From Fibrobacterota bacterium (GTDB taxonomy: Bacteria; Fibrobacterota; Fibrobacteria; UBA11236; JADFYW01), in the NCBI GenBank assembly GCA_042567505.1, contig JBHPJW010000008.1, positions 1,515 to 65,514 of the forward strand: DNA of 64,000 bases. Direction: 5' to 3'. The position numbers were made by a program, and so were the translations under genes. Of the stretch, positions 1 to 64,000 are shown one piece after another. The notes beneath the pieces are model-generated. The model made no database searches. It was not told the DNA's origin and worked only from the letters and a program-made list of their open reading frames with translations. Position 1 is the first letter of the stretch. The number at the start of each line of letters is the position of its first letter.

Positions 1-82
1 TTCCGGACTGTCTGGTTATGCGAAACCTAAGGGCTCGGGAGAGGATTCTCTTTCTGCGGTCATTCGCAACTACAACTCCTCC

Positions 83-1066
83 ATGTCCTACCGTGAAGTG
101 GGCACCTCTGGCATTCAGGTCTCCGCCTTCTCCATTGGGACGGGGAAAACCAGCCTGGAGATTTTAAATGCCGGACTCGACAGGGGAATAAACCTGTTCC
201 ATACTTCCACAAAATATTCTTTGGGACAATCAATAAAGCATGTGGCCAAAGCCATCAAAAACCGTACCGACAAAGTACACATTGCCCTGAAAGACAATTT
301 CAGCTCCCTTGATAAGGCCTTAAAGATCCTGGGTGTGAAACAAGTCGATTTTATCATGTATAACAGGCATAACGCCAAAGAACTGCGAAAGGAAATGCCG
401 GACATTAAAAAGAGCTTTCTGGAGTGGAGGGATAAGGGACTGGTGAAGTACGCCGGCCTAACCACCCATAAGCAAATCGGCGCCTGCCTGGATGTAGCGC
501 TGAAAGAGGATTTTTTTGCCTGTTTAATGCCTTCTATGGGTCCAAACCTTTTTACAGAACTCAAGCCGCAGCGCGAGGCCATGCGGAAAAAACAGATTTC
601 AATTATCGCCATGAAAACCAAGGGGGAGCTCGAAACCGCTGAGTATCCCGGGCAGATTGCCAAAGTACTGTCGGATCCGGTCATTGCCACGATAAACAAA
701 GGCGTGGGTTCTCTTGAAGACCTGGAAACATGGAGCCTGGCCGCCAGCAGGATCAAAACCGGATTTCTGCTGCGGAGGCTGAATGGACACCTTGCCGGCA
801 GCCGGCCTTATACGGGCTGTGGGTTGTGCGGGCGCTGCGAGGACGCCTGCCCCAACGGCGTGGCGGCCGCGGATATAATCCGCTGTATCAGGTATTATCA
901 CGACGCCGAACAGGCGCCGGATATGGCCGCCTGGGAATTTAATGAATTGCGGGCCGGGCGTTCCATCATGAACTGCCGTCAGTGCGGATCTTGCGAGGCT
1001 GCCTGTCCCCAGAGAATTCCGGTGAGGAGTGAAATCATGCGCGCCAAAAATAAGTGGCATGGATAG
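83..1066 (+). CDS. Aldo/keto-reductase-like oxidoreductase with C-terminal 2x[4Fe-4S] ferredoxin-type domain
   Basis: 327-aa ORF. The N-terminal sequence is AKR-like (GTSGIQVSAFSIGTG). The C-terminus carries two CxxCxxCxxxCP motifs (CGLCGRCEDACP and CRQCGSCEAACP). Confidence 0.7.
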   Translation: MSYREVGTSGIQVSAFSIGTGKTSLEILNAGLDRGINLFHTSTKYSLGQSIKHVAKAIKNRTDKVHIALKDNFSSLDKALKILGVKQVDFIMYNRHNAKELRKEMPDIKKSFLEWRDKGLVKYAGLTTHKQIGACLDVALKEDFFACLMPSMGPNLFTELKPQREAMRKKQISIIAMKTKGELETAEYPGQIAKVLSDPVIATINKGVGSLEDLETWSLAASRIKTGFLLRRLNGHLAGSRPYTGCGLCGRCEDACPNGVAAADIIRCIRYYHDAEQAPDMAAWEFNELRAGRSIMNCRQCGSCEAACPQRIPVRSEIMRAKNKWHG

Positions 1067-1137
1067 CCGGCTGTGTAGTATACTATGATGCTGCGGGGAT
1101 AAGTAATTTTCAGATGACCTGAAATCCAGAGAAAGAC

Positions 1138-2109
1138 GTGAAGACCAAGACAACAAGTTTCAAAGGACAGAATCTCAACGGCGGACGTTCTGCCGCAGGC
1201 GTGCCAGCTGCAGATTTCGGCCTTATTGTCTTTTTTGTGCTGCTTGCCTGCGTACCTGTTTTTCCCCTTTCCCTTCCGGATAAAATCCTGGCAGACGAAA
1301 CCTTTACCGCCATATCCAAGCAGGAGGAATACGGCCGAAGCACGCTCTACGAACTGATTAACGGTGGCGCTGACGTATACCTGGATGCAGGATTTCAAAG
1401 GTGCTTTTCAAGGAGATATAAGTCAGACTCCAATGAGGTGGAAATTGAAGTGAATGTGCATGATATGGGAGGAATCCTCCAGGCTTTCGGACTTTTCCGT
1501 CAATTAAACAGCAGCAGCAAATCCCAGGACAGCATTGGGGCCGAGGCGGTAGCGGGAAAACTTCGCTCCATGTTCTGGAAAGATCGGTTTTATGTGGAAG
1601 TCCTGGACAAATCCTCAAAGCCTTTTGAAGAATCCCGTTTGAAAGAGCATATGAAAGCAATCGCGGCTCTGGTGCCGGGAAACGATTCTCTTCCTCCTCA
1701 GCTTACCTGGTTCCCGGAATCCCGGAGGAAAGACAGAAGCGAGTTTTACTTTCATCAGAATTTTCTGTCCAGGGGGTTCCTGAGAAAGGTGATCGCCGCC
1801 GATTACGAAACGGCCAGCGGGACCGCCACCCTGTTTGTGTTGATGACAAGTTCACAGAAAAATGCGCGTCTGGCGTTTTTCAAGTTGGGAAAAGCCTATC
1901 CGGAAAGAAAGCTCCTGGAAGGAGATTACCGGCTGGCGGAACTAAACCCGATATTCACCGATGAATTGCTGGCAGTGGTAAGGGGCAACAAAATAATCGG
2001 GGTCAAGGGAAATTGCGCACCTTCCTATAAGGTGTCCCTGATAGAAAAGTGTTCGAAACGGGTAATGAAATTCGATTTACCGTTTTTCTTTGATGAAGAA
2101 GGCCCTTGA
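1138..2109 (+). CDS. Hypothetical membrane-anchored or secreted protein
   Basis: 323-aa ORF with a GTG start. A hydrophobic N-terminal segment (FGLIVFFVLLACVPVF) is present. No family was recognised. Confidence 0.5.
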   Translation: MKTKTTSFKGQNLNGGRSAAGVPAADFGLIVFFVLLACVPVFPLSLPDKILADETFTAISKQEEYGRSTLYELINGGADVYLDAGFQRCFSRRYKSDSNEVEIEVNVHDMGGILQAFGLFRQLNSSSKSQDSIGAEAVAGKLRSMFWKDRFYVEVLDKSSKPFEESRLKEHMKAIAALVPGNDSLPPQLTWFPESRRKDRSEFYFHQNFLSRGFLRKVIAADYETASGTATLFVLMTSSQKNARLAFFKLGKAYPERKLLEGDYRLAELNPIFTDELLAVVRGNKIIGVKGNCAPSYKVSLIEKCSKRVMKFDLPFFFDEEGP

Positions 2110-2300
2110 GGGAAAGCACTCATCCATCGGCATACATGGTAAAGGGATAACCAGCCTTTGGCAGAGGGTGTCGGGCGGGCAGTCGGGATGGACAGGGTAA
2201 CCCGGCTGGCACATTTCGCAAACGCATAAAGCCTTCTAAGGGGTAGAAGTAAAAAAAAAATACCCTAAATAAAGTATCGAGGTTTATTAACCCCTGATAA

Positions 2301-2323
2301 AACCGGTGGCCGGTTTATTTTTT
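2301..2323 (+). terminator. Possible intrinsic terminator between convergent genes
   Basis: AACCGG-TGG-CCGGTT hairpin followed by TTTATTTTTT. It overlaps the stop codon of the convergent minus-strand ORF. Confidence 0.35.
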
Positions 2324-2713
2324 CTCAATTTTTTCCGGCGCGGATGGGGGGGCGGACTCTTCCTTTTCTTTCCTCAATGCCGATGGGATTGGTTTTTGTT
2401 CCTTTGGAGAAGTAAAGGAAATAAGGGTTGACAGGTCAATTTTATCAGGTCCCACTGTGAGGCCCGCAGCGGTCTGGTATGGCACAACCACCAGCATTCC
2501 GCCGTCAATGGTTTCGATATATTGCCAGAGACGCCCGGTTTCGGTATCAAGCATGTATTGGTCGGAATGATTCTCGGATATCTGGCCAAATACGTATTTC
2601 CCCTTGCTTGAAAGAACCCTGAAACCGGTCAGTTTTTCCCAGGGTGTTTTTGCGAAACCCAAGTGAATGCCGGCCATCAGAAGAAATACCAAAAGTCGCA
2701 TTAAAACCTCCAT
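2315..2713 (-). CDS. Small hypothetical secreted protein
   Basis: 132-aa ORF with an N-terminal signal-like segment (LLVFLLMAGIHLGFA) and a Lys/Glu/Pro-rich tail. Confidence 0.45.
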   Translation of the reverse strand: MEVLMRLLVFLLMAGIHLGFAKTPWEKLTGFRVLSSKGKYVFGQISENHSDQYMLDTETGRLWQYIETIDGGMLVVVPYQTAAGLTVGPDKIDLSTLISFTSPKEQKPIPSALRKEKEESAPPSAPEKIEKK

Positions 2714-2802
2714 GGTGTGAGTAGAAACCTCAAGTTAATCATGAATAACAACAGTTTATCCCTGGCATAATGGGAAAGTAATTAAATCGTTCCCAGGGAG
2801 GC

Positions 2803-2833
2803 AAAAAAAAACCGGAGAGAGATTCTCACCGGT
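2803..2833 (-). terminator. Putative intrinsic terminator of the 2880..3698 gene
   Basis: ACCGGAGAGA-GAT-TCTCACCGGT stem-loop (one A/A mismatch). On the minus strand it is followed by a T8 run (plus-strand A run at 2803-2810). Confidence 0.4.
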
Positions 2834-2879
2834 ACTTTAAAAAAAATAGGCTGCTCACACCTGCGGCCGCGGCGCCGGC

Positions 2880-3698
2880 TCAGTTGTTTTTACATCCGCA
2901 ATTTCCGTAGTTCCAGGGATCAAAATCGTAGTTAATTTTCTGTGGATGAGCCTGCCATTCCGAGACATGAGTCTTCTGCTTCAGCTTGTTTGAATCAAAA
3001 TCATAGACATGGATGACGCCCGGTTTGCGGGTTGAAGAGCCTGCTTTACGCAGGGGTTGAATTGGCTCTGTGTAAAAGTACGTCCCGCCCGCCTTATACC
3101 ATTGCAGAATATGGGGTATATGGAAACGCTTGAACAAGAGCTGCCGGTGTCGAAGATCGAATGCGGCTAATCCAGGCAGGTCTGAGTGGTATTCGCTGAA
3201 AAGTATCGAGTCTCCGGCTAAAAAGTAATAGCCTCCCGGCAGGTTGGTAACATTGCCCTGCCTGTCGATAAGTTTCAGCAAGCCGTCATAATCACCTACC
3301 TTTACTACCAGGAAAAATTCTTTAGACGGCTGCTGCTGGGGAACGAAAAGGCCGTACTCGCCCTCCACCGGGGCGATGTCGGGATAGTTGAATTCCTTAA
3401 CGGTTACTCCCTGCTTCTCTATGGAGAGCCAGGCGCGGCAGAGATAAAAACTGTTGCCTCCCGCAGAAGAGGGATCTTTGCGTCTCACGTGAGTTATCCT
3501 TATGGTAACGTCACCATGCGGATAGGTCTGTTCGTGAATTTCAAACAAGTTTCTGGGGTAGTCCTTTGGATTAAACTCAACGCTGCCATATCCGGCCAGG
3601 CAGGTCTGGGCCAGCAGAGCTATCAGGCATGTTATTACATAGATAGGCATGAGTGGTTGTCCCGGTTCTTCAGATTTTCGATTTAATGATGTCATCAT
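2880..3698 (-). CDS. Hypothetical secreted protein
   Basis: 272-aa ORF with a signal-like segment (IYVITCLIALLAQTCLAG). No family was recognised. Confidence 0.5.
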   Translation of the reverse strand: MMTSLNRKSEEPGQPLMPIYVITCLIALLAQTCLAGYGSVEFNPKDYPRNLFEIHEQTYPHGDVTIRITHVRRKDPSSAGGNSFYLCRAWLSIEKQGVTVKEFNYPDIAPVEGEYGLFVPQQQPSKEFFLVVKVGDYDGLLKLIDRQGNVTNLPGGYYFLAGDSILFSEYHSDLPGLAAFDLRHRQLLFKRFHIPHILQWYKAGGTYFYTEPIQPLRKAGSSTRKPGVIHVYDFDSNKLKQKTHVSEWQAHPQKINYDFDPWNYGNCGCKNN

Positions 3699-4126
3699 CT
3701 ACCCCCCACTTTGGCGATGACCTGGATTTACTGTGAAAGAGTTATCTTAAAAGCCGCCTTTCGCATTGAAAACTGAAACAAGATTACTCGTTGGATTCTG
3801 GTAAATATTGAGCGGTTGGAATTACTCGGGTGAAACTTTGAGCAATTCTTATAGTAATTTTCGAATATTTTTAGCCTTAAGTTCAAGGAAAAAATACAGA
3901 AAAATTAAAATAGCACTGAAATTGTCGATTGGCGCCTATTTTCAATATACATTTTTCCTTCAAATCGGGTAGTTATTTCCTTTTTTTGTGTAATTTGAAC
4001 TTTCTAAGCAATAGTCTTCTGCAGATAAATACGCCGGAAATTCGATGGGTTGGGCTTGACGAGGAAGCCAAAGCATGTCATGACGGATTCCGGCTGCCAC
4101 GGCCTAGAGTAAATTATGACTCGAAG

Positions 4127-5998
4127 TTAATTCGGCATGATTTCGGCATTCACCGGAATGTACCCTGTTTTTTCATCCAACAGCCGGGCCAGTTGCACCA
4201 GCCGGATAAATTCAGCCCGGTAACCTTCATCGTCCTTTCCCCTGGCTTTTTTTGCCATGTCAATAATTCCCGAATAACTAATAGTACCCTTTTGTTTGGA
4301 ACCCCTGAGCAGCATTCCAAAACCGGCCACTGCGGCTGAAAAACGGAAGTCCGCGGACATGTCTGAAAGCTTGACTACTCTGTCCTTCAGGGGCTTGACA
4401 ATCAATTTGCTCACCGTGTCCTGCGGGGACTTGTAGCGGAACTTCACGGTAAGCAATTCGCTTGAATGTATATTATTAAGGGCATTGGGGTTCTGGTACT
4501 TGAGGGCGTCTATCCCGGGAAGTTCAATCTCAACTCCCGCCGGGACGACTTGATACAGCGCTGTGACCGTGTGTCCAGCCCCGAGTTCGCCCGCGTCTTT
4601 TTTGTCATTATTGAAATCTTCGGCTTTCAACATCCTGTTTTCGTATCCGATTAGGCGGTATGCCTTTACCCGGTCGGGATTGAATTCCACCTGGATTTTC
4701 ACATCTTTGGCTATAGTCATCAGAGTGCCGCCTATTTCATTTATCAGCACCTTTTTCGCCTCCATGATATTGTCTATGTACGCGTAATTGCCGTTGCCCC
4801 TGCCGGCCAGTTTCTCCATTTTAGAGTCTTTATAATTACCCCTGCCGAATCCCAGGACGGTCAGGTAAACACCGGTTTTCCTCTTCTGTTCTATCATGCG
4901 CACCAGTTCGCCGTCGCTGGAAACGCCGAGGTTGAAGTCGCCGTCGGTGGCCAGTATCACCCGGTTGTTGCCGTTTTTCATAAAAGTATCCCATGCCATT
5001 TTATAAGCCAGCGTAATCCCGGCGCCGCCGGCAGTTGAGCCTCCGGCCCGCAGCTTTTCCAGGGTCTCCAGGATTATCATTTTCTTGTCTCCCGAGGTGG
5101 GAGGAAGGACTGTCCCGGCCGCGCCGGCGTACACCGCAATGGATACCATGTCTTCCGGGCGCAGTTGGTCTACCAGCAGCTTCATGGCCTTTTTGAGCAA
5201 GGGGAGCTTGCCCGGCGAATTCATGGAACCGGACACGTCCAGCAGGAACACCAGGTTGCTGGGGGGCAGGTCTTTTTTGTCCATGCGCTTGCCCTGCAGC
5301 CCGATATGCACCAGTTTATGCCGGGACTCCCAGGGACATTCAGATACTTCGGCGGTGATGGAAAACGGGTCCGCGCTTTTTGGCTGGGGATAGTCGTAAC
5401 TGAAATAATTGATAAATTCTTCAATTCTTACCGCGTCCTGAGGAGGCATCCGGCCGGCGTTTAAGAACCTTCTCACATTGGCATAGGATGCCGCGTCCAC
5501 GTCAATGGAAAACGTTGATAACGGATTTCTAAGGGTCTCGCGAAAGGCGTTTTCATAAATCCGGTCGTATTGCTCTGTGTTGTGCCGGACCACCGGATAG
5601 GAATTATCAGCATACCCCATGCCGCCGAACCGGGGAGCGGGAGCGCCCATGGCCGATCTTTTCGCCATCATGGGAGCGCGAGCTTTTCCTGACCGTCCCC
5701 TGACCTTGGCTGGAGCAGATGCCGGACCCACCATCAATGGTTCCGCCGGAATTCCTTCAACGGCCCGCACTTCAGCCATGTGTTCCCGTTCTTCCGGTTG
5801 CGGCGCGGGAGTTGCTTTTTTTTCAGTCCGCTGCTCCGGAGCGGGGACCTGGGCCGTCTGTTCCTTTTTGGTTTCCGGAACAGCAGTCAGCTCGGTCATG
5901 TTCTGTTTGCCTGCGGCCTGCTCTTCCACCTGGGAGGACTTTTTAAAACATCCCGGGAGCAGGATGAAGATAAATGACAGGGTAATTAAGGTTTTCAT
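4127..5998 (-). CDS. von Willebrand factor A domain lipoprotein (YfbK-like architecture)
   Basis: 623-aa ORF. It has a lipobox-like N-terminus (ILLPGCF) and a Pro/Ala/Glu-rich linker. The vWA MIDAS region reads LVFLLDVSGSM...ILATDGDFN, followed by a long conserved C-terminal extension typical of YfbK-type proteins. Confidence 0.8.
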   Translation of the reverse strand: MKTLITLSFIFILLPGCFKKSSQVEEQAAGKQNMTELTAVPETKKEQTAQVPAPEQRTEKKATPAPQPEEREHMAEVRAVEGIPAEPLMVGPASAPAKVRGRSGKARAPMMAKRSAMGAPAPRFGGMGYADNSYPVVRHNTEQYDRIYENAFRETLRNPLSTFSIDVDAASYANVRRFLNAGRMPPQDAVRIEEFINYFSYDYPQPKSADPFSITAEVSECPWESRHKLVHIGLQGKRMDKKDLPPSNLVFLLDVSGSMNSPGKLPLLKKAMKLLVDQLRPEDMVSIAVYAGAAGTVLPPTSGDKKMIILETLEKLRAGGSTAGGAGITLAYKMAWDTFMKNGNNRVILATDGDFNLGVSSDGELVRMIEQKRKTGVYLTVLGFGRGNYKDSKMEKLAGRGNGNYAYIDNIMEAKKVLINEIGGTLMTIAKDVKIQVEFNPDRVKAYRLIGYENRMLKAEDFNNDKKDAGELGAGHTVTALYQVVPAGVEIELPGIDALKYQNPNALNNIHSSELLTVKFRYKSPQDTVSKLIVKPLKDRVVKLSDMSADFRFSAAVAGFGMLLRGSKQKGTISYSGIIDMAKKARGKDDEGYRAEFIRLVQLARLLDEKTGYIPVNAEIMPN

Positions 5999-6170
5999 TT
6001 TGATTCTCCTTTTGTTCAGGTTTTTCTATCCGTGATCCCGGATTTTTAATCAATATTCCTGGTTTGGGGACTTGATGTAACCTTTAGACAGGAGAAGCGG
6101 GAAAAAGTTCCAGGAATTAGAAAGTGTGTGCTGAGATGGCGGAGTGGAGAAGAGAACCTGCCGTTATAAT

Positions 6171-6290
6171 ATGTCACGCCGGGCTCCGACCCGGCGTCTT
6201 GCTATAGTAAATTATAGTTCGAGTGTTCTTTGGCAAGACGCTGTCCCGGGATTGACCCGGGATTCCGGGTCGGAGCCCGGAATGACAGTA
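6171..6290. repeat. Nested-hairpin REP/MITE-like element, copy A
   Basis: It is a chain of hairpins: ACGCCGGG/CCCGGCGT, CGTCTTGC/GCAAGACG and ATTCCGGG/CCCGGAAT, ending in TGACA. CCGGGCTCCGACCCGG at the left is the reverse complement of CCGGGTCGGAGCCCGG at the right. A roughly 50-nt core is shared with 15618-15668. Confidence 0.6.
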
Positions 6291-6378
6291 ATAAGCGTCT
6301 TTCGAAACAATCGAACTGAGGAACCGGGGAAATTCGAAGTGGGGGAGGGTAACGAAGACAAGGACGGTTTGAACTGGA

Positions 6379-6972
6379 TTAGGACAATCGCGTGAGAATC
6401 TCTTCCAGATTCATCCCCAGCTTCACGCGGATCTGCTGCACGTGCTTTTCAATGGAAGTTTTAAAAGCCTCCGCGATTTCCTCTTTGGTAAAGCCTCTCA
6501 ACCGCATTCTGATGATGTACTTCTCCATGTGGGTCAATTTTTCCCATCGGGAATCTGTCTGGAGCTGTATCTCAAGAAGATCATGGATGTCCTCGGGGAA
6601 GAACGCCTTTCCTTCCGCGGCCATTACCACGGCTCTGGTGGGATCGTCATACTCAGCCTTGTATAAAAAGCTGATAGCGCCCATTTTAAAACTTTTTATC
6701 AAATCGTCTCTGTGGATGGAAGCCATGATCACGGGCACGTTTAAGGTCTTTCTTGTCCATTCAAGCAGATCAAAACCAACCGGTTCAGCGCCGAACCACA
6801 CATTCATGATTATAACCGAAGGGGATAAGACGGATACGTTCCCCAGGTATTCTTCAGCTGTTAAGAAATTACCGATTATTTTAATCCGCGGCTCCCTGGA
6901 AAGCATGTTCTCCCATACTTCTATTACCTTGGGGTGGTCTTCGCAGATTACAACATTGATATCTTCAGACAT
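6379..6972 (-). CDS. NarL/LuxR-family response-regulator-like protein with atypical receiver
   Basis: 197-aa ORF with an N-terminal receiver-like fold (VVICEDHP..., IMAS, FLYK) and a C-terminal LuxR helix-turn-helix (LTHMEKYIIRMRLRGFTKEEIAEAFKTSIEKHVQQIRVKLG). The position expected for the phospho-acceptor Asp reads Asn (VIIMNVWFG). Confidence 0.8.
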   Translation of the reverse strand: MSEDINVVICEDHPKVIEVWENMLSREPRIKIIGNFLTAEEYLGNVSVLSPSVIIMNVWFGAEPVGFDLLEWTRKTLNVPVIMASIHRDDLIKSFKMGAISFLYKAEYDDPTRAVVMAAEGKAFFPEDIHDLLEIQLQTDSRWEKLTHMEKYIIRMRLRGFTKEEIAEAFKTSIEKHVQQIRVKLGMNLEEILTRLS

Positions 6973-7125
6973 ATCACTACAATTTTATCATAATGCGTTC
7001 CAGGATGCAAAAAAAGAGTGATCAGGTTTTCAGGGGATAAACAGTGGTAGGAATAGTTAGCGTTTGTAACACAATAAAATAAGGACCGGACTGAAAGACA
7101 GGTATTTGAAAAAAAGAGGATTTTA

Positions 7126-7201
7126 TGGAGCGGGTTAAGAGACTCGAACCCTCGACCTTCTGCATGGCAAGCAGATGCTCTACCAACTGAGCTAAACCCG
7201 C
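7126..7201 (-). tRNA. tRNA-Gly (anticodon GCC), CCA encoded
   Basis: 76-nt cloverleaf read on the minus strand. The acceptor stem is GCGGGTT/AACCCGC and the D arm is GCTC-AGTTGGTA-GAGC. The anticodon stem is TCTGC/GCAGA with loop TTGCCAT. The T arm is GAGGG-TTCGAGT-CTCTT (two G:U pairs), followed by a 3' TCCA. Confidence 0.9.
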
Positions 7202-7373
7202 ACCTAGCCGATAAATTCTAAAAATAATCCCTGGCCGTCAAGATGATACAGGATATCCGGGAGAGAAGGTTGTTGAGAAAGATTCCGGCGTTTGCCGGAA
7301 GAACAGCAGTAGTTTGCTCCGGCATGGGCATGAACTAGGAAATTTCCCGCCTTCACGGGGAATAACAATGCCA

Positions 7374-10300
7374 CTATTTTGGGATTAATGATGCGTCGCC
7401 GCCGAATTTTTTGAATTTCTTGAACTGTTTGGCGGCTCCTTTTTTATCACCGGCCTTAACCAGTGCCGTGCCAAGCAGCAGATAACCCATGGGCCGTTCC
7501 GGGCAGCGGGAAATAGCACCTTCTGAAGCTATTTTCGCGTGATTGTGATCCTTCCTGGCCAGGCCGGATTTTGCTGAAACCAGGAGCAGGTCGCATGAAA
7601 AGGGGTGTTTCTTAAGCGCTGTTTGGATCAGCTCAACAGCCTGGTCAGTCTTGCCGAGTTTGAGCAGTACTTCGGTCCGGGCCGCCTGGGCCCAGGGGCC
7701 GACCCTGCTGTTTTCCTTCATCTTCCTAGCCCACTTTTGCGCTTTGTTTGTTTTGCCGATCTTTAAATAATACCGTACCAGTCGCAGTATCACTTCAGGG
7801 TACCATTTCATTTCCAGGGATTTAAGCAGGTGATGTTCCACCGCCTCGTTCTTCTTCTCTTTTTCAAAGACCAGGGCAAGCCCAAGATAGCCCCGGGACT
7901 GCCACAGAGTATCCTGGAATTTCCTCAACTCATGAAAGATATCCTTTGCCTTTTCCAGTTTGCCCAATTCTGTCCTGCAAATGCCAATCATGTATTTAAT
8001 CTCCGGATTCTGGACGTCAAATACCAGGCCCCGGTTGAACTCATCCTCGGCATCGGAGAAGTCTCCAAGTTTATATTGACGCAGGCCGGAGACAAAGAAG
8101 AATTCAGCATTGTCTCTTTCTTGCTGGGGGACGGTTTTCAGTATTTCCTTGGCCTTATCCAGGTCCCCCTGGAAAAGATGAGCCTTAGCCAGTATAATTT
8201 TGACTTTCGGGCTTTTCTTATATTCAGATTTGCTGATTATGCCTATTGCCGAGTCCGGCCGGTTTTTTCTGATGTACAAATCCGCCAGTTGGGAAACGGC
8301 TGTGGGAGAGGAAGCCTGTGCCTTGTAATTCCTGGCGTATTGTTTTATGGCGGTTTCTTTCTGTCCCAGGCGAGAAAGACAGTCAGCGTAGATCTCACGG
8401 TATTTTGAGGAGAGCTTGGCTTTTACCGGGCCCAGGGCCTTTACCGTTTCCTTCAGCTCATCAGAGCTATAAAAAATGCCTCCAAGGAATTCGGAATAGT
8501 TCACATTTTCAGGAGCGTATTTCAATGCTTGCAGCATGTGGTCAATAGCGATGCCGGACTGGTTGTTTTTCATGCAGGTTTTCGCCAACAGGAAATGGGC
8601 TTCATGAAAGTCTTCCTTTTCCGCGATGACATTTTTTAACAGGGCTTCCGCCCGCGTGGTTTGGTTCACCTCCAGGTAGAGGCCGGCCAGGTGGAATTTC
8701 AGCTTGATCCCCTTATACCCCAGATCAAGGGCGTTCTGGAGGGCGGCCCTGGCCCTGGCTTTTTTCCCCTGCTTGAGACTCAATCGGCCGTATTCTTTCC
8801 AGACCACAGCGGCTTTTCCAGGTTTTCCCTGGGCCCGGTACGCGTCTGTGAGCGTGACGGTCAGGGTTGAATCCGTAGGCTTAAGTTCCCGGGCCCTTTC
8901 ATAGAAAAGCAGAGCCTTATTCAACTTTTTCGAGTTGTGCAGCAATCTGCCCAGTTTAACGTTGTACTTAAAATCTCCCGAAAATTGTTCATGGTATTTT
9001 AAATAAAGGTCCAGGGCTTTTTTTTGTTCTCCGTTTTTTTCATACAGCATTGCCAGTTCCCTGGCAGCTTTGTGGTCGTTGGGTTTAAGATGCAGGTATT
9101 TCCAGCGGTATTTTCTGGCCTTGGGGTGATCGTCATCAAACAGGCCGGCCAGCTCAAGCAAGGCGGCATGGTCCTCCGGGCGCTTCTTTATGAATTGTTC
9201 CAGCTTGGCGGCCAGCTCTTTCTTCTGCAAGGGATCGCGGTAATGCTTGATGAGGACAATCAGTACGTCCTCGGACCCGGGGTGCCGCTTCAGAAGAGCC
9301 TCATATTCCTCCATTGCTTTATTACGCTTGTCCAGCTTTACCAGAGCCTGGCATTGCCTCTTCCAGTCAGACACTCTGATTCTTTTCCGGTCGAGCTTCT
9401 TAAAATATAACAGGGACTGTTGGTATTGTTTCAACTGGTAATGACCCAGCGCCAGCCGCCTGTTTGAATTAAAATTCATTTGTTTTAACTGCTTCAGGAA
9501 GTTGACGGATTTATCATACTTCCCCCTCTTGAAATAAAGAATGCCTCCGGCCTCCAGAAGCTGCTGCTGTTCTGGTTCCTTTGAAACGCGCTTATTAATT
9601 TCCTTGAGAAAGGCGCTGGTGTCGAGCTTGATCTTTTTGCCTTTGATCACAGAAGAGATTTTTTTCCAGAAGGCTTTTTCCGCGGCTGCTTTCCTTTTCT
9701 TCTCCGCCTCAACCCTGGCGATGCTGTCTCTGCGTGCTTGTTCCAACATTGCCTTTTCCGCTTTGGCAATACTGTCCTTGCGCGCTTTTTCCGCCCGGGC
9801 GATACTATCCTTGCGTGCTTTCTCAACGCGGGCAATGCTGTCCTTACGGGTCTTTTCCGCACGGGCGATACTGTCTCTGCGCGCTTTTTCAACCCTGGCT
9901 ATACTGTCCTCACGGGCCTTTTTAACTCGGGCAATACTATCCCTTCTGGCTTTTTCCACACGCGCGATGCTGTCTTTGCGCGCCTTCTCAACTCTGGCAG
10001 CGCTGTCTTTTCTGGCCTGTTCCAGCCTGGCAAATTTTTCAACTTCAGCTATACTGTCCCTTCTGGCCTTTTCCGCTCTGGCAAGGCTGTCCTTGCGCGC
10101 TTTATCCACTTTAGCGATGCTGTCCTGAATAGCTTTTTCCAAACGCGCGAGGCTGTCTTTCCGGATTTTTTCCACCCGGGCAACGCTGTCCTGAATTGCT
10201 TTTTGAATTTTGACGATACTTTGTTTCAGATTTCTGACCCAAGTAAGTTTTTCCTTTATGGCCGGGGGTGCGTTTGGGTCTGCCCCCAGTTTCTCAACCA

Positions 10301-10781
10301 GACCGCCATAGTCGTCAAGATTATTTTCAATTCCTCTGTCTTCCAATTTTTTCAAGTATTTCAAGCCAAGAACCATGTCGCTCTGGTTAAGGGTAAACAG
10401 GGATTTCAGTACCTTGAGTTGGGGCCCTTCTTTTCCGGCGTCCTCCAGGGCCCTTAAATACCTGGACAGGACCAGATAATCATCCGGTTTTATCTTCAGC
10501 GCTTTTTCATAGGTCTCAATGGTTTTATTCCAGTTTTCCAGGAAGGAGTATGCTTCCGCCAGGCCCAGCAGGGCCTCGATGCTTCCTGGTTTTGACCTCA
10601 GGGCGGTTTGAAACGCTTCTATGGCCTGTTCAAGTTCATCCTGTTCCAGAAACTCACTGCCCCTGTCATACCAGGTCTTATAATCACCGGACACAGCCTG
10701 GGGCCCGGAAAAGACCGGCCACGACAGGCAACTGAGGCATATCAACGCGATCAGAGAGAATTTTTGCTGGTTTGTCATCAT
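7374..10781 (-). CDS. Secreted TPR-repeat protein with central 11-residue tandem-repeat (coiled-coil-like) segment
   Basis: 1,135-aa ORF with a signal peptide (LIALICLSCLSWPVFSG). TPR-like 34-aa periodicity occurs at the N-terminus and through the C-terminal ~750 aa. Residues ~193-357 are EKARKDSIARV-type repeats. Confidence 0.8.
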   Translation of the reverse strand: MMTNQQKFSLIALICLSCLSWPVFSGPQAVSGDYKTWYDRGSEFLEQDELEQAIEAFQTALRSKPGSIEALLGLAEAYSFLENWNKTIETYEKALKIKPDDYLVLSRYLRALEDAGKEGPQLKVLKSLFTLNQSDMVLGLKYLKKLEDRGIENNLDDYGGLVEKLGADPNAPPAIKEKLTWVRNLKQSIVKIQKAIQDSVARVEKIRKDSLARLEKAIQDSIAKVDKARKDSLARAEKARRDSIAEVEKFARLEQARKDSAARVEKARKDSIARVEKARRDSIARVKKAREDSIARVEKARRDSIARAEKTRKDSIARVEKARKDSIARAEKARKDSIAKAEKAMLEQARRDSIARVEAEKKRKAAAEKAFWKKISSVIKGKKIKLDTSAFLKEINKRVSKEPEQQQLLEAGGILYFKRGKYDKSVNFLKQLKQMNFNSNRRLALGHYQLKQYQQSLLYFKKLDRKRIRVSDWKRQCQALVKLDKRNKAMEEYEALLKRHPGSEDVLIVLIKHYRDPLQKKELAAKLEQFIKKRPEDHAALLELAGLFDDDHPKARKYRWKYLHLKPNDHKAARELAMLYEKNGEQKKALDLYLKYHEQFSGDFKYNVKLGRLLHNSKKLNKALLFYERARELKPTDSTLTVTLTDAYRAQGKPGKAAVVWKEYGRLSLKQGKKARARAALQNALDLGYKGIKLKFHLAGLYLEVNQTTRAEALLKNVIAEKEDFHEAHFLLAKTCMKNNQSGIAIDHMLQALKYAPENVNYSEFLGGIFYSSDELKETVKALGPVKAKLSSKYREIYADCLSRLGQKETAIKQYARNYKAQASSPTAVSQLADLYIRKNRPDSAIGIISKSEYKKSPKVKIILAKAHLFQGDLDKAKEILKTVPQQERDNAEFFFVSGLRQYKLGDFSDAEDEFNRGLVFDVQNPEIKYMIGICRTELGKLEKAKDIFHELRKFQDTLWQSRGYLGLALVFEKEKKNEAVEHHLLKSLEMKWYPEVILRLVRYYLKIGKTNKAQKWARKMKENSRVGPWAQAARTEVLLKLGKTDQAVELIQTALKKHPFSCDLLLVSAKSGLARKDHNHAKIASEGAISRCPERPMGYLLLGTALVKAGDKKGAAKQFKKFKKFGGDASLIPK
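9711..10205 (-). repeat. About 14 in-frame tandem copies of a 33-bp unit (11-aa EKARKDSIARV repeat)
   Basis: 33-nt periodicity is directly visible, for example GCGATACTATCCTTGCGTGCTTTCTCAACGCGG / GCAATGCTGTCCTTACGGGTCTTTTCCGCACGG / GCGATACTGTCTCTGCGCGCTTTTTCAACCCTG. The units differ mostly at synonymous positions. Two units carry 5-6-aa insertions. Confidence 0.9.
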
Positions 10782-11129
10782 AATTGCAGGGCAATCCCGT
10801 GCCCCCTAAAATTAGGGTGAAGGGGGATTTTTAGCAAGGTAAAGTTGGGTAATTATGGCCCTAGTGTTACGTCCAGTCAATTTTTTCATGTTCTTCCTGA
10901 TTCCGGACAAGCCGGAATGACTTTTCCAGGGCATATAACATGAAAAAACTTATTGGATAGTTCACTAGTATATGAATATTCTCCCGGAAAGCGGCTTTAA
11001 ATTATATTTGATGGATATGCCTTAGATGTTGTTATTTCCCGCAACATAAGAGGGAACAAGGGGATATGCGGAAGTGCCTTCATGTAGGCGTGAAAGCGGT
11101 ATGATGCAACCAGTAAAAAAGGAGCGGAA

Positions 11130-12149
11130 GTGAGAAATCAATTACATCATCATATATATGCCCCACTGTTTCTCCTGATGACCATGGCATTCTCCATGCT
11201 TGCGGCGCAGGCCGGAATACTCTGGAAATTGGATTGGGAAGATGGCCGGAAAGAGGCCGCCATCGGTTATACGCGTTTGGAGGAAGAGGAAGGGGGCGAG
11301 ATCACCGTTGTCGATAATCCGGTAAAGGATGCCAACAACGGTTCGGAAAAAGCAGCCGCATGTAATGTGGGCGGAAAGCGTGCCGAAATCAGCAGCCAGA
11401 GGGTGCCCACGGAGGGAAAGACCTATGTTTATAAATGGTCCTACCTCGTCCCCGAGAACTACAGCGCTTCCGGCCTGGTATGTCAGTGGAAAACCTGGCC
11501 TTGCGGCGACCATGATGGTTATGCTGATGAGGTCTGCTACACATGCGGCATTTTTAACCACGTGCGCATTCAAAACAACGGCGACGAATTTCATTTCCAA
11601 TGGAGGGCCGAACCGGACTGCGATGAGATTTCTCTTCCTACCAATCGCGGATCCTGGGTCACGTTTCAGCAGGAGATAAAGTGGACTAACGGCAATGACG
11701 GTTATTACAAGCTGTGGATGAACGGAGAAGTGGTTAAGGAAGACAGTAACCTGAAGACCCTTATGGATCGATTCGAGCCGGGCACTTGCGATCTTTACTT
11801 TGCAGTGGGTCTTTATTCCACTGTCAGCGCTCTTCCGGTCTACATCGACAACGTTGAAATCTGGGACACCTCCGGAGTACAGGGTATCATCGGAGAAGAT
11901 TCCCCCACTTCCATCATAAGGCAGGGCAGACAGTCAGTATATTCGCCGACCGTCCCTTTTGAACCCCTCAACACGCCCTGCAGGTGCAGTTGGTGCGTGG
12001 ATGAGCCCGCAACGATACTTGATGTCAAGGGCGTCACGCAGGGAACGCTGGTTCCCGGCCTAGAGGGCGGAAAGAGTGCTCAGGGCCGGCTGCCCAACAA
12101 AAGGTATATCCTGAGGCAAAGAGCGCCGGACAGTCTGAAAGCAAAATGA
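11130..12149 (+). CDS. Secreted concanavalin-like jelly-roll protein, possibly polysaccharide-lyase-like
   Basis: 339-aa ORF with a GTG start after AGGAG and a signal peptide (LFLLMTMAFSMLAAQA). The sequence grammar (GGKRAEIS..., YVYKWSYLVP, WVTFQQEIKWTNGNDGYYKLWMNGEVV, YFAVGLYS) resembles Pfam Polysacc_lyase-type proteins. The function is tentative. Confidence 0.45.
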   Translation: MRNQLHHHIYAPLFLLMTMAFSMLAAQAGILWKLDWEDGRKEAAIGYTRLEEEEGGEITVVDNPVKDANNGSEKAAACNVGGKRAEISSQRVPTEGKTYVYKWSYLVPENYSASGLVCQWKTWPCGDHDGYADEVCYTCGIFNHVRIQNNGDEFHFQWRAEPDCDEISLPTNRGSWVTFQQEIKWTNGNDGYYKLWMNGEVVKEDSNLKTLMDRFEPGTCDLYFAVGLYSTVSALPVYIDNVEIWDTSGVQGIIGEDSPTSIIRQGRQSVYSPTVPFEPLNTPCRCSWCVDEPATILDVKGVTQGTLVPGLEGGKSAQGRLPNKRYILRQRAPDSLKAK

Positions 12150-12177
12150 AATCATTTATAGCTGCTATTGTTTTTTT

Positions 12178-12248
12178 AACAACGAAACACACAAAATACA
12201 CCAAAATTTTAGTGTTTTTTCGAGTATTTCGTTGTTTATTCTTTTTTT
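12178..12248. terminator. Long imperfect hairpin between convergent genes (possible bidirectional terminator)
   Basis: The outer stem is AACAACGAAA (12178-12187) / TTTCGTTGTT (12227-12236). The inner pairing is AAAA-ACAC...GTGT-TTTT. T-rich runs lie on both sides. Confidence 0.4.
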
Positions 12249-12358
12249 AAACAAATACATGGATTCAAATGAGGTTTTTCCGGGCCGTATTGAAATTATT
12301 ACTCATTTCCCCCCCCTCACAATAGCGGCAAATAATAATATCCGGGTATTAGTCCCGG

Positions 12359-14374
<2,016 letters not shown>

Positions 14375-14727
14375 TTAAACAGGATTTACCGTTTGAACAG
14401 GCTTTGTTTTAACTGAAAGTAATGATATTGGGTGATCATGTAAATCATAAAAAACTAAACAATGTTCCCGGGGCAGTGTCATTTAATATCAAAAACTAAC
14501 CGGATGACAGAATGATCCTCTGAACAGTTATGAAGCTGAAATCATTCAATAACAAGGCTCATTGCTTAATGAGAGGGAGCATAAATTTTTTGGATGAAAT
14601 GGGGATTGCGTAAAAAGATTGACAGGCTTTTTTTGTCCAGCCAATCCTGCACATTCTGTCAAATAAAAGGTTTTCTAAATGTTGAGCAGGAATTCTTGAC
14701 TTCAGAATGGGTGAATTTCCGGAGAAT

Positions 14728-15420
14728 CTACCACTCGTCTTCCTCTTCCTGCTCCAGTCTTTTCTGCTCGGCCAGGAACTCCTCTTTTTTGGCGTTCAGG
14801 GATTCTACCGCCTGCATGTACTCATCGTTTTTTGGTGTTTTGGAAGCGAAATGATCGAGGATGGTCTTGGTATTTTCCACGGACAGGGTCAACTTCATGT
14901 GTTTGGCGACACGGCCCTTATAACCCCATCCTTTCATTACTTCTTCATTAAGTTCAAAACAGTCGCCCAGATCGTAAAAGTTCATATGGTCTGAATAAAA
15001 ACCGTAGCACTCCTGCAGATCGACACAGGTGGGACTTTCCGACTCTTCTCCCTGTTCCATCCACTTATGGACATGCCGTTTGCGGACATCCAGTACTTTA
15101 TCTATGCGCATGTATCCAATTATCAGGTATTTTCCACGATATTCCTCAGTGGGCCCCTGGTAGGATGTGCCGAACAAAAAGTAGCTCCGTCGGTTCTTGT
15201 AGGCGGAGACGCCTAATTTGGAATTTGAGCAGGTAAGAAAATTGTAGGTTCCGGTCTCGTAACTGGGATCTGCCTGGAATCCCTTTTTATACTCATTGAT
15301 GACATCGCGGACCGGCCAGTGGGATTTCGAGCTTGAATTAATATAAACAAGGATCCCGTCGCCTTTTCCACGATAGTCCTGCCATTTGCTTACGTTTATC
15401 TGCCTTCTGGGCATGCTCAT
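14728..15420 (-). CDS. Hypothetical protein with acidic coiled C-terminal tail
   Basis: 230-aa ORF with no signal peptide. The C-terminus reads KKEEFLAEQKRLEQEEEDEW. No family was recognised. Confidence 0.5.
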   Translation of the reverse strand: MSMPRRQINVSKWQDYRGKGDGILVYINSSSKSHWPVRDVINEYKKGFQADPSYETGTYNFLTCSNSKLGVSAYKNRRSYFLFGTSYQGPTEEYRGKYLIIGYMRIDKVLDVRKRHVHKWMEQGEESESPTCVDLQECYGFYSDHMNFYDLGDCFELNEEVMKGWGYKGRVAKHMKLTLSVENTKTILDHFASKTPKNDEYMQAVESLNAKKEEFLAEQKRLEQEEEDEW

Positions 15421-15503
15421 TCGCCTTTTTTTAAACCAAGGTGCTAATATAGATCTTGATTGTTTTTAGTCAAGGACAAAGGATTCCAGGCAGTAAAATG
15501 AGG

Positions 15504-15730
15504 ATTCAGTAGTCAGGGGGCAGAGGTCAGTCACCATAGTATGTCACACCGGGCATCCATCCTCCGTAACAGTAAGAATCCTAGTACTAAAGAAGCTGTT
15601 ACTGCGGAGGACGGACCGACCCGGCGTCTTGCTAAAATAAATTCTGGTTCGAGTGTTCTTTGGCAAGATTCCGGCTTTCGCCGGAATGACAATATTATCT
15701 GATTCCTGACTACTGATTTCTGACCACCGG
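15504..15730. repeat. Composite REP/MITE-like element, copy B (nested hairpins flanked by inverted GTCAGG/CCTGAC arrays)
   Basis: The core (15541-15691) begins ATGTCACACCGGGC and ends CCGGAATGACA. It shares the ~50-nt segment GACCCGGCGTCTTGCTA..TAAATT..GTTCGAGTGTTCTTTGGCAAGA with copy A. It also carries an extra inner hairpin, TCCTCCGTAACAG...CTGTTACTGCGGAGGA. The flanks are TCAGTAGTCAGG (15507-15518) and CCTGACTACTGA (15704-15715). Confidence 0.6.
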
Positions 15731-15752
15731 CCATTCAGGCTCCTAAAATGAA

Positions 15753-16565
15753 CTACAATTCAACTTTTCTGGCTGAGACGGGATGTCCCAGAAAGATTTC
15801 GGCCAGGTAGTTGAAGTTTTCCGGCCTGTCAGTGGTAAGGAATTCTGTTTTTTCAGTCCTGTCCAGCTTCTGTTCCAGTTCCCTGTGCCGGTCCAGGTAA
15901 TCCTTCCAACTCGGTCCCACCAACTTGCCCTGGTTAAGGACGGTGACGGAAGGAGGGAGAAGTTCCTTGATCTGCCGGTATATGATAGGGTAGTGGGTGC
16001 AGCCCAGCAGGAGCACGTCGATGTTATCTGACTGGGAAACAGTCTCTTTCCAGTATTTGCGAATAAAGAAGCTGAGGCCTTCGTTGTCCAGTTCCCCGTT
16101 TTCAATCAAAGGCACCAGCAACGGGCAGGCCTGCTGTATTATGGTGAAATCGGGCGCGATATGCTTGAATTCAATCCCGTAGCTGTCCGATTGCACTGTA
16201 CCGGCCGTGGCCCAGACCGCAACCGTTTTGGTACTGCTGTGGCGTGGGACCCGTTCCACCGAGGGGCGGATGACGCCCAGCACCCTTCGGTCGGGGTGAT
16301 TGCCGGGCAGATATCTCTGCTGGATGGTGCGCAGGGCCTTTGCGGAAGAAGTGTTGCAGGCTATGATGATTATCTGGCAGTCCTGTTGAAAAAGAAAATC
16401 TACGGCCTGCTCGGAAAATTTCAGGATAGTTTCGAAAGAACGATTGCCGTACGGAGTCCTGGCATTGTCCCCCAGGTACAGGTAGTGGTATTGGGGCGCA
16501 TGCTGCCGCAGGTCCTGCAGTATGGTAAGGCCACCCATGCCTGAATCAAATACGCCAACTTTCAT
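15753..16565 (-). CDS. murI: Glutamate racemase
   Basis: 270-aa ORF with the motifs VFDSGMGGLT, ACNTSSA and GCTHYP. Confidence 0.95.
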   Translation of the reverse strand: MKVGVFDSGMGGLTILQDLRQHAPQYHYLYLGDNARTPYGNRSFETILKFSEQAVDFLFQQDCQIIIIACNTSSAKALRTIQQRYLPGNHPDRRVLGVIRPSVERVPRHSSTKTVAVWATAGTVQSDSYGIEFKHIAPDFTIIQQACPLLVPLIENGELDNEGLSFFIRKYWKETVSQSDNIDVLLLGCTHYPIIYRQIKELLPPSVTVLNQGKLVGPSWKDYLDRHRELEQKLDRTEKTEFLTTDRPENFNYLAEIFLGHPVSARKVEL

Positions 16566-16586
16566 TGATCTCCTTAGGCCTATGAG

Positions 16587-16670
16587 GAGTAAGTAGTCAG
16601 GGATCAGGGATCAGTTTGGTTAGTATATAATCTGACTCCTGATTCCTGACACCTGACTACTGACCTCTGC
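16587..16670. repeat. Long imperfect hairpin built from GTCAGG/CCTGAC-type short repeats
   Basis: The left arm is AGTAGTCAGGGATCAGGGATCAG and the right arm is CTGACTCCTGATTCCTGACACCTGACTACTGACC, with an AT-rich loop. It fills most of the rpsA-murI spacer and is related to the flanks of the element at 15504-15730. Confidence 0.6.
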
Positions 16671-16675
16671 GAACC

Positions 16676-18406
16676 CTATGAATTATGCTGTTCGAGGTCG
16701 ACCTCATCACCTATGCTGGTTTTTGGGACGGGATGGGTTTCCAGGTATTCTTTCCATTCAGCGTCTTCCTTGTTTTTAAAATAATCTACAACGCTCAGGG
16801 TGAGTTTGCGGTTGCTGATATCAATATCCGTTACCACAGCCGGTAATTCATCATCAACTTTACATATATCACCTGCCTTTTTGATTTTCTCAGAGGTGAG
16901 CTTGTTGTTCGGGATAAAACCCTCCATGTCATTATCCAACTGGACCACAGCGCCTCTGTCCAGCAGACGGATTACTTTGCCTTTGATTTCAGTACCCTTG
17001 GGAAGGGTTTGCATGATGGTTTCCCATGGATCATCATGAAGGTGTTTCATGGAAAGGGATATGCGCCGTTTCTCTTTGTCTACCGCTAATATTACCAAAT
17101 CGACTTTATCACCTTTCTTCAGGATTTCGGATGGATGATTTATCTTTTTAGTCCAGGACATGTCTGATACATGAATCAGGCCGTCCACCCCTTCCTTTAT
17201 CTCGATAAAAGCTCCGAAAGCGGCCAGGTTGCGTATGGTTCCCGTAACCTTTGAGCCGACGGGAAGTTCTTCTTCAATTCCTTCCCACGGATCTGGAGTG
17301 GTCTGTTTCAGTCCCAGGGAAATTTTCTGATTGGTTTCATCCAGTTTGAGGACCTGGGTTTGAACTACGTCTCCGACCTTGAGAATCTGGGAGGGATGCT
17401 TGATATTCTGGGTCCAGGACATCTCAGAAATATGGATCAATCCCTCGATGCCCTCATCAATTTGCATGAACGCGCCGTAATCTGTGATGGAGACGATTTT
17501 TCCTTTAACCGTGCTTCCCTCGGGAAACTTGGAAGAGACGTTTTTCCAGGGATGATCGTTCAGTTGTTTTCTTCCCAAAGATATTCTTTCCTTCTTTTCA
17601 TTGAAATCGAGTATAACCACCTGGATTTTTTCTCCCAGTTTGACTACTTCGGAAGGGTGATTGACCCTTCCCCAGGACATGTCTGTGATGTGCAGGAGGC
17701 CATCAACACCGCCCAAATCAACAAATGCCCCAAAGTCAGTGATATTCTTAACGGTTCCCTCCCTGGTCTGGCCTATTTCCAGGGTTTCAATGATTTCATT
17801 ACGCATCTGAGAGCGTTCGGTCTCCAGGATAATGCGCCTGGAAACTACAATATTTCTCCTTATTTTGTTGACCTTGATTACTTTGACTTCTATGGTCTGG
17901 CCCACCAGGGAGTCCAGGTCGGGTACAGCCCGTAAATCGATTTGGGAGCCAGGCAGGAAGGTTTCGATCCCCACCACGTCTACGATTACTCCTCCTTTTA
18001 TTTTCCTGACTACTTTGCCCTTTATCTTTTTTCCGCTTTCATATGCTTCATTGATTTCATCCCAGACTTTGAGGAAGTCGGCCCGGGCCTTTGATAAAAT
18101 GATCTGACCGTCTTTGTCTTCAATCTGCTCCAGGCAGACTTCCACCTGGGTGCCCGGCGTTAAATCATCGGTATCCTTGAATTCCGAGCGGGGAATGATA
18201 CCTTCGGATTTGAAACGAACGTCCACATACACGTCATTATCCGTAACCCGTACTATTTCCCCTTTGACTATTTTGCCTTCTTCCAGTCCGACCAGGGTAC
18301 CCTCATATTCCGGGAATGTTTCGGTGATTTCTTTTTCTGAGCGGAAAGCGGTTACCGATTCGATTTCCTGTAATTCCTCCTCTGTTCCATATAAGAGTTT
18401 TGTCAT
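16676..18406 (-). CDS. rpsA: 30S ribosomal protein S1
   Basis: 576-aa ORF with six recognisable S1 (OB-fold) repeats (G..V.G.V..I..FGAFV.....GL.H.S.. pattern). Confidence 0.95.
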   Translation of the reverse strand: MTKLLYGTEEELQEIESVTAFRSEKEITETFPEYEGTLVGLEEGKIVKGEIVRVTDNDVYVDVRFKSEGIIPRSEFKDTDDLTPGTQVEVCLEQIEDKDGQIILSKARADFLKVWDEINEAYESGKKIKGKVVRKIKGGVIVDVVGIETFLPGSQIDLRAVPDLDSLVGQTIEVKVIKVNKIRRNIVVSRRIILETERSQMRNEIIETLEIGQTREGTVKNITDFGAFVDLGGVDGLLHITDMSWGRVNHPSEVVKLGEKIQVVILDFNEKKERISLGRKQLNDHPWKNVSSKFPEGSTVKGKIVSITDYGAFMQIDEGIEGLIHISEMSWTQNIKHPSQILKVGDVVQTQVLKLDETNQKISLGLKQTTPDPWEGIEEELPVGSKVTGTIRNLAAFGAFIEIKEGVDGLIHVSDMSWTKKINHPSEILKKGDKVDLVILAVDKEKRRISLSMKHLHDDPWETIMQTLPKGTEIKGKVIRLLDRGAVVQLDNDMEGFIPNNKLTSEKIKKAGDICKVDDELPAVVTDIDISNRKLTLSVVDYFKNKEDAEWKEYLETHPVPKTSIGDEVDLEQHNS

Positions 18407-18584
18407 TTATGTTCCTTCTGTTTTATTCTCAACAATATGCAGCTCTCTTCAAGAATCAGTTATATTAATGAACCGCTTTCTGTTTTCCTTCCCGGAGAAA
18501 AAACCTCCATGGCGAAAGATGAGGCTTTATGAGCGTTGAGTTTTTTTCGTTAAGGTTAATGGTTTCTGTTAATCAGGTTTAAAG

Positions 18585-19256
18585 TTAGTTTGTTTTCATG
18601 CAAATCCGGGAAACCATGTCGGTTATTTTTCGGACCTGTTGCTCAAAATTCAAATGAGAAGTATCAATAAAAATAGAATCCTCCGCCTTTGTCAATGGAC
18701 TGTGCCGGCGGCTGGAGTCTTTCCTGTCTCTTTCGTTCAGGTTGGCCAGGACTTCCTTGTAATCAGCTAGAATTCCATTTTCCTGCAATTCCCGGATCCT
18801 GCGTTCGGTCCTTACCTCAGGAGAAGCCCAGAGGAAAAACTTAAATTTGGCGTCAGGAAAAACCACAGTACCTATATCCCTTCCTTCCAGAATGGAACTG
18901 CGAGAGTTACCTATTTCCCTCTGTATGTCAACGACGATTTCCCTGACTCCCGGTATAGCGCTGTAATCTGAAACCTCTTCGTTTACCCGGGGCAGCCTTA
19001 TTAGCCCGGAAACATCTTCTCCGTTAACCAGAAATTGTCCATTGGCAGAAACGTCAAATTGTAGATTTCTGGTAAATTCCGTCGCTTTATGCAAATTTGT
19101 GGGAGGGATGTTGTTTTTTTGGCAAAGGTGGGTTACCGTGCGATACATGGCTCCGGTATCTAAATAGAGGATATCGAGAACTTCAGCAGCTCTTCGGGCG
19201 GTGCTGCTTTTTCCTGATCCGCTGACTCCATCCAGGGCTATAACATATTGGTCCAT
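18585..19256 (-). CDS. cmk: Cytidylate kinase
   Basis: 223-aa ORF with the P-loop DGVSGSGKSS and LDTGAMYR. The conserved cmk-rpsA adjacency is present. Confidence 0.93.
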   Translation of the reverse strand: MDQYVIALDGVSGSGKSSTARRAAEVLDILYLDTGAMYRTVTHLCQKNNIPPTNLHKATEFTRNLQFDVSANGQFLVNGEDVSGLIRLPRVNEEVSDYSAIPGVREIVVDIQREIGNSRSSILEGRDIGTVVFPDAKFKFFLWASPEVRTERRIRELQENGILADYKEVLANLNERDRKDSSRRHSPLTKAEDSIFIDTSHLNFEQQVRKITDMVSRICMKTN

Positions 19257-19422
19257 ATCATCAAATTAAAGCATTTTTCAGGGGCAATCTACCAATTGTA
19301 GGTGGAATGTTCAATTCTAATGAAACCTCACAACTCAATCTTCAGCCCAACTAAACCTATTGCCCACATTTTGCGATAAACCTAATTTTTTTTACCTCAA
19401 TCACTTCAACCGGTATTCTGCC

Positions 19423-21204
19423 ATGAAAAATCATATCACCGCCTCAATTATTCTGGTTTTCGCCATCATCTCCGGATCATTCAGTCAGGAATCAGGCACA
19501 ATCCAGTCCTCCCATGATTCTGCCATGATATCAGATTCCCTGCTGAAATCAAGCCAATCCGCTATGGGGGAGGTGTTTGATACCGCTCATGTGGAATCCG
19601 TTCCGGAGGCTCCAGTTGAGGAAAATGCCGATAATTCTGCGCGGGAACCTGAAAAAGAACCTTCCATATTGGCGAAATTCAACGGAGTCGCCCTGGAAAT
19701 ACTGTTTTTTGACATGGCTTTTGGGTTGATTAAGGTTGAAAAAGTAGATGAGGAAGGCCTTTCCGTTATGGGGGCGGACGGATCGAATATAGTTCAAACC
19801 ATTACGTTTCCCCTCATGGTTGCTGTGCTTTTATTCGGGGGACTGTTCTTTACTTTCTGGTTTCGTTTTATCAATATCCGGGGATTCAAACATTCAGTGG
19901 CCGTTATAATGGGAAAATATGACAAACCCGATCACAAGGGTGAAATCACCCATTTCCGGGCCCTGACCAGCGCCCTTTCCGCCACGGTTGGATTGGGCAA
20001 TATTGCCGGGGTTGCCATTGCCATTCAGATGGGCGGTCCGGGAGCGGTTTTCTGGATGGTTTTAACCGCGGTGTTTGGCATGAGTGCCAAATTTTCCAGT
20101 TGCACGCTTTCCCAGCTGTATCGCAAATTTAACGCTGATGGAACGGTATCGGGCGGTCCCATGTATTACCTGGACCTGGGGCTGAGGGAAAAGGGAAAGG
20201 GTTGGGGGATCCTCGGTAAAGTTCTGGGTTTGATGTTTGCCTTTTTCGTAATTGGAGGGGCAATTGGCGGTGGCAACATGTTCCAGATAAATCAGACTGT
20301 TGAGGCTTTTGTTTCGACGTTTAAGCTGCCTCATGGGGCGGTCATGAATCTGGGGTTCGCTGAAGTAAGCGCCACATCATTTGGAATAGGGGTCACTGTT
20401 GCCACCCTGGTGGGTGTGGTGATTCTGGGAGGCATAAAAAGGATTGGCGCGGCCACTTCCAGGGTTGTTCCTATTATGGTAGGCATATACGTCATTGCTT
20501 CAGTTTTTATCATATTGACAAATTTCAAAGAAATTCCCAATGCTCTCTATTTGATAGTAAGGATGGCGTTTACCGATAACGCCTTCTATGGCGGAGTGGC
20601 GGGAGTGCTGGTTTGGGGAATAAAAAGAGCCTCATTTTCAAACGAAGCAGGGCTGGGAAGCGCAGCCATTGCCCATGCCGCAGCCAAGACGGACGAACCT
20701 GTCCGGGAAGGAATTGTGGCCATGATCGGACCGTTCATTGATACCATAATCGTATGCTCCATGACGGCGTTTGTGGTCATTATCAGCGGCGCATGGAAGG
20801 ATCCGGCCATTCCTCAGCAAGCCGGGGTCGCTCTGACGACCTACGCCTATGGAACGGTAATTACCTGGTTCCCCTATGTGCTTACCGGATGTATCGGTCT
20901 TTTTGCCTATTCAACCATGATTTCCTGGTGTTACTATGGAGAGCGTGCCTGGATATATCTTCTGGACCATATTCAGGAAGGAGTCGGGCTTAAGACAATT
21001 TTACTATACCGTCTTGTTTTTATCTTCTTCATTGTGTTCGGGGCAGTAAATACCCTGGAGGACGTGTTGCTGTTCACCGATCTGCTGATATTGAGTATGG
21101 CTTTCCCCAACATTATCGGAAGTGTTATCCTGGCCCCCAAGGTCCTGGAAATGACAAGGGACTACTGGTCAAGATACAAGTCCGGGCAGATGGCGACATT
21201 TTAA
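19423..21204 (+). CDS. Alanine/glycine:cation symporter (AGCS) family transporter with N-terminal extension
   Basis: The multi-pass membrane protein carries AGCS-type motifs (FRALTSALSATVGLGNIAGVAIAI, SNEAGLGSAAIAHAAAKT). The start is placed at the ATG of MKNHITAS; the ORF track offers a TTG at 19360. A serine/acidic extension of roughly 100 aa precedes the transporter core. Confidence 0.85.
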   Translation: MKNHITASIILVFAIISGSFSQESGTIQSSHDSAMISDSLLKSSQSAMGEVFDTAHVESVPEAPVEENADNSAREPEKEPSILAKFNGVALEILFFDMAFGLIKVEKVDEEGLSVMGADGSNIVQTITFPLMVAVLLFGGLFFTFWFRFINIRGFKHSVAVIMGKYDKPDHKGEITHFRALTSALSATVGLGNIAGVAIAIQMGGPGAVFWMVLTAVFGMSAKFSSCTLSQLYRKFNADGTVSGGPMYYLDLGLREKGKGWGILGKVLGLMFAFFVIGGAIGGGNMFQINQTVEAFVSTFKLPHGAVMNLGFAEVSATSFGIGVTVATLVGVVILGGIKRIGAATSRVVPIMVGIYVIASVFIILTNFKEIPNALYLIVRMAFTDNAFYGGVAGVLVWGIKRASFSNEAGLGSAAIAHAAAKTDEPVREGIVAMIGPFIDTIIVCSMTAFVVIISGAWKDPAIPQQAGVALTTYAYGTVITWFPYVLTGCIGLFAYSTMISWCYYGERAWIYLLDHIQEGVGLKTILLYRLVFIFFIVFGAVNTLEDVLLFTDLLILSMAFPNIIGSVILAPKVLEMTRDYWSRYKSGQMATF

Positions 21205-21303
21205 TCGCCGGTCCTGAATTTCTTCAGATATTCCACTTTCGTTTAAGCAAAAGCCCTCATATCAACTGTGCTCAAAGCCATATTTTTTAAAATTAGGTTA
21301 ACT

Positions 21304-21324
21304 TCATAACCTATTGAATGATAA
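21304..21324 (+). promoter_or_regulatory. Conserved 21-nt intergenic motif TCATAACCTATTGAATGATAA (copy 1)
   Basis: It matches 39413-39433 at 20 of 21 positions in the same orientation. It lies about 170 bp upstream of the MltF-like gene start. Confidence 0.3.
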
Positions 21325-21497
21325 TGCGTTATGCGACCCAAACTCCACGCTCCGGCAAGATGGTTCGTTGCTTGGGAATACTCAAAAACCTGGAAAAACG
21401 ACCTGAATTGCGGTATAATGGATAGGAGAAGCGTTACTGCTCATGCTTGCAGTTCTGTGCCAAAGTTGAAGAGCAGTTATTAGACTCTGGGGAGCAA

Positions 21498-23003
21498 ATG
21501 AATTTTTCCAACCAATACTCCGGTTTTCGGTTAGTGGCCGCTTTTTTGATTTTCTCGTGGCTCCTTTCCTGTTCAGAAAGAGAGCCTTATCAGCCACCGC
21601 CCCAGGGGCAGATAAAATTTGACCTGCTCGAGATTCAAAGGAAAGGAAAGTTGACAGCCCTCTGCCGTTATGATCCCAGCAGTTATTTCATTTACAAAGG
21701 CCAGCCCATGGGATATGAGTATGATCTGCTGAATCGTTTGGCTGAGCATCTGATGGTGGAATTGGAGGTGAAAGTTCCCAGAACCTGGGAAGAACTGTAT
21801 GAAATGCTCCATACGGGTGAGGGTGATATTGTAGCGGCCAGCATGAAAGTGACTCTTGAGGGAACTGAAAAAGTCGCCTTTACCGATAACCACAGCACTA
21901 CCCGTCAGATGCTGATACAACGAAAACCTGAAGGATGGAGAAAGCTGAAAAGGCACCAAATTGATAAGCGGGTGGTCCGCAGCCCGCTTCAACTTGTTGA
22001 TAAGGAAATTCATGTTCAGCAGAAATCTTCTTACAACCGCCGGCTTGTGAATCTATCACAGGAAATTGGGGGGAGAATAAAAATTGCCAAGGTTTCAGAA
22101 GAAATGGAAACCGCCTTCCTTATCAAGATGGTGGCTGAAGGCACTATTGATTACACCGTCGCGGATGAAAACCTGGTGCGGGGTTATGAGACCTATTATA
22201 CAAACCTGGACGCGAAAACACCCTTGAGCTTCCCGCAGAAGATTGCCTGGGCGGTGAGAAAAAACTCCCCGCAATTGTTAGAGGAAATCAACGAATGGCT
22301 CAGGAATATCAAGACCGGCAAAGATCCAACCTTTAATGTGATTTACAGCAAGTATTTTAAAAGCAGCCGGGCTTTTGCCAGGCGCATGTCAAGCGATTAT
22401 TTATCCATAAACGGCGGGAAGCTGTCGCCCTACGATTCGCTTTTTAAGCTGTACAGTAAAGACCTGGGTTGGGATTGGAAGCTGCTTGCTTCGGTGGCTT
22501 TTCAGGAATCAAAGTTCGATTCCAGGGCCGTTTCCTGGGCAGGGGCCGTAGGAGTGATGCAGTTGCTTCCTTCAACAGCTGAGGAATTAGGGATAAAACA
22601 CCCCAAGAATCCCAGGGAAAGCATAAAGGCCGGTGTGAAATTATTGAAACTCCTCTATGCGTATTGGAAGAACGTTCCCGATCCCGGGGAACAGTTGAAA
22701 TTCACCCTGGCGTCTTACAACGCCGGAAAAGGACATATCGAGGACGCCAGAAGATTGGCAGAGAAATTCGGCAAGGACCCTGATATCTGGGCGGATAATG
22801 TAGCGGAGTATTTGTTGAAAAAATCCGAAAGGAAATATTTTTATGACAACGTCGTCCGCTATGGGTACTGCAGGGGGGAGGAACCCTATAATTACGTAAA
22901 AGAAATACTTGAGCGGTATAAAATATATCAGCAGTATGAGGAATATCTGGAGAACGGGACCACCTCCGGTGTTGACCTCCTAAGCTACAAGAAACAGTTA
23001 TAG
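21498..23003 (+). CDS. MltF-like lytic transglycosylase (periplasmic-binding-protein domain + SLT domain) lipoprotein
   Basis: The start is placed at the ATG of MNFSNQ...LLSCSE (lipobox); the ORF track offers 21447. The N-terminal half is SBP_bac_3-like. The C-terminus carries the SLT catalytic signature AFQESKFDSRAVSWAGAVGVMQLLPSTA...SYNAG. Confidence 0.8.
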   Translation: MNFSNQYSGFRLVAAFLIFSWLLSCSEREPYQPPPQGQIKFDLLEIQRKGKLTALCRYDPSSYFIYKGQPMGYEYDLLNRLAEHLMVELEVKVPRTWEELYEMLHTGEGDIVAASMKVTLEGTEKVAFTDNHSTTRQMLIQRKPEGWRKLKRHQIDKRVVRSPLQLVDKEIHVQQKSSYNRRLVNLSQEIGGRIKIAKVSEEMETAFLIKMVAEGTIDYTVADENLVRGYETYYTNLDAKTPLSFPQKIAWAVRKNSPQLLEEINEWLRNIKTGKDPTFNVIYSKYFKSSRAFARRMSSDYLSINGGKLSPYDSLFKLYSKDLGWDWKLLASVAFQESKFDSRAVSWAGAVGVMQLLPSTAEELGIKHPKNPRESIKAGVKLLKLLYAYWKNVPDPGEQLKFTLASYNAGKGHIEDARRLAEKFGKDPDIWADNVAEYLLKKSERKYFYDNVVRYGYCRGEEPYNYVKEILERYKIYQQYEEYLENGTTSGVDLLSYKKQL

Positions 23004-23192
23004 GACGTCTCTGGGTTCAGTTAACTCGGCGGATTCCAGTTATGTATGAACACCAATAAAGGTATTGGCTCTTGTTTTATAGAGGACGGACTTTGCGGAA
23101 AAACGAAACAGTCATGGCAACCTTTACCTATTAACCTCACCGATTTCCTATCGGGTGTCACCACCCTGGCCGAATAAGGTTATTCTTCCCTG

Positions 23193-24140
23193 CTACAGCT
23201 CATATATGTCATTAATGCTGTCATAGAATCCGACAAGGTCATCCCTGTCCTTGGAGCCCATCCATTTCATGGCGCTGCGCGGGTGCTCATTTGTAGCGCC
23301 TGTAAGCAGGTAGGGCATGTGATATCCCCATGAGATCTTTTTTTGTATGGGGATAAGCTGTCCCTGGATGACATTGAGCAGGGGGCGGAGACTGAATTTC
23401 GGGTTTTTTAAAAATGCTATAAGAAGTTCCAGCGGGCAGTTGCCTGCACCGCGTCCAATTCCCAGGAGAGAACCGTCCAGGATATTGCAGCCGTGGATTA
23501 TGCTTTCTATGGTGTTGGCGAAGGCCAGCTGCATATTGTTATGTCCGTGGAAGCCGATAACTTTTCCCGGCAGGGCGCTCATGTACTTTTTAGTAAGCGC
23601 CTCTATCTGTTCACAGTACAATGATCCGAAGCTGTCCACCAGATAAAACATGGGGACCCGGCACTTTGAAATGTCATTGAGAGCTTCGTCTAAATCCCGC
23701 TCTATCACTTTGGATATGGCCATGAGGTTTATGGTGACTTCATATCCCTTGTCCATGCAATGCTCTGCCAGGGCAATGGCTTTATCGACCTGATGGACAT
23801 AACAGGCCACCCTTATCATGTCCAGAAGGCTTTCTTCCCTGGGGGGGATGTCGTCGAAATCAATCCTGCCGATGTCCGCCATGGCGGACAGTTTCAGGTC
23901 GGTCTGGTTTTCACCTACTATTCTCTGGATATCTTTGTCATCGCAGAATTTCCATGGCCCGTTTTCGTCCCGGGAAAACGCTGACTCGCTGCTGCGGTAT
24001 CCGATTTCCATGTAATCGATGCCGGCATCCACGCATGCCTGGTAGACGGCACGCACAAAGTCATCGTCAAATTGCCAGTTGTTCATCAGGCCGCCGTCGC
24101 GGATAGTGCAGTCCAGCACTTTGATTTCTTTTCTGAACAT
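23193..24140 (-). CDS. HMGL-like (pyruvate carboxyltransferase/aldolase TIM-barrel) protein
   Basis: KVLDCTIRDGG...YMEIGY...HGHNNMQLAFANTIESIIHG matches the DRE-TIM aldolase pattern. The start is placed at MFRKEIK after an AAGGA-like site; the ORF track extends it to 24260. Confidence 0.65.
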   Translation of the reverse strand: MFRKEIKVLDCTIRDGGLMNNWQFDDDFVRAVYQACVDAGIDYMEIGYRSSESAFSRDENGPWKFCDDKDIQRIVGENQTDLKLSAMADIGRIDFDDIPPREESLLDMIRVACYVHQVDKAIALAEHCMDKGYEVTINLMAISKVIERDLDEALNDISKCRVPMFYLVDSFGSLYCEQIEALTKKYMSALPGKVIGFHGHNNMQLAFANTIESIIHGCNILDGSLLGIGRGAGNCPLELLIAFLKNPKFSLRPLLNVIQGQLIPIQKKISWGYHMPYLLTGATNEHPRSAMKWMGSKDRDDLVGFYDSINDIYEL

Positions 24141-24475
24141 AAAAGAGTCCTTCCTATGCAAATAATGCCGGGCAAATGTAACTAATTTAAAGTCAAATAT
24201 CCAAAGCAGGATTACCAGTTGTTGCGTCCTCCCGGTCATTGAATTCACGCTTGTTTTCAAAAAGCATAAATGGTATAATCTTTTTTAAGAGGAAAAACTC
24301 CATAAAGCGCGCCATCCGGTTCCTTAGAATGGCAGGATTTCCACTTGGTACTTCCATATTTATATCAGCGGTTATATACTAAATTAGGAAAGACCTCTTT
24401 TTGAAAAGGGACAAAAAGGGTGAGCTTAAGGAAACGAGCAATTTTCACCGGTCATGAAAAAAAGAAAAACACTAT

Positions 24476-25729
24476 ATGAACGAAGAAAATAACGAGGCTG
24501 AGGGATTGTTAGATGAGATAAGCAAGTACCTGAAGAACCTCTCTGATGTGGAGCTGGACTTAACAGAGGATTCGGACAAGGATCTTCAGGAAAATGCGGA
24601 GGCCGGAGGGGGTGGCGAGAAACTGACCTTGGACAAACTCCGGAGTCTGCCCTATGGCCAGAGCGGTCTGAAAGATGTGCTGGGAACCGAAGCGGTCAAG
24701 GCCCTGGACAGGAGGCTGGAAAAGTCCGTGGTTAATGATCTTCCACAGGGAGAATCACTGGCCAGAGTCCTCACCCAACTTTCTCCCAAAGATCGTACCC
24801 TGGAATATAAGCAAAACACACTGAGGAGCTATTTCAGGGCCCTTGAGATTGTAAAAACCATTTACAGAAAGTTCCGGGAGGGGCAAAGAGTGTCTTTCGC
24901 ATTCCTCAGGACCCATATTGAAAGTTTTATCACTACTCTGGTTACCGATAAGGCTATCCTCATGAACCTGTCCAACCTGAGATCTTCTGATGAGGAATAC
25001 TTATACCATCACGTTCTCAACAGGTGCATAGTAGCTTTGAACATCGCTACTGCCTCGGGTTATTCCAAATTCCAGGTAATAGAGATAGGGTGCGCCGCCC
25101 TAATGGCGGACATCGGGATGCTTATGATATCAGAGGACGTCCGGTTCAAGTCTGGAAAATTAGCAGGGGACGAACGGTTCGAGATTTATAAACATCCGGT
25201 AGTGGGATATTACGTGCTGGATGGGCTTTCCGACGTGCCCGAAGCTGTGAAGCTAGCGCTCTACCAGCATCATGAGAAATTGAATAAAACCGGATACCCG
25301 AAAAACCGGGGAAAGAAACTAATTCATAACTACAGTAAGATTACTGCTATAGCGGATATCTATGTCGCCCTTATCGTGCCCAGGACATACAGGGAGCGTG
25401 TCAAGCCCTACAAAGCCATGGAGATGATCATATACATGGCAAACCACGGTGAATTAGACCTGTTCCATACGAAAAACTTCGTCTCCTATATGTGCCTGTT
25501 TCCGATAGGTTCGCTGGTTAAGCTTAAGAGCGGCAGGGTAGGAAAAGTGATCCAGTCAAACAATAATCAGTTTGACCGGCCTGTGGTCTCTGTTCTCAGC
25601 GATGAGAAAGGAGAGAAACTCTCTGAAGATGAGATCTACCAGGTTGATCTGGCAAAGTTGAAGATAGATAAAGTCGTTGAGGCCCTGCCGGATTCTCACA
25701 ACCAGTATAATCTTATGAAGGGCTTCTAG
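24476..25729 (+). CDS. HD-GYP domain protein (probable cyclic-di-GMP phosphodiesterase or signalling protein)
   Basis: 417-aa ORF with HH...ADIGM...HHEKLNKTGYP motifs. Confidence 0.8.
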   Translation: MNEENNEAEGLLDEISKYLKNLSDVELDLTEDSDKDLQENAEAGGGGEKLTLDKLRSLPYGQSGLKDVLGTEAVKALDRRLEKSVVNDLPQGESLARVLTQLSPKDRTLEYKQNTLRSYFRALEIVKTIYRKFREGQRVSFAFLRTHIESFITTLVTDKAILMNLSNLRSSDEEYLYHHVLNRCIVALNIATASGYSKFQVIEIGCAALMADIGMLMISEDVRFKSGKLAGDERFEIYKHPVVGYYVLDGLSDVPEAVKLALYQHHEKLNKTGYPKNRGKKLIHNYSKITAIADIYVALIVPRTYRERVKPYKAMEMIIYMANHGELDLFHTKNFVSYMCLFPIGSLVKLKSGRVGKVIQSNNNQFDRPVVSVLSDEKGEKLSEDEIYQVDLAKLKIDKVVEALPDSHNQYNLMKGF

Positions 25730-25902
25730 TCCGCTTTGAGGCAACGGTTGCGTATTTTGTTGACGGTAACGATGTCCATGCAATAGACGGGTTAGCGTTT
25801 GAAATAACGTTAGCCACTGTTATTGGCTTTTCCTGGCCATTATGTTGCCATCACCTGTTACTAAAACGGGCATGGCCATCCTTAACGGTAACTGTCCAGG
25901 GT

Positions 25903-26868
25903 TTAATTACTGGGGGGAAGCTTGAGCGTTTTGAGCCGCGCCAGACCGGTAAAAAAATTTTTTTCCATCACCAGCATGTCCCAGAAGCTGGCCTGAGGCT
26001 GCGGCGGCATGGAAAGCAGAACTGATTTCTCCTCAACGTCATAAAGCACCATGCTGTGCTTATAATTTATGCCTGTGGTCTTGAATTGAGAGAATAAAAC
26101 GTAGTTCGCTCCGAGTTTATCACCGATTTCCCCCATATTATCAACGGAACTCAGGATTGATTCCGGTTTAATTTCCAGAACAGAAGTGAGTTCATCCACC
26201 TCGGTCTGGCTCATCACCTTGTAGTGGTCATTGGAATAGGCGTGGGTAATAATGCGCTCAAAGAGAATTTTTGCCTGCAGTGAACCGTCGCTTAAATCCA
26301 TAATCGCCAGGATGTTGCGATCATCCTGCTTGTCCTTGATGGTGGCGAGGGAGAGTTCATATTTCAATGTGGAAAAAGTGGCTTCCATGGCGGATGTTCC
26401 GCTTTTGGAGGATAAAATGCGCGACCACACTATTTTTGCAGTATGCACGTTTAACAACTTCAGAGTAAGAATGCCTATTCCGCGGAAACGGGTGGCTGTG
26501 CCGTACAGCAGGTAATTAGTCTGGATAAGGCTTCCGTATTCAAAAGCGCATTGAGGATTATTGCAGGCAGTGTTCAGATCCTTGTCGTACTTACCAAGGA
26601 CTTCCTTGAGTTTGTCCCTGGAGAGGACGTCCCATCGCTTCAGCCTGGTTAATTTTATCCTCAATTTATTTGAGAGGGTCGGTATGGTGCGGTTGTTGGA
26701 AAGGTCTACCAGGTCCATAATCGCAAGAGTTCCCAGTTTTTCTTCCCTTTGGGGGAGTTGGTGTTTCGGCTTTCGGGCCATTGTCCCGCTTGCGCCAAGG
26801 AACAAACAGGTCAACACGGTAAGCGCTGGAAGTGATCTCACACGTTTATAAAGAGGAATGGGTTTCAT
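25903..26868 (-). CDS. Hypothetical secreted protein with two tandem LpoB/CsgG/TolB-N-like alpha/beta modules
   Basis: 321-aa ORF with a signal-like N-terminus. There is an internal duplication: LGTLAIMDLVDLSNN... and RNILAIMDLSDGS..., each followed by the ...G(A/S)(N/L)Y(L/V)L(Y/F).. pattern. The family call is tentative. Confidence 0.45.
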   Translation of the reverse strand: MKPIPLYKRVRSLPALTVLTCLFLGASGTMARKPKHQLPQREEKLGTLAIMDLVDLSNNRTIPTLSNKLRIKLTRLKRWDVLSRDKLKEVLGKYDKDLNTACNNPQCAFEYGSLIQTNYLLYGTATRFRGIGILTLKLLNVHTAKIVWSRILSSKSGTSAMEATFSTLKYELSLATIKDKQDDRNILAIMDLSDGSLQAKILFERIITHAYSNDHYKVMSQTEVDELTSVLEIKPESILSSVDNMGEIGDKLGANYVLFSQFKTTGINYKHSMVLYDVEEKSVLLSMPPQPQASFWDMLVMEKNFFTGLARLKTLKLPPSN

Positions 26869-26878
26869 TACAGTTAAT

Positions 26879-27424
26879 TTATTTTTCTTCCATGAATTTA
26901 TCGACCTTAAAGCGCTCGATAGTGATTTTTTCTGTTCGATCCATGTTGCCTTTTTGCCGGCAAATGCTTACTTGCTGTTGCCAGCTGACAACGCCTTCAA
27001 TTCCTGGAAGAAGCAGGGCTTGTTTCGCCGAGGAATTGCGTACAATTATTCCATACAATTCCGGATCCAGCATCTCATTTAATTCAGCGCTGTCCGGCAG
27101 AAGCTCACCAGCATGGAGGACGGATACCTCAAAAGTAACTTCAACAAGCTCTTCGGCTTTTAGGGGAGGAAAACGTGGGTCCTCAAAGGCCGATTTTCTC
27201 GCGTTGGCAAAGGTCTCGGCCCAGACATCGCCGCAGGAGGGAGCAATAGTGCCAACACAGCCTCTCAGTTCCCCGGAAGGTGTGTAGATGGTAATAAAAG
27301 TGCCTGCCCGGAACTTTTTAAGAGCATCTGGGACAGGCGGGATCTCATCTTCCTGTTTAAAATATCGCGTGATGGAATCCCTGGCCAGTTGCGGCAATCT
27401 GGAAAGGTAATGATTCATTGCCAT
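26879..27424 (-). CDS. AMMECR1 domain protein
   Basis: 181-aa ORF with the hallmark LRGCVGT and the FEDPRFPPL region. Confidence 0.85.
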   Translation of the reverse strand: MAMNHYLSRLPQLARDSITRYFKQEDEIPPVPDALKKFRAGTFITIYTPSGELRGCVGTIAPSCGDVWAETFANARKSAFEDPRFPPLKAEELVEVTFEVSVLHAGELLPDSAELNEMLDPELYGIIVRNSSAKQALLLPGIEGVVSWQQQVSICRQKGNMDRTEKITIERFKVDKFMEEK

Positions 27425-27719
27425 GTTTTTATTGTTCTTAGGGGATAGAGAGGGTTAAAACTTTGCAGGCTTTTGGGTTGGATGGACTTGTTTAACCAAT
27501 GAGTGATGAACATCATAATACATGGTGTGAAATACTAATAAGCCGGTAATCCGAATCAGCACCTCTTTGGCCTGCGAGGCAGTGAAAAACCGGGCAAAAA
27601 AAACATGGGTTGTGAGTATTTTGCCGTGCGTGCGGCATATGCTATTGAGATGAAGGGTGATACCGGACTTTTTCAACCTCTTAGGATCGGGGGCGATAAC
27701 ACCAGACAACGGATTTTCA

Positions 27720-27941
27720 TCAGGAGTCTTTTGGCTTTTCTTCTATTTTTTCAGTTTTTTCCGTTGAGTTCTCATCTTCCTCGAGTTTATTGGGTTCCTT
27801 TTGGGCTGATTTGAACTCCTTAATTCCCTTTCCCAATCCTTTTGCTATTTCAGGGATTTTTTTTCCTCCAAATATCAACAACACGATAAGAAGGATAATT
27901 GTCAATTCCATGGGGCCTAATCCACCTAGCATATTTCCCAC
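27720..27941 (-). CDS. tatA: Twin-arginine translocase subunit TatA/E
   Basis: 73-aa ORF with a single TM plus amphipathic helix: [27 protein letters not shown]. Confidence 0.9.
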
Positions 27942-28491
27942 CTCCTTTAACTCAGAGATATTCCTTTGAAAGCACTGTATTCATTATGAAGTCCTCGTCC
28001 TAATATAGATTTAAAAGCAGTTCAAACACATATTCCTGCTTAAATGATATAAAAAGGGAGGGTGTCGATAGCTGATTGGGACTGGCACAGGATAAACCGG
28101 GCTGTCACAGCCCCATGCCAATTGTTTGGCTGGTGATCATTTTTCAGGATTTTATCTCAACAGAAGAGTTTTACAACGCGTTAAAAAACATACTGTTGTG
28201 TTAATCATTTAATAATTGGATCAGAGGGGTGATGATCATGATAATAGACCCTTTAGAATGGTTTGCATCCGAAAGAAAATTCTCCAAAGGTACGAAAGGT
28301 GGATTTATTTCTCTGCCACTCCAAAAAATGCCTTCTTTATTGATTTCTCGTTCCGGCTTTGCTATAGATAGAGGTTAATCATGCAGAGCTTAACAAAGAA
28401 AGATATGGGGCAACACTCTTTTGCCGGCACGGTGCAGATTGTACCGGAGAACATTAATTCTTGCTTTGTTCCCACTTATTAATTTTTGAGC

Positions 28492-29799
28492 ATGAAGAAA
28501 CCTGAACTCACCGCCCCGGCCGGAAATACCGAAAAACTCAAGTATGCCCTGGCATTTGGCGCGGATGCTGTTTACGCAGGCCAACCCCGGTTTTCATTGA
28601 GGGCACGGGAAAACGGTTTTAAGGAGCTTGATGATATAGCTGAAGCCATTGATTATGTCCATACACAGGGAAAACGCTTTTATCTGACATCAAACATCAT
28701 TCCTCACAATAATAAGGTTGAGTCTTTTAAACGTTCTCTGTACGACTATATGGAATTGGGGCCGGATGCCCTCATCATGACCGATCCGGGGATGATACAA
28801 TTTGTGCGCCGGAATTTTCCCGGTCAGGCAATTCACTTATCTGTTCAGGCCAATTGCACAAACTGGGTAACAGCCCGGTTTTGGTATGAACTGGGCATCA
28901 GCAGAATTATCCTCAGCCGGGAATTAAACATAAGTGAAATTAAGCTGATCCACGAAAAGGTCCCGGAAGTGGAGCTGGAAGTCTTTGTACATGGCGCTGT
29001 CTGCATGGCCTATTCCGGCCGGTGCCTGCTTTCCAATTATCTAAGTCATCGCGACAGCAACCAGGGTGTGTGCTCGAATGCCTGCAGGTACAAGTACCAG
29101 CTCTATGCCGGCAATGAGCGGCAAAGCGACCGTTATGTTCCTGTTGATGGTGAATTCTACCTTAAGGAGCAGGAAAATGCCGGGGCTGACCTGATGCATC
29201 TGGATGAAGACCAGTACGGCGCCTATATTCTGAGTTCCAGGGATATTTGCGCAATAGACTACCTTGAACAGTTGCGGGACGCGGGAGCGGTATCTTTTAA
29301 AATCGAAGGAAGGACCCGGTCCTTGTATTACCTGTGCCAGGCGGTCCGCAGTTACAAAGGGGCGGTGGATGATTTGGAGACCGGAAACGGTATCAGCCCG
29401 GAGCACAGGGAAACCCTCGACAAGCTGGACAGCAGGGGGTATTTTCCCGGTTTTTATGGCCGTAACAAGGAACCGGCCCAAAATTATGCTACTACCCGTG
29501 TCTTGTCTGAATCTGCAAAAGTGGCCGCAGTTGTCAGAGGGTACGACAAGGTCACGGGGCAGGCGCTCATTTCAGTGAAGGGATGTGTTGAGGAAGGGGA
29601 TCGGTTGGAAGCGGTGACCCCGGCGGGAAGCGATCTTTTTCAGGCAACCGGCCTGCGTAACCACAAGGGACAAGAGGTACAAGTACTTTCTCCGGGGCTG
29701 GAAAATTGCCGGATCAGTATGCGGGAGGATCCGGGTGCGTTCTGTATGCTTGTCAAGATTCTGGAGTCTAAGACTGAGAAGTTAGGGAAGGAGGTTTGA
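28492..29799 (+). CDS. Peptidase U32 family protein (RlhA/TrhP-type RNA hydroxylation family)
   Basis: MKKPELTAPAGN...AFGADAVYAG...E.FVHGA.CMAYSGRC.LS matches U32 signatures. The ATG at 28492 is preferred over the TTG at 28486. Confidence 0.85.
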   Translation: MKKPELTAPAGNTEKLKYALAFGADAVYAGQPRFSLRARENGFKELDDIAEAIDYVHTQGKRFYLTSNIIPHNNKVESFKRSLYDYMELGPDALIMTDPGMIQFVRRNFPGQAIHLSVQANCTNWVTARFWYELGISRIILSRELNISEIKLIHEKVPEVELEVFVHGAVCMAYSGRCLLSNYLSHRDSNQGVCSNACRYKYQLYAGNERQSDRYVPVDGEFYLKEQENAGADLMHLDEDQYGAYILSSRDICAIDYLEQLRDAGAVSFKIEGRTRSLYYLCQAVRSYKGAVDDLETGNGISPEHRETLDKLDSRGYFPGFYGRNKEPAQNYATTRVLSESAKVAAVVRGYDKVTGQALISVKGCVEEGDRLEAVTPAGSDLFQATGLRNHKGQEVQVLSPGLENCRISMREDPGAFCMLVKILESKTEKLGKEV

Positions 29800-29815
29800 G
29801 GACGGATCCATCGCC

Positions 29816-30108
29816 GTCATTTCGAGCGAAGTCCTCCGAAGCACGAAGTGCGAAGGAGGACGAAGTCGAGAAATCAAAACAGCCGATCAGGGACTGGCAT
29901 AGCCCAGATACCTCACACCTCCTAATCTGTGAATAGGTTTATGAGCAACAAAACCATACTACGTTTGAACCGGCAAATCATGACGTCTGTTTTGACTTCT
30001 CGACTCGCCCAAAGCAATGGATGTAAAGCATCCGGGCGGCTCGAAGTGACGGAAAAAAATCCAACCTTTCCCTCACACCTCGTACCTCACAACTCACACT
30101 TGAATCTG
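29816..30108. repeat. Two diverged direct units of a hairpin-containing intergenic repeat
   Basis: Unit 1 is GTCATTTCGAGCGAAGTCCTCC...GGAGGACGAAGTCGAGAAATC ... CCTCACACCTCCTAATCTG. Unit 2 is GACTTCTCGACTCGCCC..GGATGTAAAGCATCC..GGGCGGCTCGAAGTGAC ... CCTCACACCTCGTACC...AATCTG. Confidence 0.45.
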
Positions 30109-30126
30109 CTATGAACCCTTAACAAC

Positions 30127-31173
30127 ATGCTACAACTTTCCCAGTTTGATTTCGAGTTTCCGGAATCTCAAATAGCCCAGAGGCCCATGGCCAGGGGCGA
30201 TTCCAGGATGATGGTTATTTCCCGCAGTGAACCGGGCAGGCATGTGCATGACCACACCAGGAATCTCATCACCTATCTTTCACCGGGGGACGGCCTGGTA
30301 TTGAATAATACCCGCGTCATTCCAGCCAGGATGTTCGGTACGTCAGCTTCCGGGGCCAAAGTGGAGATACTTCTTCTCCGCCGGGATAGGGAAGGGTCTC
30401 CCGTAAGGTGGGAGGCCATGGTTAGGCCCGGCAAGCGGTGCCGGCCGGACGCGGTGATTCATTTCGATCCCGGCTTCTCCGGTTTTATCAGGGACGTATT
30501 GCCCTCTGGAAACAGGATCATTGAGTTCCCCCTCAGCGCCGGGCAGTTCCAGTTATATATGGACCAAATAGGCAAAGCGCCGATTCCGCCATACATAAAA
30601 AGAAAACCCGATGACCATGATCTGAACAGGTACCAGAGCGTGTTTGCGGTAAAGCCGGGCTCAGTGGCGGCCCCTACCGCCAGCCTCCATCTGACCCGCG
30701 GACAGCTTAAGGACATGGAGAAAAAAGGGATTGAGCTGATCAAATCCACTCTGCATGTGGGTCCCGGGACTTTTTTACCGGTGAAGACAGGATATGTGGA
30801 AGAGCATCTGATGCATAAGGAATATTTTGAGATATCACCGCAGGCCTGCGAGAGCATAAACCGGATAAAGCGAAGTGGAAAAAAGATCTGGGCGGTAGGC
30901 ACCACGGTGGCGAGGATTCTGGAAACAGTAGGGTTTGAAGGGGAGGCGGAATGGGTGAGTGCAGGATCAGGAATGACAGACAAATTCATATACCCCGGTT
31001 ACCAATGGAGGGTCGTTGACTGTCTGTTGACCAATTTTCACTGGCCACGATCAACGCTTTTTATGCTTGTTTGCAGTCTGCTCGGGACAGGGGAGGCCCG
31101 GAACGCGTATCAGCAGGCTTTTATCAATAAGTACAGATTATTTAGTTATGGCGATGCCATGCTGATTTTCTAG
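30127..31173 (+). CDS. queA: S-adenosylmethionine:tRNA ribosyltransferase-isomerase
   Basis: 348-aa ORF with full-length QueA-like sequence (FDFEFPESQIAQRP, PIPPYIKR, VAAPTASLH, VGTTVARILE). Confidence 0.95.
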   Translation: MLQLSQFDFEFPESQIAQRPMARGDSRMMVISRSEPGRHVHDHTRNLITYLSPGDGLVLNNTRVIPARMFGTSASGAKVEILLLRRDREGSPVRWEAMVRPGKRCRPDAVIHFDPGFSGFIRDVLPSGNRIIEFPLSAGQFQLYMDQIGKAPIPPYIKRKPDDHDLNRYQSVFAVKPGSVAAPTASLHLTRGQLKDMEKKGIELIKSTLHVGPGTFLPVKTGYVEEHLMHKEYFEISPQACESINRIKRSGKKIWAVGTTVARILETVGFEGEAEWVSAGSGMTDKFIYPGYQWRVVDCLLTNFHWPRSTLFMLVCSLLGTGEARNAYQQAFINKYRLFSYGDAMLIF

Positions 31174-31200
31174 ATTAGGAACCTTTTTACCTGAGTTGTT

Positions 31201-32196
31201 ATGAATAAGACTGTTTTTCTGGATACACTGGCCAAGCTGCGGGAAAGCGTCAGCCCTGAATTAACCAGGGCCCACGAAATAATGCATGAGGTGGCGACTA
31301 CTGCCCCCGGCAGCCTGTCCAAGTACCTGGTGGAACTGGTGGCCAGAAAGGGTAAGCGGATGCGCGCCACTTTTGTGCTTCTGATAGCCTCCTCAGGCAG
31401 AGAGAAATCCGTGGAAAGGTCTGCATTGATTTCAGCCTCTATTGAGTTGCTTCATCTGGCGACCCTGGTCCACGACGATATCATCGATGGGAGCGATATG
31501 CGCCGGAATGGAATGACCGCACACAAAAAATGGGGTCCGCGCATCGCTGTGCTTATAGGAGATTTCGCTCTCTCAAAGGCCCTGGAATTGATTATTAATG
31601 AAAAAGACAGGCGCATTCCCCAGAGCATCAGCCGTGCGGCGAGCCGCCTGATAGCCGGTGAAATCCAGGAAATTGAACTTTCTGGGAACCTGGACCTCAC
31701 AGCTGATGAGTATTTCGAAGTTATCTATGGAAAGACGGCCTCCCTCTGGGAGACCTGTGGCGAATGCGGTGCGCTTCTGGCCGGCTTTGATGACGAAACG
31801 GTGGGCAAATGCACCCGGCTGGGTAAAAACATGGGGATGGCCTTTCAGATTATTGACGACTTGCTTGATTACGGGATTGGAGCTGAGGACCTGGGGAAGG
31901 AGGTCAATACTGATCTGCAAAACGGGCTTATTACTTTGCCTCTGATCTTCTTTTTCCAGAACAATGACCAAGGTAAAACAAGCGAGATGAAATCTCTGCT
32001 TAATAGTACTCCGGACAAGCCCGGGAACCGGAGAGTCATTGAATTGCTGGATGAAACCGGGAGCTTCAAAAAAACCAAGGAAATGGCCATTGAGAAAATC
32101 AATTATTGCATGAATACCATAAATGAATTTCCCCGTTCCAGGTATTTTGAGTATTTGATTGAACTCTGTGAGATAATGCTGCACCGCTCAGCCTGA
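31201..32196 (+). CDS. Long-chain polyprenyl diphosphate synthase (IspB/HepT-like)
   Basis: 331-aa ORF with two DDxxD motifs (LVHDDIIDGSDMRRNG and FQIIDDLLDY). Confidence 0.9.
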   Translation: MNKTVFLDTLAKLRESVSPELTRAHEIMHEVATTAPGSLSKYLVELVARKGKRMRATFVLLIASSGREKSVERSALISASIELLHLATLVHDDIIDGSDMRRNGMTAHKKWGPRIAVLIGDFALSKALELIINEKDRRIPQSISRAASRLIAGEIQEIELSGNLDLTADEYFEVIYGKTASLWETCGECGALLAGFDDETVGKCTRLGKNMGMAFQIIDDLLDYGIGAEDLGKEVNTDLQNGLITLPLIFFFQNNDQGKTSEMKSLLNSTPDKPGNRRVIELLDETGSFKKTKEMAIEKINYCMNTINEFPRSRYFEYLIELCEIMLHRSA

Positions 32197-32205
32197 CAGA
32201 GGTCA

Positions 32206-35200
32206 TCACCTGAGAAGCAGCATCTTTTTACACGACTGTCTCCCGGCGGTTTTTATCCGGTAGAGGTAAGTTCCGCTGGGCAAGAGGTTTGGCCGCCTCC
32301 ACCTGAAAGAATGCCGTCCGGGCGGCAGTTCCTCAGTAAACAGTTTTTCCACCATCCTTCCTTTCAGGTCGAAGAGATGTATATGGACCGGATAGCCGGC
32401 AGCGATCTTCTTTCCCTGGTCATCAAAACGGTAGGGCAGGCTGAATTCCAGGGTGGTAGTATGCCTCACCGGATTGGGGAAGTTCTGAGCCAACCGGAAT
32501 TTTAGTTTCAGGGTTTCCGGAAAGTCCGGGTCACTGGAAACCACAATGGAGTAATACCTCGGTTCACTGGTCAGGGGCAGGTAGTGGGTTTCTCCGCCTG
32601 TCGCCTGGACTGCCCGGGTTTTATTCACCAGGAATGTATACAGGTCGTTCCCGCCCAGTTGTTCCAGTCCCTGTATTTCCAGTTCAGCGGAATTACCGCC
32701 GGCGTCCTTTCCCGCGATACCGAATTGAAACCATTCCTCCTCCGGATTGATGGAGGACCGGAAGTCCGTGGTATACCGGCGATGCCCCAAATCCGCGTCC
32801 TTTCCGGTGAAGAACAATGAAACATGACTTCCTATCTTGGGCGGCTCAGAATAATTATTCAGTCCCTTTTTGCCAAGCGGCCGCACTCCGAAACAGTTCT
32901 CCCTGTCATACAGCCCTCCCGAGCGTAGTACCAGCCTTCCGCTCCAATTCGAAAGGCTTTCATAACCAACCGATTTTTTGGCTGTTGGTCTTTCCTCGAA
33001 ATACGGCCGGGCCGGGATATTCAGACTGGTGTCTGCCGGGGCTTCCACCCAGTATGCCTTCCAGGGCTCCAGTATTCCGTTTGCGTCCCTGAGGTCGGCC
33101 GATTCCCGATCCCAGGACCAGAAGGTCAGTCCGCTGGCGTTCATATCAACCGGGTAGGGGAAGGGATTTCCCACCTGGTTCCACCCCAGTCCTCCGTTCA
33201 CCAGCTGCAGGGTGAAGACGTCTCTCAGAAGGTCATCATAGGCAGCGGAAATAATCCTGTTCTCGCCGGCGAGCATCCAGTATCCCTTTCCCCGGGTGAT
33301 GGTGAGGCCTGCTCCGCCCATGTATCTGCTGTAAAGATCGTCATTCCCCATGTCGTCCACCCAGTGGTAAACAACGGCATTCGCTCCCAGGGAATCATGC
33401 GGAAGCACGGACATGGGAATCCCGGTCATGGTCCAGGCCCCGCTGTCCACAGTCATGGAAGTAACACCCTCAATGTCGAATTCCAGGACTGTGGAATCCT
33501 CCTGCCTCAGGCCGTGCCTGTCTTCTGCTTGTATGGAGAATCTGTAGCTCCCGTCCAGAAGCGGATACTCATCCAGGAAGGAAGTATCGGTCAGATTATT
33601 ATTTTGGGTGATCTGTTGGTCCAGTGTATGCGGATCATTCCCTCTGAGCGCATAATGAAATACGGTCTCATCCAGGGCGCCGTCTTCGTCATCCACATCC
33701 AGGTAGACCCGTACGGCGCCGCCCGCGGTTTTATGGGAAACAATCCGGGCCATGGGCATGTCATTGGTTTCCTCTACGACGGCCGTAAGCGGCAGCGCCG
33801 TCTGTTCACCTTCCCTGTCTTTAAACACAAGGCTTATCTCATGCTCTCCAACATCTTTCTGCAGGGGAGATACCAGGAACTTAAAGGTGTACAAAGTATC
33901 TGATATTAAACCGAGTACCTGGGTGATAAAATCCGGCCTGGATGCGCTGTCCAGTAATATTTCATCATCCCTGTCTATGTCGGAAATAACCACCGTGAAG
34001 CTGTCGATAAAATCTTCCTTCCATTGCTGGGCGCCGGATTCCAGGCCAATCGTCTCGACAAGGACGGGCGCGTCGTTGACGTTCTCCACCAACAGGACGG
34101 TATTCAGCGTTGCCGACAAGTCGCCGTCACTGGCAATCACGCTTATGTTCCGCACTCCCACCTGGTCATTGCCGGGAATTCCGGTTATCTCCTTTCCCTG
34201 GACTGCAAGCCAGTCCGTGCCTGTCAGAGCCAGTGACAGCTCATCGGTGTTGTGGTCAGGATCCGAAACCTTGAATGTGTAAGTAAACAGGGCGTCTTCC
34301 AGGGCCTTCAGGGTGTCTGGAGTTTCGTCAAATACCGGGGGATCATTCACGTTTACCACCTCGATAATAATGGCAAGGCTGTCGTAGAGCTCTCCGTCAG
34401 ACACGGCCAGGACCATGGAATACGATCCGACATGGCGGTTCTCCGGTACACCTTTCAGGGTATCACCTTTAAGGTTCAGCCATTCCGGCCGGTTCGCGCT
34501 GTCCAGAATGGAATAGGTCAGCATATCGCCCTGATCAGGATCATAAGCCCGCAGGACCAGCGCAAACAAATCGTCTTCGGTTGCGCTGAAGAGGGAAGTG
34601 GCCACATCAAAAACCGGGGGATCATTTATCCCTATTACCAGCTCGTCAACAGTGGTATCTGTCCCGGTGTTTCCCAGTGAATCCACAGCACGGACCTCTA
34701 CATCGTAAATCCCCTGGCCGAGGGAATCCAGCCGTATCTTCCAGGCTCCTTCACTTATTTCAATTACAGAATAGCTGGTCTGGTTTACCATGGCCGTGAT
34801 AACTGCGGTGCTGTCATCCACAGAGCCGGTAATTTCCGGAGTATAATCGCCGGTGGTCAGCGGATCCACTGATACCGCAGGAGCCGTGGCGTCCACGCAG
34901 AGTTCGTTTTCCGTGGTGTCCGTTCCAGTTTCTCCTGATATGAGCAGTCCCCGGGCGATGATGTCATAGCATCCATCCGGAACTGGTTGCGGGGCCTGGA
35001 ATGCCCATGTGGAGCCCTGGACCACAGCCGTAAAGGCGGAGTCGAGCAGTTCCACCGAGACCAGGGCCGCGGGATCGCTTACTGAGCCCGTTAAGAGCGG
35101 GGTGTTGTCATTAGTGGAAAGAACATCAATTGCTACCGCGAGGAACGGGGGGACAGCGGTGGAGACGGAAACAGTGGCGGCTTCGCTCCAGTTGTTCGCA

Positions 35201-38200
35201 TCGTCACTGACAAAGGCGCTGAAATGATACGTGCGGTTCTGGGCCAGATTGGATATCGATGCGCCGGTGGAGTTGGCCGGCAGCATCCATGCCAGGATAC
35301 CGTCCTGGGTGGAGACCGGAAACGTGCCATCGGTCCGGAAACGGATCATAATGGAATCCGTGCCGGGATCGACAATGGAATCCCAGGCCAGAACAACCCC
35401 GGTTCCGCTCAGTGCCGCTGCGGTGAAATTGGTCAAGGCCGCGGGGGGTATGGTATCATTTGCGTTTCCAATATACATCGGCAGGTCCAGGCCTCGGATG
35501 CCCTGGATTACCGCGTCGTCCAGGAATTCCCGGTAGATAAGCACATGGCCGACAGATCCGTTAAGAGACCCGGTTCTTTCAACATTATTGCCAATCATCA
35601 GGGGTTTGCCGTTTATCAGCATGGGGACCGGACTCCCGGTAATCTGTACCGCGCCTTCATTGGCGCCGTTGATGATAAAAGTGGGCCCGTTTCCGTCCTC
35701 CTGGTATTTGACGGCCACATGATGCCAGGCGCCGGGGGTGATAACGGTAGTCGAGGAGAACCTGTTCCAGGCGCCATTATACCACCGAAACTCGGCTTTT
35801 CCCTGGTTGTTTATCAATAGTTCATAATTCAACTGGGAATTATCTCCTTTGGCAACGATGACGCCATCAGAACCAGGCGTATTGCTTTTCACCCAGGCCA
35901 TAAGGGTTATGTCATAGGTGATGTCCAGCGCGGGGTCAGGAAGAACTGTAACAGAGGCGTCACCGGGATTAAAGGTAAGCCCATGAACATCTGTAACCCA
36001 GGCAATAGTACCCGAAGCAATGCCATTTAAATCGTTGGGACTTGAATCGCCTATCAGTGTTCCCCGGCCTTCGTCGAATTTCCAGTATGCCGCCATGTCC
36101 CTGGAATAGCCGCCGGAATGATAGGACACGTTTTCATTATCGGAGTAGCTCCGGCCTTCATTGGGAACTCCGTCGCTGAGGGAGGTAATAATACCTGCCT
36201 CAAGTTCGATATTAAAATCAGCGTGGTCAGGCCAGCTTTCAATAATTTCCGCCTGTACAGAAGCCAAATCAATCAGCAGCACCCTGTCATCGGCGGCTTC
36301 GGAATACCAGCTTACGGGAGAATTCAATGCCACGGCCGCGGCAATGTCGTCTCCCACGGTAAGGGCGATTCGGCGGTTGGGATTAAAAGAGGCGTCTGAG
36401 ACCGGCCGGTTGAAGCTGAGTTCCAGTTTATTATTATCGGCATAGTACCAGGCCTTGGCCAGAAACAGCGGCTCGGGTCCCTCGTCATAGGTGACTTGGA
36501 ATCCGTCAAAGAAAGAAAGAGGCAGGTTCGACTGGGTGTTTGCCAGGTTCCACACCATTCCCTCGTTGATTTCGATCTCCAGGATTTCAGCCGCATTGGG
36601 CCAGCCTTCCATGGTAGCCGCGTCCAGGGAGTCAATATAGATCCTGATAAAGTTATCATTGGCCGTTCCGTAGGTGTCCCAGGAAAGCGGCGCAGGCGTG
36701 AACAGGGTGTTGGGGCCGGCCCTGTCCACCGACAGGCCGATGGAGAAGTAATTATCAAGAGATGCATCCAGCACGGGCTGGTCAAAGTGGAGTATCAATT
36801 CATTGGTAAGGGTGCGGTAGACAGCTTCTCTCAGAGCGGGATTCGCGCCCGGCCCGCTGCCATAGAAAACGTGGAAATCATCTGAAAAAACCACTGCCCT
36901 GCTGGGGCCGGTGTCATCAGGGTCGGTGATAATGCCTTCTTCCAGCTCAATCCTCAGATTTCTGTCCAGACCTGGCCAGGACTGGAGGGAAGAGGCGCTT
37001 ACCGGATCAAGCGCAAGGTACATGAGGTAGTCATCAACCGATTCTCCGCTCAGCCAGGAAAGGGGACGGGAGAAGGTGACTGTCCTGGTTCCTCCCCGAT
37101 CAACCGAAAGCCTTACCAGGGTATTGTTATTAAAAGAAGCGTCAGCCACGGGTTGATTGAATCCCAGTTCGAGCAGGTAGAAATCAGGATTGTAGGCGGC
37201 GGAAGCCAGAACCGGCGGCCCGGAAACGCCGCCGGTAAATACTACCGGCATGTTATCTGAGAAATCGAGGTCCTGGCTCCAGCCTGTGTAGCTTGAGTTC
37301 TCAATAAGCAGAGCCCCTATAGCGATCTCAAGATTCGTTTCTGCCAGCGGCATGGTCTCAACGGCATTGGCCTGTTCTGTCTCCAGGATGATGATGATTT
37401 CACCGTCATTGGCGCTCGCTCCGGTGTTCATGGTAAGGGGAGTGTATAACTCAACGAGCGTGGTCCCGCCGCTGTCGGTTGAAAGCCCGATATAGGCCTC
37501 ATCGTCAAAGGAGTCATCAGCCAGGGATTGATCAAAAGAGAGCTTTAATTCCCGGGTGTCGGCATTGTATCCGGCAGAAGTGAGCAGGGGTCCTGAGCCC
37601 GCCGGCTGAATGGTCAGGTCAAGGTAATAGGAATCTATTTCAAAGCTGTTGTCATACTCATTTACCTTGATATAATAAGTCCCCTGTGGCAGAGACGGTA
37701 TTACCAGGGAGGAAAAATAGTCTGTACCGCCGTCATCATCATAATCAAGCTCCTGCAGGCTGCTGTCGTACAGCCACATCCTGGTGTCACTTTCGGTAGA
37801 CGGTCCGGAAGTCTCAAGCCGTACATCCGCGGTTGAGTCCAGAGTGAAATACATCCAGTCCTCATCTCCAACGGGAGAGATGGAACGGGCCTGCTGCATA
37901 CCCGGAGCGATCTGTTTCGCCCCTGAGCTGTTATTGTCCCATTCATAGGAATCAGGGGCGGAAACGCTATAAGAAGCGCGCAGGTTGTAGGTATACAATA
38001 TCTGCCGGTTTCCGGCGGTTTGTCCAAAGTCCTGGATCAAGTTGGGCCCCAGAGACACTTCCAGCTCGTCTTCAACCAGGGGCAGGAGCTCTACAGCGGC
38101 AGCGTCGGAGGTTGTGAGGTTTATGAAAATCTCGTTGTCATTTCCCGTTCCTCCAGTGTTCCAGGCATGGGGCGTGTTCAGGTTTACGTAACTGGAAACG

Positions 38201-39216
38201 CCATTGTCCGTAGAGAGGCCTATAGCCGCATCGCCGTTAAAGGTGACGTCTGACAGGGGTTGGTCAAACTGCAGCGCAAGCATGTCGGTGGGCGCATAAT
38301 AGGTGGCTGAAGTGAGCCTGGGACCGCTCCCGATGGTGAATACCAAGAGGTCCAGGTAGTAGGGGTCCAAAACATCGTTATTTCCATAATCCGTGATTGT
38401 TACATAGTAGGTCCCGGCCGCCAATTCAGTCTGTTGTATAAATGAGTACGTATCTGTTCCGTTGTCGTCATCGTACGCTAATTCTGTCAGGGTGTTGTCA
38501 TAAAGCCACATTTCCGTATCGCCGCCCGGTGTTCCCGAAGTTTCCAGGTACACGTCCGAGGTGGAATCCAGGGTAAAGGAAACCCAGTCCTCATCACCGG
38601 CAGGGTAGAGGCTGCGGGCCTGCTGAACGCCGGCGGTAATCTGTTTGGCATTTACTATGTCATGGTCAGGTTCATAACTGTCCAGGCTGGTGTCAACGGC
38701 ATAACTGACCGGGAAATTATCGGCATAGTCAACTGCCTGATTCCAGTTGGTTCCCAAGTCCTGAACCAGGTCTGGTCCTATGGATATCTCCAGGTCGGGA
38801 TCCACTGAAGGCAGGGACTCCACACCATCTGCCTCAGAGGAGGTCAGTTCGATAATAATTATGCCATCATCCCCGGTGATTTCTGTATGGAAGGACAAGG
38901 GGGTGGAAAGAATAATCAGGTCGGAGATTCCGTTGTCTGTAGATAAGCTGATAAAACCGCTGGTATTAAAAGAAGCGTCGGACACGGACCTGTCAAATAC
39001 CAGAGAGAGCTCGTCATTAGCCGCGTCATATCCAGCGACGTCAAGAATGGGCCCCTGGGAAAAGGAATTTAGGAAAAAGAGCATGAAGGCCAATACCATC
39101 AGAACAGGAATCCGGTTCCCGGACTGGTGTGGGCCAAGGCCGTTATGTTTCATGCTAGACACTTTGCCGTCAGTACCATTTCTTGATACCGAAGCGCTGT
39201 ACGGTTGTTTTTTCAT
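32206..39216 (-). CDS. Giant multidomain cell-surface protein, T9SS cargo (adhesin-like)
   Basis: 2,336-aa uninterrupted ORF with an N-terminal signal/TM. It has six ~125-aa modules of an unassigned type interleaved with two pre-peptidase-C-terminal-like domains (DSYE(P/W)D...GDEDW...YDDD...GTYY). A LamG-like domain (AAYWKFDEGRG...WHHVAVKY), an FN3-like region and Ig-like domains follow. There are cadherin-like repeats (VNDPPVFD x3-4). The protein ends in a T9SS C-terminal domain. Confidence 0.85.
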   Translation of the reverse strand: MKKQPYSASVSRNGTDGKVSSMKHNGLGPHQSGNRIPVLMVLAFMLFFLNSFSQGPILDVAGYDAANDELSLVFDRSVSDASFNTSGFISLSTDNGISDLIILSTPLSFHTEITGDDGIIIIELTSSEADGVESLPSVDPDLEISIGPDLVQDLGTNWNQAVDYADNFPVSYAVDTSLDSYEPDHDIVNAKQITAGVQQARSLYPAGDEDWVSFTLDSTSDVYLETSGTPGGDTEMWLYDNTLTELAYDDDNGTDTYSFIQQTELAAGTYYVTITDYGNNDVLDPYYLDLLVFTIGSGPRLTSATYYAPTDMLALQFDQPLSDVTFNGDAAIGLSTDNGVSSYVNLNTPHAWNTGGTGNDNEIFINLTTSDAAAVELLPLVEDELEVSLGPNLIQDFGQTAGNRQILYTYNLRASYSVSAPDSYEWDNNSSGAKQIAPGMQQARSISPVGDEDWMYFTLDSTADVRLETSGPSTESDTRMWLYDSSLQELDYDDDGGTDYFSSLVIPSLPQGTYYIKVNEYDNSFEIDSYYLDLTIQPAGSGPLLTSAGYNADTRELKLSFDQSLADDSFDDEAYIGLSTDSGGTTLVELYTPLTMNTGASANDGEIIIILETEQANAVETMPLAETNLEIAIGALLIENSSYTGWSQDLDFSDNMPVVFTGGVSGPPVLASAAYNPDFYLLELGFNQPVADASFNNNTLVRLSVDRGGTRTVTFSRPLSWLSGESVDDYLMYLALDPVSASSLQSWPGLDRNLRIELEEGIITDPDDTGPSRAVVFSDDFHVFYGSGPGANPALREAVYRTLTNELILHFDQPVLDASLDNYFSIGLSVDRAGPNTLFTPAPLSWDTYGTANDNFIRIYIDSLDAATMEGWPNAAEILEIEINEGMVWNLANTQSNLPLSFFDGFQVTYDEGPEPLFLAKAWYYADNNKLELSFNRPVSDASFNPNRRIALTVGDDIAAAVALNSPVSWYSEAADDRVLLIDLASVQAEIIESWPDHADFNIELEAGIITSLSDGVPNEGRSYSDNENVSYHSGGYSRDMAAYWKFDEGRGTLIGDSSPNDLNGIASGTIAWVTDVHGLTFNPGDASVTVLPDPALDITYDITLMAWVKSNTPGSDGVIVAKGDNSQLNYELLINNQGKAEFRWYNGAWNRFSSTTVITPGAWHHVAVKYQEDGNGPTFIINGANEGAVQITGSPVPMLINGKPLMIGNNVERTGSLNGSVGHVLIYREFLDDAVIQGIRGLDLPMYIGNANDTIPPAALTNFTAAALSGTGVVLAWDSIVDPGTDSIMIRFRTDGTFPVSTQDGILAWMLPANSTGASISNLAQNRTYHFSAFVSDDANNWSEAATVSVSTAVPPFLAVAIDVLSTNDNTPLLTGSVSDPAALVSVELLDSAFTAVVQGSTWAFQAPQPVPDGCYDIIARGLLISGETGTDTTENELCVDATAPAVSVDPLTTGDYTPEITGSVDDSTAVITAMVNQTSYSVIEISEGAWKIRLDSLGQGIYDVEVRAVDSLGNTGTDTTVDELVIGINDPPVFDVATSLFSATEDDLFALVLRAYDPDQGDMLTYSILDSANRPEWLNLKGDTLKGVPENRHVGSYSMVLAVSDGELYDSLAIIIEVVNVNDPPVFDETPDTLKALEDALFTYTFKVSDPDHNTDELSLALTGTDWLAVQGKEITGIPGNDQVGVRNISVIASDGDLSATLNTVLLVENVNDAPVLVETIGLESGAQQWKEDFIDSFTVVISDIDRDDEILLDSASRPDFITQVLGLISDTLYTFKFLVSPLQKDVGEHEISLVFKDREGEQTALPLTAVVEETNDMPMARIVSHKTAGGAVRVYLDVDDEDGALDETVFHYALRGNDPHTLDQQITQNNNLTDTSFLDEYPLLDGSYRFSIQAEDRHGLRQEDSTVLEFDIEGVTSMTVDSGAWTMTGIPMSVLPHDSLGANAVVYHWVDDMGNDDLYSRYMGGAGLTITRGKGYWMLAGENRIISAAYDDLLRDVFTLQLVNGGLGWNQVGNPFPYPVDMNASGLTFWSWDRESADLRDANGILEPWKAYWVEAPADTSLNIPARPYFEERPTAKKSVGYESLSNWSGRLVLRSGGLYDRENCFGVRPLGKKGLNNYSEPPKIGSHVSLFFTGKDADLGHRRYTTDFRSSINPEEEWFQFGIAGKDAGGNSAELEIQGLEQLGGNDLYTFLVNKTRAVQATGGETHYLPLTSEPRYYSIVVSSDPDFPETLKLKFRLAQNFPNPVRHTTTLEFSLPYRFDDQGKKIAAGYPVHIHLFDLKGRMVEKLFTEELPPGRHSFRWRRPNLLPSGTYLYRIKTAGRQSCKKMLLLR
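32209..32508 (-). other. T9SS type-A C-terminal sorting domain of the giant protein
   Basis: The last ~100 aa read LAQNFPNPVRHTTTLEFSLP...VHIHLFDLKGRMVEKLF...GRHSFRW...LPSGTYLYRIKTAG....KKMLLLR, the classic Por secretion-tail pattern. Confidence 0.7.
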
Positions 39217-39412
39217 ATTTCAAATTAGCTCGGCCACAAGTACCCTATATTTTATTATAGGCTGAAAAGAGCCTTGATTACAATTATTAATCCCGGAAGG
39301 TGACAGGGCTCACAAGAAGTGGAGCGCCGCCGCAAAATAGAGTTTTTAAGGCGTGCGCAAACTCTTTATGTCTATTTGCATAACCTCGATAAATTAAATT
39401 ATGATATAAACG

Positions 39413-39433
39413 TCATAACCTATTGAATAATAA
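39413..39433 (+). promoter_or_regulatory. Conserved 21-nt intergenic motif TCATAACCTATTGAATAATAA (copy 2)
   Basis: It matches 21304-21324 at 20 of 21 positions in the same orientation. A partial extra copy (GCATAACCTCGATAAAT) lies about 35 nt upstream. It sits about 135 bp upstream of the small ORF at 39570. Confidence 0.3.
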
Positions 39434-39569
39434 ACACGTTGAGTAGTTGATTTTGTGACGTGAGTCAGTTTGCCGGGTCTCAATTACCAGTGAGGATGAT
39501 CAACCCTCAAACGTTGTACAGTTGCGTATCACAATGCTAATTTATTTAAACAAAAAAAAACTGATTGCT

Positions 39570-39701
39570 ATGAATAAGTGGATCATCTTAATCGTCTTTC
39601 TGCTGTCCCTTCTTGGGGCAGTGATAAACAACCTGATCACCAAAGATCCGGTTGACTGGATTGGCTCTCCGCCTGTTTTGGAAAAACCTAAGGATTATTG
39701 A
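39570..39701 (+). CDS. Putative 43-aa single-pass membrane peptide (not in ORF track)
   Basis: ATG...TGA ORF encoding MNKWIILIVFLLSLLGAVINNLITKDPVDWIGSPPVLEKPKDY. Its TGA overlaps the ATG of the downstream MauE/DoxX gene (TGATG). Confidence 0.35.
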   Translation: MNKWIILIVFLLSLLGAVINNLITKDPVDWIGSPPVLEKPKDY

Positions 39702-40246
39702 TGGTAACACTCCTGGCGCTTATCACCGGCTTTGAGATAATAGTTTTTATGCTGTATTTGATAACTCCGTTAAAAAAGCCCATTGGCGGATTTTTCAACC
39801 ATGCCCTGCTGGTGAAGGCAGGATCTCCCCTGGTGAGGATTGGGTTGGCGGTCATGTTCCTCATGGCCTGTTACCCAAAGATACAGTCGCCTTTTGGATT
39901 TGCTGAACTGATAGCCCAGTATCAGTTTCTGCCTTCGTTCAGTGTAAATTTCTTTTCCCTGTGGCTGCCTGTTTTCGAGCTGATTGTCGCTCTGGGCATT
40001 GTGGTTACCAAATGGAACCGGGAATTTACGGCTTTGATGCTTATCATGATGGTAATGTTTATCATAGCCCTGGCCCAGACCCTGGTAAGGGACCTCGGCG
40101 TCACCTGCGGTTGTTTTGATATTGAAGGCGCCATGGACAAGGAAGGGGCCTGGGTTTCACTGTTCCGGGACCTGGCGCTTATGGGACCCATAATCTGGCT
40201 GTGGATTAAAGGTGGGAACAGGTATATCTGGGACTTTAAGGGATGA
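39701..40246 (+). CDS. MauE/DoxX-family integral membrane protein
   Basis: About 181 aa with four predicted TM helices and the VTCGCFD motif typical of MauE-like proteins. Confidence 0.65.
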   Translation: MVTLLALITGFEIIVFMLYLITPLKKPIGGFFNHALLVKAGSPLVRIGLAVMFLMACYPKIQSPFGFAELIAQYQFLPSFSVNFFSLWLPVFELIVALGIVVTKWNREFTALMLIMMVMFIIALAQTLVRDLGVTCGCFDIEGAMDKEGAWVSLFRDLALMGPIIWLWIKGGNRYIWDFKG

Positions 40247-40249
40247 TCC

Positions 40250-40279
40250 TACGGCATGCCGGCGGCATGCCGCTACAAA
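40250..40279. repeat. GC-rich palindromic repeat (GGCATGCCG family), copy 1, inverted orientation
   Basis: TACGGCATGCCGGCGGCATGCCGCTACAAA lies directly after the MauE/DoxX stop codon. Confidence 0.6.
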
Positions 40280-40398
40280 TGCATATTAGTCCTTTTAAAA
40301 TGGGGGAGAGAGAGGGCGTGTCCGCCGGAGCCTGTTTGCAGTTGCGAGCAGGCACGTTCTCTACCCCCGTAATCTTTTTGGTACGAATATTTAATGTC

Positions 40399-40425
40399 TT
40401 TGTAACGGCGTGCCGCCGGCACGCC
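40399..40425. repeat. GC-rich palindromic repeat, copy 2
   Basis: TTTGTAACGGCGTGCCGCCGGCACGCC forms an inverted pair with copy 1 about 120 bp away. Confidence 0.6.
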
Positions 40426-40445
40426 TATTAATTTCAATTTCTGCC

Positions 40446-41381
40446 ATGAAATCCTTTACAATACATTCTGCCCGGCTCCTTGTTTTACTTATGATCATTT
40501 CATGGTCAAACATATTCGGTTTGGACCTGTTTATTTCCGGCGGATACGGTTGGACGCATTATGAAGCCGAGGATCTGAATAAATTCATGGTGCTGCTGGA
40601 AAGACAGACCAATGAAGGAGGATTTAATCCCTACCAGGTGCAGCAGTTTGACGGCCACTGGATGCAAGCCTGGTCGCTGGGTGTGATTAAGAAGCCATGG
40701 AAATTGGCGGTGGAAGCAGAATTCTGGATAGAGAGCTTCAAGCAGTCCGAGGTGGCCTTTGACTCGGGATCTGGTGGTAGAGAGGAACGGTTAACTTGCG
40801 CGCATCTAGCTGATCCCGCTTACCAGGCTGGGGGGCCGTATGGGTGTATTGAGGCAGAAGAAGAATTCGTTTTTTTACCCCTTATGCTTCAACTTTCTTA
40901 TAACAAAGGATTTTTTAATAGGCTTTTTATGGACGCGGGGTACGGGATAGGAATAATGGCCGGATACGCGGGAATTTCCATCAGCACGGATTATTACGGA
41001 GGCTCAGGCATGGATGATAAAGTGGAATTTGGTATCGATCCAGGAGTTAATTTACTGCATAAGTTTTTTCTGGACTTTGAATTGCGGCCCTTAAGCTGGC
41101 TAGGAATACAGACCAGGAGCGGATACAGGATATCAAAACTCAATGGCTTTACCCTGGTTGATAAGAAAGGGGATTCCCAGCTATTTAATAGGATGTTCAA
41201 CAATCCCGAGGAAGGCGATGAATTATATTTTGAATCATATGGTAACACCTCTTTATCCGAGGAAATTGTGATAGGAAAAAAAACCGATGCGGGCAGGGCG
41301 ACAACGCTTCACAGGATCGAAGGAGATTTTACCGGCTGGTTTGTTAACGCCAGGGTTAATTTTTACTGGAGAGGATTATGA
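40446..41381 (+). CDS. Hypothetical secreted protein, possibly outer-membrane beta-barrel
   Basis: The start is placed at MKSFTIHSARLLVLLMIISWSNIFG (signal-like); the ORF track's 40410 start would translate the palindromic repeat. The sequence shows alternating aromatic/Gly-rich strands and a C-terminal ...VNFYWRGL. Confidence 0.4.
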   Translation: MKSFTIHSARLLVLLMIISWSNIFGLDLFISGGYGWTHYEAEDLNKFMVLLERQTNEGGFNPYQVQQFDGHWMQAWSLGVIKKPWKLAVEAEFWIESFKQSEVAFDSGSGGREERLTCAHLADPAYQAGGPYGCIEAEEEFVFLPLMLQLSYNKGFFNRLFMDAGYGIGIMAGYAGISISTDYYGGSGMDDKVEFGIDPGVNLLHKFFLDFELRPLSWLGIQTRSGYRISKLNGFTLVDKKGDSQLFNRMFNNPEEGDELYFESYGNTSLSEEIVIGKKTDAGRATTLHRIEGDFTGWFVNARVNFYWRGL

Positions 41382-42472
41382 AAAAACTATGTGCGCTATT
41401 ATTGGCAATGACTCTCATTTGTGGTTGTTTCAAAGATGATTCTGTTTCTCCAGAAGAGGATGTTTATACCGGCCCGGAAGGGACAATCGAGTATGCGGAC
41501 TCCTTGAGGGACGATACACTGCGCGTGGCCAGCTTTAACATGGCCATCGGATTTGATGTGGGAGGACTGTTCTTAGAGAATTTAAATGACCTTTCTGTTG
41601 TGATTAAACAGACCAACCTGCTTTTAGCCGACTACCTGGAATCATTGCCTGTGGAGAGAGTGAAACTCATGGCCCAGGGAATAGCGGCAAAAAACCTGGA
41701 TGTGATCGGGCTTCAGGAAGTGACAACCATGATTCTGGAAGATACGGTGCACGCTGATTTCTTGACCATGTTAATACAGGAAATAGAAAGCCTGACGGGA
41801 ATTGAGTATAAGTCTTTTTTTAAAAAGCTCAATGAATACACTTGCCCGTATTTAAAGGAAAATGATACTCTATTGCTGACTTTTTCCGAGGGAAACGCGG
41901 TTTTGGTAAAGCCGGAATACAGCATCTCCGACAGTATGGCCTTTGCTTTTAGTGAATGCGTGGTTGACTCGTTTCTGGGTGAGGAAGTTGAATCCGAGCG
42001 CGAAGCTATTTTTCTGGAGGTGATTTCACCCAAAGGGAAAACTTACCAGTTATTCAGCACACATATAGAAGTGGCTATTCTATTTTTTAATGTGCGGTTA
42101 CAAAATGTACAGATAAGCGATCTGCTGTTCATAGCCGATTCGGTGTATCATTCCGGTGCTGCCCAGATAATTATGGGAGATATGAATATCGAATCTGATC
42201 AGGAAAGGTATACGCTTTTTACTGAAAAAAACTGGGTGGACGCGCAGGAAGAACTGGGTCTTCAGGCCACCGGTACCTGCTGCGTGGAAAATTTACGCGA
42301 CCCGCAAAGCCCCTTTTCCAACGGCAGGATTGATTATGTGTTCGCCAGGGGAATAACCAAGGTGGTCGATGGGGAAGTTGCTCTGTCTGAATGGGGTGTT
42401 ACTGCAGCCGGAGACACGGTGTTTGCGGCTGATCACAGGATGGTGGTGGCTGAGTTTGAGACCCAGTATTGA
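41378..42472 (+). CDS. Endonuclease/exonuclease/phosphatase (EEP) family lipoprotein
   Basis: 364-aa ORF with the lipobox LICGCF. EEP motifs are present: LRVASFNM, IGLQEV, MGDMN, GRIDYVF, ADHRMVVAEF. Its ATGA overlaps the upstream gene. Confidence 0.8.
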   Translation: MKKLCALLLAMTLICGCFKDDSVSPEEDVYTGPEGTIEYADSLRDDTLRVASFNMAIGFDVGGLFLENLNDLSVVIKQTNLLLADYLESLPVERVKLMAQGIAAKNLDVIGLQEVTTMILEDTVHADFLTMLIQEIESLTGIEYKSFFKKLNEYTCPYLKENDTLLLTFSEGNAVLVKPEYSISDSMAFAFSECVVDSFLGEEVESEREAIFLEVISPKGKTYQLFSTHIEVAILFFNVRLQNVQISDLLFIADSVYHSGAAQIIMGDMNIESDQERYTLFTEKNWVDAQEELGLQATGTCCVENLRDPQSPFSNGRIDYVFARGITKVVDGEVALSEWGVTAAGDTVFAADHRMVVAEFETQY

Positions 42473-42486
42473 GATGCAATTGAACT

Positions 42487-42519
42487 TTGTAACGGCGTGC
42501 CGTCGGCACGCCGCTACAG
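42487..42519. repeat. GC-rich palindromic repeat, copy 3
   Basis: TTTGTAACGGCGTGCCGTCGGCACGCCGCTACAG lies 15 nt after the EEP gene stop. It is a near-perfect 14-bp-stem palindrome. Confidence 0.6.
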
Positions 42520-42539
42520 TTTCATAAAGAAATCAAGAG

Positions 42540-42980
42540 ATGAAAACCCGGCTTCACAACGATAAGAAACAGCTCTATGATCCCGTCCGCAAAAAATGGG
42601 TGGCCTTTACACCGGAAGAGCATGTCAGGCAGTCGGTGCTGGCCTTCCTGGCCACTGAATTGGGGGTCCCGGTCTCGTTGACAGGAGTGGAATACTCGCT
42701 GTCCCATATAGAACCCGGCAACCGCAGACAGGTGGATATCCTGGTATGGAAACCAGGGGCTCCCGAAGACAAAGTCCCTATTAAGCCGTGGCTGATGGTG
42801 GAGTGTAAGGCCCCGGCCGTTAAAATCACTCAGGACCTGCAGTATCAGGTGTCCCGGTATTTGTCCGTGGCGCCCAGCCGGTATCTTATGCTTACCAACG
42901 GGAAAACCAGCTTGTATTTTGAGTTGGTCAACGGGGGATATGTGACCATACAAAGCCTTCCGGCTTTTAAGAATACCTAG
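42540..42980 (+). CDS. Stand-alone HsdR-N-terminal-like (PD-(D/E)xK-type) domain protein
   Basis: 146-aa ORF with the pattern LYDPVRKKWVAFTPEEHVRQ...DILVW...MVECKAP...Q..RY......YLMLTNG typical of the small 'type I restriction enzyme HsdR N-terminal domain' proteins. Confidence 0.7.
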   Translation: MKTRLHNDKKQLYDPVRKKWVAFTPEEHVRQSVLAFLATELGVPVSLTGVEYSLSHIEPGNRRQVDILVWKPGAPEDKVPIKPWLMVECKAPAVKITQDLQYQVSRYLSVAPSRYLMLTNGKTSLYFELVNGGYVTIQSLPAFKNT

Positions 42981-42982
42981 AA

Positions 42983-43140
42983 ATGTCACACCGGGCCTGA
43001 ACGAAAGGCTTAGGTCTTTCATTCCGGCGAATGCCGGAATCATACTAGACTGAATCCAGTCAGATGCCGGGTCGTTGCCCGGCGTGACAAACCTCGGCCC
43101 AGTTTACTTAAATAAGATTCCGGCATTCGTCGGAATGACA
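42983..43140. repeat. Nested-hairpin REP/MITE-like element, copy C
   Basis: It starts ATGTCACACCGGGC directly after the stop codon. GTCACACCGGGC pairs with GCCCGGCGTGAC (43077-43088). It contains CATTCCGGCGAATGCCGGAATC and ends GATTCCGGCATTCGTCGGAATGACA. Confidence 0.55.
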
Positions 43141-43202
43141 GGCGTTTAATAGACTATTCATGGTATTTCTAAATAGATTTAGGGAATAACCAAAGGAATA
43201 GC

Positions 43203-44138
43203 ATGGATAAATCATCAAAAATCTACGTAGCCGGTCTGAAGGGAATGGTGGGAAGCGCCATTGGCAGGGCCTTGAAAAGTCAGGGATACACAGAAATTCT
43301 AGGGCCTTCCGAGGATGAACTGAACCTTACCAGCCAGCAGGGAGTTAATGATTATTTTAAAAATGAAAAACCGGAATATGTATTTATCGCGGCGGCCAAG
43401 GTTGGGGGGATATACGCCAACAATACGTTTCCCGCCGAATTCATCTACAGCAACCTGACTATACAGAACAACCTTATCCACGCTTCCTATACGCATGGGG
43501 TGAAAAAGCTCCTGTTCCTCGGCAGTTCCTGCATCTATCCCAAGCTTGCGCCCCAACCGATGCCGGAGAGCTGTCTTTTAACCGGAGAATTGGAACCGAC
43601 CAATGAGCCTTATGCCGTTGCCAAAATTGCCGGGATTAAGATGTGCGAGGCATATAACCGGCAATATGGAACGAATTTTATCTCCTGCATGCCCACCAAC
43701 CTCTACGGGCCCAATGATAATTATGACCTGATGAACTCACATGTGCTCCCGGCCCTGATTAGGAAGATTCACGAGGCAAAAGAAAAGGGTGACGATTCTT
43801 ATGTGGTCTGGGGTACGGGAGGGCCCAAAAGGGAATTCCTGTTTGTCGATGATTTAGCGGATGCCTGTGTATTCCTCATGAATAATTATGACGAGAATGG
43901 CACCATTAATATCGGCAGCGGTCAGGAGGTGACTATTAAAGACCTGGCAGAGACGGTTGCCGAGGTAGTTGGATTTGAAGGCGAAATAAAATATGATACA
44001 TCAAAACCGGACGGGACCCCGAGGAAGTTCCTGGATGTCTCGAAATTATCAGCCCTGGGATGGCAGGCGAAAACGTCTCTGAAGGATGGAATAAGGATGG
44101 CTTATGAAGATTTTCTCAAAGGGGGAGTGAGGATGTGA
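43203..44138 (+). CDS. fcl: GDP-L-fucose synthase
   Basis: 311-aa ORF with near full-length Fcl/WcaG-like sequence ([40 protein letters not shown]). Confidence 0.92.
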
Positions 44139-44150
44139 ATCCTCCCGGCA

Positions 44151-45230
44151 GTGTCTGATTCGCCAAAAGTCTCCATAATCATCCCCGTGTACAATCAGCG
44201 AGGTTTCACGGACCTGTGCTTGAAGTATGTCAGGCGTCATAGTCCCGAAGGATTTTTTGAATGTATGGTAGTGGACAATGGGTCCACAGACAGCACGCCT
44301 GATGTGCTTGGGGCTCTGGGTGCGCCATTTATGTCAGTGAGAAATGACGAGAACCTGGGATTCGCCCATGCCTGTAATCAGGGTGCGAACCAGTGCCGCG
44401 GAGAATATTTTCTTTTTTTAAACAACGATACTGCGCCGCATGCTAACTGGCTGACCGAATTAGTCAGGTCCATTGAGGAACATCCCGACAGGGCCATGGC
44501 AGGGAGCCAGCTTCTTTTTCCGGACCACAATATTCAGCATGCGGGCGTGGTATTTGATTTTTCCCATACCCCCTATCATCTCTATACGGATTGTCCAAAA
44601 TCCCTGGAAGGCGCCAACAAGGAGCGTGAATTCAATGCTGTGACCGGAGCCTGCATGATGGTCAGGCGGGAAGTTTTTCTGGAACAGGGAGGATTTGATA
44701 CGAGGTATGAAAACTGCCTGGAGGATATTGACTTCTGCCTTAAAGTGAGACAGTCAGGAAAGAAAATTGTCTATAGCCCAAAAAGTGTCCTGACTCATTT
44801 TGAGGCCCGGAGCGAGGGAAGGCGCCAGATGGAAGCGAAAGCCAAAGAATTGTTTTTGAGCATATGGGAAGACAAGATTGAGCAGGATGATCTGGATTTT
44901 CTGGTTCCCGATGGCATGCGGATTAAAATTCCCCCGGGAAAAGCGTTTGAGTTCATCACTGAAACTGAACAGGATGTTTTGATGTCTCAGAAAAAATCCA
45001 GTGGTCTGCTTCATCTCAAAGCCGGGCGGATTAAAGAGGCCCTACCCATTTACACCGAGCTGTTTATGGAATTTCCCTATGATAGCGGTGTCCTTGAGGC
45101 CATGGGGGACATAAGCGGTCGAGCAGGGGACAAAGAGCAGGGCGGTTTTTTTTATGGTATGGCCCTGAAAATCGCGCCTGACAACATGGTACTGGCGCAG
45201 AAAATGGAGAACCTTAACGCCGCTCAATAA
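44151..45230 (+). CDS. Family 2 glycosyltransferase with C-terminal TPR-like tail
   Basis: 359-aa ORF with a GTG start. The GT-A signature is VSIIIPVYNQ...VVDNGSTD...LFLNNDT...GACMMVRR. Confidence 0.85.
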   Translation: MSDSPKVSIIIPVYNQRGFTDLCLKYVRRHSPEGFFECMVVDNGSTDSTPDVLGALGAPFMSVRNDENLGFAHACNQGANQCRGEYFLFLNNDTAPHANWLTELVRSIEEHPDRAMAGSQLLFPDHNIQHAGVVFDFSHTPYHLYTDCPKSLEGANKEREFNAVTGACMMVRREVFLEQGGFDTRYENCLEDIDFCLKVRQSGKKIVYSPKSVLTHFEARSEGRRQMEAKAKELFLSIWEDKIEQDDLDFLVPDGMRIKIPPGKAFEFITETEQDVLMSQKKSSGLLHLKAGRIKEALPIYTELFMEFPYDSGVLEAMGDISGRAGDKEQGGFFYGMALKIAPDNMVLAQKMENLNAAQ

Positions 45231-45240
45231 GTCCGACGCC

Positions 45241-47334
45241 ATGAAGACCTTACTGATTGACAACTATGACTCTTATACCCATATCCTGGGTCACTATATC
45301 TGGAATATCACCGGAGAGCGGCCGGTTATCATAAAGAATGACTCCATGTCCCTGGAGGAAATCGAAACCCTGTGTTTTGACAATATCGTAATTTCGCCAG
45401 GGCCGGGACGGCCGGAAAAGAAAGAGGATTTTGGCGTTTGCCGGCAGGTGCTGGAGCGATGTACGCGAACCCCTGTTCTTGGAGTGTGTCTTGGGCACCA
45501 GGGAATAGGGGTATATGCGGGAGCGGAAGTTATTCATGCCCCGGATGTTATGCATGGCAAGCATTCTCTTATACGGCACACCGGAGGCTCACTGTTCAAG
45601 GATCTGCCGGAATGCTTCAGCGCGGTCCGCTATCATTCATTAGTTATCGATCCTCAGTCGCTAAACGAGAACATAGAAGTCCTGGCAGTTTCCGAAGATG
45701 ATCAGCAGATTATGGCCATTCGCTTGAGGAACCGGCCTTACTATGGCGTTCAATTCCACCCTGAGTCTGTTGGTACCGATTACGGGGAAAAAATCCTGAC
45801 TAATTTTTTCAGTACTTCTTTTCGCCTTTCCCTGCAGCAACAAGCGCTTCCGAAAATAGTATTCAGTCACAAAATCCATTACAAGGAGATTGAGTGGAAG
45901 GAACCGGCTGCCGTTTTCACCTCATTATTCTCTGGATGTGAGTATGCTTTCTGGCTCGATACCAGTCTGCAAACTGGAAACGGGTGTTTTTCATATATGG
46001 GAACTTGTGAGGAATTGTATGTGACACAGGGAGACACCGTCTCAAGAAGGGACGTTAAGACAGGGCGGCAAAATACTATACATAAAGGCGCTCCAGAAAA
46101 CATATACCAGATCCTCCAAAGAGAGATAAGGAATATAACTCCTGAGGATAAACTGGTTCCCTTTCCGTTTTCCGGCGGCCTGGTAGGATATTTCGCTTAT
46201 GAGTTCGGGCAGAGAGAGGTGCAAGGGCGGGAGACCAAAGGTACGGGCACCAGACTTCCGGATTCAATCCTGATGAAGGCTGATAAATTTCTGGTGTTTG
46301 ACCACAAGAGGCAAAAACTCTTTTTATGCGGTCTCTCATCCGGAGATGTTAATCCGGTCGGGCAGTGGTTCAGGGAATTGGCAGGTTCTGTAAGCGCTCT
46401 TAAGGGCCTTCCGCGAGACAATGGATGTTCTCCAAGGCTCTCTGCCGGGGACACGCATGATGCCGGAGGTGAAGCGGCATTGGGCCAATTTGATACCAGC
46501 TTTACCAGAGATCGATATCTGAAAACCATAAAGGACATCAAGGGGCTCATTCGTGACGGGGAAACATATGAGGTGTGCCTCACTAATGAATTTTTCTTCA
46601 CTGCCCAGATAGATCCTCTTTCGCTCTACCTCACCTTGCGGACCGTTAATCCGGCGCCATACTCGGCATTTCTCAAGTTTCCACAGGGAGCTGTGCTTTC
46701 AAGTTCTCCGGAGAGTTTCTTGAAGGTAGGCAAAGATCGCTCTGTTAAGAGTGAACCCATGAAAGGGACCAGGCCCAGGGGGAAGACGCCGGCTGAGAGT
46801 CTGCGCATAAGGGAAGAGTTGCTGTCCTGCGGGAAGGACAGTTCTGAACTCCTGATGATAACTGATCTTATCCGGAATGACCTTGCCCGGGTGTGTGAAC
46901 CCGGCACAGTGTATGTGCGGGATATGAAAAAACTCACTGAGTATGCCACGGTCATCCAGCAGACTTCCACGGTGACGGGGAAACTCCGGGAGGAGTGCGG
47001 GAGCCTGGATTTGCTGGAGGCATGTTTCCCGGGCGGGTCTATCACCGGCGCACCCAAAACCAGGACCATGGAAATAATTTCCCGGTTTGAAAAACGCAGA
47101 AGAGGAGTTTACACCGGGAGCATCGGTTATCTGGGCTTTGACGGGACTATGGATCTGAATATCGCCATCCGCACCCTGGTGATGGAAGGTGATAAGGTCT
47201 CCTTTGGGGCAGGCGGGGCGATTGTAGCTGAATCAGAAGCGGAAAAGGAGTGGGAGGAAGTAATGGTTAAGGCCCGGGCCCTCATCAAAACATTTAAAGA
47301 AAGCGGGAAACTGTCGACGGCCATGTTGAGATAA
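45241..47334 (+). CDS. Fused PabA-PabB aminodeoxychorismate synthase (glutamine amidotransferase + chorismate-binding domains)
   Basis: 697-aa ORF. The N-terminal class-I GATase carries GVCLGHQ and FHPES. The C-terminal chorismate-binding domain reads PGGSITGAPK...GVYTGSIGY. The motif EPMKGTRPRG has Lys at the PIKGT position, which is characteristic of PabB rather than TrpE (PIAGT). Confidence 0.85.
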   Translation: MKTLLIDNYDSYTHILGHYIWNITGERPVIIKNDSMSLEEIETLCFDNIVISPGPGRPEKKEDFGVCRQVLERCTRTPVLGVCLGHQGIGVYAGAEVIHAPDVMHGKHSLIRHTGGSLFKDLPECFSAVRYHSLVIDPQSLNENIEVLAVSEDDQQIMAIRLRNRPYYGVQFHPESVGTDYGEKILTNFFSTSFRLSLQQQALPKIVFSHKIHYKEIEWKEPAAVFTSLFSGCEYAFWLDTSLQTGNGCFSYMGTCEELYVTQGDTVSRRDVKTGRQNTIHKGAPENIYQILQREIRNITPEDKLVPFPFSGGLVGYFAYEFGQREVQGRETKGTGTRLPDSILMKADKFLVFDHKRQKLFLCGLSSGDVNPVGQWFRELAGSVSALKGLPRDNGCSPRLSAGDTHDAGGEAALGQFDTSFTRDRYLKTIKDIKGLIRDGETYEVCLTNEFFFTAQIDPLSLYLTLRTVNPAPYSAFLKFPQGAVLSSSPESFLKVGKDRSVKSEPMKGTRPRGKTPAESLRIREELLSCGKDSSELLMITDLIRNDLARVCEPGTVYVRDMKKLTEYATVIQQTSTVTGKLREECGSLDLLEACFPGGSITGAPKTRTMEIISRFEKRRRGVYTGSIGYLGFDGTMDLNIAIRTLVMEGDKVSFGAGGAIVAESEAEKEWEEVMVKARALIKTFKESGKLSTAMLR

Positions 47335-47498
47335 CCGTGTTTTTCCTCACGCGAGGTAATTCTCCTTGCTTCTGTTTGTTCAACACCAGGTGATTTGACG
47401 GTGGCTTCCAGCTTGAAAAGGCTTCCCAATTAAGCGAAAAAAAAGTATTTCATGGTATGAATTACCGGCTTTGCAGAGAAAATTGTCCAGAGCGATAA

Positions 47499-48182
47499 AT
47501 GAATTTGTCAGATTCTTCGGATTCCCATGGATATTTTGATGAAAATGATTCTGAATTATCAGGGCAAAAAATCATAATAATTGATTATGGATTGGGCAAT
47601 GTCAGGTCAGTAAGCGGGGCGGTGGAAAAATTAGGATTTCATCCCACTCTTTCTTCAAAAGTCGACGATCTGGAAACAGCTGACAAACTCATTCTTCCGG
47701 GAGTTGGGGCTTTTCAAGACGGAATGGAAAATTTAGTCCGGCTGGGTGTCGTGGATGTTTTAAACCACCTGGTGATGGAAGAGAGAAAACCGATACTTGG
47801 AATATGTTTGGGCGCCCAGTTGCTCGCAAGAGAAAGCTTTGAATTTGGAAGGCATGATGGGCTGGGGTGGATTGACGCTTCGGTCGTCAAGCTCAATGTG
47901 GAAAATTACGGTTTAAAAATCCCTCATGTGGGCTGGAATGATCTCTTTCAAACCAAAAAGAGCATTTTGTTCGATGGAATCATACCCGGAGCATTGTTTT
48001 ATTACGTCCACAGTTTCCACATCCAGTGTTCCGATGATAAGCATGTGGTTGGCGAGTGTGAATACGGCAGGCGTTTCGCTTCAGTTATCCAGAAGAGCAA
48101 TATTTACGCCACCCAGTTTCATCCTGAAAAAAGCCAATTTTATGGGATGATGTTATTGAAAAACTTTTTAACTAAAGCATAA
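47499..48182 (+). CDS. HisH-like glutamine amidotransferase (WbuY-type, glycan-cluster paralogue)
   Basis: 227-aa ORF with IIIIDYGLGNVRSV, GICLGAQLL and FHPEKS. It lies next to the HisF-like and WbuX-like genes. Confidence 0.85.
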   Translation: MNLSDSSDSHGYFDENDSELSGQKIIIIDYGLGNVRSVSGAVEKLGFHPTLSSKVDDLETADKLILPGVGAFQDGMENLVRLGVVDVLNHLVMEERKPILGICLGAQLLARESFEFGRHDGLGWIDASVVKLNVENYGLKIPHVGWNDLFQTKKSILFDGIIPGALFYYVHSFHIQCSDDKHVVGECEYGRRFASVIQKSNIYATQFHPEKSQFYGMMLLKNFLTKA

Positions 48183-48186
48183 GAGC

Positions 48187-48933
48187 ATGGTTCGGAACCG
48201 GTTAATGACAGTTTTAACGTTCAATAACGGGGTATTGTTCCGGACCAGGAATTTCAAACCGGATTACCGGTACACGGCAAATTTCATCGACCTATGGTCT
48301 GTTGATGAAATGGTTTTACTGGATATCACCAGACCAGGAGACGGCGACAGGGAAAATTTTTACCAGGTGGTGAATGAATTTTCAAAAAATTGTTTTGTGC
48401 CGATAACTGTGGGAGGCGGCATAAGCAGTGTGGAAGAAATAAACAACTTTCTTCGAATGGGCGCGGATAAGGTGGTGATAAACACGCATGCCCATAAGAA
48501 CCCGGCATTCATCAGGGAATCTTCCCGGTTGTTCGGCTCCCAATGTATTGTTGTGTCCATCGACGCCAAGCTGCAACTCAACAACGGATATGAGGCGCTT
48601 ATCAGCTTCGGTACGGAAGCAACGGGCTCGCCTCCCGAAGAATGGGCCAGACAAGCCGAAGCGCATGGCGCCGGGGAGATCCTGATAACGTCCATAGATA
48701 AAGACGGCACATTGGAGGGTTATGATAATGAGCTGAACCGTCTGGTGGCTGATGCTGTGGATGTTCCGGTTCTGGTTTGCGGCGGCGCGGGCAGCTGGCA
48801 GCATTTTGTGGACGGATTTACCATTGGAAAAGCTTCTGCCGTATGCACCACCAATATTTATCATTTTACCGAAACGAGCATTAAAAGCGCAAAGAGCTAT
48901 TTGACGCAATCGGAGATAACGGTAAGAATATAA
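48187..48933 (+). CDS. HisF-like cyclase subunit (WbuZ-type)
   Basis: 248-aa ORF with (beta/alpha)8 HisF-like sequence (PITVGGGI, ADKVVINT, EILITSIDKDGT, VLVCGGAG). Confidence 0.85.
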   Translation: MVRNRLMTVLTFNNGVLFRTRNFKPDYRYTANFIDLWSVDEMVLLDITRPGDGDRENFYQVVNEFSKNCFVPITVGGGISSVEEINNFLRMGADKVVINTHAHKNPAFIRESSRLFGSQCIVVSIDAKLQLNNGYEALISFGTEATGSPPEEWARQAEAHGAGEILITSIDKDGTLEGYDNELNRLVADAVDVPVLVCGGAGSWQHFVDGFTIGKASAVCTTNIYHFTETSIKSAKSYLTQSEITVRI

Positions 48934-48951
48934 GAGAGGAAGGTTGACGAA

Positions 48952-50091
48952 ATGGAATTTGGAAAAGAAAAAGGCGTTCGAAAAATAACCTATTGCAAGA
49001 GATGCATCATGCCGGATTCAAGACCGAGAATTGTATTTAACGAGGAAGGAGTCTGCAACGCTTGTCTCACGGCTGATGAAAAGATGAATATAGACTGGGG
49101 ACAACGGAAGGATGAATTTATCAAATACACGGAGACCTATAAGCGTTCTGATGGGAAGTGGGATTGCATCGTTCCCTGGAGCGGGGGGAAGGACAGCAGC
49201 TCCATAGCCTATCGGTTAAAGTATGATTTTGGAATGAATCCTCTGCTCGTTACCTTTTCGCCCATACTGCCTACTGAAATCGGCAACCAAAACCGCGAGT
49301 CTCTTATCGAACTTGGTTTTGACAACTTATTTTTCAGGGCCAACCATAGGGTGCATCGGAAATTAGCTAAGCGGTTTTTTATAGAACGGGGCAACCCCAA
49401 AGTTGCCTGGGATGCTGGTATTAATGCCATTCCGGTCATGGCGGCGCTCCGGTTTGACATACCCTTGCTGTTTTACGCGGAACATGGTGAGAGTGAATAT
49501 GGCGGAAAAGTGCTTACTGAAGAATCAAAAAAACTAAGGGATTTCACCGAGGTTATCGAACACCAGATTGGGGATGATCCGAGAAACTGGGTTGATGACG
49601 AGATAACTTTGAACGATATAACGCCTTATATCTATCCGGATATTGACTCGGTTAAGAAAGCGGGCATAAAAGCCTTTTATTTTTCCTATTTTTTCCGATG
49701 GAGCATGCTGGAGAACTACCGGTTAATTAAAACCAAGATAAAATTCCTTACCAATCCCAAGGGCCGGACCGATGGGACCTTTACGAATTTTGACAGTTTA
49801 GATGATAAAATCGATAACTTGTATTATTACATGCAATTCATAAAATTCGGGTTTGGGAGGACTGTCAGGGACTCTTGCCGGATGATCCAGAATGGGCAAA
49901 TGACCCGGGAAGAGGCGTTAGAGCTGGCGCAAAGATATGATAGCGAATTTCCATTCGAACATTTCAGTGAAGTCTTACACTTTTTGGATTTAACTGAAGA
50001 AGAATTCACCGCTATCGTGGACAAACACCGCAATCCGGAAATCTGGAATAGTGAGAAGGGACGGTGGAAACTCCGTTTCCCGCCCGAATAA
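48952..50091 (+). CDS. N-acetyl sugar amidotransferase (WbuX/PseA/WbpG family, PP-loop)
   Basis: 379-aa ORF with the N-terminal Zn-ribbon CKRCIMPDSRPRI.F.EEGVCNAC and the PP-loop VPWSGGKDSS. Confidence 0.85.
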   Translation: MEFGKEKGVRKITYCKRCIMPDSRPRIVFNEEGVCNACLTADEKMNIDWGQRKDEFIKYTETYKRSDGKWDCIVPWSGGKDSSSIAYRLKYDFGMNPLLVTFSPILPTEIGNQNRESLIELGFDNLFFRANHRVHRKLAKRFFIERGNPKVAWDAGINAIPVMAALRFDIPLLFYAEHGESEYGGKVLTEESKKLRDFTEVIEHQIGDDPRNWVDDEITLNDITPYIYPDIDSVKKAGIKAFYFSYFFRWSMLENYRLIKTKIKFLTNPKGRTDGTFTNFDSLDDKIDNLYYYMQFIKFGFGRTVRDSCRMIQNGQMTREEALELAQRYDSEFPFEHFSEVLHFLDLTEEEFTAIVDKHRNPEIWNSEKGRWKLRFPPE

Positions 50092-50130
50092 CCAGACGAA
50101 TTAATTGAACGAGAAGGAGAGAATGTTCTT

Positions 50131-50997
50131 ATGTCTAAAGCATACAATTGCGACTTATGCGGATCAAAGGATGCCGTCGAGGTGCCTTATGCCCGGTTAT
50201 ATACCAATGATCAGCCTGTTCATATATGCAAATCCTGCGGATTTGTGTATGTGAGAGAAAGAAGGACGCCTCAGGAAATCGCGAAGACCTGGTCTGAGGA
50301 ATTGTTCGGAGGGGCGTATACGGCAAAGATTCCGGCCGTCAAGGCCCGGCAGATGTATGTGGCTGACTTTATTGACGCCAAAATAGGCCTGCAGGGGAAA
50401 AAGCTGATAGATATCGGTGGAGGCGAAGGACAGTTTTCTCTCATGGCGCGGGACCTGTACCAGGCGGATATTTTCGCGATTGAGCCGTCGAAGCAAAACT
50501 GCGAATCCATGAGCAACATGGGGATTGCCTGCTATGAGGGTACCATTGAAGAATATCTGGAACAGAAAGATAAGCAACAGGCCGACATTGTCACTATCAT
50601 GTGGACCCTGGAAAATTGCGCCTTTTGCAGGGACATGATAAACGGCGCCCGGGACCTTCTGGCTGATGATGGATATATCGTCGTCGCCACAGGCAGCAGG
50701 ATTCTCGTTCCTTTTAAAAAGCCCCTTTATGATTATTTGTCAACGAACCCGGCTGATACACACGCGTTCAGGTTCAGCGCAAACACCCTGCGGGGCATAC
50801 TGGCGGTCAGCGGCTTTCGGCCCGAGCATATCAACCGGTTCCTTGACACTGATTACTTATGCGTGATTGCCGGGAAGTCGCCGAAAAACAGTTCCCTCTC
50901 CTGGGCGAAGGACGACTACTTGATGGTGCACGACTTTTTTGAACGATGGCACAGGGAAACCATCCACTACAGGACGCAATCATCGTATGAACACTAA
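50131..50997 (+). CDS. Class I SAM-dependent methyltransferase with N-terminal Cys4 ribbon
   Basis: 288-aa ORF with CDLCGS...CKSCGF followed by motif I LIDIGGGEGQF. Confidence 0.75.
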   Translation: MSKAYNCDLCGSKDAVEVPYARLYTNDQPVHICKSCGFVYVRERRTPQEIAKTWSEELFGGAYTAKIPAVKARQMYVADFIDAKIGLQGKKLIDIGGGEGQFSLMARDLYQADIFAIEPSKQNCESMSNMGIACYEGTIEEYLEQKDKQQADIVTIMWTLENCAFCRDMINGARDLLADDGYIVVATGSRILVPFKKPLYDYLSTNPADTHAFRFSANTLRGILAVSGFRPEHINRFLDTDYLCVIAGKSPKNSSLSWAKDDYLMVHDFFERWHRETIHYRTQSSYEH

Positions 50998-51910
50998 ATT
51001 CATCCATATCGGATGCCATAAATGCGGAAGCACGTTCATTCAGGGCGAGGTGTTGCCGAAATTAAAACACATCACTCCTGTTTCTTTTATGGAAGGCCAT
51101 CCCGTTGCCGAAGACATGGATTATCTTGTTCAGTGCGGTGAGCTCTATTATGATACTCACAAAGCGGAGGACGGCATACAGGCAAAGTTAAAAGCATCCT
51201 CAAATATATGCCTTTCTTCCGAAGCATTGAGCGGAACAGGCGTGGGGGTGTTGGGCGCAGGCCACCAAATACCCCATATCGCCTCCCGCTTGAGGCGGGT
51301 TTTCGGTGAGGTACCCGTTTTAATTTTGATCAGGAACCAGAAGTCCGCCATTGAGTCCCTCTATAAAGACGATGTCAAGTACGGATTCTTAATGGATTAT
51401 GAAGGGTGGTTTACTTCCCGGACAAATTCCCAGCAATTGAATTATTTTAAATATTCACCTTTAATTGAATGCTATCAAAAGTGTTTCGGAGAACAGAATG
51501 TCAAGGTCTTCCTGTTTGAGGAATTGTTCTCCCGGAAGACCATAGAAACCATTTTACAGGATTTTGATATTGAACATGAGGGCATGGACGATATTGATTT
51601 TAACAGAAAGTTTAATGACGCCTATTCATCCCCCAGCCTTATCGTCGCCAGATGGGTGAACAGGCTGTTCGGTTCGAAATTAACCTACGGAGTGGGCATC
51701 GGCCGGGATCCCGGGTTGAGAGCCTATAATTTCTGGCGGTATTCGCTTTCCAGAAAGGTTGACACAATGGCAGAGAAATGGAACGTTCCAAAACCAAAGT
51801 ACGACTTTAAAGGGTATGGTAAGCTGTTACGTGGACTATTCCAGGAAGACAATAAACGAACTGAAAAACTTACCGGAAAACAACTGAAAGCACATGGGTA
51901 TATCGTATGA
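50987..51910 (+). CDS. Sulfotransferase-like protein (tentative)
   Basis: The start is placed at MNTKFIHIGCHKCGSTFIQ, which resembles a 5'-PSB loop. LILIRNQKSAIESLY resembles a 3'-PB motif. It overlaps the upstream gene by 11 nt and is ATGA-coupled to the downstream gene. Confidence 0.4.
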   Translation: MNTKFIHIGCHKCGSTFIQGEVLPKLKHITPVSFMEGHPVAEDMDYLVQCGELYYDTHKAEDGIQAKLKASSNICLSSEALSGTGVGVLGAGHQIPHIASRLRRVFGEVPVLILIRNQKSAIESLYKDDVKYGFLMDYEGWFTSRTNSQQLNYFKYSPLIECYQKCFGEQNVKVFLFEELFSRKTIETILQDFDIEHEGMDDIDFNRKFNDAYSSPSLIVARWVNRLFGSKLTYGVGIGRDPGLRAYNFWRYSLSRKVDTMAEKWNVPKPKYDFKGYGKLLRGLFQEDNKRTEKLTGKQLKAHGYIV

Positions 51911-54900
51911 GTACAAATAAGAATATAGTGGTTTTCGCCCCTTACGGGACCTGGCTGGTGCACCATCAGGTGGACGCCATGATCGGCACGGCCTTGCGCC
52001 TGAGGGGATGCAACGTGCAGGTTATCGGTTGTGACGGCGTGTTCAAGGATTGCCTGCAGGCGGGAGTTCCCTTTGATGAGCAGGCCTGCCAGAACTGCAC
52101 GAAATCCGGAGAGAACTGGTTTTCTCAATTCCAGCTCAACATGACCTATCTGAGCCAGCTGCTGGAGTCTTCTGATACTGCAGATGCCGATGAATGGTCA
52201 TCGGCATTGCAGCCTGAAGAATTCGCCGATGCTGTTTTTGAGGGCAATAACCTGGGCTTATGGTCCCATGCAGGAATATGTTCAAAATTTTTTGTGAATA
52301 AGATGGATTTATCAGATCCCTCTCTTGTGGAGGCGCATCGAAACCTTCTGCGCAACAGCGCCTTATTGCAGCGTGCCATAAACAGATATTTTGACATGTT
52401 CCCTGTGGATCACGCCCTCTGTTATGGAGCGACGCTCCCTTATTATTACATCTTTCTCGAATTAGCGCGAAAGAGAAACATCCCCGTGGTAGTCCACGAA
52501 AGGGGCGGGCTCGACGGCAGCTTCTGGTTCTGTGAGAACGAAAATTGCGGAAGGATGGCAGGTAGAAAACCTTCCCTGGAAGAATGGAAAAAGATACCCC
52601 TGACCCGGGAACAATGCCTGGCTGTGAAACAATACAGCCAGGGAAGGGAACTGGGAAAAGGACTGAACAGGAGCTCGTTCTATTCGGCCCAGCCGGCCGA
52701 AGGCGACGTCCGCAGGATACTGCGCATTCCCCATGACGCCGGCATTATCGCTGTTTTCACCAACAGCGATTGGGAACTGGGCATGGGGAGGGCCTTTGTG
52801 GAACGGAGGTTCAGGCTGGCCATAGAGGCCATTCAACAAGCACTGAAAGCCCTGGAATCGCTGAAGTCCATTCACAATCCCTATATGGTTTTCCGCTTCC
52901 ACCCCAACATGGTGGGAGACGGCTATACGGATTTTCAATTTCTCCAGAATGTTATTGATAACAGCCATGCCATCCCGGATAATGTCCGGCTGGTAACTCC
53001 CAGAGAGCGATTGACTTCTTATCAGCTTATCTGGCATGCCGACGCAGCGCTCACTTTTGGCAGTACGACGGGACTGGAATCTATCATAAGGGGCTTGGGG
53101 GTGGCAAGCAGCGTGGACAGCCTGCATTCACTTATGGAAACAGGAGTAGACCGCATTTCCTCTGCCGATGATTATGTACGGGCCATAGAAGACGCCCTTG
53201 CCAGAACAAAAGACTATTCGATAGAGAACCTTCGGATGGCTTACCGGGGCTTTCATTATTACTTCTTTACTTTGAGTTATGAGTTTACGTCATTCGGAAT
53301 AAAGGACCATTATACGCCTGATATACGGCTGAAGGACATCAGCGAAATGCAGGAAGGCGCTGATCCGGCGCTGGACCTTATTTGTAACCATATTCTACGC
53401 GGAACTTCTCTTTTTCCTCTTCCGGGGGAAGAGGAGAAGAACCGACCTGACGGGGAAGAGCGCGCTTTCCTTGAAGAGGAATTAAGCGCTATCAAGGAAC
53501 ATCGCGCATCAGTCCGGCAACGCTCCAGAGATGCAGAAACGACTTTTCAGGAACCATGTGTCACGGTGATTCAGATCCATATCTCTAATGAAAAAAAGCC
53601 CTCTTCACCGTTTGCGCTCAGTTTGAAAACATCAAGGCACAAAGCATATAAGGTGATTGATGTGTACCTGACCGATATCTGTTCCTGGGTGCTTTCCCTC
53701 ACGCACCTCATGCCCCATCTCTCTGAATTTGTCTATATCGGGGCGGCAAATATGAAGTTAGACGAAAGCCTTTTTTCCAGCGGAATCGATCATTTGCAGG
53801 AGCATGAGCACCTTGACGGGGTGATGTGCGGGGGATGGCTATGCGGTGCTGACGGCATCTTGAAAAAACCTGTATTTGAGGTGTTTACCCAGAGACAAAA
53901 TCCTGACAATGCGGGCCTGGCCCAATTGATGATGCCCCTTCTGAAGTTCCCCCATTTCCTTCTTCCGTTCGTGGTCTGGCGAAAAAGCGGTTTGAAGGCG
54001 CTGGTGGATGTACTGTTGGACACCGAGCAGGTTTCCTCCGAAGGGCTTTTTCAGGAAATTCTGGGAGGGAACCATTTGAATATACAGAAGACCCTTATCC
54101 CGATGATCACGGTGTATGACGATATTCCTCCGGTTAAGAAGCGGACGTTCCTGCAGCCAATCCAGCCTGAGTCGAACAGGGATGAAATGACAGCCAGAGG
54201 AATTCAGCTCTATAAATCCCACAACTGGATTGAGGCCGAACAAGTGTTCCTGGCGGTCTCACTTGATTATCCGGAAGATCTCGAAATTCAGCTGTGGCTG
54301 GGCAGGCTTTATTGCGATATGGGAAAATATGCTCAATCGTTGCATCACCTCGAGGTAGCGGTAAAGGATCAGCAAAATAATTATAAGGGATTGATAACCA
54401 TCTCGCTGGTGGCAAAAAAACAACGGGAGCAGAAACTCTATAATTCTACCCGTCAGCTCCTTCATAAGCTCAATCCATCCTCCCCGGAGATCATTGAGAT
54501 GGAAATGAATCCAAATCCCACCGCGTTGTCATTAGCCGAACCTCAAACTCAACCATCCCAAAAGAAACCTATCCGTATGGTTTTCATTCAACCTGCCGAG
54601 CCATTTGGCGCTATGTCAGATTTTCCGCTTTCCATTATCGGGCTGGCGTCTATCCTTATAGAAAGCGGGATAGCGGTTGAAATACTTGATGCCCGGCTTG
54701 ATAATTTGAGCATCTCACAGACCCTTGAGCGTTTGGAAGCGGATCTGCCGGATGTCATAGGCATCACGGGTTTGGTGAATTCCTACCGCTATATCAAGGA
54801 TTTATGTTTTGAACTCAAACGAAGGCATCCTGACCTGCCCCTTCTGGCAGGCGGCGTGTTTATCATGTCTCAATCCGGGACGATTCTGCCACGGGTGCCG

Positions 54901-56517
54901 ATTGATGTCGCCTGCATTGGTGAGGGTGAAGAGATTATAGTTGAACTGGTTCAGAGAGTGGTCAACAGGGAGCCTCTGGAAGGAATAAACAACATCGCCT
55001 ACCTGGAGAATGGGGAATTGAAGACGGCGCCAATTAAAATTGTGGAGAATTTCGACAAATTTCCCTTGCCGGCGTATGAATTACTGCAAATGGAAAGGTA
55101 TTTAGGCGGACCCGAGACTTCACGTCATTTGCATCAAGATTTTTTCTTTCCCATAAACACCGGACGCGGTTGTGTTTATCACTGTTATTATTGCGGGCGA
55201 TTCAGCCATAAAGTAAGACGGGTTTCCCCTGAACGCCTGATTGAACACATGGATATGATACATGCCAAATATGGAATAGGCAGCTTTCTGTTCAGCGAAG
55301 ACAGCGCTCTGCATCCAAAAGAATGGATGGAAAGATTCTGCCATCTCATCATCGAACAGAAAAAAGGATACCGGTTTTTTTGCGTGGGCAGCCCTGATCA
55401 ATTAGACCGGAAAATGATCGAGTTACTCATCAAATCCGGCTGCATACAGACCAACGTGGCAGTGGAGCATTGGAATCCCGAGATTCAAAAAGCCTTTCTG
55501 CGGGTGAAGCAAAGCAAGGATGTTGTGAAGTGTTTGAGTCTTTTTAAGGAATTGAACTTGTATAATGACGGATTCAACATATTATGGGGACATCCGAAAG
55601 ACACGGCCAAATCATTTCAGGAGAGTTTTAAGAAATCAATCAGCATTGTTAACAAATTCGGTATCCCAAACGCCTGGGTGGTAGCTCTGGTCATTTACCC
55701 GAACTCCAAATTGATGAATGATGCCCTGAAATTCAAAAAAATCATTGATTATGAAGATTACATGTACAAATGCGGCGGTTATGGGCCGTATGTGAATTTA
55801 ACGCAGGAGGATGATGACGTTTATCGGGGAGTTATTGCGGAGCTTCGGTTCCTAGCCGGTATCGAGGAGTTGTTTGAAAAATTAAAATTCCTGACTCTGA
55901 ACGGGACACAACCGGATGTGCTGGACCAAATCCGCCTGAATCTGGAAAACCAGGTCAACATACTTGTCCAATTGAGACGGGTACTGTCGCTTCCGCCTGA
56001 GGCAAGAGAGCAATACCGGAAGTTTTTGGATCCGGTTTTAAATGCTGAAATGTATGATCCCGAAAAGAACTACTACAGGGAAATCGCCTGTTTTAGAGAA
56101 TTATTGGAATTGCCGCCTGATACGAAAGTAGCTGTGTATGCTCCCAACGCCTTCCCCGGTGATAATCTTGGCAGGCTGTTCAACAGTATCCGGGAATCGG
56201 GAGTGAAGATGACAGCCTTTATTGATGATACTCCCGCCTTTACCAGATTTGAAGGATATGAAGTCATTACTATTCAAGAATGCTCAGGGCATCAGGCGGA
56301 TGTTGTGGTGATCTCGGGCAGTTTGCCGGACAGCAATGGCATTAAGGACAGGCTCTTGGCTCTTGGCGCAAAACAAGTCGTCACAATAAGCCCGGAAAGC
56401 CTTGCCATTAAGCCATGGGCCTCCCCTGGAATGGTGACAGGGTATTACAACAAAAAATTCTGGCGGGTTGCTTTTAAACAAAATACCTTGGAATATATAA
56501 GGATAAACATGGAATAG
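51907..56517 (+). CDS. 1,536-aa multidomain fusion: transferase-like N-region + GT-A-like remnant + TPR + cobalamin-binding radical SAM + Rossmann-like C-terminus
   Basis: The ORF is uninterrupted. The radical-SAM motif CVYHCYYC lies at nt 55171-55194. It is preceded (from nt ~54571) by a flavodoxin/B12-binding-like segment (IRMVFIQP...VIGITGL...). TPR-like helices span ~54184-54486. The N-terminal ~470 aa contain FRFHPN. The C-terminal ~100 aa (from nt 56119) look like a PglD-N/NeuD-type Rossmann module (KVAVYAPN...FIDD...VVVISG). Confidence 0.8.
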   Translation: MSTNKNIVVFAPYGTWLVHHQVDAMIGTALRLRGCNVQVIGCDGVFKDCLQAGVPFDEQACQNCTKSGENWFSQFQLNMTYLSQLLESSDTADADEWSSALQPEEFADAVFEGNNLGLWSHAGICSKFFVNKMDLSDPSLVEAHRNLLRNSALLQRAINRYFDMFPVDHALCYGATLPYYYIFLELARKRNIPVVVHERGGLDGSFWFCENENCGRMAGRKPSLEEWKKIPLTREQCLAVKQYSQGRELGKGLNRSSFYSAQPAEGDVRRILRIPHDAGIIAVFTNSDWELGMGRAFVERRFRLAIEAIQQALKALESLKSIHNPYMVFRFHPNMVGDGYTDFQFLQNVIDNSHAIPDNVRLVTPRERLTSYQLIWHADAALTFGSTTGLESIIRGLGVASSVDSLHSLMETGVDRISSADDYVRAIEDALARTKDYSIENLRMAYRGFHYYFFTLSYEFTSFGIKDHYTPDIRLKDISEMQEGADPALDLICNHILRGTSLFPLPGEEEKNRPDGEERAFLEEELSAIKEHRASVRQRSRDAETTFQEPCVTVIQIHISNEKKPSSPFALSLKTSRHKAYKVIDVYLTDICSWVLSLTHLMPHLSEFVYIGAANMKLDESLFSSGIDHLQEHEHLDGVMCGGWLCGADGILKKPVFEVFTQRQNPDNAGLAQLMMPLLKFPHFLLPFVVWRKSGLKALVDVLLDTEQVSSEGLFQEILGGNHLNIQKTLIPMITVYDDIPPVKKRTFLQPIQPESNRDEMTARGIQLYKSHNWIEAEQVFLAVSLDYPEDLEIQLWLGRLYCDMGKYAQSLHHLEVAVKDQQNNYKGLITISLVAKKQREQKLYNSTRQLLHKLNPSSPEIIEMEMNPNPTALSLAEPQTQPSQKKPIRMVFIQPAEPFGAMSDFPLSIIGLASILIESGIAVEILDARLDNLSISQTLERLEADLPDVIGITGLVNSYRYIKDLCFELKRRHPDLPLLAGGVFIMSQSGTILPRVPIDVACIGEGEEIIVELVQRVVNREPLEGINNIAYLENGELKTAPIKIVENFDKFPLPAYELLQMERYLGGPETSRHLHQDFFFPINTGRGCVYHCYYCGRFSHKVRRVSPERLIEHMDMIHAKYGIGSFLFSEDSALHPKEWMERFCHLIIEQKKGYRFFCVGSPDQLDRKMIELLIKSGCIQTNVAVEHWNPEIQKAFLRVKQSKDVVKCLSLFKELNLYNDGFNILWGHPKDTAKSFQESFKKSISIVNKFGIPNAWVVALVIYPNSKLMNDALKFKKIIDYEDYMYKCGGYGPYVNLTQEDDDVYRGVIAELRFLAGIEELFEKLKFLTLNGTQPDVLDQIRLNLENQVNILVQLRRVLSLPPEAREQYRKFLDPVLNAEMYDPEKNYYREIACFRELLELPPDTKVAVYAPNAFPGDNLGRLFNSIRESGVKMTAFIDDTPAFTRFEGYEVITIQECSGHQADVVVISGSLPDSNGIKDRLLALGAKQVVTISPESLAIKPWASPGMVTGYYNKKFWRVAFKQNTLEYIRINME

Positions 56518-56572
56518 ATTACTTTTTGGGGTAAAAACTAACTTTTTAGGCGAAATCGACCGATATAAGAAC

Positions 56573-57268
56573 ATGAGGAGTGTCGCCATCATTCAGGCCA
56601 GAATGGGTTCAAACCGCCTGCCCGGCAAGGTGCTCAGCCGCCTGAATGGAAAACCCATGCTTACCTACCTTATTGAAAGGGCGCAAAAAAGCCGGTTAAT
56701 AGAAGAGATTGCTGTCGCCACCTCTGAAAAGGCTGAAAATGACGGGATTGCCTCTCTCTGCCGGGAACTAGGCGTAGACTGCTTTCGCGGATCGGAACAT
56801 AACGTGGCAAGCAGATTCTACACCATTCTGAAAGAAAAGAACTCTGCCTGTTTTGTGCGTATCTGTGCGGACAGTCCCTTGCTGGACCCTATTCTCCTGG
56901 ACAGGGCAGTTACCAGGTTAAGAGAGAAAAAATGTGATCTGGCCACTAATATTTTCCCGCGCACGTTTCCAGCCGGGCAGTCGGTTGAAGCGATGCAAAC
57001 ACGGGCGTTCGTCGATGCTTTCAGTGACTTCACCACACCGGATGATTTTGAACATGTAACCCGGTTTTTTTACCGGAATGCTTCCAGATTTGCTATCTCC
57101 AATTTCAAATGCGAAGGGGATTTCAGCCAGGTGAAATTCTGTATTGATACCGCTGCGGATTTCAACAAGATGAAGGCCCTTATGAAAAAAATGGGAAAAG
57201 ACCACCTTAATTATGGGTACAAAGACCTGATTCGGTTTTGGTCCATGGACTCTTTAAAAGCAGCCTGA
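56573..57268 (+). CDS. Acylneuraminate cytidylyltransferase-family protein (SpsF-type)
   Basis: 231-aa ORF. VAIIQARMGSNRLPGKVL...GKPML is the SpsF/COG1861-type N-terminus. Confidence 0.8.
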   Translation: MRSVAIIQARMGSNRLPGKVLSRLNGKPMLTYLIERAQKSRLIEEIAVATSEKAENDGIASLCRELGVDCFRGSEHNVASRFYTILKEKNSACFVRICADSPLLDPILLDRAVTRLREKKCDLATNIFPRTFPAGQSVEAMQTRAFVDAFSDFTTPDDFEHVTRFFYRNASRFAISNFKCEGDFSQVKFCIDTAADFNKMKALMKKMGKDHLNYGYKDLIRFWSMDSLKAA

Positions 57269-57276
57269 TTTTGAGG

Positions 57277-58275
57277 ATGTTGAATGTCGGTATTATCGGA
57301 TTGGGTGTTGGTAATCAACATATCGCGGGGTATGAATCCCACCCGGCCTGCCGGATAACCCGTTTATGTGATTTCTCCCCGGAAAAGAAAACCTATGCGA
57401 TCGAAAATTATCCCCAGTATGCTTTTACCGATGATGCGAATGAAGTCTTGACCGACCCGGATATTCAGGTGGTTTCCATAGCCAGTTACGACAATTACCA
57501 TGCCGGGCAGGTACGGCTGGCCCTCAGGCATGATAAGCATGTATTTATTGAAAAACCTTTGTGTCTGTTTGAAGAAGAAGCCGTTTCCATCCGGGAACTT
57601 CTCAGGCGTAAGGGATCGCTCCGCCTTTCTTCAAACCTGATACTGCGCAAGTGCCCCCGGTTTATCAAACTGAAAGGACTTATAGACAAGGGCGTTCTGG
57701 GCCGTCTATTCAGCGTTGAGGGGGATTATAACTATGGCAGGGTACATAAAATAACAGACGGCTGGCGGGGGCGCATAGATAACTATAACGTGTTTTACGG
57801 CGGAGGCGTACACCTCATCGACCTGCTGCGCTGGCTTACGGGAGACAGGATTGCCGAGGTTTTCGCCTATGGCAACCGAATGGTGACGGAAAAGAGCGCC
57901 TTCAGATATAACGATTTCATTTCCGCTCATCTGCAATTTGAAAGCGGCATGATAGGAAAGGTCAGTTCCAATTACGGCTGCGTCATGCCCCATTTCCACA
58001 TGATAAGCATATACGGCGACAAAGGTACTTTTTTTAATGATTTTGACTGCGGCAAGCTTTATTTTTCCAGGGATCAGGAAGAGCCTTATGAAAAGCTGGA
58101 TGAGGAGTATCCAGGATATCATAAGGGCGATCTCATCCGCAGTTTTATTGATGCTGTTTTGGGAAACGGGAAAGCGGAAATTACGGCCGACGAGGTTTTT
58201 TGCACCATGTCGGTTTGTTTTGCGGTGGAGAAATCCATAGAAGAGGGAAGACCGGTTCAGGTTAACTATTTGTAG
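57277..58275 (+). CDS. Gfo/Idh/MocA-family NAD(P)-dependent sugar oxidoreductase
   Basis: The start is at MLNVGIIGLGVGNQH after GAGG; the ORF track offers 57238. HVFIEKPL is the family motif. Confidence 0.85.
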   Translation: MLNVGIIGLGVGNQHIAGYESHPACRITRLCDFSPEKKTYAIENYPQYAFTDDANEVLTDPDIQVVSIASYDNYHAGQVRLALRHDKHVFIEKPLCLFEEEAVSIRELLRRKGSLRLSSNLILRKCPRFIKLKGLIDKGVLGRLFSVEGDYNYGRVHKITDGWRGRIDNYNVFYGGGVHLIDLLRWLTGDRIAEVFAYGNRMVTEKSAFRYNDFISAHLQFESGMIGKVSSNYGCVMPHFHMISIYGDKGTFFNDFDCGKLYFSRDQEEPYEKLDEEYPGYHKGDLIRSFIDAVLGNGKAEITADEVFCTMSVCFAVEKSIEEGRPVQVNYL

Positions 58276-58285
58276 GGAAGGGGAC

Positions 58286-59440
58286 ATGGCGAACATACCG
58301 TTTGGCAAACCAATCATAGGAGAAGAAGAGCTCCAATCTGTCCGTGAAGTCATGGAAAGCGGAGTGCTGGCCCATGGCCCGAAGATACATGAATTTGAAA
58401 AGGCCTTTGCCGGTTTCACAGGCGCGCCCTATGCTGTGGGCGTTTCTTCCTGTACTGCGGCGCTGCATTTGTTTTATTTTCATGCCGGCATAGGACAGGG
58501 CGATGAAGTTATTGTTCCCGCCCAAACCCATACCGCCACGGCTCACGCGGTTTCCCTGACAGGCGCCACTCCGGTATTTGTGGACGCGGAGGAAGAGACA
58601 GGAAACATTAACATCGGCCATATTGAGCAGGCAATTACCGGAAAAACCAGAGCGATTTCTGTGGTCCATTACCTGGGTATGCCGGTGCAAATGGATAAAG
58701 TGACGGCCATAGCGGAGAAACGGGGCCTGCTGGTGGTGGAAGACTGCGCTCTTTCGATTGGCGCCAGGATTAATGGAGTTCATACAGGCCTCTTTGGCGA
58801 TGCCGGTTGTTTTTCTTTCTATCCCGTGAAGCACATGACGACGGCGGAGGGTGGAGCGCTCATAACCAGAGATCCCGGACTGGCAAAGCAGATTACGAAT
58901 AAACGGGCCTTTGGTATGGATAAACATGTGGGGGTCCGCACGGTTCCCGGTTTGTATGATATCCAGGGACTGGGATTTAATTACCGCATGAATGAAATGC
59001 AGGCCGCTATCGGAGTCCATCAGGTTGCCCGTCTGCCTGGTTTTTTAGCCGCGCGAAAACGCAATTATAAGCTGCTGGCGGAGCGTTTAAGAGACAGCGC
59101 CTGCTCAGACCATTTTCGTTTATTGCAGTCAAGCGGGGACGGATATGAAAGTTCCTATTACTGTTTGACGATTCTCCTTACCGGTAAAGCGGCTGAGAGA
59201 CGTGATGAGATACTTCTCGCATTGAAAAACCAAAACATCGGCACCAGTATTTATTATCCTCATCCAGTGCCGCTCATGAGTTATTACCGGGAGAAGTTCG
59301 GGTTCCGGCCGGAAGACTTTCCTGTGGCCGCCATGCTGAGTAATACGGGAGTGGCGCTCTCTGTCGGCCCTCATATCACCGAAGAAAACATAGATACCAT
59401 GGTAAAAGCATTAGAGGTTGTCATCATCGAATCTTACTAA
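58286..59440 (+). CDS. DegT/DnrJ/EryC1/StrS-family PLP-dependent sugar aminotransferase
   Basis: 384-aa ORF with full-length family similarity (IPFGKPIIGEEE..., SCTAALHL, FSFYPVKHMTTAEGG, YYC). Confidence 0.92.
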   Translation: MANIPFGKPIIGEEELQSVREVMESGVLAHGPKIHEFEKAFAGFTGAPYAVGVSSCTAALHLFYFHAGIGQGDEVIVPAQTHTATAHAVSLTGATPVFVDAEEETGNINIGHIEQAITGKTRAISVVHYLGMPVQMDKVTAIAEKRGLLVVEDCALSIGARINGVHTGLFGDAGCFSFYPVKHMTTAEGGALITRDPGLAKQITNKRAFGMDKHVGVRTVPGLYDIQGLGFNYRMNEMQAAIGVHQVARLPGFLAARKRNYKLLAERLRDSACSDHFRLLQSSGDGYESSYYCLTILLTGKAAERRDEILLALKNQNIGTSIYYPHPVPLMSYYREKFGFRPEDFPVAAMLSNTGVALSVGPHITEENIDTMVKALEVVIIESY

Positions 59441-59450
59441 GGAGGTCCCT

Positions 59451-60467
59451 ATGCCGTCAGTTGCCGGAAAAAAGATAGTATTGATTGGGGGAGCTGGATT
59501 TATTGGACACAATCTGGCTCTGGCGCTTGCGGGAAAACAAGCCGAAGTGCATATTATTGACGGTCTGGAGGTTAATAATGTCCTTTCGGTCATCACCAGC
59601 GATCAGCCGGTGCGGAACCGTGAACTTTTTTTAAAGGTCCTGCACACACGGCTGGAGATGCTTATGGCAAAGGGAATCCCCGTCCATGTGCAGGACGCGC
59701 GAAACTATCACAAGTTAAGCCAGCTTATGGTCACCATTAAACCCGATGTCATCGTACATCTGGCCGCCGTATCGCACGCAAATCTTTCAAATAAAGATCC
59801 CTACAGCACCTTTGACCATAATCTCCGTACCCTAGAGAATGCGTTGGATAATGTAAAAACAAAAGGAAAACATTTTATTTTCTTTTCTTCCAGCATGGTG
59901 TATGGTAATTTTGGCAGCGAAGGCGTCACTGAAGAATCTCCCTGTGAGCCTTTGGGAATATACGGCGCCCTTAAATATTCCGGGGAAAAAATTGTCAAGG
60001 CCTATAATCAGGTGTTTGATTTGCCCTACACTATTATCAGGCCTTCCGCATTATATGGGGAACGGTGTATCAGCGGCCGGGTCGGACAAAAGTTTATTGA
60101 AGCCGCCCTCTTTGATGAGGAGATAACCATTGCAGGTGACGGCAGCGACAAGCTTGATTTCACCTATATTGACGACCTGGTAAACGGCGTGATTCTCACC
60201 ATGGAAAACGAAAATGCGAAAAATCAGGTATTCAACCTTACTTATGGGGAGGGACGGACGCTTGCCGATATGGCGGGGGTCCTTCAGGAGCATTTTCAGG
60301 ATGTGAAGATAAAAAACGTGCAGAAAGACAAGCTCATGCCCGACAGGGGCTCATTGTACGTGGATAAGGCGAAAAGACTGCTGGGGTATGCGCCGTCCTG
60401 GCCGCTGGAAAAAGGGTACTCGAAATACATCAACTGGTATAAAGGCTTTTTTGAAGGAAAAAGATGA
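59451..60467 (+). CDS. Extended-SDR NAD-dependent sugar epimerase/dehydratase
   Basis: The start is at MPSVAGKKIVLIGGAGFIGHNL after GGAGG; the ORF track offers 59418. The motifs GxxGxxG, SSSMVYG and YGALK (YxxxK) are present. Confidence 0.88.
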   Translation: MPSVAGKKIVLIGGAGFIGHNLALALAGKQAEVHIIDGLEVNNVLSVITSDQPVRNRELFLKVLHTRLEMLMAKGIPVHVQDARNYHKLSQLMVTIKPDVIVHLAAVSHANLSNKDPYSTFDHNLRTLENALDNVKTKGKHFIFFSSSMVYGNFGSEGVTEESPCEPLGIYGALKYSGEKIVKAYNQVFDLPYTIIRPSALYGERCISGRVGQKFIEAALFDEEITIAGDGSDKLDFTYIDDLVNGVILTMENENAKNQVFNLTYGEGRTLADMAGVLQEHFQDVKIKNVQKDKLMPDRGSLYVDKAKRLLGYAPSWPLEKGYSKYINWYKGFFEGKR

Positions 60468-61432
60468 GAATCGTTTTCTGGACAAAAGGGGCGCGCGGCG
60501 CAAATTGCCTGCGAGAAGTGCTCAGGGAAAAATACCACATCCATACCCTGGTTCTTCAGCATCAGCCGGGAAAACAATGGTATGAGGATATTCTGGCCAT
60601 TGCAGAAGAACATGCCATTCCGGTTTTTGAAACTGAAGAGCCTAACGGCGAAACGGCCCGTACTCACCTCACCTCTCTGGGCGCTGATGTATTTGTGCTG
60701 GCCGGTTACGGTCTTATTCTCAAAGCCGAAACGATTGCCATACCCAAACTCATGTGCATCAACCTGCACGGAGGGGCGCTACCGCGCTACCGCGGCTCCT
60801 CTCCGCTAAATTGGGTTCTGATAAAAGGTGAGCGCTCTTTTGGCATCTCGATTATCAAGGTGGATCCGGGCGTGGATACCGGGGATGTGATTGTGGAACG
60901 CTCATTCTCTCTGAGCGGTCATTCTACGATAGCTGATTTGCATGCCCTGGCTAATGAGCATTTCCCAAAAATGCTGGTAGAAGCGCTTCAGGCCATTGCG
61001 TCGGGCACCGTTACCTTTAGGAAACAGTTGGAACAGGACTCGGCCTATTATCCTCTGCGGTTTCCTGAGGACGGTTTTATTTTATGGGACCAGCTGACGG
61101 CTGAAGAAATCCACAATCGAATCCGCGCTTTGACCAGGCCATATCCATGCGCATACACCTACTTCAACCGTCAACGGGTGGACCTGATTTCCTCATCGCT
61201 GAGAGAAAGGGACTTTTACGGAGAACCGGGCAGAATCTATCTGGCGAACAAGGGAAAACTGCTGGTATGCGCCAGGGATAAATGCCTGTGGATAGATGAA
61301 GCGTTTTTTCATGAGGGCGGTGAGCCTCTCTATGAGGCGGCAAGCCGTTATGAGAAACTGGCCACCGTGAGGGAAATGGCGGAGGCGTATTACACAGGGG
61401 AACGGACAGGAATTGAAGATAGGAAAGTTTGA
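60464..61432 (+). CDS. Sugar N-formyltransferase-like protein (Fmt-fold, N- and C-terminal domains)
   Basis: 322-aa ORF. INLHGGALPRYRGSSPLNW and DTGDVI supply the Asn/His/Asp catalytic set. It lacks the tRNA-Fmt-typical N-terminal PDRPAGRG segment. It is ATGA-coupled to the upstream gene. Confidence 0.85.
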   Translation: MRIVFWTKGARGANCLREVLREKYHIHTLVLQHQPGKQWYEDILAIAEEHAIPVFETEEPNGETARTHLTSLGADVFVLAGYGLILKAETIAIPKLMCINLHGGALPRYRGSSPLNWVLIKGERSFGISIIKVDPGVDTGDVIVERSFSLSGHSTIADLHALANEHFPKMLVEALQAIASGTVTFRKQLEQDSAYYPLRFPEDGFILWDQLTAEEIHNRIRALTRPYPCAYTYFNRQRVDLISSSLRERDFYGEPGRIYLANKGKLLVCARDKCLWIDEAFFHEGGEPLYEAASRYEKLATVREMAEAYYTGERTGIEDRKV

Positions 61433-62426
61433 TATAATTGAAAAGTGCTTCATCGTTGCCGAAATCGGCAACAATCATGAAGGCGATGTCTCCCTGGCGT
61501 GTGAACTCATCGGCCGGGCCGCGGAATGCGGAGTTGACGCCGTCAAGTTCCAAACGTATAGAACGGACCATTATGTCAACGGGGCGGACAAACACAGGGC
61601 AGACATGCTCAGGAAGTTTGAATTGACCTACGGGGACTTTGAAAAACTGGCCGGCCGGGCAGGGGAACTGGGACTGGAATTCTTATCCACTCCATTTGAC
61701 ATCGCTTCCGCGGAGTTCCTCAGCACCATCGTATCCGCGCTGAAAATCTCCTCCTCGGACCTTACCTTTTACCCTCTTCTGGAAACCTGCGCCGAAACCG
61801 GCTTGCCCCTGGTGCTGTCCACCGGATTATCCAACCTGCAAGAGATCGGCCGGGCAGTGGAATTGCTTCAGGCTCGCTGGAAGGAAAACGGCCTGTCCCA
61901 GCAGATGGCGCTCCTGCATTGCATCGCCAGCTATCCGGCTCCACCGGAGGAAACCAACCTCAGGGCCCTGCGGACTTTACGGCGGGAATTCGGATGCGCC
62001 ATCGGGTATTCCGACCATACCATCGGTTCTACGGCCGCCATCATGGCCATTGCGCAGGGAGCGAGAATTATTGAAAAACACTTCACTCTCGATCATCACT
62101 ACTCGGACTTTCGGGACCATTTGTTGTCGGCGGAACCGGAGGAGATGAAGGAACTCGTCCGGTCGGTGAGGCAGGCCGAAAGCATGCTGGGTACGGGAGA
62201 AAAGGTCCCGCAGCCTTGTGAAAAACCATCGCTTTCCCTTATGCGGCGCTCCATCACAGCGGCGACGGACCTGGCTGAAGGCGACCTTATCACTTTTGAT
62301 AACATAACCTGGACAAGGCCGGCCGGGGGATTGCCGCCCGGGGAGGAATCGCGCATAATACATAAAAGGGCCGCCAGGGGAATCAGGCGCGGGGAGATGA
62401 TTACTCAGGAGAACGTCGGAGAATGA
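61413..62426 (+). CDS. NeuB-family nonulosonic acid synthase (NeuB/PseI/LegI type) with SAF domain
   Basis: 337-aa ORF with a TTG start. It carries FIVAEIGNNHEGD, KFQT, SDHT.G and a C-terminal SAF-like segment (ITAATDLAEGDLIT). Confidence 0.9.
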   Translation: MKIGKFDIIEKCFIVAEIGNNHEGDVSLACELIGRAAECGVDAVKFQTYRTDHYVNGADKHRADMLRKFELTYGDFEKLAGRAGELGLEFLSTPFDIASAEFLSTIVSALKISSSDLTFYPLLETCAETGLPLVLSTGLSNLQEIGRAVELLQARWKENGLSQQMALLHCIASYPAPPEETNLRALRTLRREFGCAIGYSDHTIGSTAAIMAIAQGARIIEKHFTLDHHYSDFRDHLLSAEPEEMKELVRSVRQAESMLGTGEKVPQPCEKPSLSLMRRSITAATDLAEGDLITFDNITWTRPAGGLPPGEESRIIHKRAARGIRRGEMITQENVGE

Positions 62427-62456
62427 GGGTGCCGGGATCTTTGATGTTTCATGAAT

Positions 62457-62482
62457 GCCGGTACCCGGCTTTTCGTTTTTTC
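62457..62482 (+). terminator. Weak candidate intrinsic terminator after the NeuB-family gene
   Basis: GCCGG-TAC-CCGGC is followed by TTTTCGTTTTTT. The stem is short, and a larger alternative pairing exists (GGGTGCCGG...CCGGTACCC). Confidence 0.3.
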
Positions 62483-62529
62483 TTCCTCCCAACACCCATG
62501 GGCCGTTCCCGTCTTTGATTCTGTCGGAA

Positions 62530-63240
62530 ATGAAGATCGTACTTCTCACCACGCAGACCACGCACCACACCTATTTCGTGAAAAAGGTCCTGGAACAATA
62601 CGCCCTGGAAGCGGTCTTCCTTGAAGAACAGCCCGTGCAGCCGCCGTTTGAAGTCAATCATCCGTTTGAGGCGGAAAGGGAAACCTATGAGCGGGACCTG
62701 TGGTTTGAGGGAAAAGCTCCCGGGATAGCCGATTTACAAAAACCATTAGCTTATGATACCATGAACAATGCAGATGCGGTGGGGGCCCTGGCGGAGCTGG
62801 GCCCTGATGTGGCGGTGGTTTTTGGGACCGGCAAACTCAATTCTTCCGTCATTGCCGCCTGTCCCGCGGGCATCATAAACCTCCATGGTGGCGATCCGGA
62901 GGAATACCGGGGCCTGGATTCCCACCTTTGGGCCATCTATCATAGTGATTTCGGTAACCTTATCACTACCCTGCATTGTCTGAATGATGAGCTTGATGAC
63001 GGAGCCGTCATTGGCAAACAGGCGCTGGCCATAAGACCGGGTATGCCGTTGAAGGAACTGCGCAGCGTCAACACGGAGGCATGCCTTTCTCTCGCCCTGA
63101 ACGCCCTGGCAACCTGGGAACAGGAAGGCAGGTTTCACCAGACGGCGCAGCGGAAAAAAGGACGGTATTATTCCTTTATGCCGGCGGTGTTAAAGAATAT
63201 CTGTCAGAGGCGCTTTTCCGCTTACACCAGGGAATTATGA
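62530..63240 (+). CDS. Second formyltransferase-fold protein (N-terminal catalytic domain only)
   Basis: The start is at MKIVLLTTQ; the ORF track offers 62455. INLHGGDPEEYRGLDSHLWAI and LDDGAVI retain the Asn-x-His...Asp pattern. Confidence 0.65.
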   Translation: MKIVLLTTQTTHHTYFVKKVLEQYALEAVFLEEQPVQPPFEVNHPFEAERETYERDLWFEGKAPGIADLQKPLAYDTMNNADAVGALAELGPDVAVVFGTGKLNSSVIAACPAGIINLHGGDPEEYRGLDSHLWAIYHSDFGNLITTLHCLNDELDDGAVIGKQALAIRPGMPLKELRSVNTEACLSLALNALATWEQEGRFHQTAQRKKGRYYSFMPAVLKNICQRRFSAYTREL

Positions 63241-64000
63241 ATTCATATTCATCCAGACTGGTTTCTGATGGATTCGCCGTCTTTCTTTTTCATGGCGTGG
63301 TGGAGGAATACCGGCATCCGGTCCGCAATTACAACCGGAAGCACCTGGAGCTGTCTTATTTCGAAGCGGTTGTAAAGGATCTGGCCTCTCATGGCCACCC
63401 CATATCATTAGACCAGTATCTTAAGGCCCGCGAGTCGCGAGAGGCGCTTCCGGAAAAATCTTTCGTGATTACCTTTGATGATGGATTTGAGAATAACCTC
63501 ACTCTGGCGGCGCCTGTGCTTGAGAAAGAGGGGGTCCCCGCATGCTTTTATATTACTACGGGATTTATTGAATCCAACGGCATGTCATGGATTGATAAAA
63601 TCGAAACCTGCCTGGAAGCTGCGGAACCGGGGGAATTGAGATTGCCCTGGAAGGCCGCCGGTATCCGCTTTGCCTCTCATCAGGAGAGAATCGCTCTGCT
63701 TGAGGAGATAAGAGACCATGCCAAAAAGGATTCCCGGATGGATTTTGACCAACTGGTCTCGCTTATCGCGTCGCAATGCGGGCTGAAGAAGCCGGTGGGA
63801 AGTCAGCTGCCGCTTGACAAAAAGATGGACTGGGAACAAGTGAACACATTAGCGTCTCATTCACTCTTTACCATCGGCGGGCACTCCCATAACCATGGTA
63901 TCCTCAGCTTCCTGGATACGGATGAGCTGCGGAGAGAACTTGATACCAGCATCGCCCTTATTAAAAAAAAGACAGGTATCCCCATACACCATTATTCCTA
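63237..64000 (+). CDS. Polysaccharide deacetylase (NodB homology) family protein, 3'-truncated by window end
   Basis: It is absent from the ORF track because no stop codon falls inside the window. Its ATG overlaps the upstream TGA (ATGA). Translation gives ...FVITFDDGFENN...GGHSHNHGIL..., matching NodB motifs. Confidence 0.8.
   Translation, partial: MNSYSSRLVSDGFAVFLFHGVVEEYRHPVRNYNRKHLELSYFEAVVKDLASHGHPISLDQYLKARESREALPEKSFVITFDDGFENNLTLAAPVLEKEGVPACFYITTGFIESNGMSWIDKIETCLEAAEPGELRLPWKAAGIRFASHQERIALLEEIRDHAKKDSRMDFDQLVSLIASQCGLKKPVGSQLPLDKKMDWEQVNTLASHSLFTIGGHSHNHGILSFLDTDELRRELDTSIALIKKKTGIPIHHYS

What the first reader, a model, noticed from the sequence alone, without database searches (positions are those of the whole stretch)
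9711..10205. About 14 tandem 33-bp units encoding an 11-residue (hendecad) EKARKDSIARV repeat inside a TPR protein
Seen: there is strict 33-nt periodicity over about 500 nt, in frame, between the N-terminal and C-terminal TPR blocks of a signal-peptide-bearing 1,135-aa protein. The units are highly similar at protein level but differ at many synonymous positions. Two units carry 5-6-residue insertions (EKFARLEQARKDS, EKAMLEQARRDS).
Established: 11-residue periodicity is typical of amphipathic 11/3 helices (apolipoproteins, alpha-synuclein, group-3 LEA proteins, perilipins) and of right-handed coiled coils.
Inference: this is a long charged spacer or membrane/lipid-binding rod under purifying selection rather than a recent slippage expansion. 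Copy number could still vary between strains.
Basis: partly seen in the sequence, partly recalled or inferred. Interest (0 to 1): 0.5.

Follow-up and report, generated by a model that had tools for sequence, protein, structure and literature searches.

The report
Helical linker carrying 14 glycosylation motifs
An exported scaffold protein of an uncultured Fibrobacterota bacterium has an old, conserved helical spacer of 14 eleven-residue units, each holding the three-residue motif that the sister phylum Bacteroidota uses to attach sugars to proteins, so the spacer is probably a sugar-coated rod and hints that this glycosylation system reaches beyond Bacteroidota.

Summary
The units are 72% identical as protein, while their synonymous sites are randomised, so the array is old and under purifying selection.

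D, S and the following I/L/V/A are invariant in all 14 units. That triplet is the Bacteroidota general O-glycosylation sequon D-(S/T)-(A/I/L/M/T/V).

The same hendecad word recurs in exported envelope proteins of Fibrobacterota, Gemmatimonadota and Bacteroidota. It sits where periplasmic linkers sit: barrel to OmpA_C, before TonB_C, PorP to SPOR. The same word in a Prevotella TPR protein is an experimentally mapped glycosylation site.

AlphaFold2 predicts long helices. Motif spacings across relatives (11, 18, 22, 29, 33, 40) keep one helical phase.

Best reading: a periplasmic alpha-helical spacer displaying a ladder of O-glycosylation sites. Lipid binding is not supported. Glycosylation in Fibrobacterota is unproven and the transferase is unknown.

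The parts
7374..10781 (-). CDS of the 1135-aa exported TPR protein (P0001)
   Evidence: ORF list and translation; TPR families in Pfam; homologues in Fibrobacterota
10692..10781 (-). N-terminal signal-peptide-like segment (about aa 1-30)
   Evidence: Basic n-region followed by a hydrophobic stretch in the translation; helix 4-16 followed by a low-confidence segment in the model. Inferred; no dedicated predictor was run.
10338..10682 (-). N-terminal TPR module (aa 34-148)
   Evidence: Pfam TPR_19, TPR_2 and TPR_16 at 35-101; helix pairs with pLDDT 80-92
10200..10232 (-). Degenerate 15th unit (aa 184-194) with Q-S-I in place of D-S-I
   Evidence: Translation and the in-phase position one unit before unit 1
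9705..10199 (-). Array of 14 hendecad units (aa 195-359), each with the sequon D-S-(I/L/V/A)
   Evidence: D, S and the A two residues after S are invariant in 14 of 14 units.
10017..10034 (-). 6-residue insertion between units 5 and 6; coincides with a predicted helix break (aa 248-249)
   Evidence: D-S spacing of 17; helices 173-247 and 250-338
9738..9752 (-). 5-residue insertion between units 13 and 14; lies in the predicted non-helical stretch aa 339-352
   Evidence: D-S spacing of 16; DSSP of the model
9642..9704 (-). Basic helical tail after the array (aa 360-380), leading into the C-terminal TPR block
   Evidence: Helix 353-380 with pLDDT rising to 72-84
7407..9620 (-). C-terminal TPR superhelix (aa 388-1125). 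This is the part shared with the large paralogous family in the order.
   Evidence: Pfam; model pLDDT 80-93; matches to aa 650-1135 in 29 of 41 related genomes
10852..10880 (-). Promoter-like site about 70 nt upstream of the start codon
   Evidence: Consensus scan, 10 of 12 matches. This is a consensus match only.
7283..7300 (-). Terminator-like hairpin about 75 nt after the stop codon
   Evidence: Consensus scan. This is a consensus match only.

Best explanation
The 14 units form a long alpha-helical rod: about 165 residues in the array and about 208 with its flanks. That is up to roughly 25-30 nm if straight, in three segments broken at the two insertions. The rod holds the small N-terminal TPR module away from the large C-terminal TPR scaffold in the periplasm or cell envelope. 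Each unit carries one D-S-(I/L/V/A) triplet, the acceptor motif of the general O-glycosylation system known from Bacteroidota. With 11 residues per three turns, the 14 serines line up on one side of the helix about 1.65 nm apart. The rod would therefore be decorated with a regular row of oligosaccharides, a 'sequon ladder', that stiffens, solubilises and protects the spacer. Shown here: the periodicity, the purifying selection, the sequon in every unit, export, predicted helicity, and recurrence of the same unit as a periplasmic linker in three phyla. Inferred: that the serines are actually glycosylated in this organism, and what the glycans do.
For: (1) All 14 units match the sequon, and D, S and the A two residues after S are invariant while neighbouring positions vary.
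(2) D and S are the only nearly invariant columns across 26 array proteins from other lineages, and D-S-x-A is invariant or nearly so in the Gemmatimonadota porin family.
(3) A scoring matrix that ignores the three sequon positions still finds D in 69-72% and S in 54-64% of matching windows in other proteins, and I/L/V/M in 85% of them at the next position. The alternative class is E-A-L, which is helix-compatible but lacks the sequon.
(4) The sequon and its preference for D-S-(L/I/V) are documented in PMC10897501 and PMC12871550. The peptide S-R-Q-D-S-I-A-Y-A-E-K of the P. intermedia TPR protein BWX39_07160 is glycosylated at that Ser (Fig. 10c and supplement).
(5) Export: P0001 has a signal peptide. 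83 of 99 full-length array proteins have a signal- or TM-like N-terminus, against 30% of all ORFs in this genome by the same rule.
(6) Periplasmic linker position: between an OM barrel and OmpA_C (L078), before TonB_C (P0040), between PorP/SprF and SPOR (P0064), N-terminal to 8-stranded barrels (P0067, L032), and with Amidase_3 or PD40+SPOR.
(7) Helix: the model has helices 173-247, 250-338 and 353-380. The same repeat in P0067 is one helix, 57-120, with pLDDT 72-92.
(8) Sequon spacings across relatives peak at 11, 18, 22, 29, 33, 40, 51 and 58. These are sums of 11s and 7s, about 3.63 residues per turn, so the sites keep one helical phase.
(9) In this genome the sequon is 1.9 times denser in exported-like than in cytoplasmic-like ORFs (bootstrap 1.58-2.27). 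The reversed motif gives 1.35 and the E-variant 0.85. The review PMC12871550 also notes sequon enrichment in Fibrobacterota.
Against: No glycoprotein has been demonstrated in Fibrobacterota or Gemmatimonadota by this system, within the library searched. The transferase is undiscovered, so its presence in this genome cannot be tested. Ser is almost never replaced by Thr in the arrays, although the sequon allows Thr. That would fit a structural role for Ser just as well. The genome-wide enrichment is driven by a subset of large proteins; the medians are 2.3 versus 1.7 per 1000 aa. It also rests on crude ORF calling and a crude signal-peptide rule. pLDDT in the P0001 array itself is only 40-60. 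The relatives with 900-residue helical regions (L100) are far longer than a periplasm is wide, so 'periplasmic spacer' cannot be the whole story for the family. Shared descent of a linker module within the FCB group could explain the phyletic pattern without glycosylation.
Confidence: 0.5

Rival explanations
1. The array is an unglycosylated helical rod: either a homo-oligomeric hendecad coiled coil or a charge-stabilised single helix. D-S-hydrophobic-A is conserved for structural reasons, such as polar inter-helix contacts or capping, and the match to the sequon is coincidental.
For: 11-residue periodicity with in-phase spacings of 11, 18, 29 and 40. An I-V-(Arg) seam with 3-4-4 spacing. 1.67 acid-to-base i/i+4 pairs per unit. 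Helical models. Ser is hardly ever exchanged for Thr.
Against: A coiled-coil core of Ala, Ser, Val and Arg is unusually polar, and the net charge is +20 over 165 residues. Hydrophobic content of 17% is high for a single charged helix. This reading does not explain why exactly the sequon triplet is the most conserved part across different architectures and phyla, nor why arrays are confined to exported proteins of the FCB group. The same word is a proven glycosylation site in Prevotella.
Confidence: 0.3
2. The array is an envelope-polymer binding module, for example for peptidoglycan or lipopolysaccharide, with one contact site per unit.
For: It co-occurs with OmpA_C, SPOR, Amidase_3 and TonB_C. 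In P0001 the array is strongly basic, at +20.
Against: The Gemmatimonadota and Bacteroidota versions are charge-neutral. The array occupies linker positions rather than replacing the binding domains. No similarity to any known binding repeat was found in Pfam, NCBIfam or PDB.
Confidence: 0.08
3. The array is a lipid or membrane-binding amphipathic 11/3 helix of the apolipoprotein, synuclein, LEA or perilipin type.
For: 11-residue periodicity. The hydrophobic moment peaks near 98-100 degrees.
Against: Mean hydrophobicity is -0.10 and the moment is about 0.30. Half of the residues are charged. The apolar arc is narrow and contains Arg and Ser. Across phyla the module sits as a soluble periplasmic linker.
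Confidence: 0.05
4. The array is an assembly artefact or neutral low-complexity expansion with no function.
For: It comes from a metagenome-assembled genome, and repeats are prone to collapse in assembly.
Against: The units differ at 33% of nucleotides, so they are not collapsible identical copies. Synonymous sites are randomised while the protein sequence is kept. A paralogue and distant orthologues carry the same motif.
Confidence: 0.02

Closest known systems
[quoted passage not shown]
   Same: An exported TPR protein with the same word (R-Q-D-S-I-A-x-A-E-K) directly before a TPR region. The sequon type D-S-I is among those most used.
   Different: Known substrates carry scattered sites. A tandem, phase-locked array of 14 sites on a helix has not been described in the papers read. 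The organism is Fibrobacterota, where the system is only suspected (PMC12871550).
Periplasm-spanning spacers: TolA domain II, the Pro-rich rod of TonB, the OmpA hinge, Lpp (from established knowledge; not tested here)
   Same: An extended, repetitive, charged segment joining envelope-anchored domains. In P0040 and L078 the hendecads sit exactly where the TonB rod and the OmpA hinge sit.
   Different: No sequence relationship. The conserved D-S-hydrophobic triplet has no counterpart in those spacers.
Hendecad (11/3) coiled coils such as tetrabrachion or the Omp-alpha rod (from established knowledge)
   Same: 11-residue periodicity, and mixing of 11- and 7-residue increments.
   Different: Core positions are not consistently hydrophobic. 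The oligomeric state is untested.
ER/K single alpha-helices
   Same: About 50% charged residues and many i/i+4 opposite-charge pairs.
   Different: 17% Ile/Val/Leu, invariant D-S and Ala, and strict 11-residue units rather than E/K blocks.
11-mer amphipathic lipid-binding repeats (apolipoproteins, alpha-synuclein, group-3 LEA, perilipins)
   Same: Period of 11 residues.
   Different: Weak amphipathicity, a polar 'apolar' face, and a periplasmic linker context.
Envelope TPR proteins of Fibrobacter succinogenes (FSU_2397/2398), reported in complexes with OmpA, fibro-slime proteins and cellulases (PMC6851124)
   Same: Signal-peptide-bearing, very large TPR proteins of the same phylum. P0001 belongs to an expanded paralogous TPR family in its order.
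   Different: Orthology to FSU_2397/2398 could not be tested because no sequence was available. Nothing is known about repeats or glycosylation in those proteins from the text read.

Membership tests
Substrate of Bacteroidota-type general O-glycosylation | Protein leaves the cytoplasm (signal peptide or periplasmic domain) | tested here: met
   Signal-peptide-like N-terminus. 83 of 99 array proteins are exported-like, against a 30% baseline.
Substrate of Bacteroidota-type general O-glycosylation | Sequon D-(S/T)-(A/I/L/M/T/V) | tested here: met
   14 of 14 units: D-S-I ten times, D-S-L twice, D-S-V once and D-S-A once. Motif definition from PMC10897501 and PMC12871550.
Substrate of Bacteroidota-type general O-glycosylation | The organism possesses the glycosylation machinery | not testable with these tools
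   The transferase, ligase and core flippase are undiscovered (PMC12871550). There is indirect support only: sequon density is 1.9-fold higher in exported-like ORFs, with controls at 0.85-1.35.
Substrate of Bacteroidota-type general O-glycosylation | Glycan detected on the Ser | not testable with these tools
   This needs mass spectrometry. It has been shown only for the same word in a Prevotella TPR protein.
Hendecad coiled coil | 11-residue (11/3) periodicity | tested here: met
   in-phase spacings across relatives.
Hendecad coiled coil | Hydrophobic a/d/e/h core | tested here: inconclusive
   The stripe near the moment direction is Val, Arg, Ser, Ile and Ala. This is more polar than known cores, although an I-V-Arg 3-4-4 seam is possible.
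Hendecad coiled coil | Oligomerisation | not testable with these tools
   Only single-chain prediction is available.
Lipid-binding amphipathic 11-mer repeats | Broad apolar face and high hydrophobic moment | tested here: not met
   Mean hydrophobicity -0.10, moment about 0.30, 50% charged residues.
ER/K single alpha-helix | Dense i/i+4 opposite charges with very few hydrophobic residues | tested here: inconclusive
   2.5 i/i+4 pairs per unit, but 17% Ile/Val/Leu.
TPR proteins | Significant matches to TPR profile families | tested here: met
   TPR_19 at 3.6e-40, TPR_2 at 2.5e-37 and others. No equivalog in NCBIfam reaches its cut-off.
Any curated repeat or domain family covering the hendecads | Match of aa 195-359 to a Pfam, NCBIfam or PDB entry | tested here: not met
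   No family covers the array. The best PDB hit has E 0.81. The Atlas gave no usable hit.

The most novel reading that the evidence does not exclude
Sequon-directed general O-glycosylation is not confined to Bacteroidota. It operates across the FCB group, including Fibrobacterota and Gemmatimonadota. These bacteria share an undescribed linker module: a helical hendecad 'sequon ladder' that presents glycans at fixed ~1.65 nm steps on one face of periplasmic rods joining outer-membrane, peptidoglycan-binding and TPR scaffold domains. Unit number and period are tuned freely while the sequon and helical phase are kept.
Probability: 0.45. Interest if true: 0.75.

Novelty: new variant of a known kind. 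Interest (0 to 1): 0.58.

Why it matters
The function, origin and phyletic extent of the Bacteroidota O-glycosylation system are open questions. The 2025 review (PMC12871550) names Fibrobacterota as the place to look. A module whose only strongly conserved feature is the sequon, repeated up to 14-20 times and phase-locked on a helix, gives three things:

- An ideal mass-spectrometry and genetic reporter for whether the system exists outside Bacteroidota.
- A natural substrate to fish for the still unknown transferase.
- A concrete hypothesis for one function of the glycans: building stiff, protease-resistant periplasmic spacers.

For Fibrobacterota, it bears on how the large envelope TPR scaffolds implicated in cellulose degradation are built. 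If the serines turn out to be unmodified, the finding is still an undescribed, widely distributed helical linker repeat without a database model.

Tried and rejected
- Lipid-binding helix: rejected on hydrophobicity and moment.
- Recent slippage or assembly collapse: rejected because synonymous sites are randomised.
- Known repeat family: Pfam, NCBIfam and PDB by sequence gave nothing for the array, and the protein Atlas returned no usable hit.
- Gene neighbourhood: a VWA/YfbK protein, an orphan response regulator, a polysaccharide lyase and ligA gave no functional link. The gene looks monocistronic.
- Other proteins of this genome with dense arrays: only P0001 and its paralogue P0002 have them.
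- Hits P0090 and P0147 in the representative search are unrelated low-complexity proteins and were left out.
- Literature search for the word itself found only the Prevotella glycopeptide. Searches for hendecad plus periplasm, for Fibrobacter glycoproteins, and for sequon reports in Gemmatimonadota or Fibrobacterota gave nothing beyond the review. Two papers (Coyne 2013; the F. johnsoniae glycoproteome) are not held.
- Oligomeric state could not be addressed because there is no multimer prediction.
- Orthology to F. succinogenes FSU_2397/2398 could not be tested.
- Genome G027 (unpublished) enters only the tally.
Full report
**1. Observation**

The window holds one long ORF on the minus strand, 7374-10781, of 1135 aa. 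Tandem Repeats Finder reports periods of 33, 66 and 99 nt at 9751-10033. The protein self-identity is 0.59 at lag 11 and 0.61 at lag 22; most other lags give 0.10 or less, and lags congruent to 5 or 6 modulo 11 give 0.18-0.32.

Anchoring on the D-S pair gives 14 units, aa 195-359, window 9705-10199. Eleven spacings are 11 residues. One more degenerate unit precedes the array.

Pfam finds only TPR families, at aa 35-135 and about 400-1125. The N-terminus looks like a signal peptide. The two plus-strand ORFs over the array are by-products of the repeat.

**2. Age and selection**

Units are 72% identical as protein and 67% as DNA, with pooled pN 0.18 and pS 0.84. Where two units have the same residue, they use the same codon in 45% of cases. 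The expectation from random codon choice is 37-44%. The array is therefore old, and its protein sequence is maintained by selection. D, S and the Ala two residues after S are invariant in all 14 units.

**3. Organism and family**

Named relatives are Fibrobacterota metagenome-assembled genomes. The window's own genome is a 3.2-Mb assembly, 66% complete.

The C-terminal TPR part matches many paralogues. There are 11 matches in this genome, and matches in 29 of 41 related genomes, with open frames of up to 4181 aa. The unpublished genome G027 is part of that tally only.

Dense arrays occur in only two proteins of this genome: P0001 and the paralogue P0002.

Orthologues at 30% identity (P0004-P0007) keep the core word inside units of 29 and 18 residues. 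Larger relatives have 40-residue Ala/Lys/Glu-rich units with one core word each. The closest same-family orthologue (L004) has a single unit.

P0004 and P0006 are 98.5% identical in their flanks but carry 14 versus 8 units. Copy number therefore does vary between close relatives, with the caveat that these are metagenome assemblies.

**4. What is conserved is a triplet and a phase**

Across all relatives the spacing between successive core motifs peaks at 11, 18, 22, 29, 33, 40, 51 and 58. These are sums of 11s with at most one 7, or about 3.63 residues per turn. The motif therefore stays on one side of a nearly untwisted helix.

A scoring matrix built from the units with the three central positions masked still finds D (69-72%), S (54-64%) and I/L/V/M (85%) at those positions in other proteins. 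The alternative is E-A-L, a helix-compatible unit without the motif.

**5. Same unit in other envelope proteins**

A pattern scan of one genome per species and a full profile-free search of 1.8 billion representatives find the same hendecad almost only in Fibrobacterota, Gemmatimonadota and Bacteroidota.

The architectures are:

- signal peptide, hendecads, then an 8-stranded OM barrel (Gemmatimonadota, three tandem genes in L032);
- a lipoprotein-like N-terminus, hendecads, then TonB_C (P0040);
- PorP/SprF barrel, hendecads, then two SPOR domains (P0064);
- OM barrel, hendecads, then OmpA_C (L078);
- CarboxypepD_reg followed, after the array, by OmpA_C (L072);
- Amidase_3 (L049);
- TPR, PD40 and SPOR (L071);
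- a ~700-aa Bacteroidota family with no Pfam domain.

These are the positions of known periplasmic linkers, such as the OmpA hinge and the TonB rod (established knowledge). By one simple rule, 83 of 99 full-length array proteins have a signal- or TM-like N-terminus, against 30% of all ORFs of this genome. No Pfam or NCBIfam model and no PDB sequence covers the repeat.

**6. Structure**

AlphaFold2 on P0001 gives confident TPR blocks. The repeat region forms helices 173-247, 250-338 and 353-380. The breaks fall at the two insertions, but pLDDT there is only 40-60.

For the Gemmatimonadota porin P0067, the hendecads form a single helix, 57-120, at pLDDT 72-92, in front of an 8-stranded barrel.

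The P0001 array is 50% charged with net charge +20. Its mean hydrophobicity is -0.10 and its hydrophobic moment is about 0.30. At 11/3 geometry the narrow apolar stripe is Val, Arg, Ser, Ile and Ala, with the Ser about 50 degrees from the moment direction. This does not look like a lipid-binding amphipathic helix. As a coiled-coil core it would be unusually polar.

**7. The sequon**

A full-text search for the core word found one paper. In Prevotella intermedia, the peptide S-R-Q-D-S-I-A-Y-A-E-K of the TPR protein BWX39_07160 is O-glycosylated at that Ser (PMC10897501, Fig. 10c and supplement).

The Bacteroidota general O-glycosylation system modifies Ser or Thr in D-(S/T)-(A/I/L/M/T/V) on non-cytoplasmic proteins. 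D-S-(L/I/V) is preferred, and Glu in place of Asp is not tolerated in B. fragilis (PMC10897501, PMC12871550). All 14 units of P0001 satisfy this motif. It is precisely the part that is conserved across architectures and phyla.

The review states that the transferase is undiscovered, and that Fibrobacterota show a similar enrichment of the motif and should be examined.

In this genome, excluding the two array proteins, the sequon occurs 6.17 times per 1000 aa in exported-like ORFs and 3.24 times in cytoplasmic-like ORFs. The ratio is 1.9 (bootstrap 1.58-2.27). The reversed motif gives 1.35 and the Glu variant 0.85. The effect comes largely from a subset of big exported proteins, and my gene and signal calls are crude, so this is supportive, not decisive.

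**8. Reading**

The best-supported account is a periplasmic or envelope alpha-helical spacer that also serves as a regular array of O-glycosylation sites. In the studied Bacteroidota each glycan is about 1.5-1.7 kDa. Fourteen sites would add some 20-25 kDa of glycan along one side of a rod up to about 25 nm long (inference).

I put about 0.85 on the helical spacer and about 0.5 on actual glycosylation.

The main rival is an unglycosylated rod or coiled coil in which the triplet is structural. The near absence of Thr at the Ser position fits that rival. The giant relatives with 900-residue helical regions show that simply spanning the periplasm cannot be the only role in the family.

**9. Novelty**

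Sequon-bearing exported proteins and helical periplasmic spacers are both known. A tandem, phase-locked sequon array on a hendecad helix, shared by three FCB phyla and lacking any database model, was not found in the literature available to me.

I reached the sequon reading from the literature before seeing that note. It agrees with my observations in Gemmatimonadota porins, but it is not independent evidence.

Noticed in passing
L032:7842-11296 (Gemmatimonadaceae contig DATBHD010000024.1): Three tandem paralogous genes encode small outer-membrane beta-barrel proteins. Each has an N-terminal run of 5-6 sequon hendecads. They lie directly after a sigma-54-type response regulator and a histidine kinase.
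   Followed up: partly
L033, L035, L039, L041, L048 and others (Bacteroidota); also L037 and L053 on contigs labelled Bifidobacterium: A family of about 700 aa has an N-terminal domain of about 190 aa, sequon arrays over about 350 residues (periods 18, 25, 29, 32) and a conserved C-terminal domain. It has no Pfam or NCBIfam match. The 'Bifidobacterium' contigs carrying it are probably mis-binned Bacteroidota DNA.
   Followed up: partly
L100 (G017:C1), ORF of 4181 aa; also L103 and L105: Giant relatives of the TPR family have about 900 residues of Ala/Lys/Glu-rich 40-residue units resembling TolA domain II. Each unit holds one D-S-L-A word. This is far longer than a periplasm is wide.
   Followed up: partly
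L004 (G004:C62), ORF of 783 aa: The closest same-family orthologue has one single unit between its N-terminal and C-terminal TPR blocks. It lacks the stretch corresponding to about aa 197-575 of P0001.
   Followed up: partly
Own genome G000: C168, C192, C179, C178 (two ORFs), C180, C4: Large exported-like ORFs of 977-1881 aa carry 26-39 sequons each and drive the genome-wide enrichment. Their nature was not examined.
   Followed up: no
window 9541-10128 (+) and 9738-10457 (+): Antisense ORFs of 195 and 239 aa lie across the array. They are open only because the repeat lacks stop codons on the opposite strand, and they are not genes.
   Followed up: partly
window 4127-5998 (-) and 6379-6972 (-): A VWA/YfbK-type protein and an orphan response-regulator receiver lie downstream of the TPR gene, separated from it by about 400 nt containing a terminator-like hairpin. 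No link to the array was found.
   Followed up: no
window 11130-12149 (+): A divergently oriented gene has a Polysacc_lyase domain (Pfam E 3.7e-21).
   Followed up: no

Follow-up and report, generated by a model that had tools for sequence, protein, structure and literature searches.

The gene at 51907..56517 (+ strand) of the window, the whole 64,000-nucleotide stretch of Fibrobacterota DNA that was analysed, encodes a 1536-aa protein that we interpret, at a probability of roughly 55%, as a transferase of nonulosonic acids joined to a radical-SAM tailoring enzyme in the assembly of nonulosonic-acid glycans. The protein is a fusion of a gene pair that is found as neighbours in other bacteria. 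It would be a cytoplasmic multi-module enzyme assembling a nonulosonic-acid glycan of the legionaminic or pseudaminic type. In the proposed mechanism a GT-B domain (aa 1-546) would bind a CMP-activated sugar via an R-x-H-P motif and transfer it to an acceptor, maybe a lipid-linked glycan or a protein. The domain packed against it (aa 551-745) would serve as a second transferase or as an acceptor-binding module, and TPR repeats would tether or dock partners. The remaining part (aa 880-1536) is predicted to be a radical-SAM enzyme of the cobalamin type that has a helical and Rossmann-like tail of its own. It would use radical chemistry to modify the sugar, its acyl substituent or a nucleotide-linked precursor, either before or after transfer, and methylation at an unactivated carbon is the favoured step. 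As both modules are neighbours in other bacteria, an undescribed modification of sialic-acid-like surface sugars is likely.

The reading frame and its gene cluster

The frame at 51907..56517 starts with ATG and its translation contains no stop, in agreement with the uninterrupted 4.6-kb frame reported in the first-pass annotation. An identical protein at NCBI (P0001) is annotated 'radical SAM protein'. Based on homologue searches we found a second protein (P0002), from an independent metagenome and an unrelated ENA assembly, that is 44% identical and collinear over aa 4-1530, junctions included. Its module order is that of the window's protein, so the fusion is kept in an independent sample, and the gene order around it (locus L001) is the same as in the window's cluster. 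The GC content is even along the frame (0.42-0.51). Because of the collinear independent homologue and the uniform base composition, we take the 1536-aa frame to be genuine and not an assembly chimera. The source is a metagenome-assembled genome and the two halves are separate genes in most relatives, which would fit an artefact, either a chimera or a frameshift-joined gene pair. However, P0002 and the even GC content speak against this explanation, all modules are intact and the invariant residues are present, and we consider it highly improbable. The division into five parts was borne out in position by motifs, Pfam and AlphaFold, with one correction: the first part, put at about 470 aa, is actually about 546 aa long.

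The gene directly upstream (50939..51910, +; 323 aa by its reading frame, likely start Met17) is coupled to the fusion gene as had been noted, and the ATGA overlap ('...atcgtATGAgtaca...') with the 51907 frame is visible in the sequence. Its earlier description as sulfotransferase-like found no profile support: comparisons with Pfam, NCBIfam and PDB sequences gave no match. In L001 the P0002 gene is likewise directly preceded by a homologue of this gene (E=7e-113). At 47499..50997 (+), profile scans identified genes for HisH-like, HisF-like and WbuX N-acetyl-sugar amidotransferase proteins (WbuX, TIGR03573: 329 bits, cut-off 203), followed by a SAM methyltransferase, and this region is predicted from these matches to be an acetamidino formation and N-methylation module. 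Within 56573..63240 (+) the same type of analysis detected a CMP-sugar synthetase, a GFO/IDH/MocA oxidoreductase, a DegT aminotransferase, an SDR dehydratase/epimerase, a formyltransferase, a NeuB-family synthase and a second formyltransferase-like gene. The placement of the fusion gene in a nonulosonic-acid cluster thus holds, given the CMP-sugar synthetase, DegT, SDR, NeuB and HisH/HisF/WbuX amidotransferase genes nearby. Flagellar genes did not turn up in the scanned parts of the window.

The putative transferase domains and the TPR repeats

The AlphaFold model of aa 1-760 had high confidence (pLDDT 93.5, pTM 0.92). The N-terminal domain, N1 (aa 1-546; 51907..53544, +), has a GT-B glycosyltransferase fold closed by a long helix (aa 516-546) and is a putative CMP-nonulosonate transferase. 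Foldseek matched N1 to GT-B enzymes, among them KpsC (6mgc, 8fuw, 8fux and 6mgb; E 3e-6 to 2e-5), whose target-normalised TM-scores of 0.46-0.52 were the highest of the list, which agrees with the transferase fold suggested for this region at the outset. At the level of sequence, no profile score for this domain of the window's protein reached a curated cut-off. Weak matches at aa 320-433 were obtained to KpsS, BFO_1060 and KpsC (PDB); the NCBIfam KpsS model matched the window's protein with E=0.004 (16.4 bits, cut-off 600) and BFO_1060 with E=0.058 (aa 320-433). Pfam Capsule_synth (PF05159) matched 5 of 39 relatives (best E 5.4e-6), and gave no match in the window's own protein at full length or in segments. 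The Maf flagellin nonulosonate transferase models MAF_flag10 and DUF115 had no Pfam match in the protein or its segments either. The four weak matches from PDB, NCBIfam and Pfam all lie around the R-x-H-P region and all are to CMP-sugar transferases.

That region holds R330-F-H332-P333 (52894..52905, +), a (K/R)xHP motif inside FRFHPN (aa 329-334). In an alignment of 67 family members the pair H332-P333 is invariant, R330 is conserved to at least 90%, and an R.HP motif occurs in 151 of 155 family members. In sialyltransferases and retaining Kdo-transferases (K/R)xHP serves to bind cytosine/CMP (PMC12887879), which fits the earlier remark that an HP motif is a hallmark of several CMP-sugar transferase families. 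The Cys-rich patch noticed together with FRFHPN is also present: C42, C49, C61 and C64 (CDGVFKDC...CQNC; 52030..52098, +) are invariant in the 67 sequences. In the model they are placed in a loop and helix between strand 36-41 and helix 58-73, and they probably form a structural metal site. A further motif, H197-E198-R199-G200 (52495..52506, +), lies at a strand end of the first Rossmann half, with H197, E198 and G200 at least 90% conserved, and is a candidate catalytic acid/base region. In the family alignments no conserved QxxxD nucleophile motif was found, the conserved Q305 being followed by hydrophobic residues, and no conserved instance of the D/E-D/E-G sialyltransferase motif (GT38, GT52, GT80), although the HP motif is present.

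The Foldseek list also raised another function for N1, namely that of a nucleotide-sugar hydrolase or 2-epimerase that replaces PseG, LegG or NeuC and supplies the hexosamine substrate of NeuB. UDP-GlcNAc 2-epimerases and NeuC were among the top matches (E 4e-7 to 4e-6), with E-values as good as those of KpsC, and no homologue of NeuC, LegG or PseG was found among the cluster reading frames scanned (40410-63240) or in the loci L001 and L002. However, the target-normalised TM-scores of the epimerases and NeuC were only about 0.3, as compared to about 0.5 for KpsC, and both the invariant R-x-H-P, a CMP-sugar transferase signature, and all the weak sequence matches point to a transferase. In addition, L005 and L114 have a PseG-type Glyco_tran_28_C gene alongside an N1-type protein, and N1 regularly shares a polypeptide with domains of glycan assembly and tailoring (Glyco_trans_1_2, GT2, GT41 and O-methyltransferases among 39 long relatives). 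We consider the hydrolase or epimerase function improbable.

The second domain, D2 (aa 551-745; 53557..54141, +), begins CVTVIQIH and had been described as a degenerate GT-A fold. This description is consistent with our results: the AlphaFold model shows an alternating beta/alpha structure (pLDDT >90), and hhalign against four GT2 domains gave P=3.4e-4 at a probability of 38%, with D619-E620-S621 (53761-53769, +) aligned in place of the DXD motif. Among 633 reading frames, an HMM built on D2 picked out two Pfam-GT2 proteins, one in the window (E=7.4e-5) and one in L004 (E=7.5e-6). As an isolated segment D2 had no Pfam GT2 match of its own, and it may be regarded as a divergent GT2-like domain. 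The TPR-like helices that follow were confirmed with Pfam at aa 763-830 (54193..54396, +), and the helical region possibly extends to about aa 860. The isolated segment matched TPR_2 (E=6.8e-5) and, marginally, TPR_19 (25.5 bits, cut-off 25, E=1.7e-5), for which the full protein gave 20.2 bits.

The radical-SAM module, its tail and its possible chemistry

A predicted B12-binding, flavodoxin-like domain (aa 913-1014; 54643..54948, +) was recognised by PF02310 with 42.3 bits (cut-off 32.1), and the domain is present in 27 of 27 relatives. It is followed by the radical-SAM core (aa 1083-1242; 55153..55632, +; PF04055, 65.8 bits, cut-off 29.5) with the motif C1089-x3-C1093-x2-C1096 (55171-55194, +), in which none of the cysteines varies across 27 family members. 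With both Pfam scores above their cut-offs, the order of a B12-binding-like segment and a CX3CX2C motif read earlier from the sequence was verified. The module scored far below the cut-off of every NCBIfam class B subfamily (BchE, ApyD, BzaD, KedN5, PhpK, HpnR, TsrM and others), the best scores being those of the cyclase BchE (100 bits, cut-off 481) and of ApyD (93.6 bits, cut-off 750). Judged by these profiles, the radical-SAM family, set in nonulosonic-acid clusters, matches no characterised subfamily, and none of its members is known to have been characterised. The first-pass annotation had known of no characterised nonulosonic-acid pathway with such an enzyme, and our search of the accessible literature found no paper on this family and none linking radical SAM enzymes with nonulosonic acids.

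The tail (aa 1297-1536; 55795..56514, +) was modelled by AlphaFold with a pLDDT of 89.9. It consists of a three-helix bundle (about aa 1303-1378), an invariant Cys1395, a small Rossmann-like domain (about aa 1407-1494) and, at the C-terminus, a beta-hairpin. In 26 stand-alone homologues it is conserved alongside the radical-SAM core. Its best Foldseek matches were Rex-family NAD(H) domains (E ~1e-4) and biliverdin reductase, with N-domains of erythrose-4-phosphate dehydrogenase also among the 50 best. The tail had been described as PglD-N/NeuD-like. A beta/alpha domain does begin at about aa 1407 (nt 56125), but PglD and NeuD were absent from the 50 best Foldseek matches and Rex was nearest; PglD_N gave no Pfam match in the tail (E up to 10) or in 27 relatives (E up to 0.1). 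In the model the Rossmann-like domain is generic and degenerate and resembles Rex. The family alignment contained no conserved glycine-rich dinucleotide loop, so that the tail is unlikely to provide a built-in NAD(P)H reductase.

Methylation by the radical-SAM module is plausible. It is favoured because Methyltransf_24 or other SAM methyltransferases hold the same position in relatives: Methyltransf_24 follows the two transferase domains in 18 of 39 long relatives, and other SAM methyltransferases fill this position in further ones. Most characterised B12-binding radical-SAM enzymes are methylases. As to the substrate, that of Fom3 is cytidylylated, so a CMP-linked sugar would not be without precedent. 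C-methylation, suggested in the first-pass annotation, is only one of several candidate chemistries, as the PDB matches point in part elsewhere. The profile of the radical-SAM family matched AprD4 (1.2e-13) and OxsB (4e-13) best, and also CysS, TsrM and TokK.

The module could instead catalyse another radical reaction in the sugar pathway, such as an AprD4-like dehydration or deoxygenation, an epimerisation, or a skeleton rearrangement or cyclisation of the acyl substituent, with the function of the transferase half unchanged. The B12-like domain would then be a cofactor site or a degenerate scaffold; in AprD4 the B12-like domain can be without cofactor. Besides the ranking of AprD4 and OxsB, the top NCBIfam match to the cyclase BchE, though far under its cut-off, fits this alternative. 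So does the gene string radical-SAM-plus-tail, GFO oxidoreductase, DegT and SDR, which occurs both in the window and in L006, and the order SDR, radical SAM and DegT in L112, since the radical-SAM gene is thereby placed with those of enzymes whose substrates are keto or amino sugar nucleotides. Against it are the prevalence of methylases among characterised enzymes of this type, the ordinary methyltransferases at the same position in sister proteins and the tail, with its unlikely reductase function. A reaction other than methylation seems rather unlikely to us.

The nearest solved relatives of the module comprise the dehydratase AprD4 and the ring-contracting OxsB in addition to methylases.

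Family distribution and comparison with known systems

The family defined by N1 and D2 comprises 8,876 clusters at 50% identity and has no Pfam model of its own. NeuB was found within 8 kb in 15 of 37 true family loci, and a CMP-sugar synthetase in 10 of 37, as compared to 0 of 68 control loci for each. Synteny is conserved in the loci L001, L002 and L102. Among 159 collected proteins, nearly all of them members of the N1-D2 family, only two have the radical-SAM module. The radical-SAM-plus-tail unit is covered to 76-99% by 29 stand-alone relatives at 39-53% identity, and all eight examined loci with this unit contain nonulosonic-acid genes. In six of the eight an N1-type gene accompanies the unit: fused in two, adjacent in three and in the same cluster in one. 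The fusion is the rare form, and the unit is usually a separate gene amid sugar-biosynthesis genes, which suggests that it may act on a nucleotide-sugar precursor and may not be mechanistically coupled to transfer. The stand-alone radical-SAM genes of L112 and L006 also lie among sugar-biosynthesis genes and there is no N1-type gene within 10 kb of them, which argues against an obligatory coupling of radical modification to transfer, a link that the first-pass annotation had put forward as possible.

A more specific, joint reading is possible but tentative: the N1-D2 core would belong to a large unclassified glycosyltransferase family dedicated to sugars of the legionaminic and pseudaminic type and widespread in cyanobacteria, Bdellovibrionota, Geobacteraceae and Fibrobacterota, and the radical-SAM module would carry out a cobalamin-dependent alkylation or other radical reaction on the nonulosonic acid or its CMP form. 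If so, a previously undescribed kind of nonulosonic acid, branched or chain-extended, would result.

The putative transferase shares its GT-B-derived fold with KpsC, KpsS, WbbB, KpsS1 and KrkA (GT107, GT99, GT118 and GT140; Pfam Capsule_synth), of which KpsC gave the best TM-score. These retaining ulosonic-acid transferases also share the (K/R)xHP CMP-binding motif and use CMP-activated ulosonic acids as donors, a probable further likeness, and KpsS1 can use CMP-pseudaminic acid. In WbbB and KrkA the ulosonate transferase is joined through helical linkers to other glycosyltransferase or tailoring domains (PMC12887879), a modular build resembling that of the window's fusion protein. The window's protein differs from this group in having no Capsule_synth match, only E=0.004 to KpsS and no recognised QxxxD. 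Its invariant four-cysteine site and HERG motif are not described for Capsule_synth-type families, and N1 (about 546 aa) is much larger than the transferase domain of that type.

Tanf_01245 and TFUB4_00887 of Tannerella forsythia are genetically proven transferases of Pse/Leg derivatives, with an HP motif, a predicted GT-B fold and a cluster making amidino-modified sugars (PMC5420450). The HP motif and GT-B fold are shared by the window's protein, and Tannerella belongs to another lineage of the FCB group (Fibrobacterota-Chlorobiota-Bacteroidota superphylum). However, the match to these transferases (BFO_1060) was only marginal (E=0.058), and they are about 445 aa long without GT2-like, TPR or radical-SAM modules. 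In Caulobacter crescentus, FlmG unites TPR repeats, which bind the acceptor protein, and a GT-B domain for the transfer of pseudaminic acid (PMC7591256). Its likeness to the window's protein is one of domain make-up, TPR together with GT-B, whereas in FlmG the TPR part is N-terminal and the protein has 596 aa. For the radical-SAM half, GenK, Fom3, CysS, TokK, OxsB and AprD4, grouped here as class B enzymes of sugars or CMP-linked substrates, have the same order of a B12-binding domain and a CX3CX2C radical-SAM barrel; as compared to these class B enzymes, the window's module is distinguished by its family-specific 240-aa tail of helical bundle and Rossmann-like domain and by its setting in a nonulosonic-acid cluster.

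The fusion gene and its nonulosonic-acid cluster

No ORF in this part of the window is longer than that at 51907-56517 (+), whose translation runs free of stops for 1536 residues. Its start codon and the stop codon of the upstream ORF share an ATGA, and an identical protein is recorded at NCBI as 'radical SAM protein [Fibrobacterota bacterium]' (P0001). The Cys patch, the FRFHPN motif, the CVTVIQIH segment at aa 551 and the TPR helices described in the first-pass annotation were all found where it had placed them, as was the CX3CX2C motif at nt 55171-55194, and the beta/alpha tail starts at approximately nt 56125. The fusion was also considered as a possible assembly chimera. However, a homologue from an unrelated ENA assembly (P0002) aligned collinearly to aa 4-1530 with 44% identity, and the order of the genes around it matched the window (NeuB, HisH, HisF, amidotransferase, methyltransferase, a 323-aa unknown protein and the big gene). 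The GC content of the ORF was even along its length. On these three grounds a chimera is very unlikely, and the fusion was upheld.

The neighbouring genes form a nonulosonic acid (NulO) cluster. On the upstream side are HisH-like and HisF-like genes, a WbuX N-acetyl-sugar amidotransferase (329 bits against a cut-off of 203) and a SAM methyltransferase. On the downstream side are a CMP-sugar synthetase, a GFO-type oxidoreductase, a DegT aminotransferase, an SDR dehydratase/epimerase, a formyltransferase, a NeuB-family synthase and a second formyltransferase-like gene. The window ends within a NodB-type polysaccharide deacetylase gene (63240-64000 (+), partial; 'FVITFDDGF...HSHNH'), so that the cluster runs beyond it; the order formyltransferase then deacetylase is common to the window and locus L002. 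A NulO pathway requires a nucleotide-sugar hydrolase or 2-epimerase step, and no homologue of NeuC/LegG (Epimerase_2) or PseG (Glyco_tran_28_C) was detected among the cluster ORFs scanned (40410-63240). The gene may lie elsewhere, or the step may belong to one of two unassigned proteins, at 40410-41381 and 50939-51910.

The latter, which directly precedes the fusion gene and is translationally coupled to it (50939-51910 (+)), gave no family or PDB matches, and a profile search against PDB sequences yielded nothing useful. Its homologue is located directly 5' of the only other full-length fusion (L001 7726-8697, E=7e-113). A P-loop-like 'HIGCHKCGSTF' occurs close to its probable start Met17, and on the basis of this motif the protein may merit its first-pass label 'sulfotransferase-like'. 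Inside the glycan cluster, with a GT2 gene on one side and the HisH/HisF/WbuX genes on the other, a 697-aa fusion of a glutamine amidotransferase and a chorismate-binding enzyme is encoded (45241-47334 (+)), similar to PabA/PabB or anthranilate synthase. An aromatic-amine building block is unusual for a NulO cluster, and this enzyme might be the source of an acyl substituent. Approximately 13 kb upstream of the fusion gene, 32206-39216 (-) encodes a 2336-aa secreted protein with Laminin_G_3, Big_13, He_PIG and PPC domains and a type-IX-secretion C-terminal sorting tail. Tannerella T9SS cargo bears O-glycans capped with pseudaminic or legionaminic acid (Pse/Leg), and by likeness to it this protein is a possible candidate for the glycoprotein acceptor.

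The N-terminal domains as a candidate transferase family

The N-terminal domain N1 (aa 1-546) had no Pfam or NCBIfam match above cut-off. Word-indexed searches returned 11 and 6 proteins and gave the impression of a rare family, which was overturned by an exhaustive profile search with 8,876 clusters (50% identity) at E up to 1e-3 and 1,697 at E up to 1e-30. N1 thus represents a large family without its own Pfam model. The AlphaFold model of aa 1-760, built with 67 sequences, had a pLDDT of 93.5 and a pTM of 0.92. Among the top 50 Foldseek matches listed from the PDB were GT-B superfamily enzymes only, all aligned to N1. E-values were alike for natural-product glycosyltransferases, UDP-GlcNAc 2-epimerases/NeuC and the beta-Kdo transferase KpsC; by target-normalised TM-score the KpsC entries were clearly best (0.46-0.52 versus about 0.3).

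C42, C49, C61, C64, E290, H332, P333 and E391 are invariant in the N1 family, and R330 and H197-E198-x-G200 almost so. The R-x-H-P of N1 is a (K/R)xHP motif, which in sialyltransferases and retaining Kdo transferases packs on, and hydrogen-bonds with, the cytosine of the CMP-sugar donor (PMC12887879). Weak matches to this stretch were obtained from four independent libraries, and every one of them was a CMP-ulosonate transferase: KpsC in the PDB (6mgd), NCBIfam KpsS (E=0.004), the BFO_1060 family (E=0.058) and Pfam Capsule_synth (5/39 relatives, best E 5.4e-6). The BFO_1060 family includes the genetically proven transferases for Pse/Leg derivatives of Tannerella forsythia (PMC5420450). In N1 we saw no nucleophile motif QxxxD, as known from retaining Kdo transferases, and no sialyltransferase motif D/E-D/E-G. 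A Maf-type transferase was dismissed, as the matching domain was absent.

The genomic association was determined with a degenerate DNA pattern (RHHP...NVRxxMP) on GTDB species genomes, which gave 105 stretches. Thirty-seven were true loci for N1 followed by the second domain, D2, and the 68 chance matches served as control. Within 8-kb windows, NeuB homologues were present at 15/37 true loci and CMP-synthetase homologues at 10/37, in comparison to 0/68 control loci for each. An earlier genome-contig search with a four-sequence alignment had given 89 pattern matches, none of which was confirmed. Carriers of N1-D2 include many cyanobacteria as well as Bdellovibrionota, Verrucomicrobia, a Kosmotogaceae MAG and the cultured Geomonas limicola Red745. 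Cyanobacteria made up about half of the confirmed genome matches, mostly filamentous ones (Nostoc, Calothrix, Anabaena, Trichormus, Aulosira, Oscillatoria, Limnothrix; loci L030, L038, L039, L044, L054, L055, L058, L066, L067, L076, L079, L081, L083, L084, L086, L089, L090, L101, L104 and L106). Their N1-D2 genes often adjoin NeuB and CMP-synthetase genes, which implies that NulO glycans are widespread in cyanobacteria.

Considering its fold, its motif, its weak homologies and the surrounding genes, N1 is best interpreted as a CMP-nonulosonate glycosyltransferase, and we consider it probable that the domain is a nonulosonate transferase. The transferase proposed earlier for the N-terminal region is reasonably supported.

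In the model, D2 (aa 551-745) packs against N1 and has an alternating beta/alpha structure (pLDDT above 90). At least 71 of the 159 collected proteins, almost all of which belong to the family, have D2 after N1, and many family members of approximately 730-750 aa comprise these two domains only. When aligned by hhalign with four GT2 domains from the loci examined, D2 gave P=3.4e-4 (probability 38%) in the expected register, with a near-invariant D-E-S at the DXD position and 'WRK' on the GT2 'RR' segment. Among 633 ORFs, the D2 HMM matched proteins with a Pfam GT2 annotation, from the window (E=7.4e-5) and from locus L004 (E=7.5e-6). These two results give moderate support to the suggestion that D2 is a degenerate GT-A domain.

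Pfam TPR models matched aa 763-830, marginally at the cut-off. TPRs are also found C-terminally in N1-D2 relatives (P0028, P0029) and N-terminally in a stand-alone radical-SAM relative (P0163). This recurrence suggests that they may have a docking role, either between the two modules or with the acceptor, similar to the TPRs with which FlmG binds flagellin for pseudaminic-acid transfer (PMC7591256).

Sialic-acid-like sugars coat bacterial flagella, S-layers, capsules and lipopolysaccharides and affect immune recognition, and few of their transferases have been identified (PMC5420450). As a very large family without a Pfam model and tightly linked to NeuB and CMP-synthetase genes, N1-D2 can be put to the test as a candidate for a transferase family that has been missing so far.

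The radical-SAM module and its tail

The B12-binding and Radical_SAM domains of the module at aa 880-1296 both scored above Pfam cut-offs, which at the sequence level supports its predicted assignment to class B (B12-type). All NCBIfam subfamily models were far under cut-off (BchE 100 against 481, ApyD 94 against 750). With the family profile, the PDB sequences AprD4 (1.2e-13), OxsB (4e-13), CysS (2e-12), TsrM and TokK were found, a mixture of methylases and non-methylases. PF22674, which precomputed annotations list for two of the radical-SAM relatives, could not be recovered at E up to 0.1.

With aa 881-1536 as query, 29 stand-alone proteins were found (537-1053 aa, 39-53% identity, query coverage 76-99%, mostly 96-99%), and the tail is present in the 26 that were aligned. 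As these proteins cover both parts, core and tail form a conserved unit, which in most cases is a protein of its own.

The five-part architecture given in the first-pass annotation held except in what the tail (aa 1297-1536) was taken to be, as its assignment to PglD-N/NeuD was not supported. Its model (pLDDT 89.9) shows a three-helix bundle, an invariant cysteine, a small Rossmann-like domain and a beta-hairpin. The nearest Foldseek matches of the Rossmann part were Rex-family NAD(H) domains (E about 1e-4) and biliverdin reductase; PglD and NeuD were absent from the top 50. No informative match came from a profile search of the tail in PDB sequences. A role of the tail as an NAD(P)H-binding reductase partner was also considered and is unlikely, since it lacks a conserved glycine-rich loop. 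We regard the tail as a putative degenerate nucleotide-binding-like domain.

Genomic association of the radical-SAM family and its possible coupling to transfer

Eight loci with the radical-SAM-plus-tail unit were examined (the window, L001, L004, L005, L006, L112, L113 and L114), and all of them hold NulO genes: NeuB and/or CMP-synthetase, plus DegT, SDR, formyltransferase, PIG-L and WbqC. An N1-type domain was fused to the unit at two loci, encoded by the immediately following gene at three (L005, L113, L114) and present in the same cluster at one (L004); none was found within 10 kb at L006 and L112. This cobalamin-type family is therefore tied to the N1 family by fusion and adjacency, and at the eight loci it occurs only in NulO clusters. 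Since radical-SAM and N1-type genes recur as neighbours, the window protein is a fusion of the Rosetta-stone type, uniting two genes that recur as a pair. The radical-SAM module itself occurs in only 2 of the 159 collected proteins.

In 39 long relatives the position after N1-D2 is occupied mostly by SAM-dependent methyltransferases (Methyltransf_24 in 18, others in several more), and otherwise by Glyco_trans_1_2 (7), TPR, GT2, GT41 or a sulfotransferase domain. The common plan is that a transferase is combined with a tailoring module. That methyltransferases prevail in this slot is what chiefly speaks for the radical-SAM module being a methylase, a tentative assignment to which we give slightly less than even odds. 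At L112 and L006 the stand-alone radical-SAM gene lies amid SDR, DegT and GFO genes, which suggests that the radical-SAM step acts on a nucleotide-sugar intermediate and argues against strict coupling to transfer. C-methylation and mechanistic coupling are hypotheses. For the overall model, in which the polypeptide combines a nonulosonic-acid transferase with a radical tailoring enzyme, possibly a methylase, we estimate a probability of roughly 0.55.

We class this system among the modular ulosonic-acid glycosyltransferases that bear a tailoring enzyme. The N1-D2 family and the radical-SAM family of NulO clusters are both without any characterised member. To our knowledge no radical-SAM step has been described for nonulosonic-acid pathways, and papers pairing radical SAM with nonulosonic, pseudaminic or legionaminic acid were not found in the searchable, incomplete literature. 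Characterisation of the radical-SAM family could therefore bring new sugar chemistry and new enzymes for modified sialic-acid analogues.

Experiments are feasible with a related gene pair in Geomonas limicola Red745, a cultured isolate tractable for genetics, where a different, tailless B12 radical-SAM gene is located between NeuB and the N1-D2 gene. The locus (L102, NZ_BLXZ01000004.1 16001-24000) reads HisH, HisF, unknown, GNAT, NeuB, B12 radical SAM (657 aa, with an N-terminal extension of about 200 aa) and N1-D2 (733 aa), on one strand with near-zero spacing.

The clusters of L004, L005, L112, L113 and L114 contain up to three further radical-SAM/SPASM genes each, as well as giant proteins of 1600-2700 aa that begin with an N1-like domain; those of L005 and L114 carry a second B12 radical-SAM domain at their end. 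The L004 cluster adjoins genes for the flagellar hook-associated FlgK and flagellin, and the L112 cluster adjoins Wzm/Wzt ABC-transporter genes.
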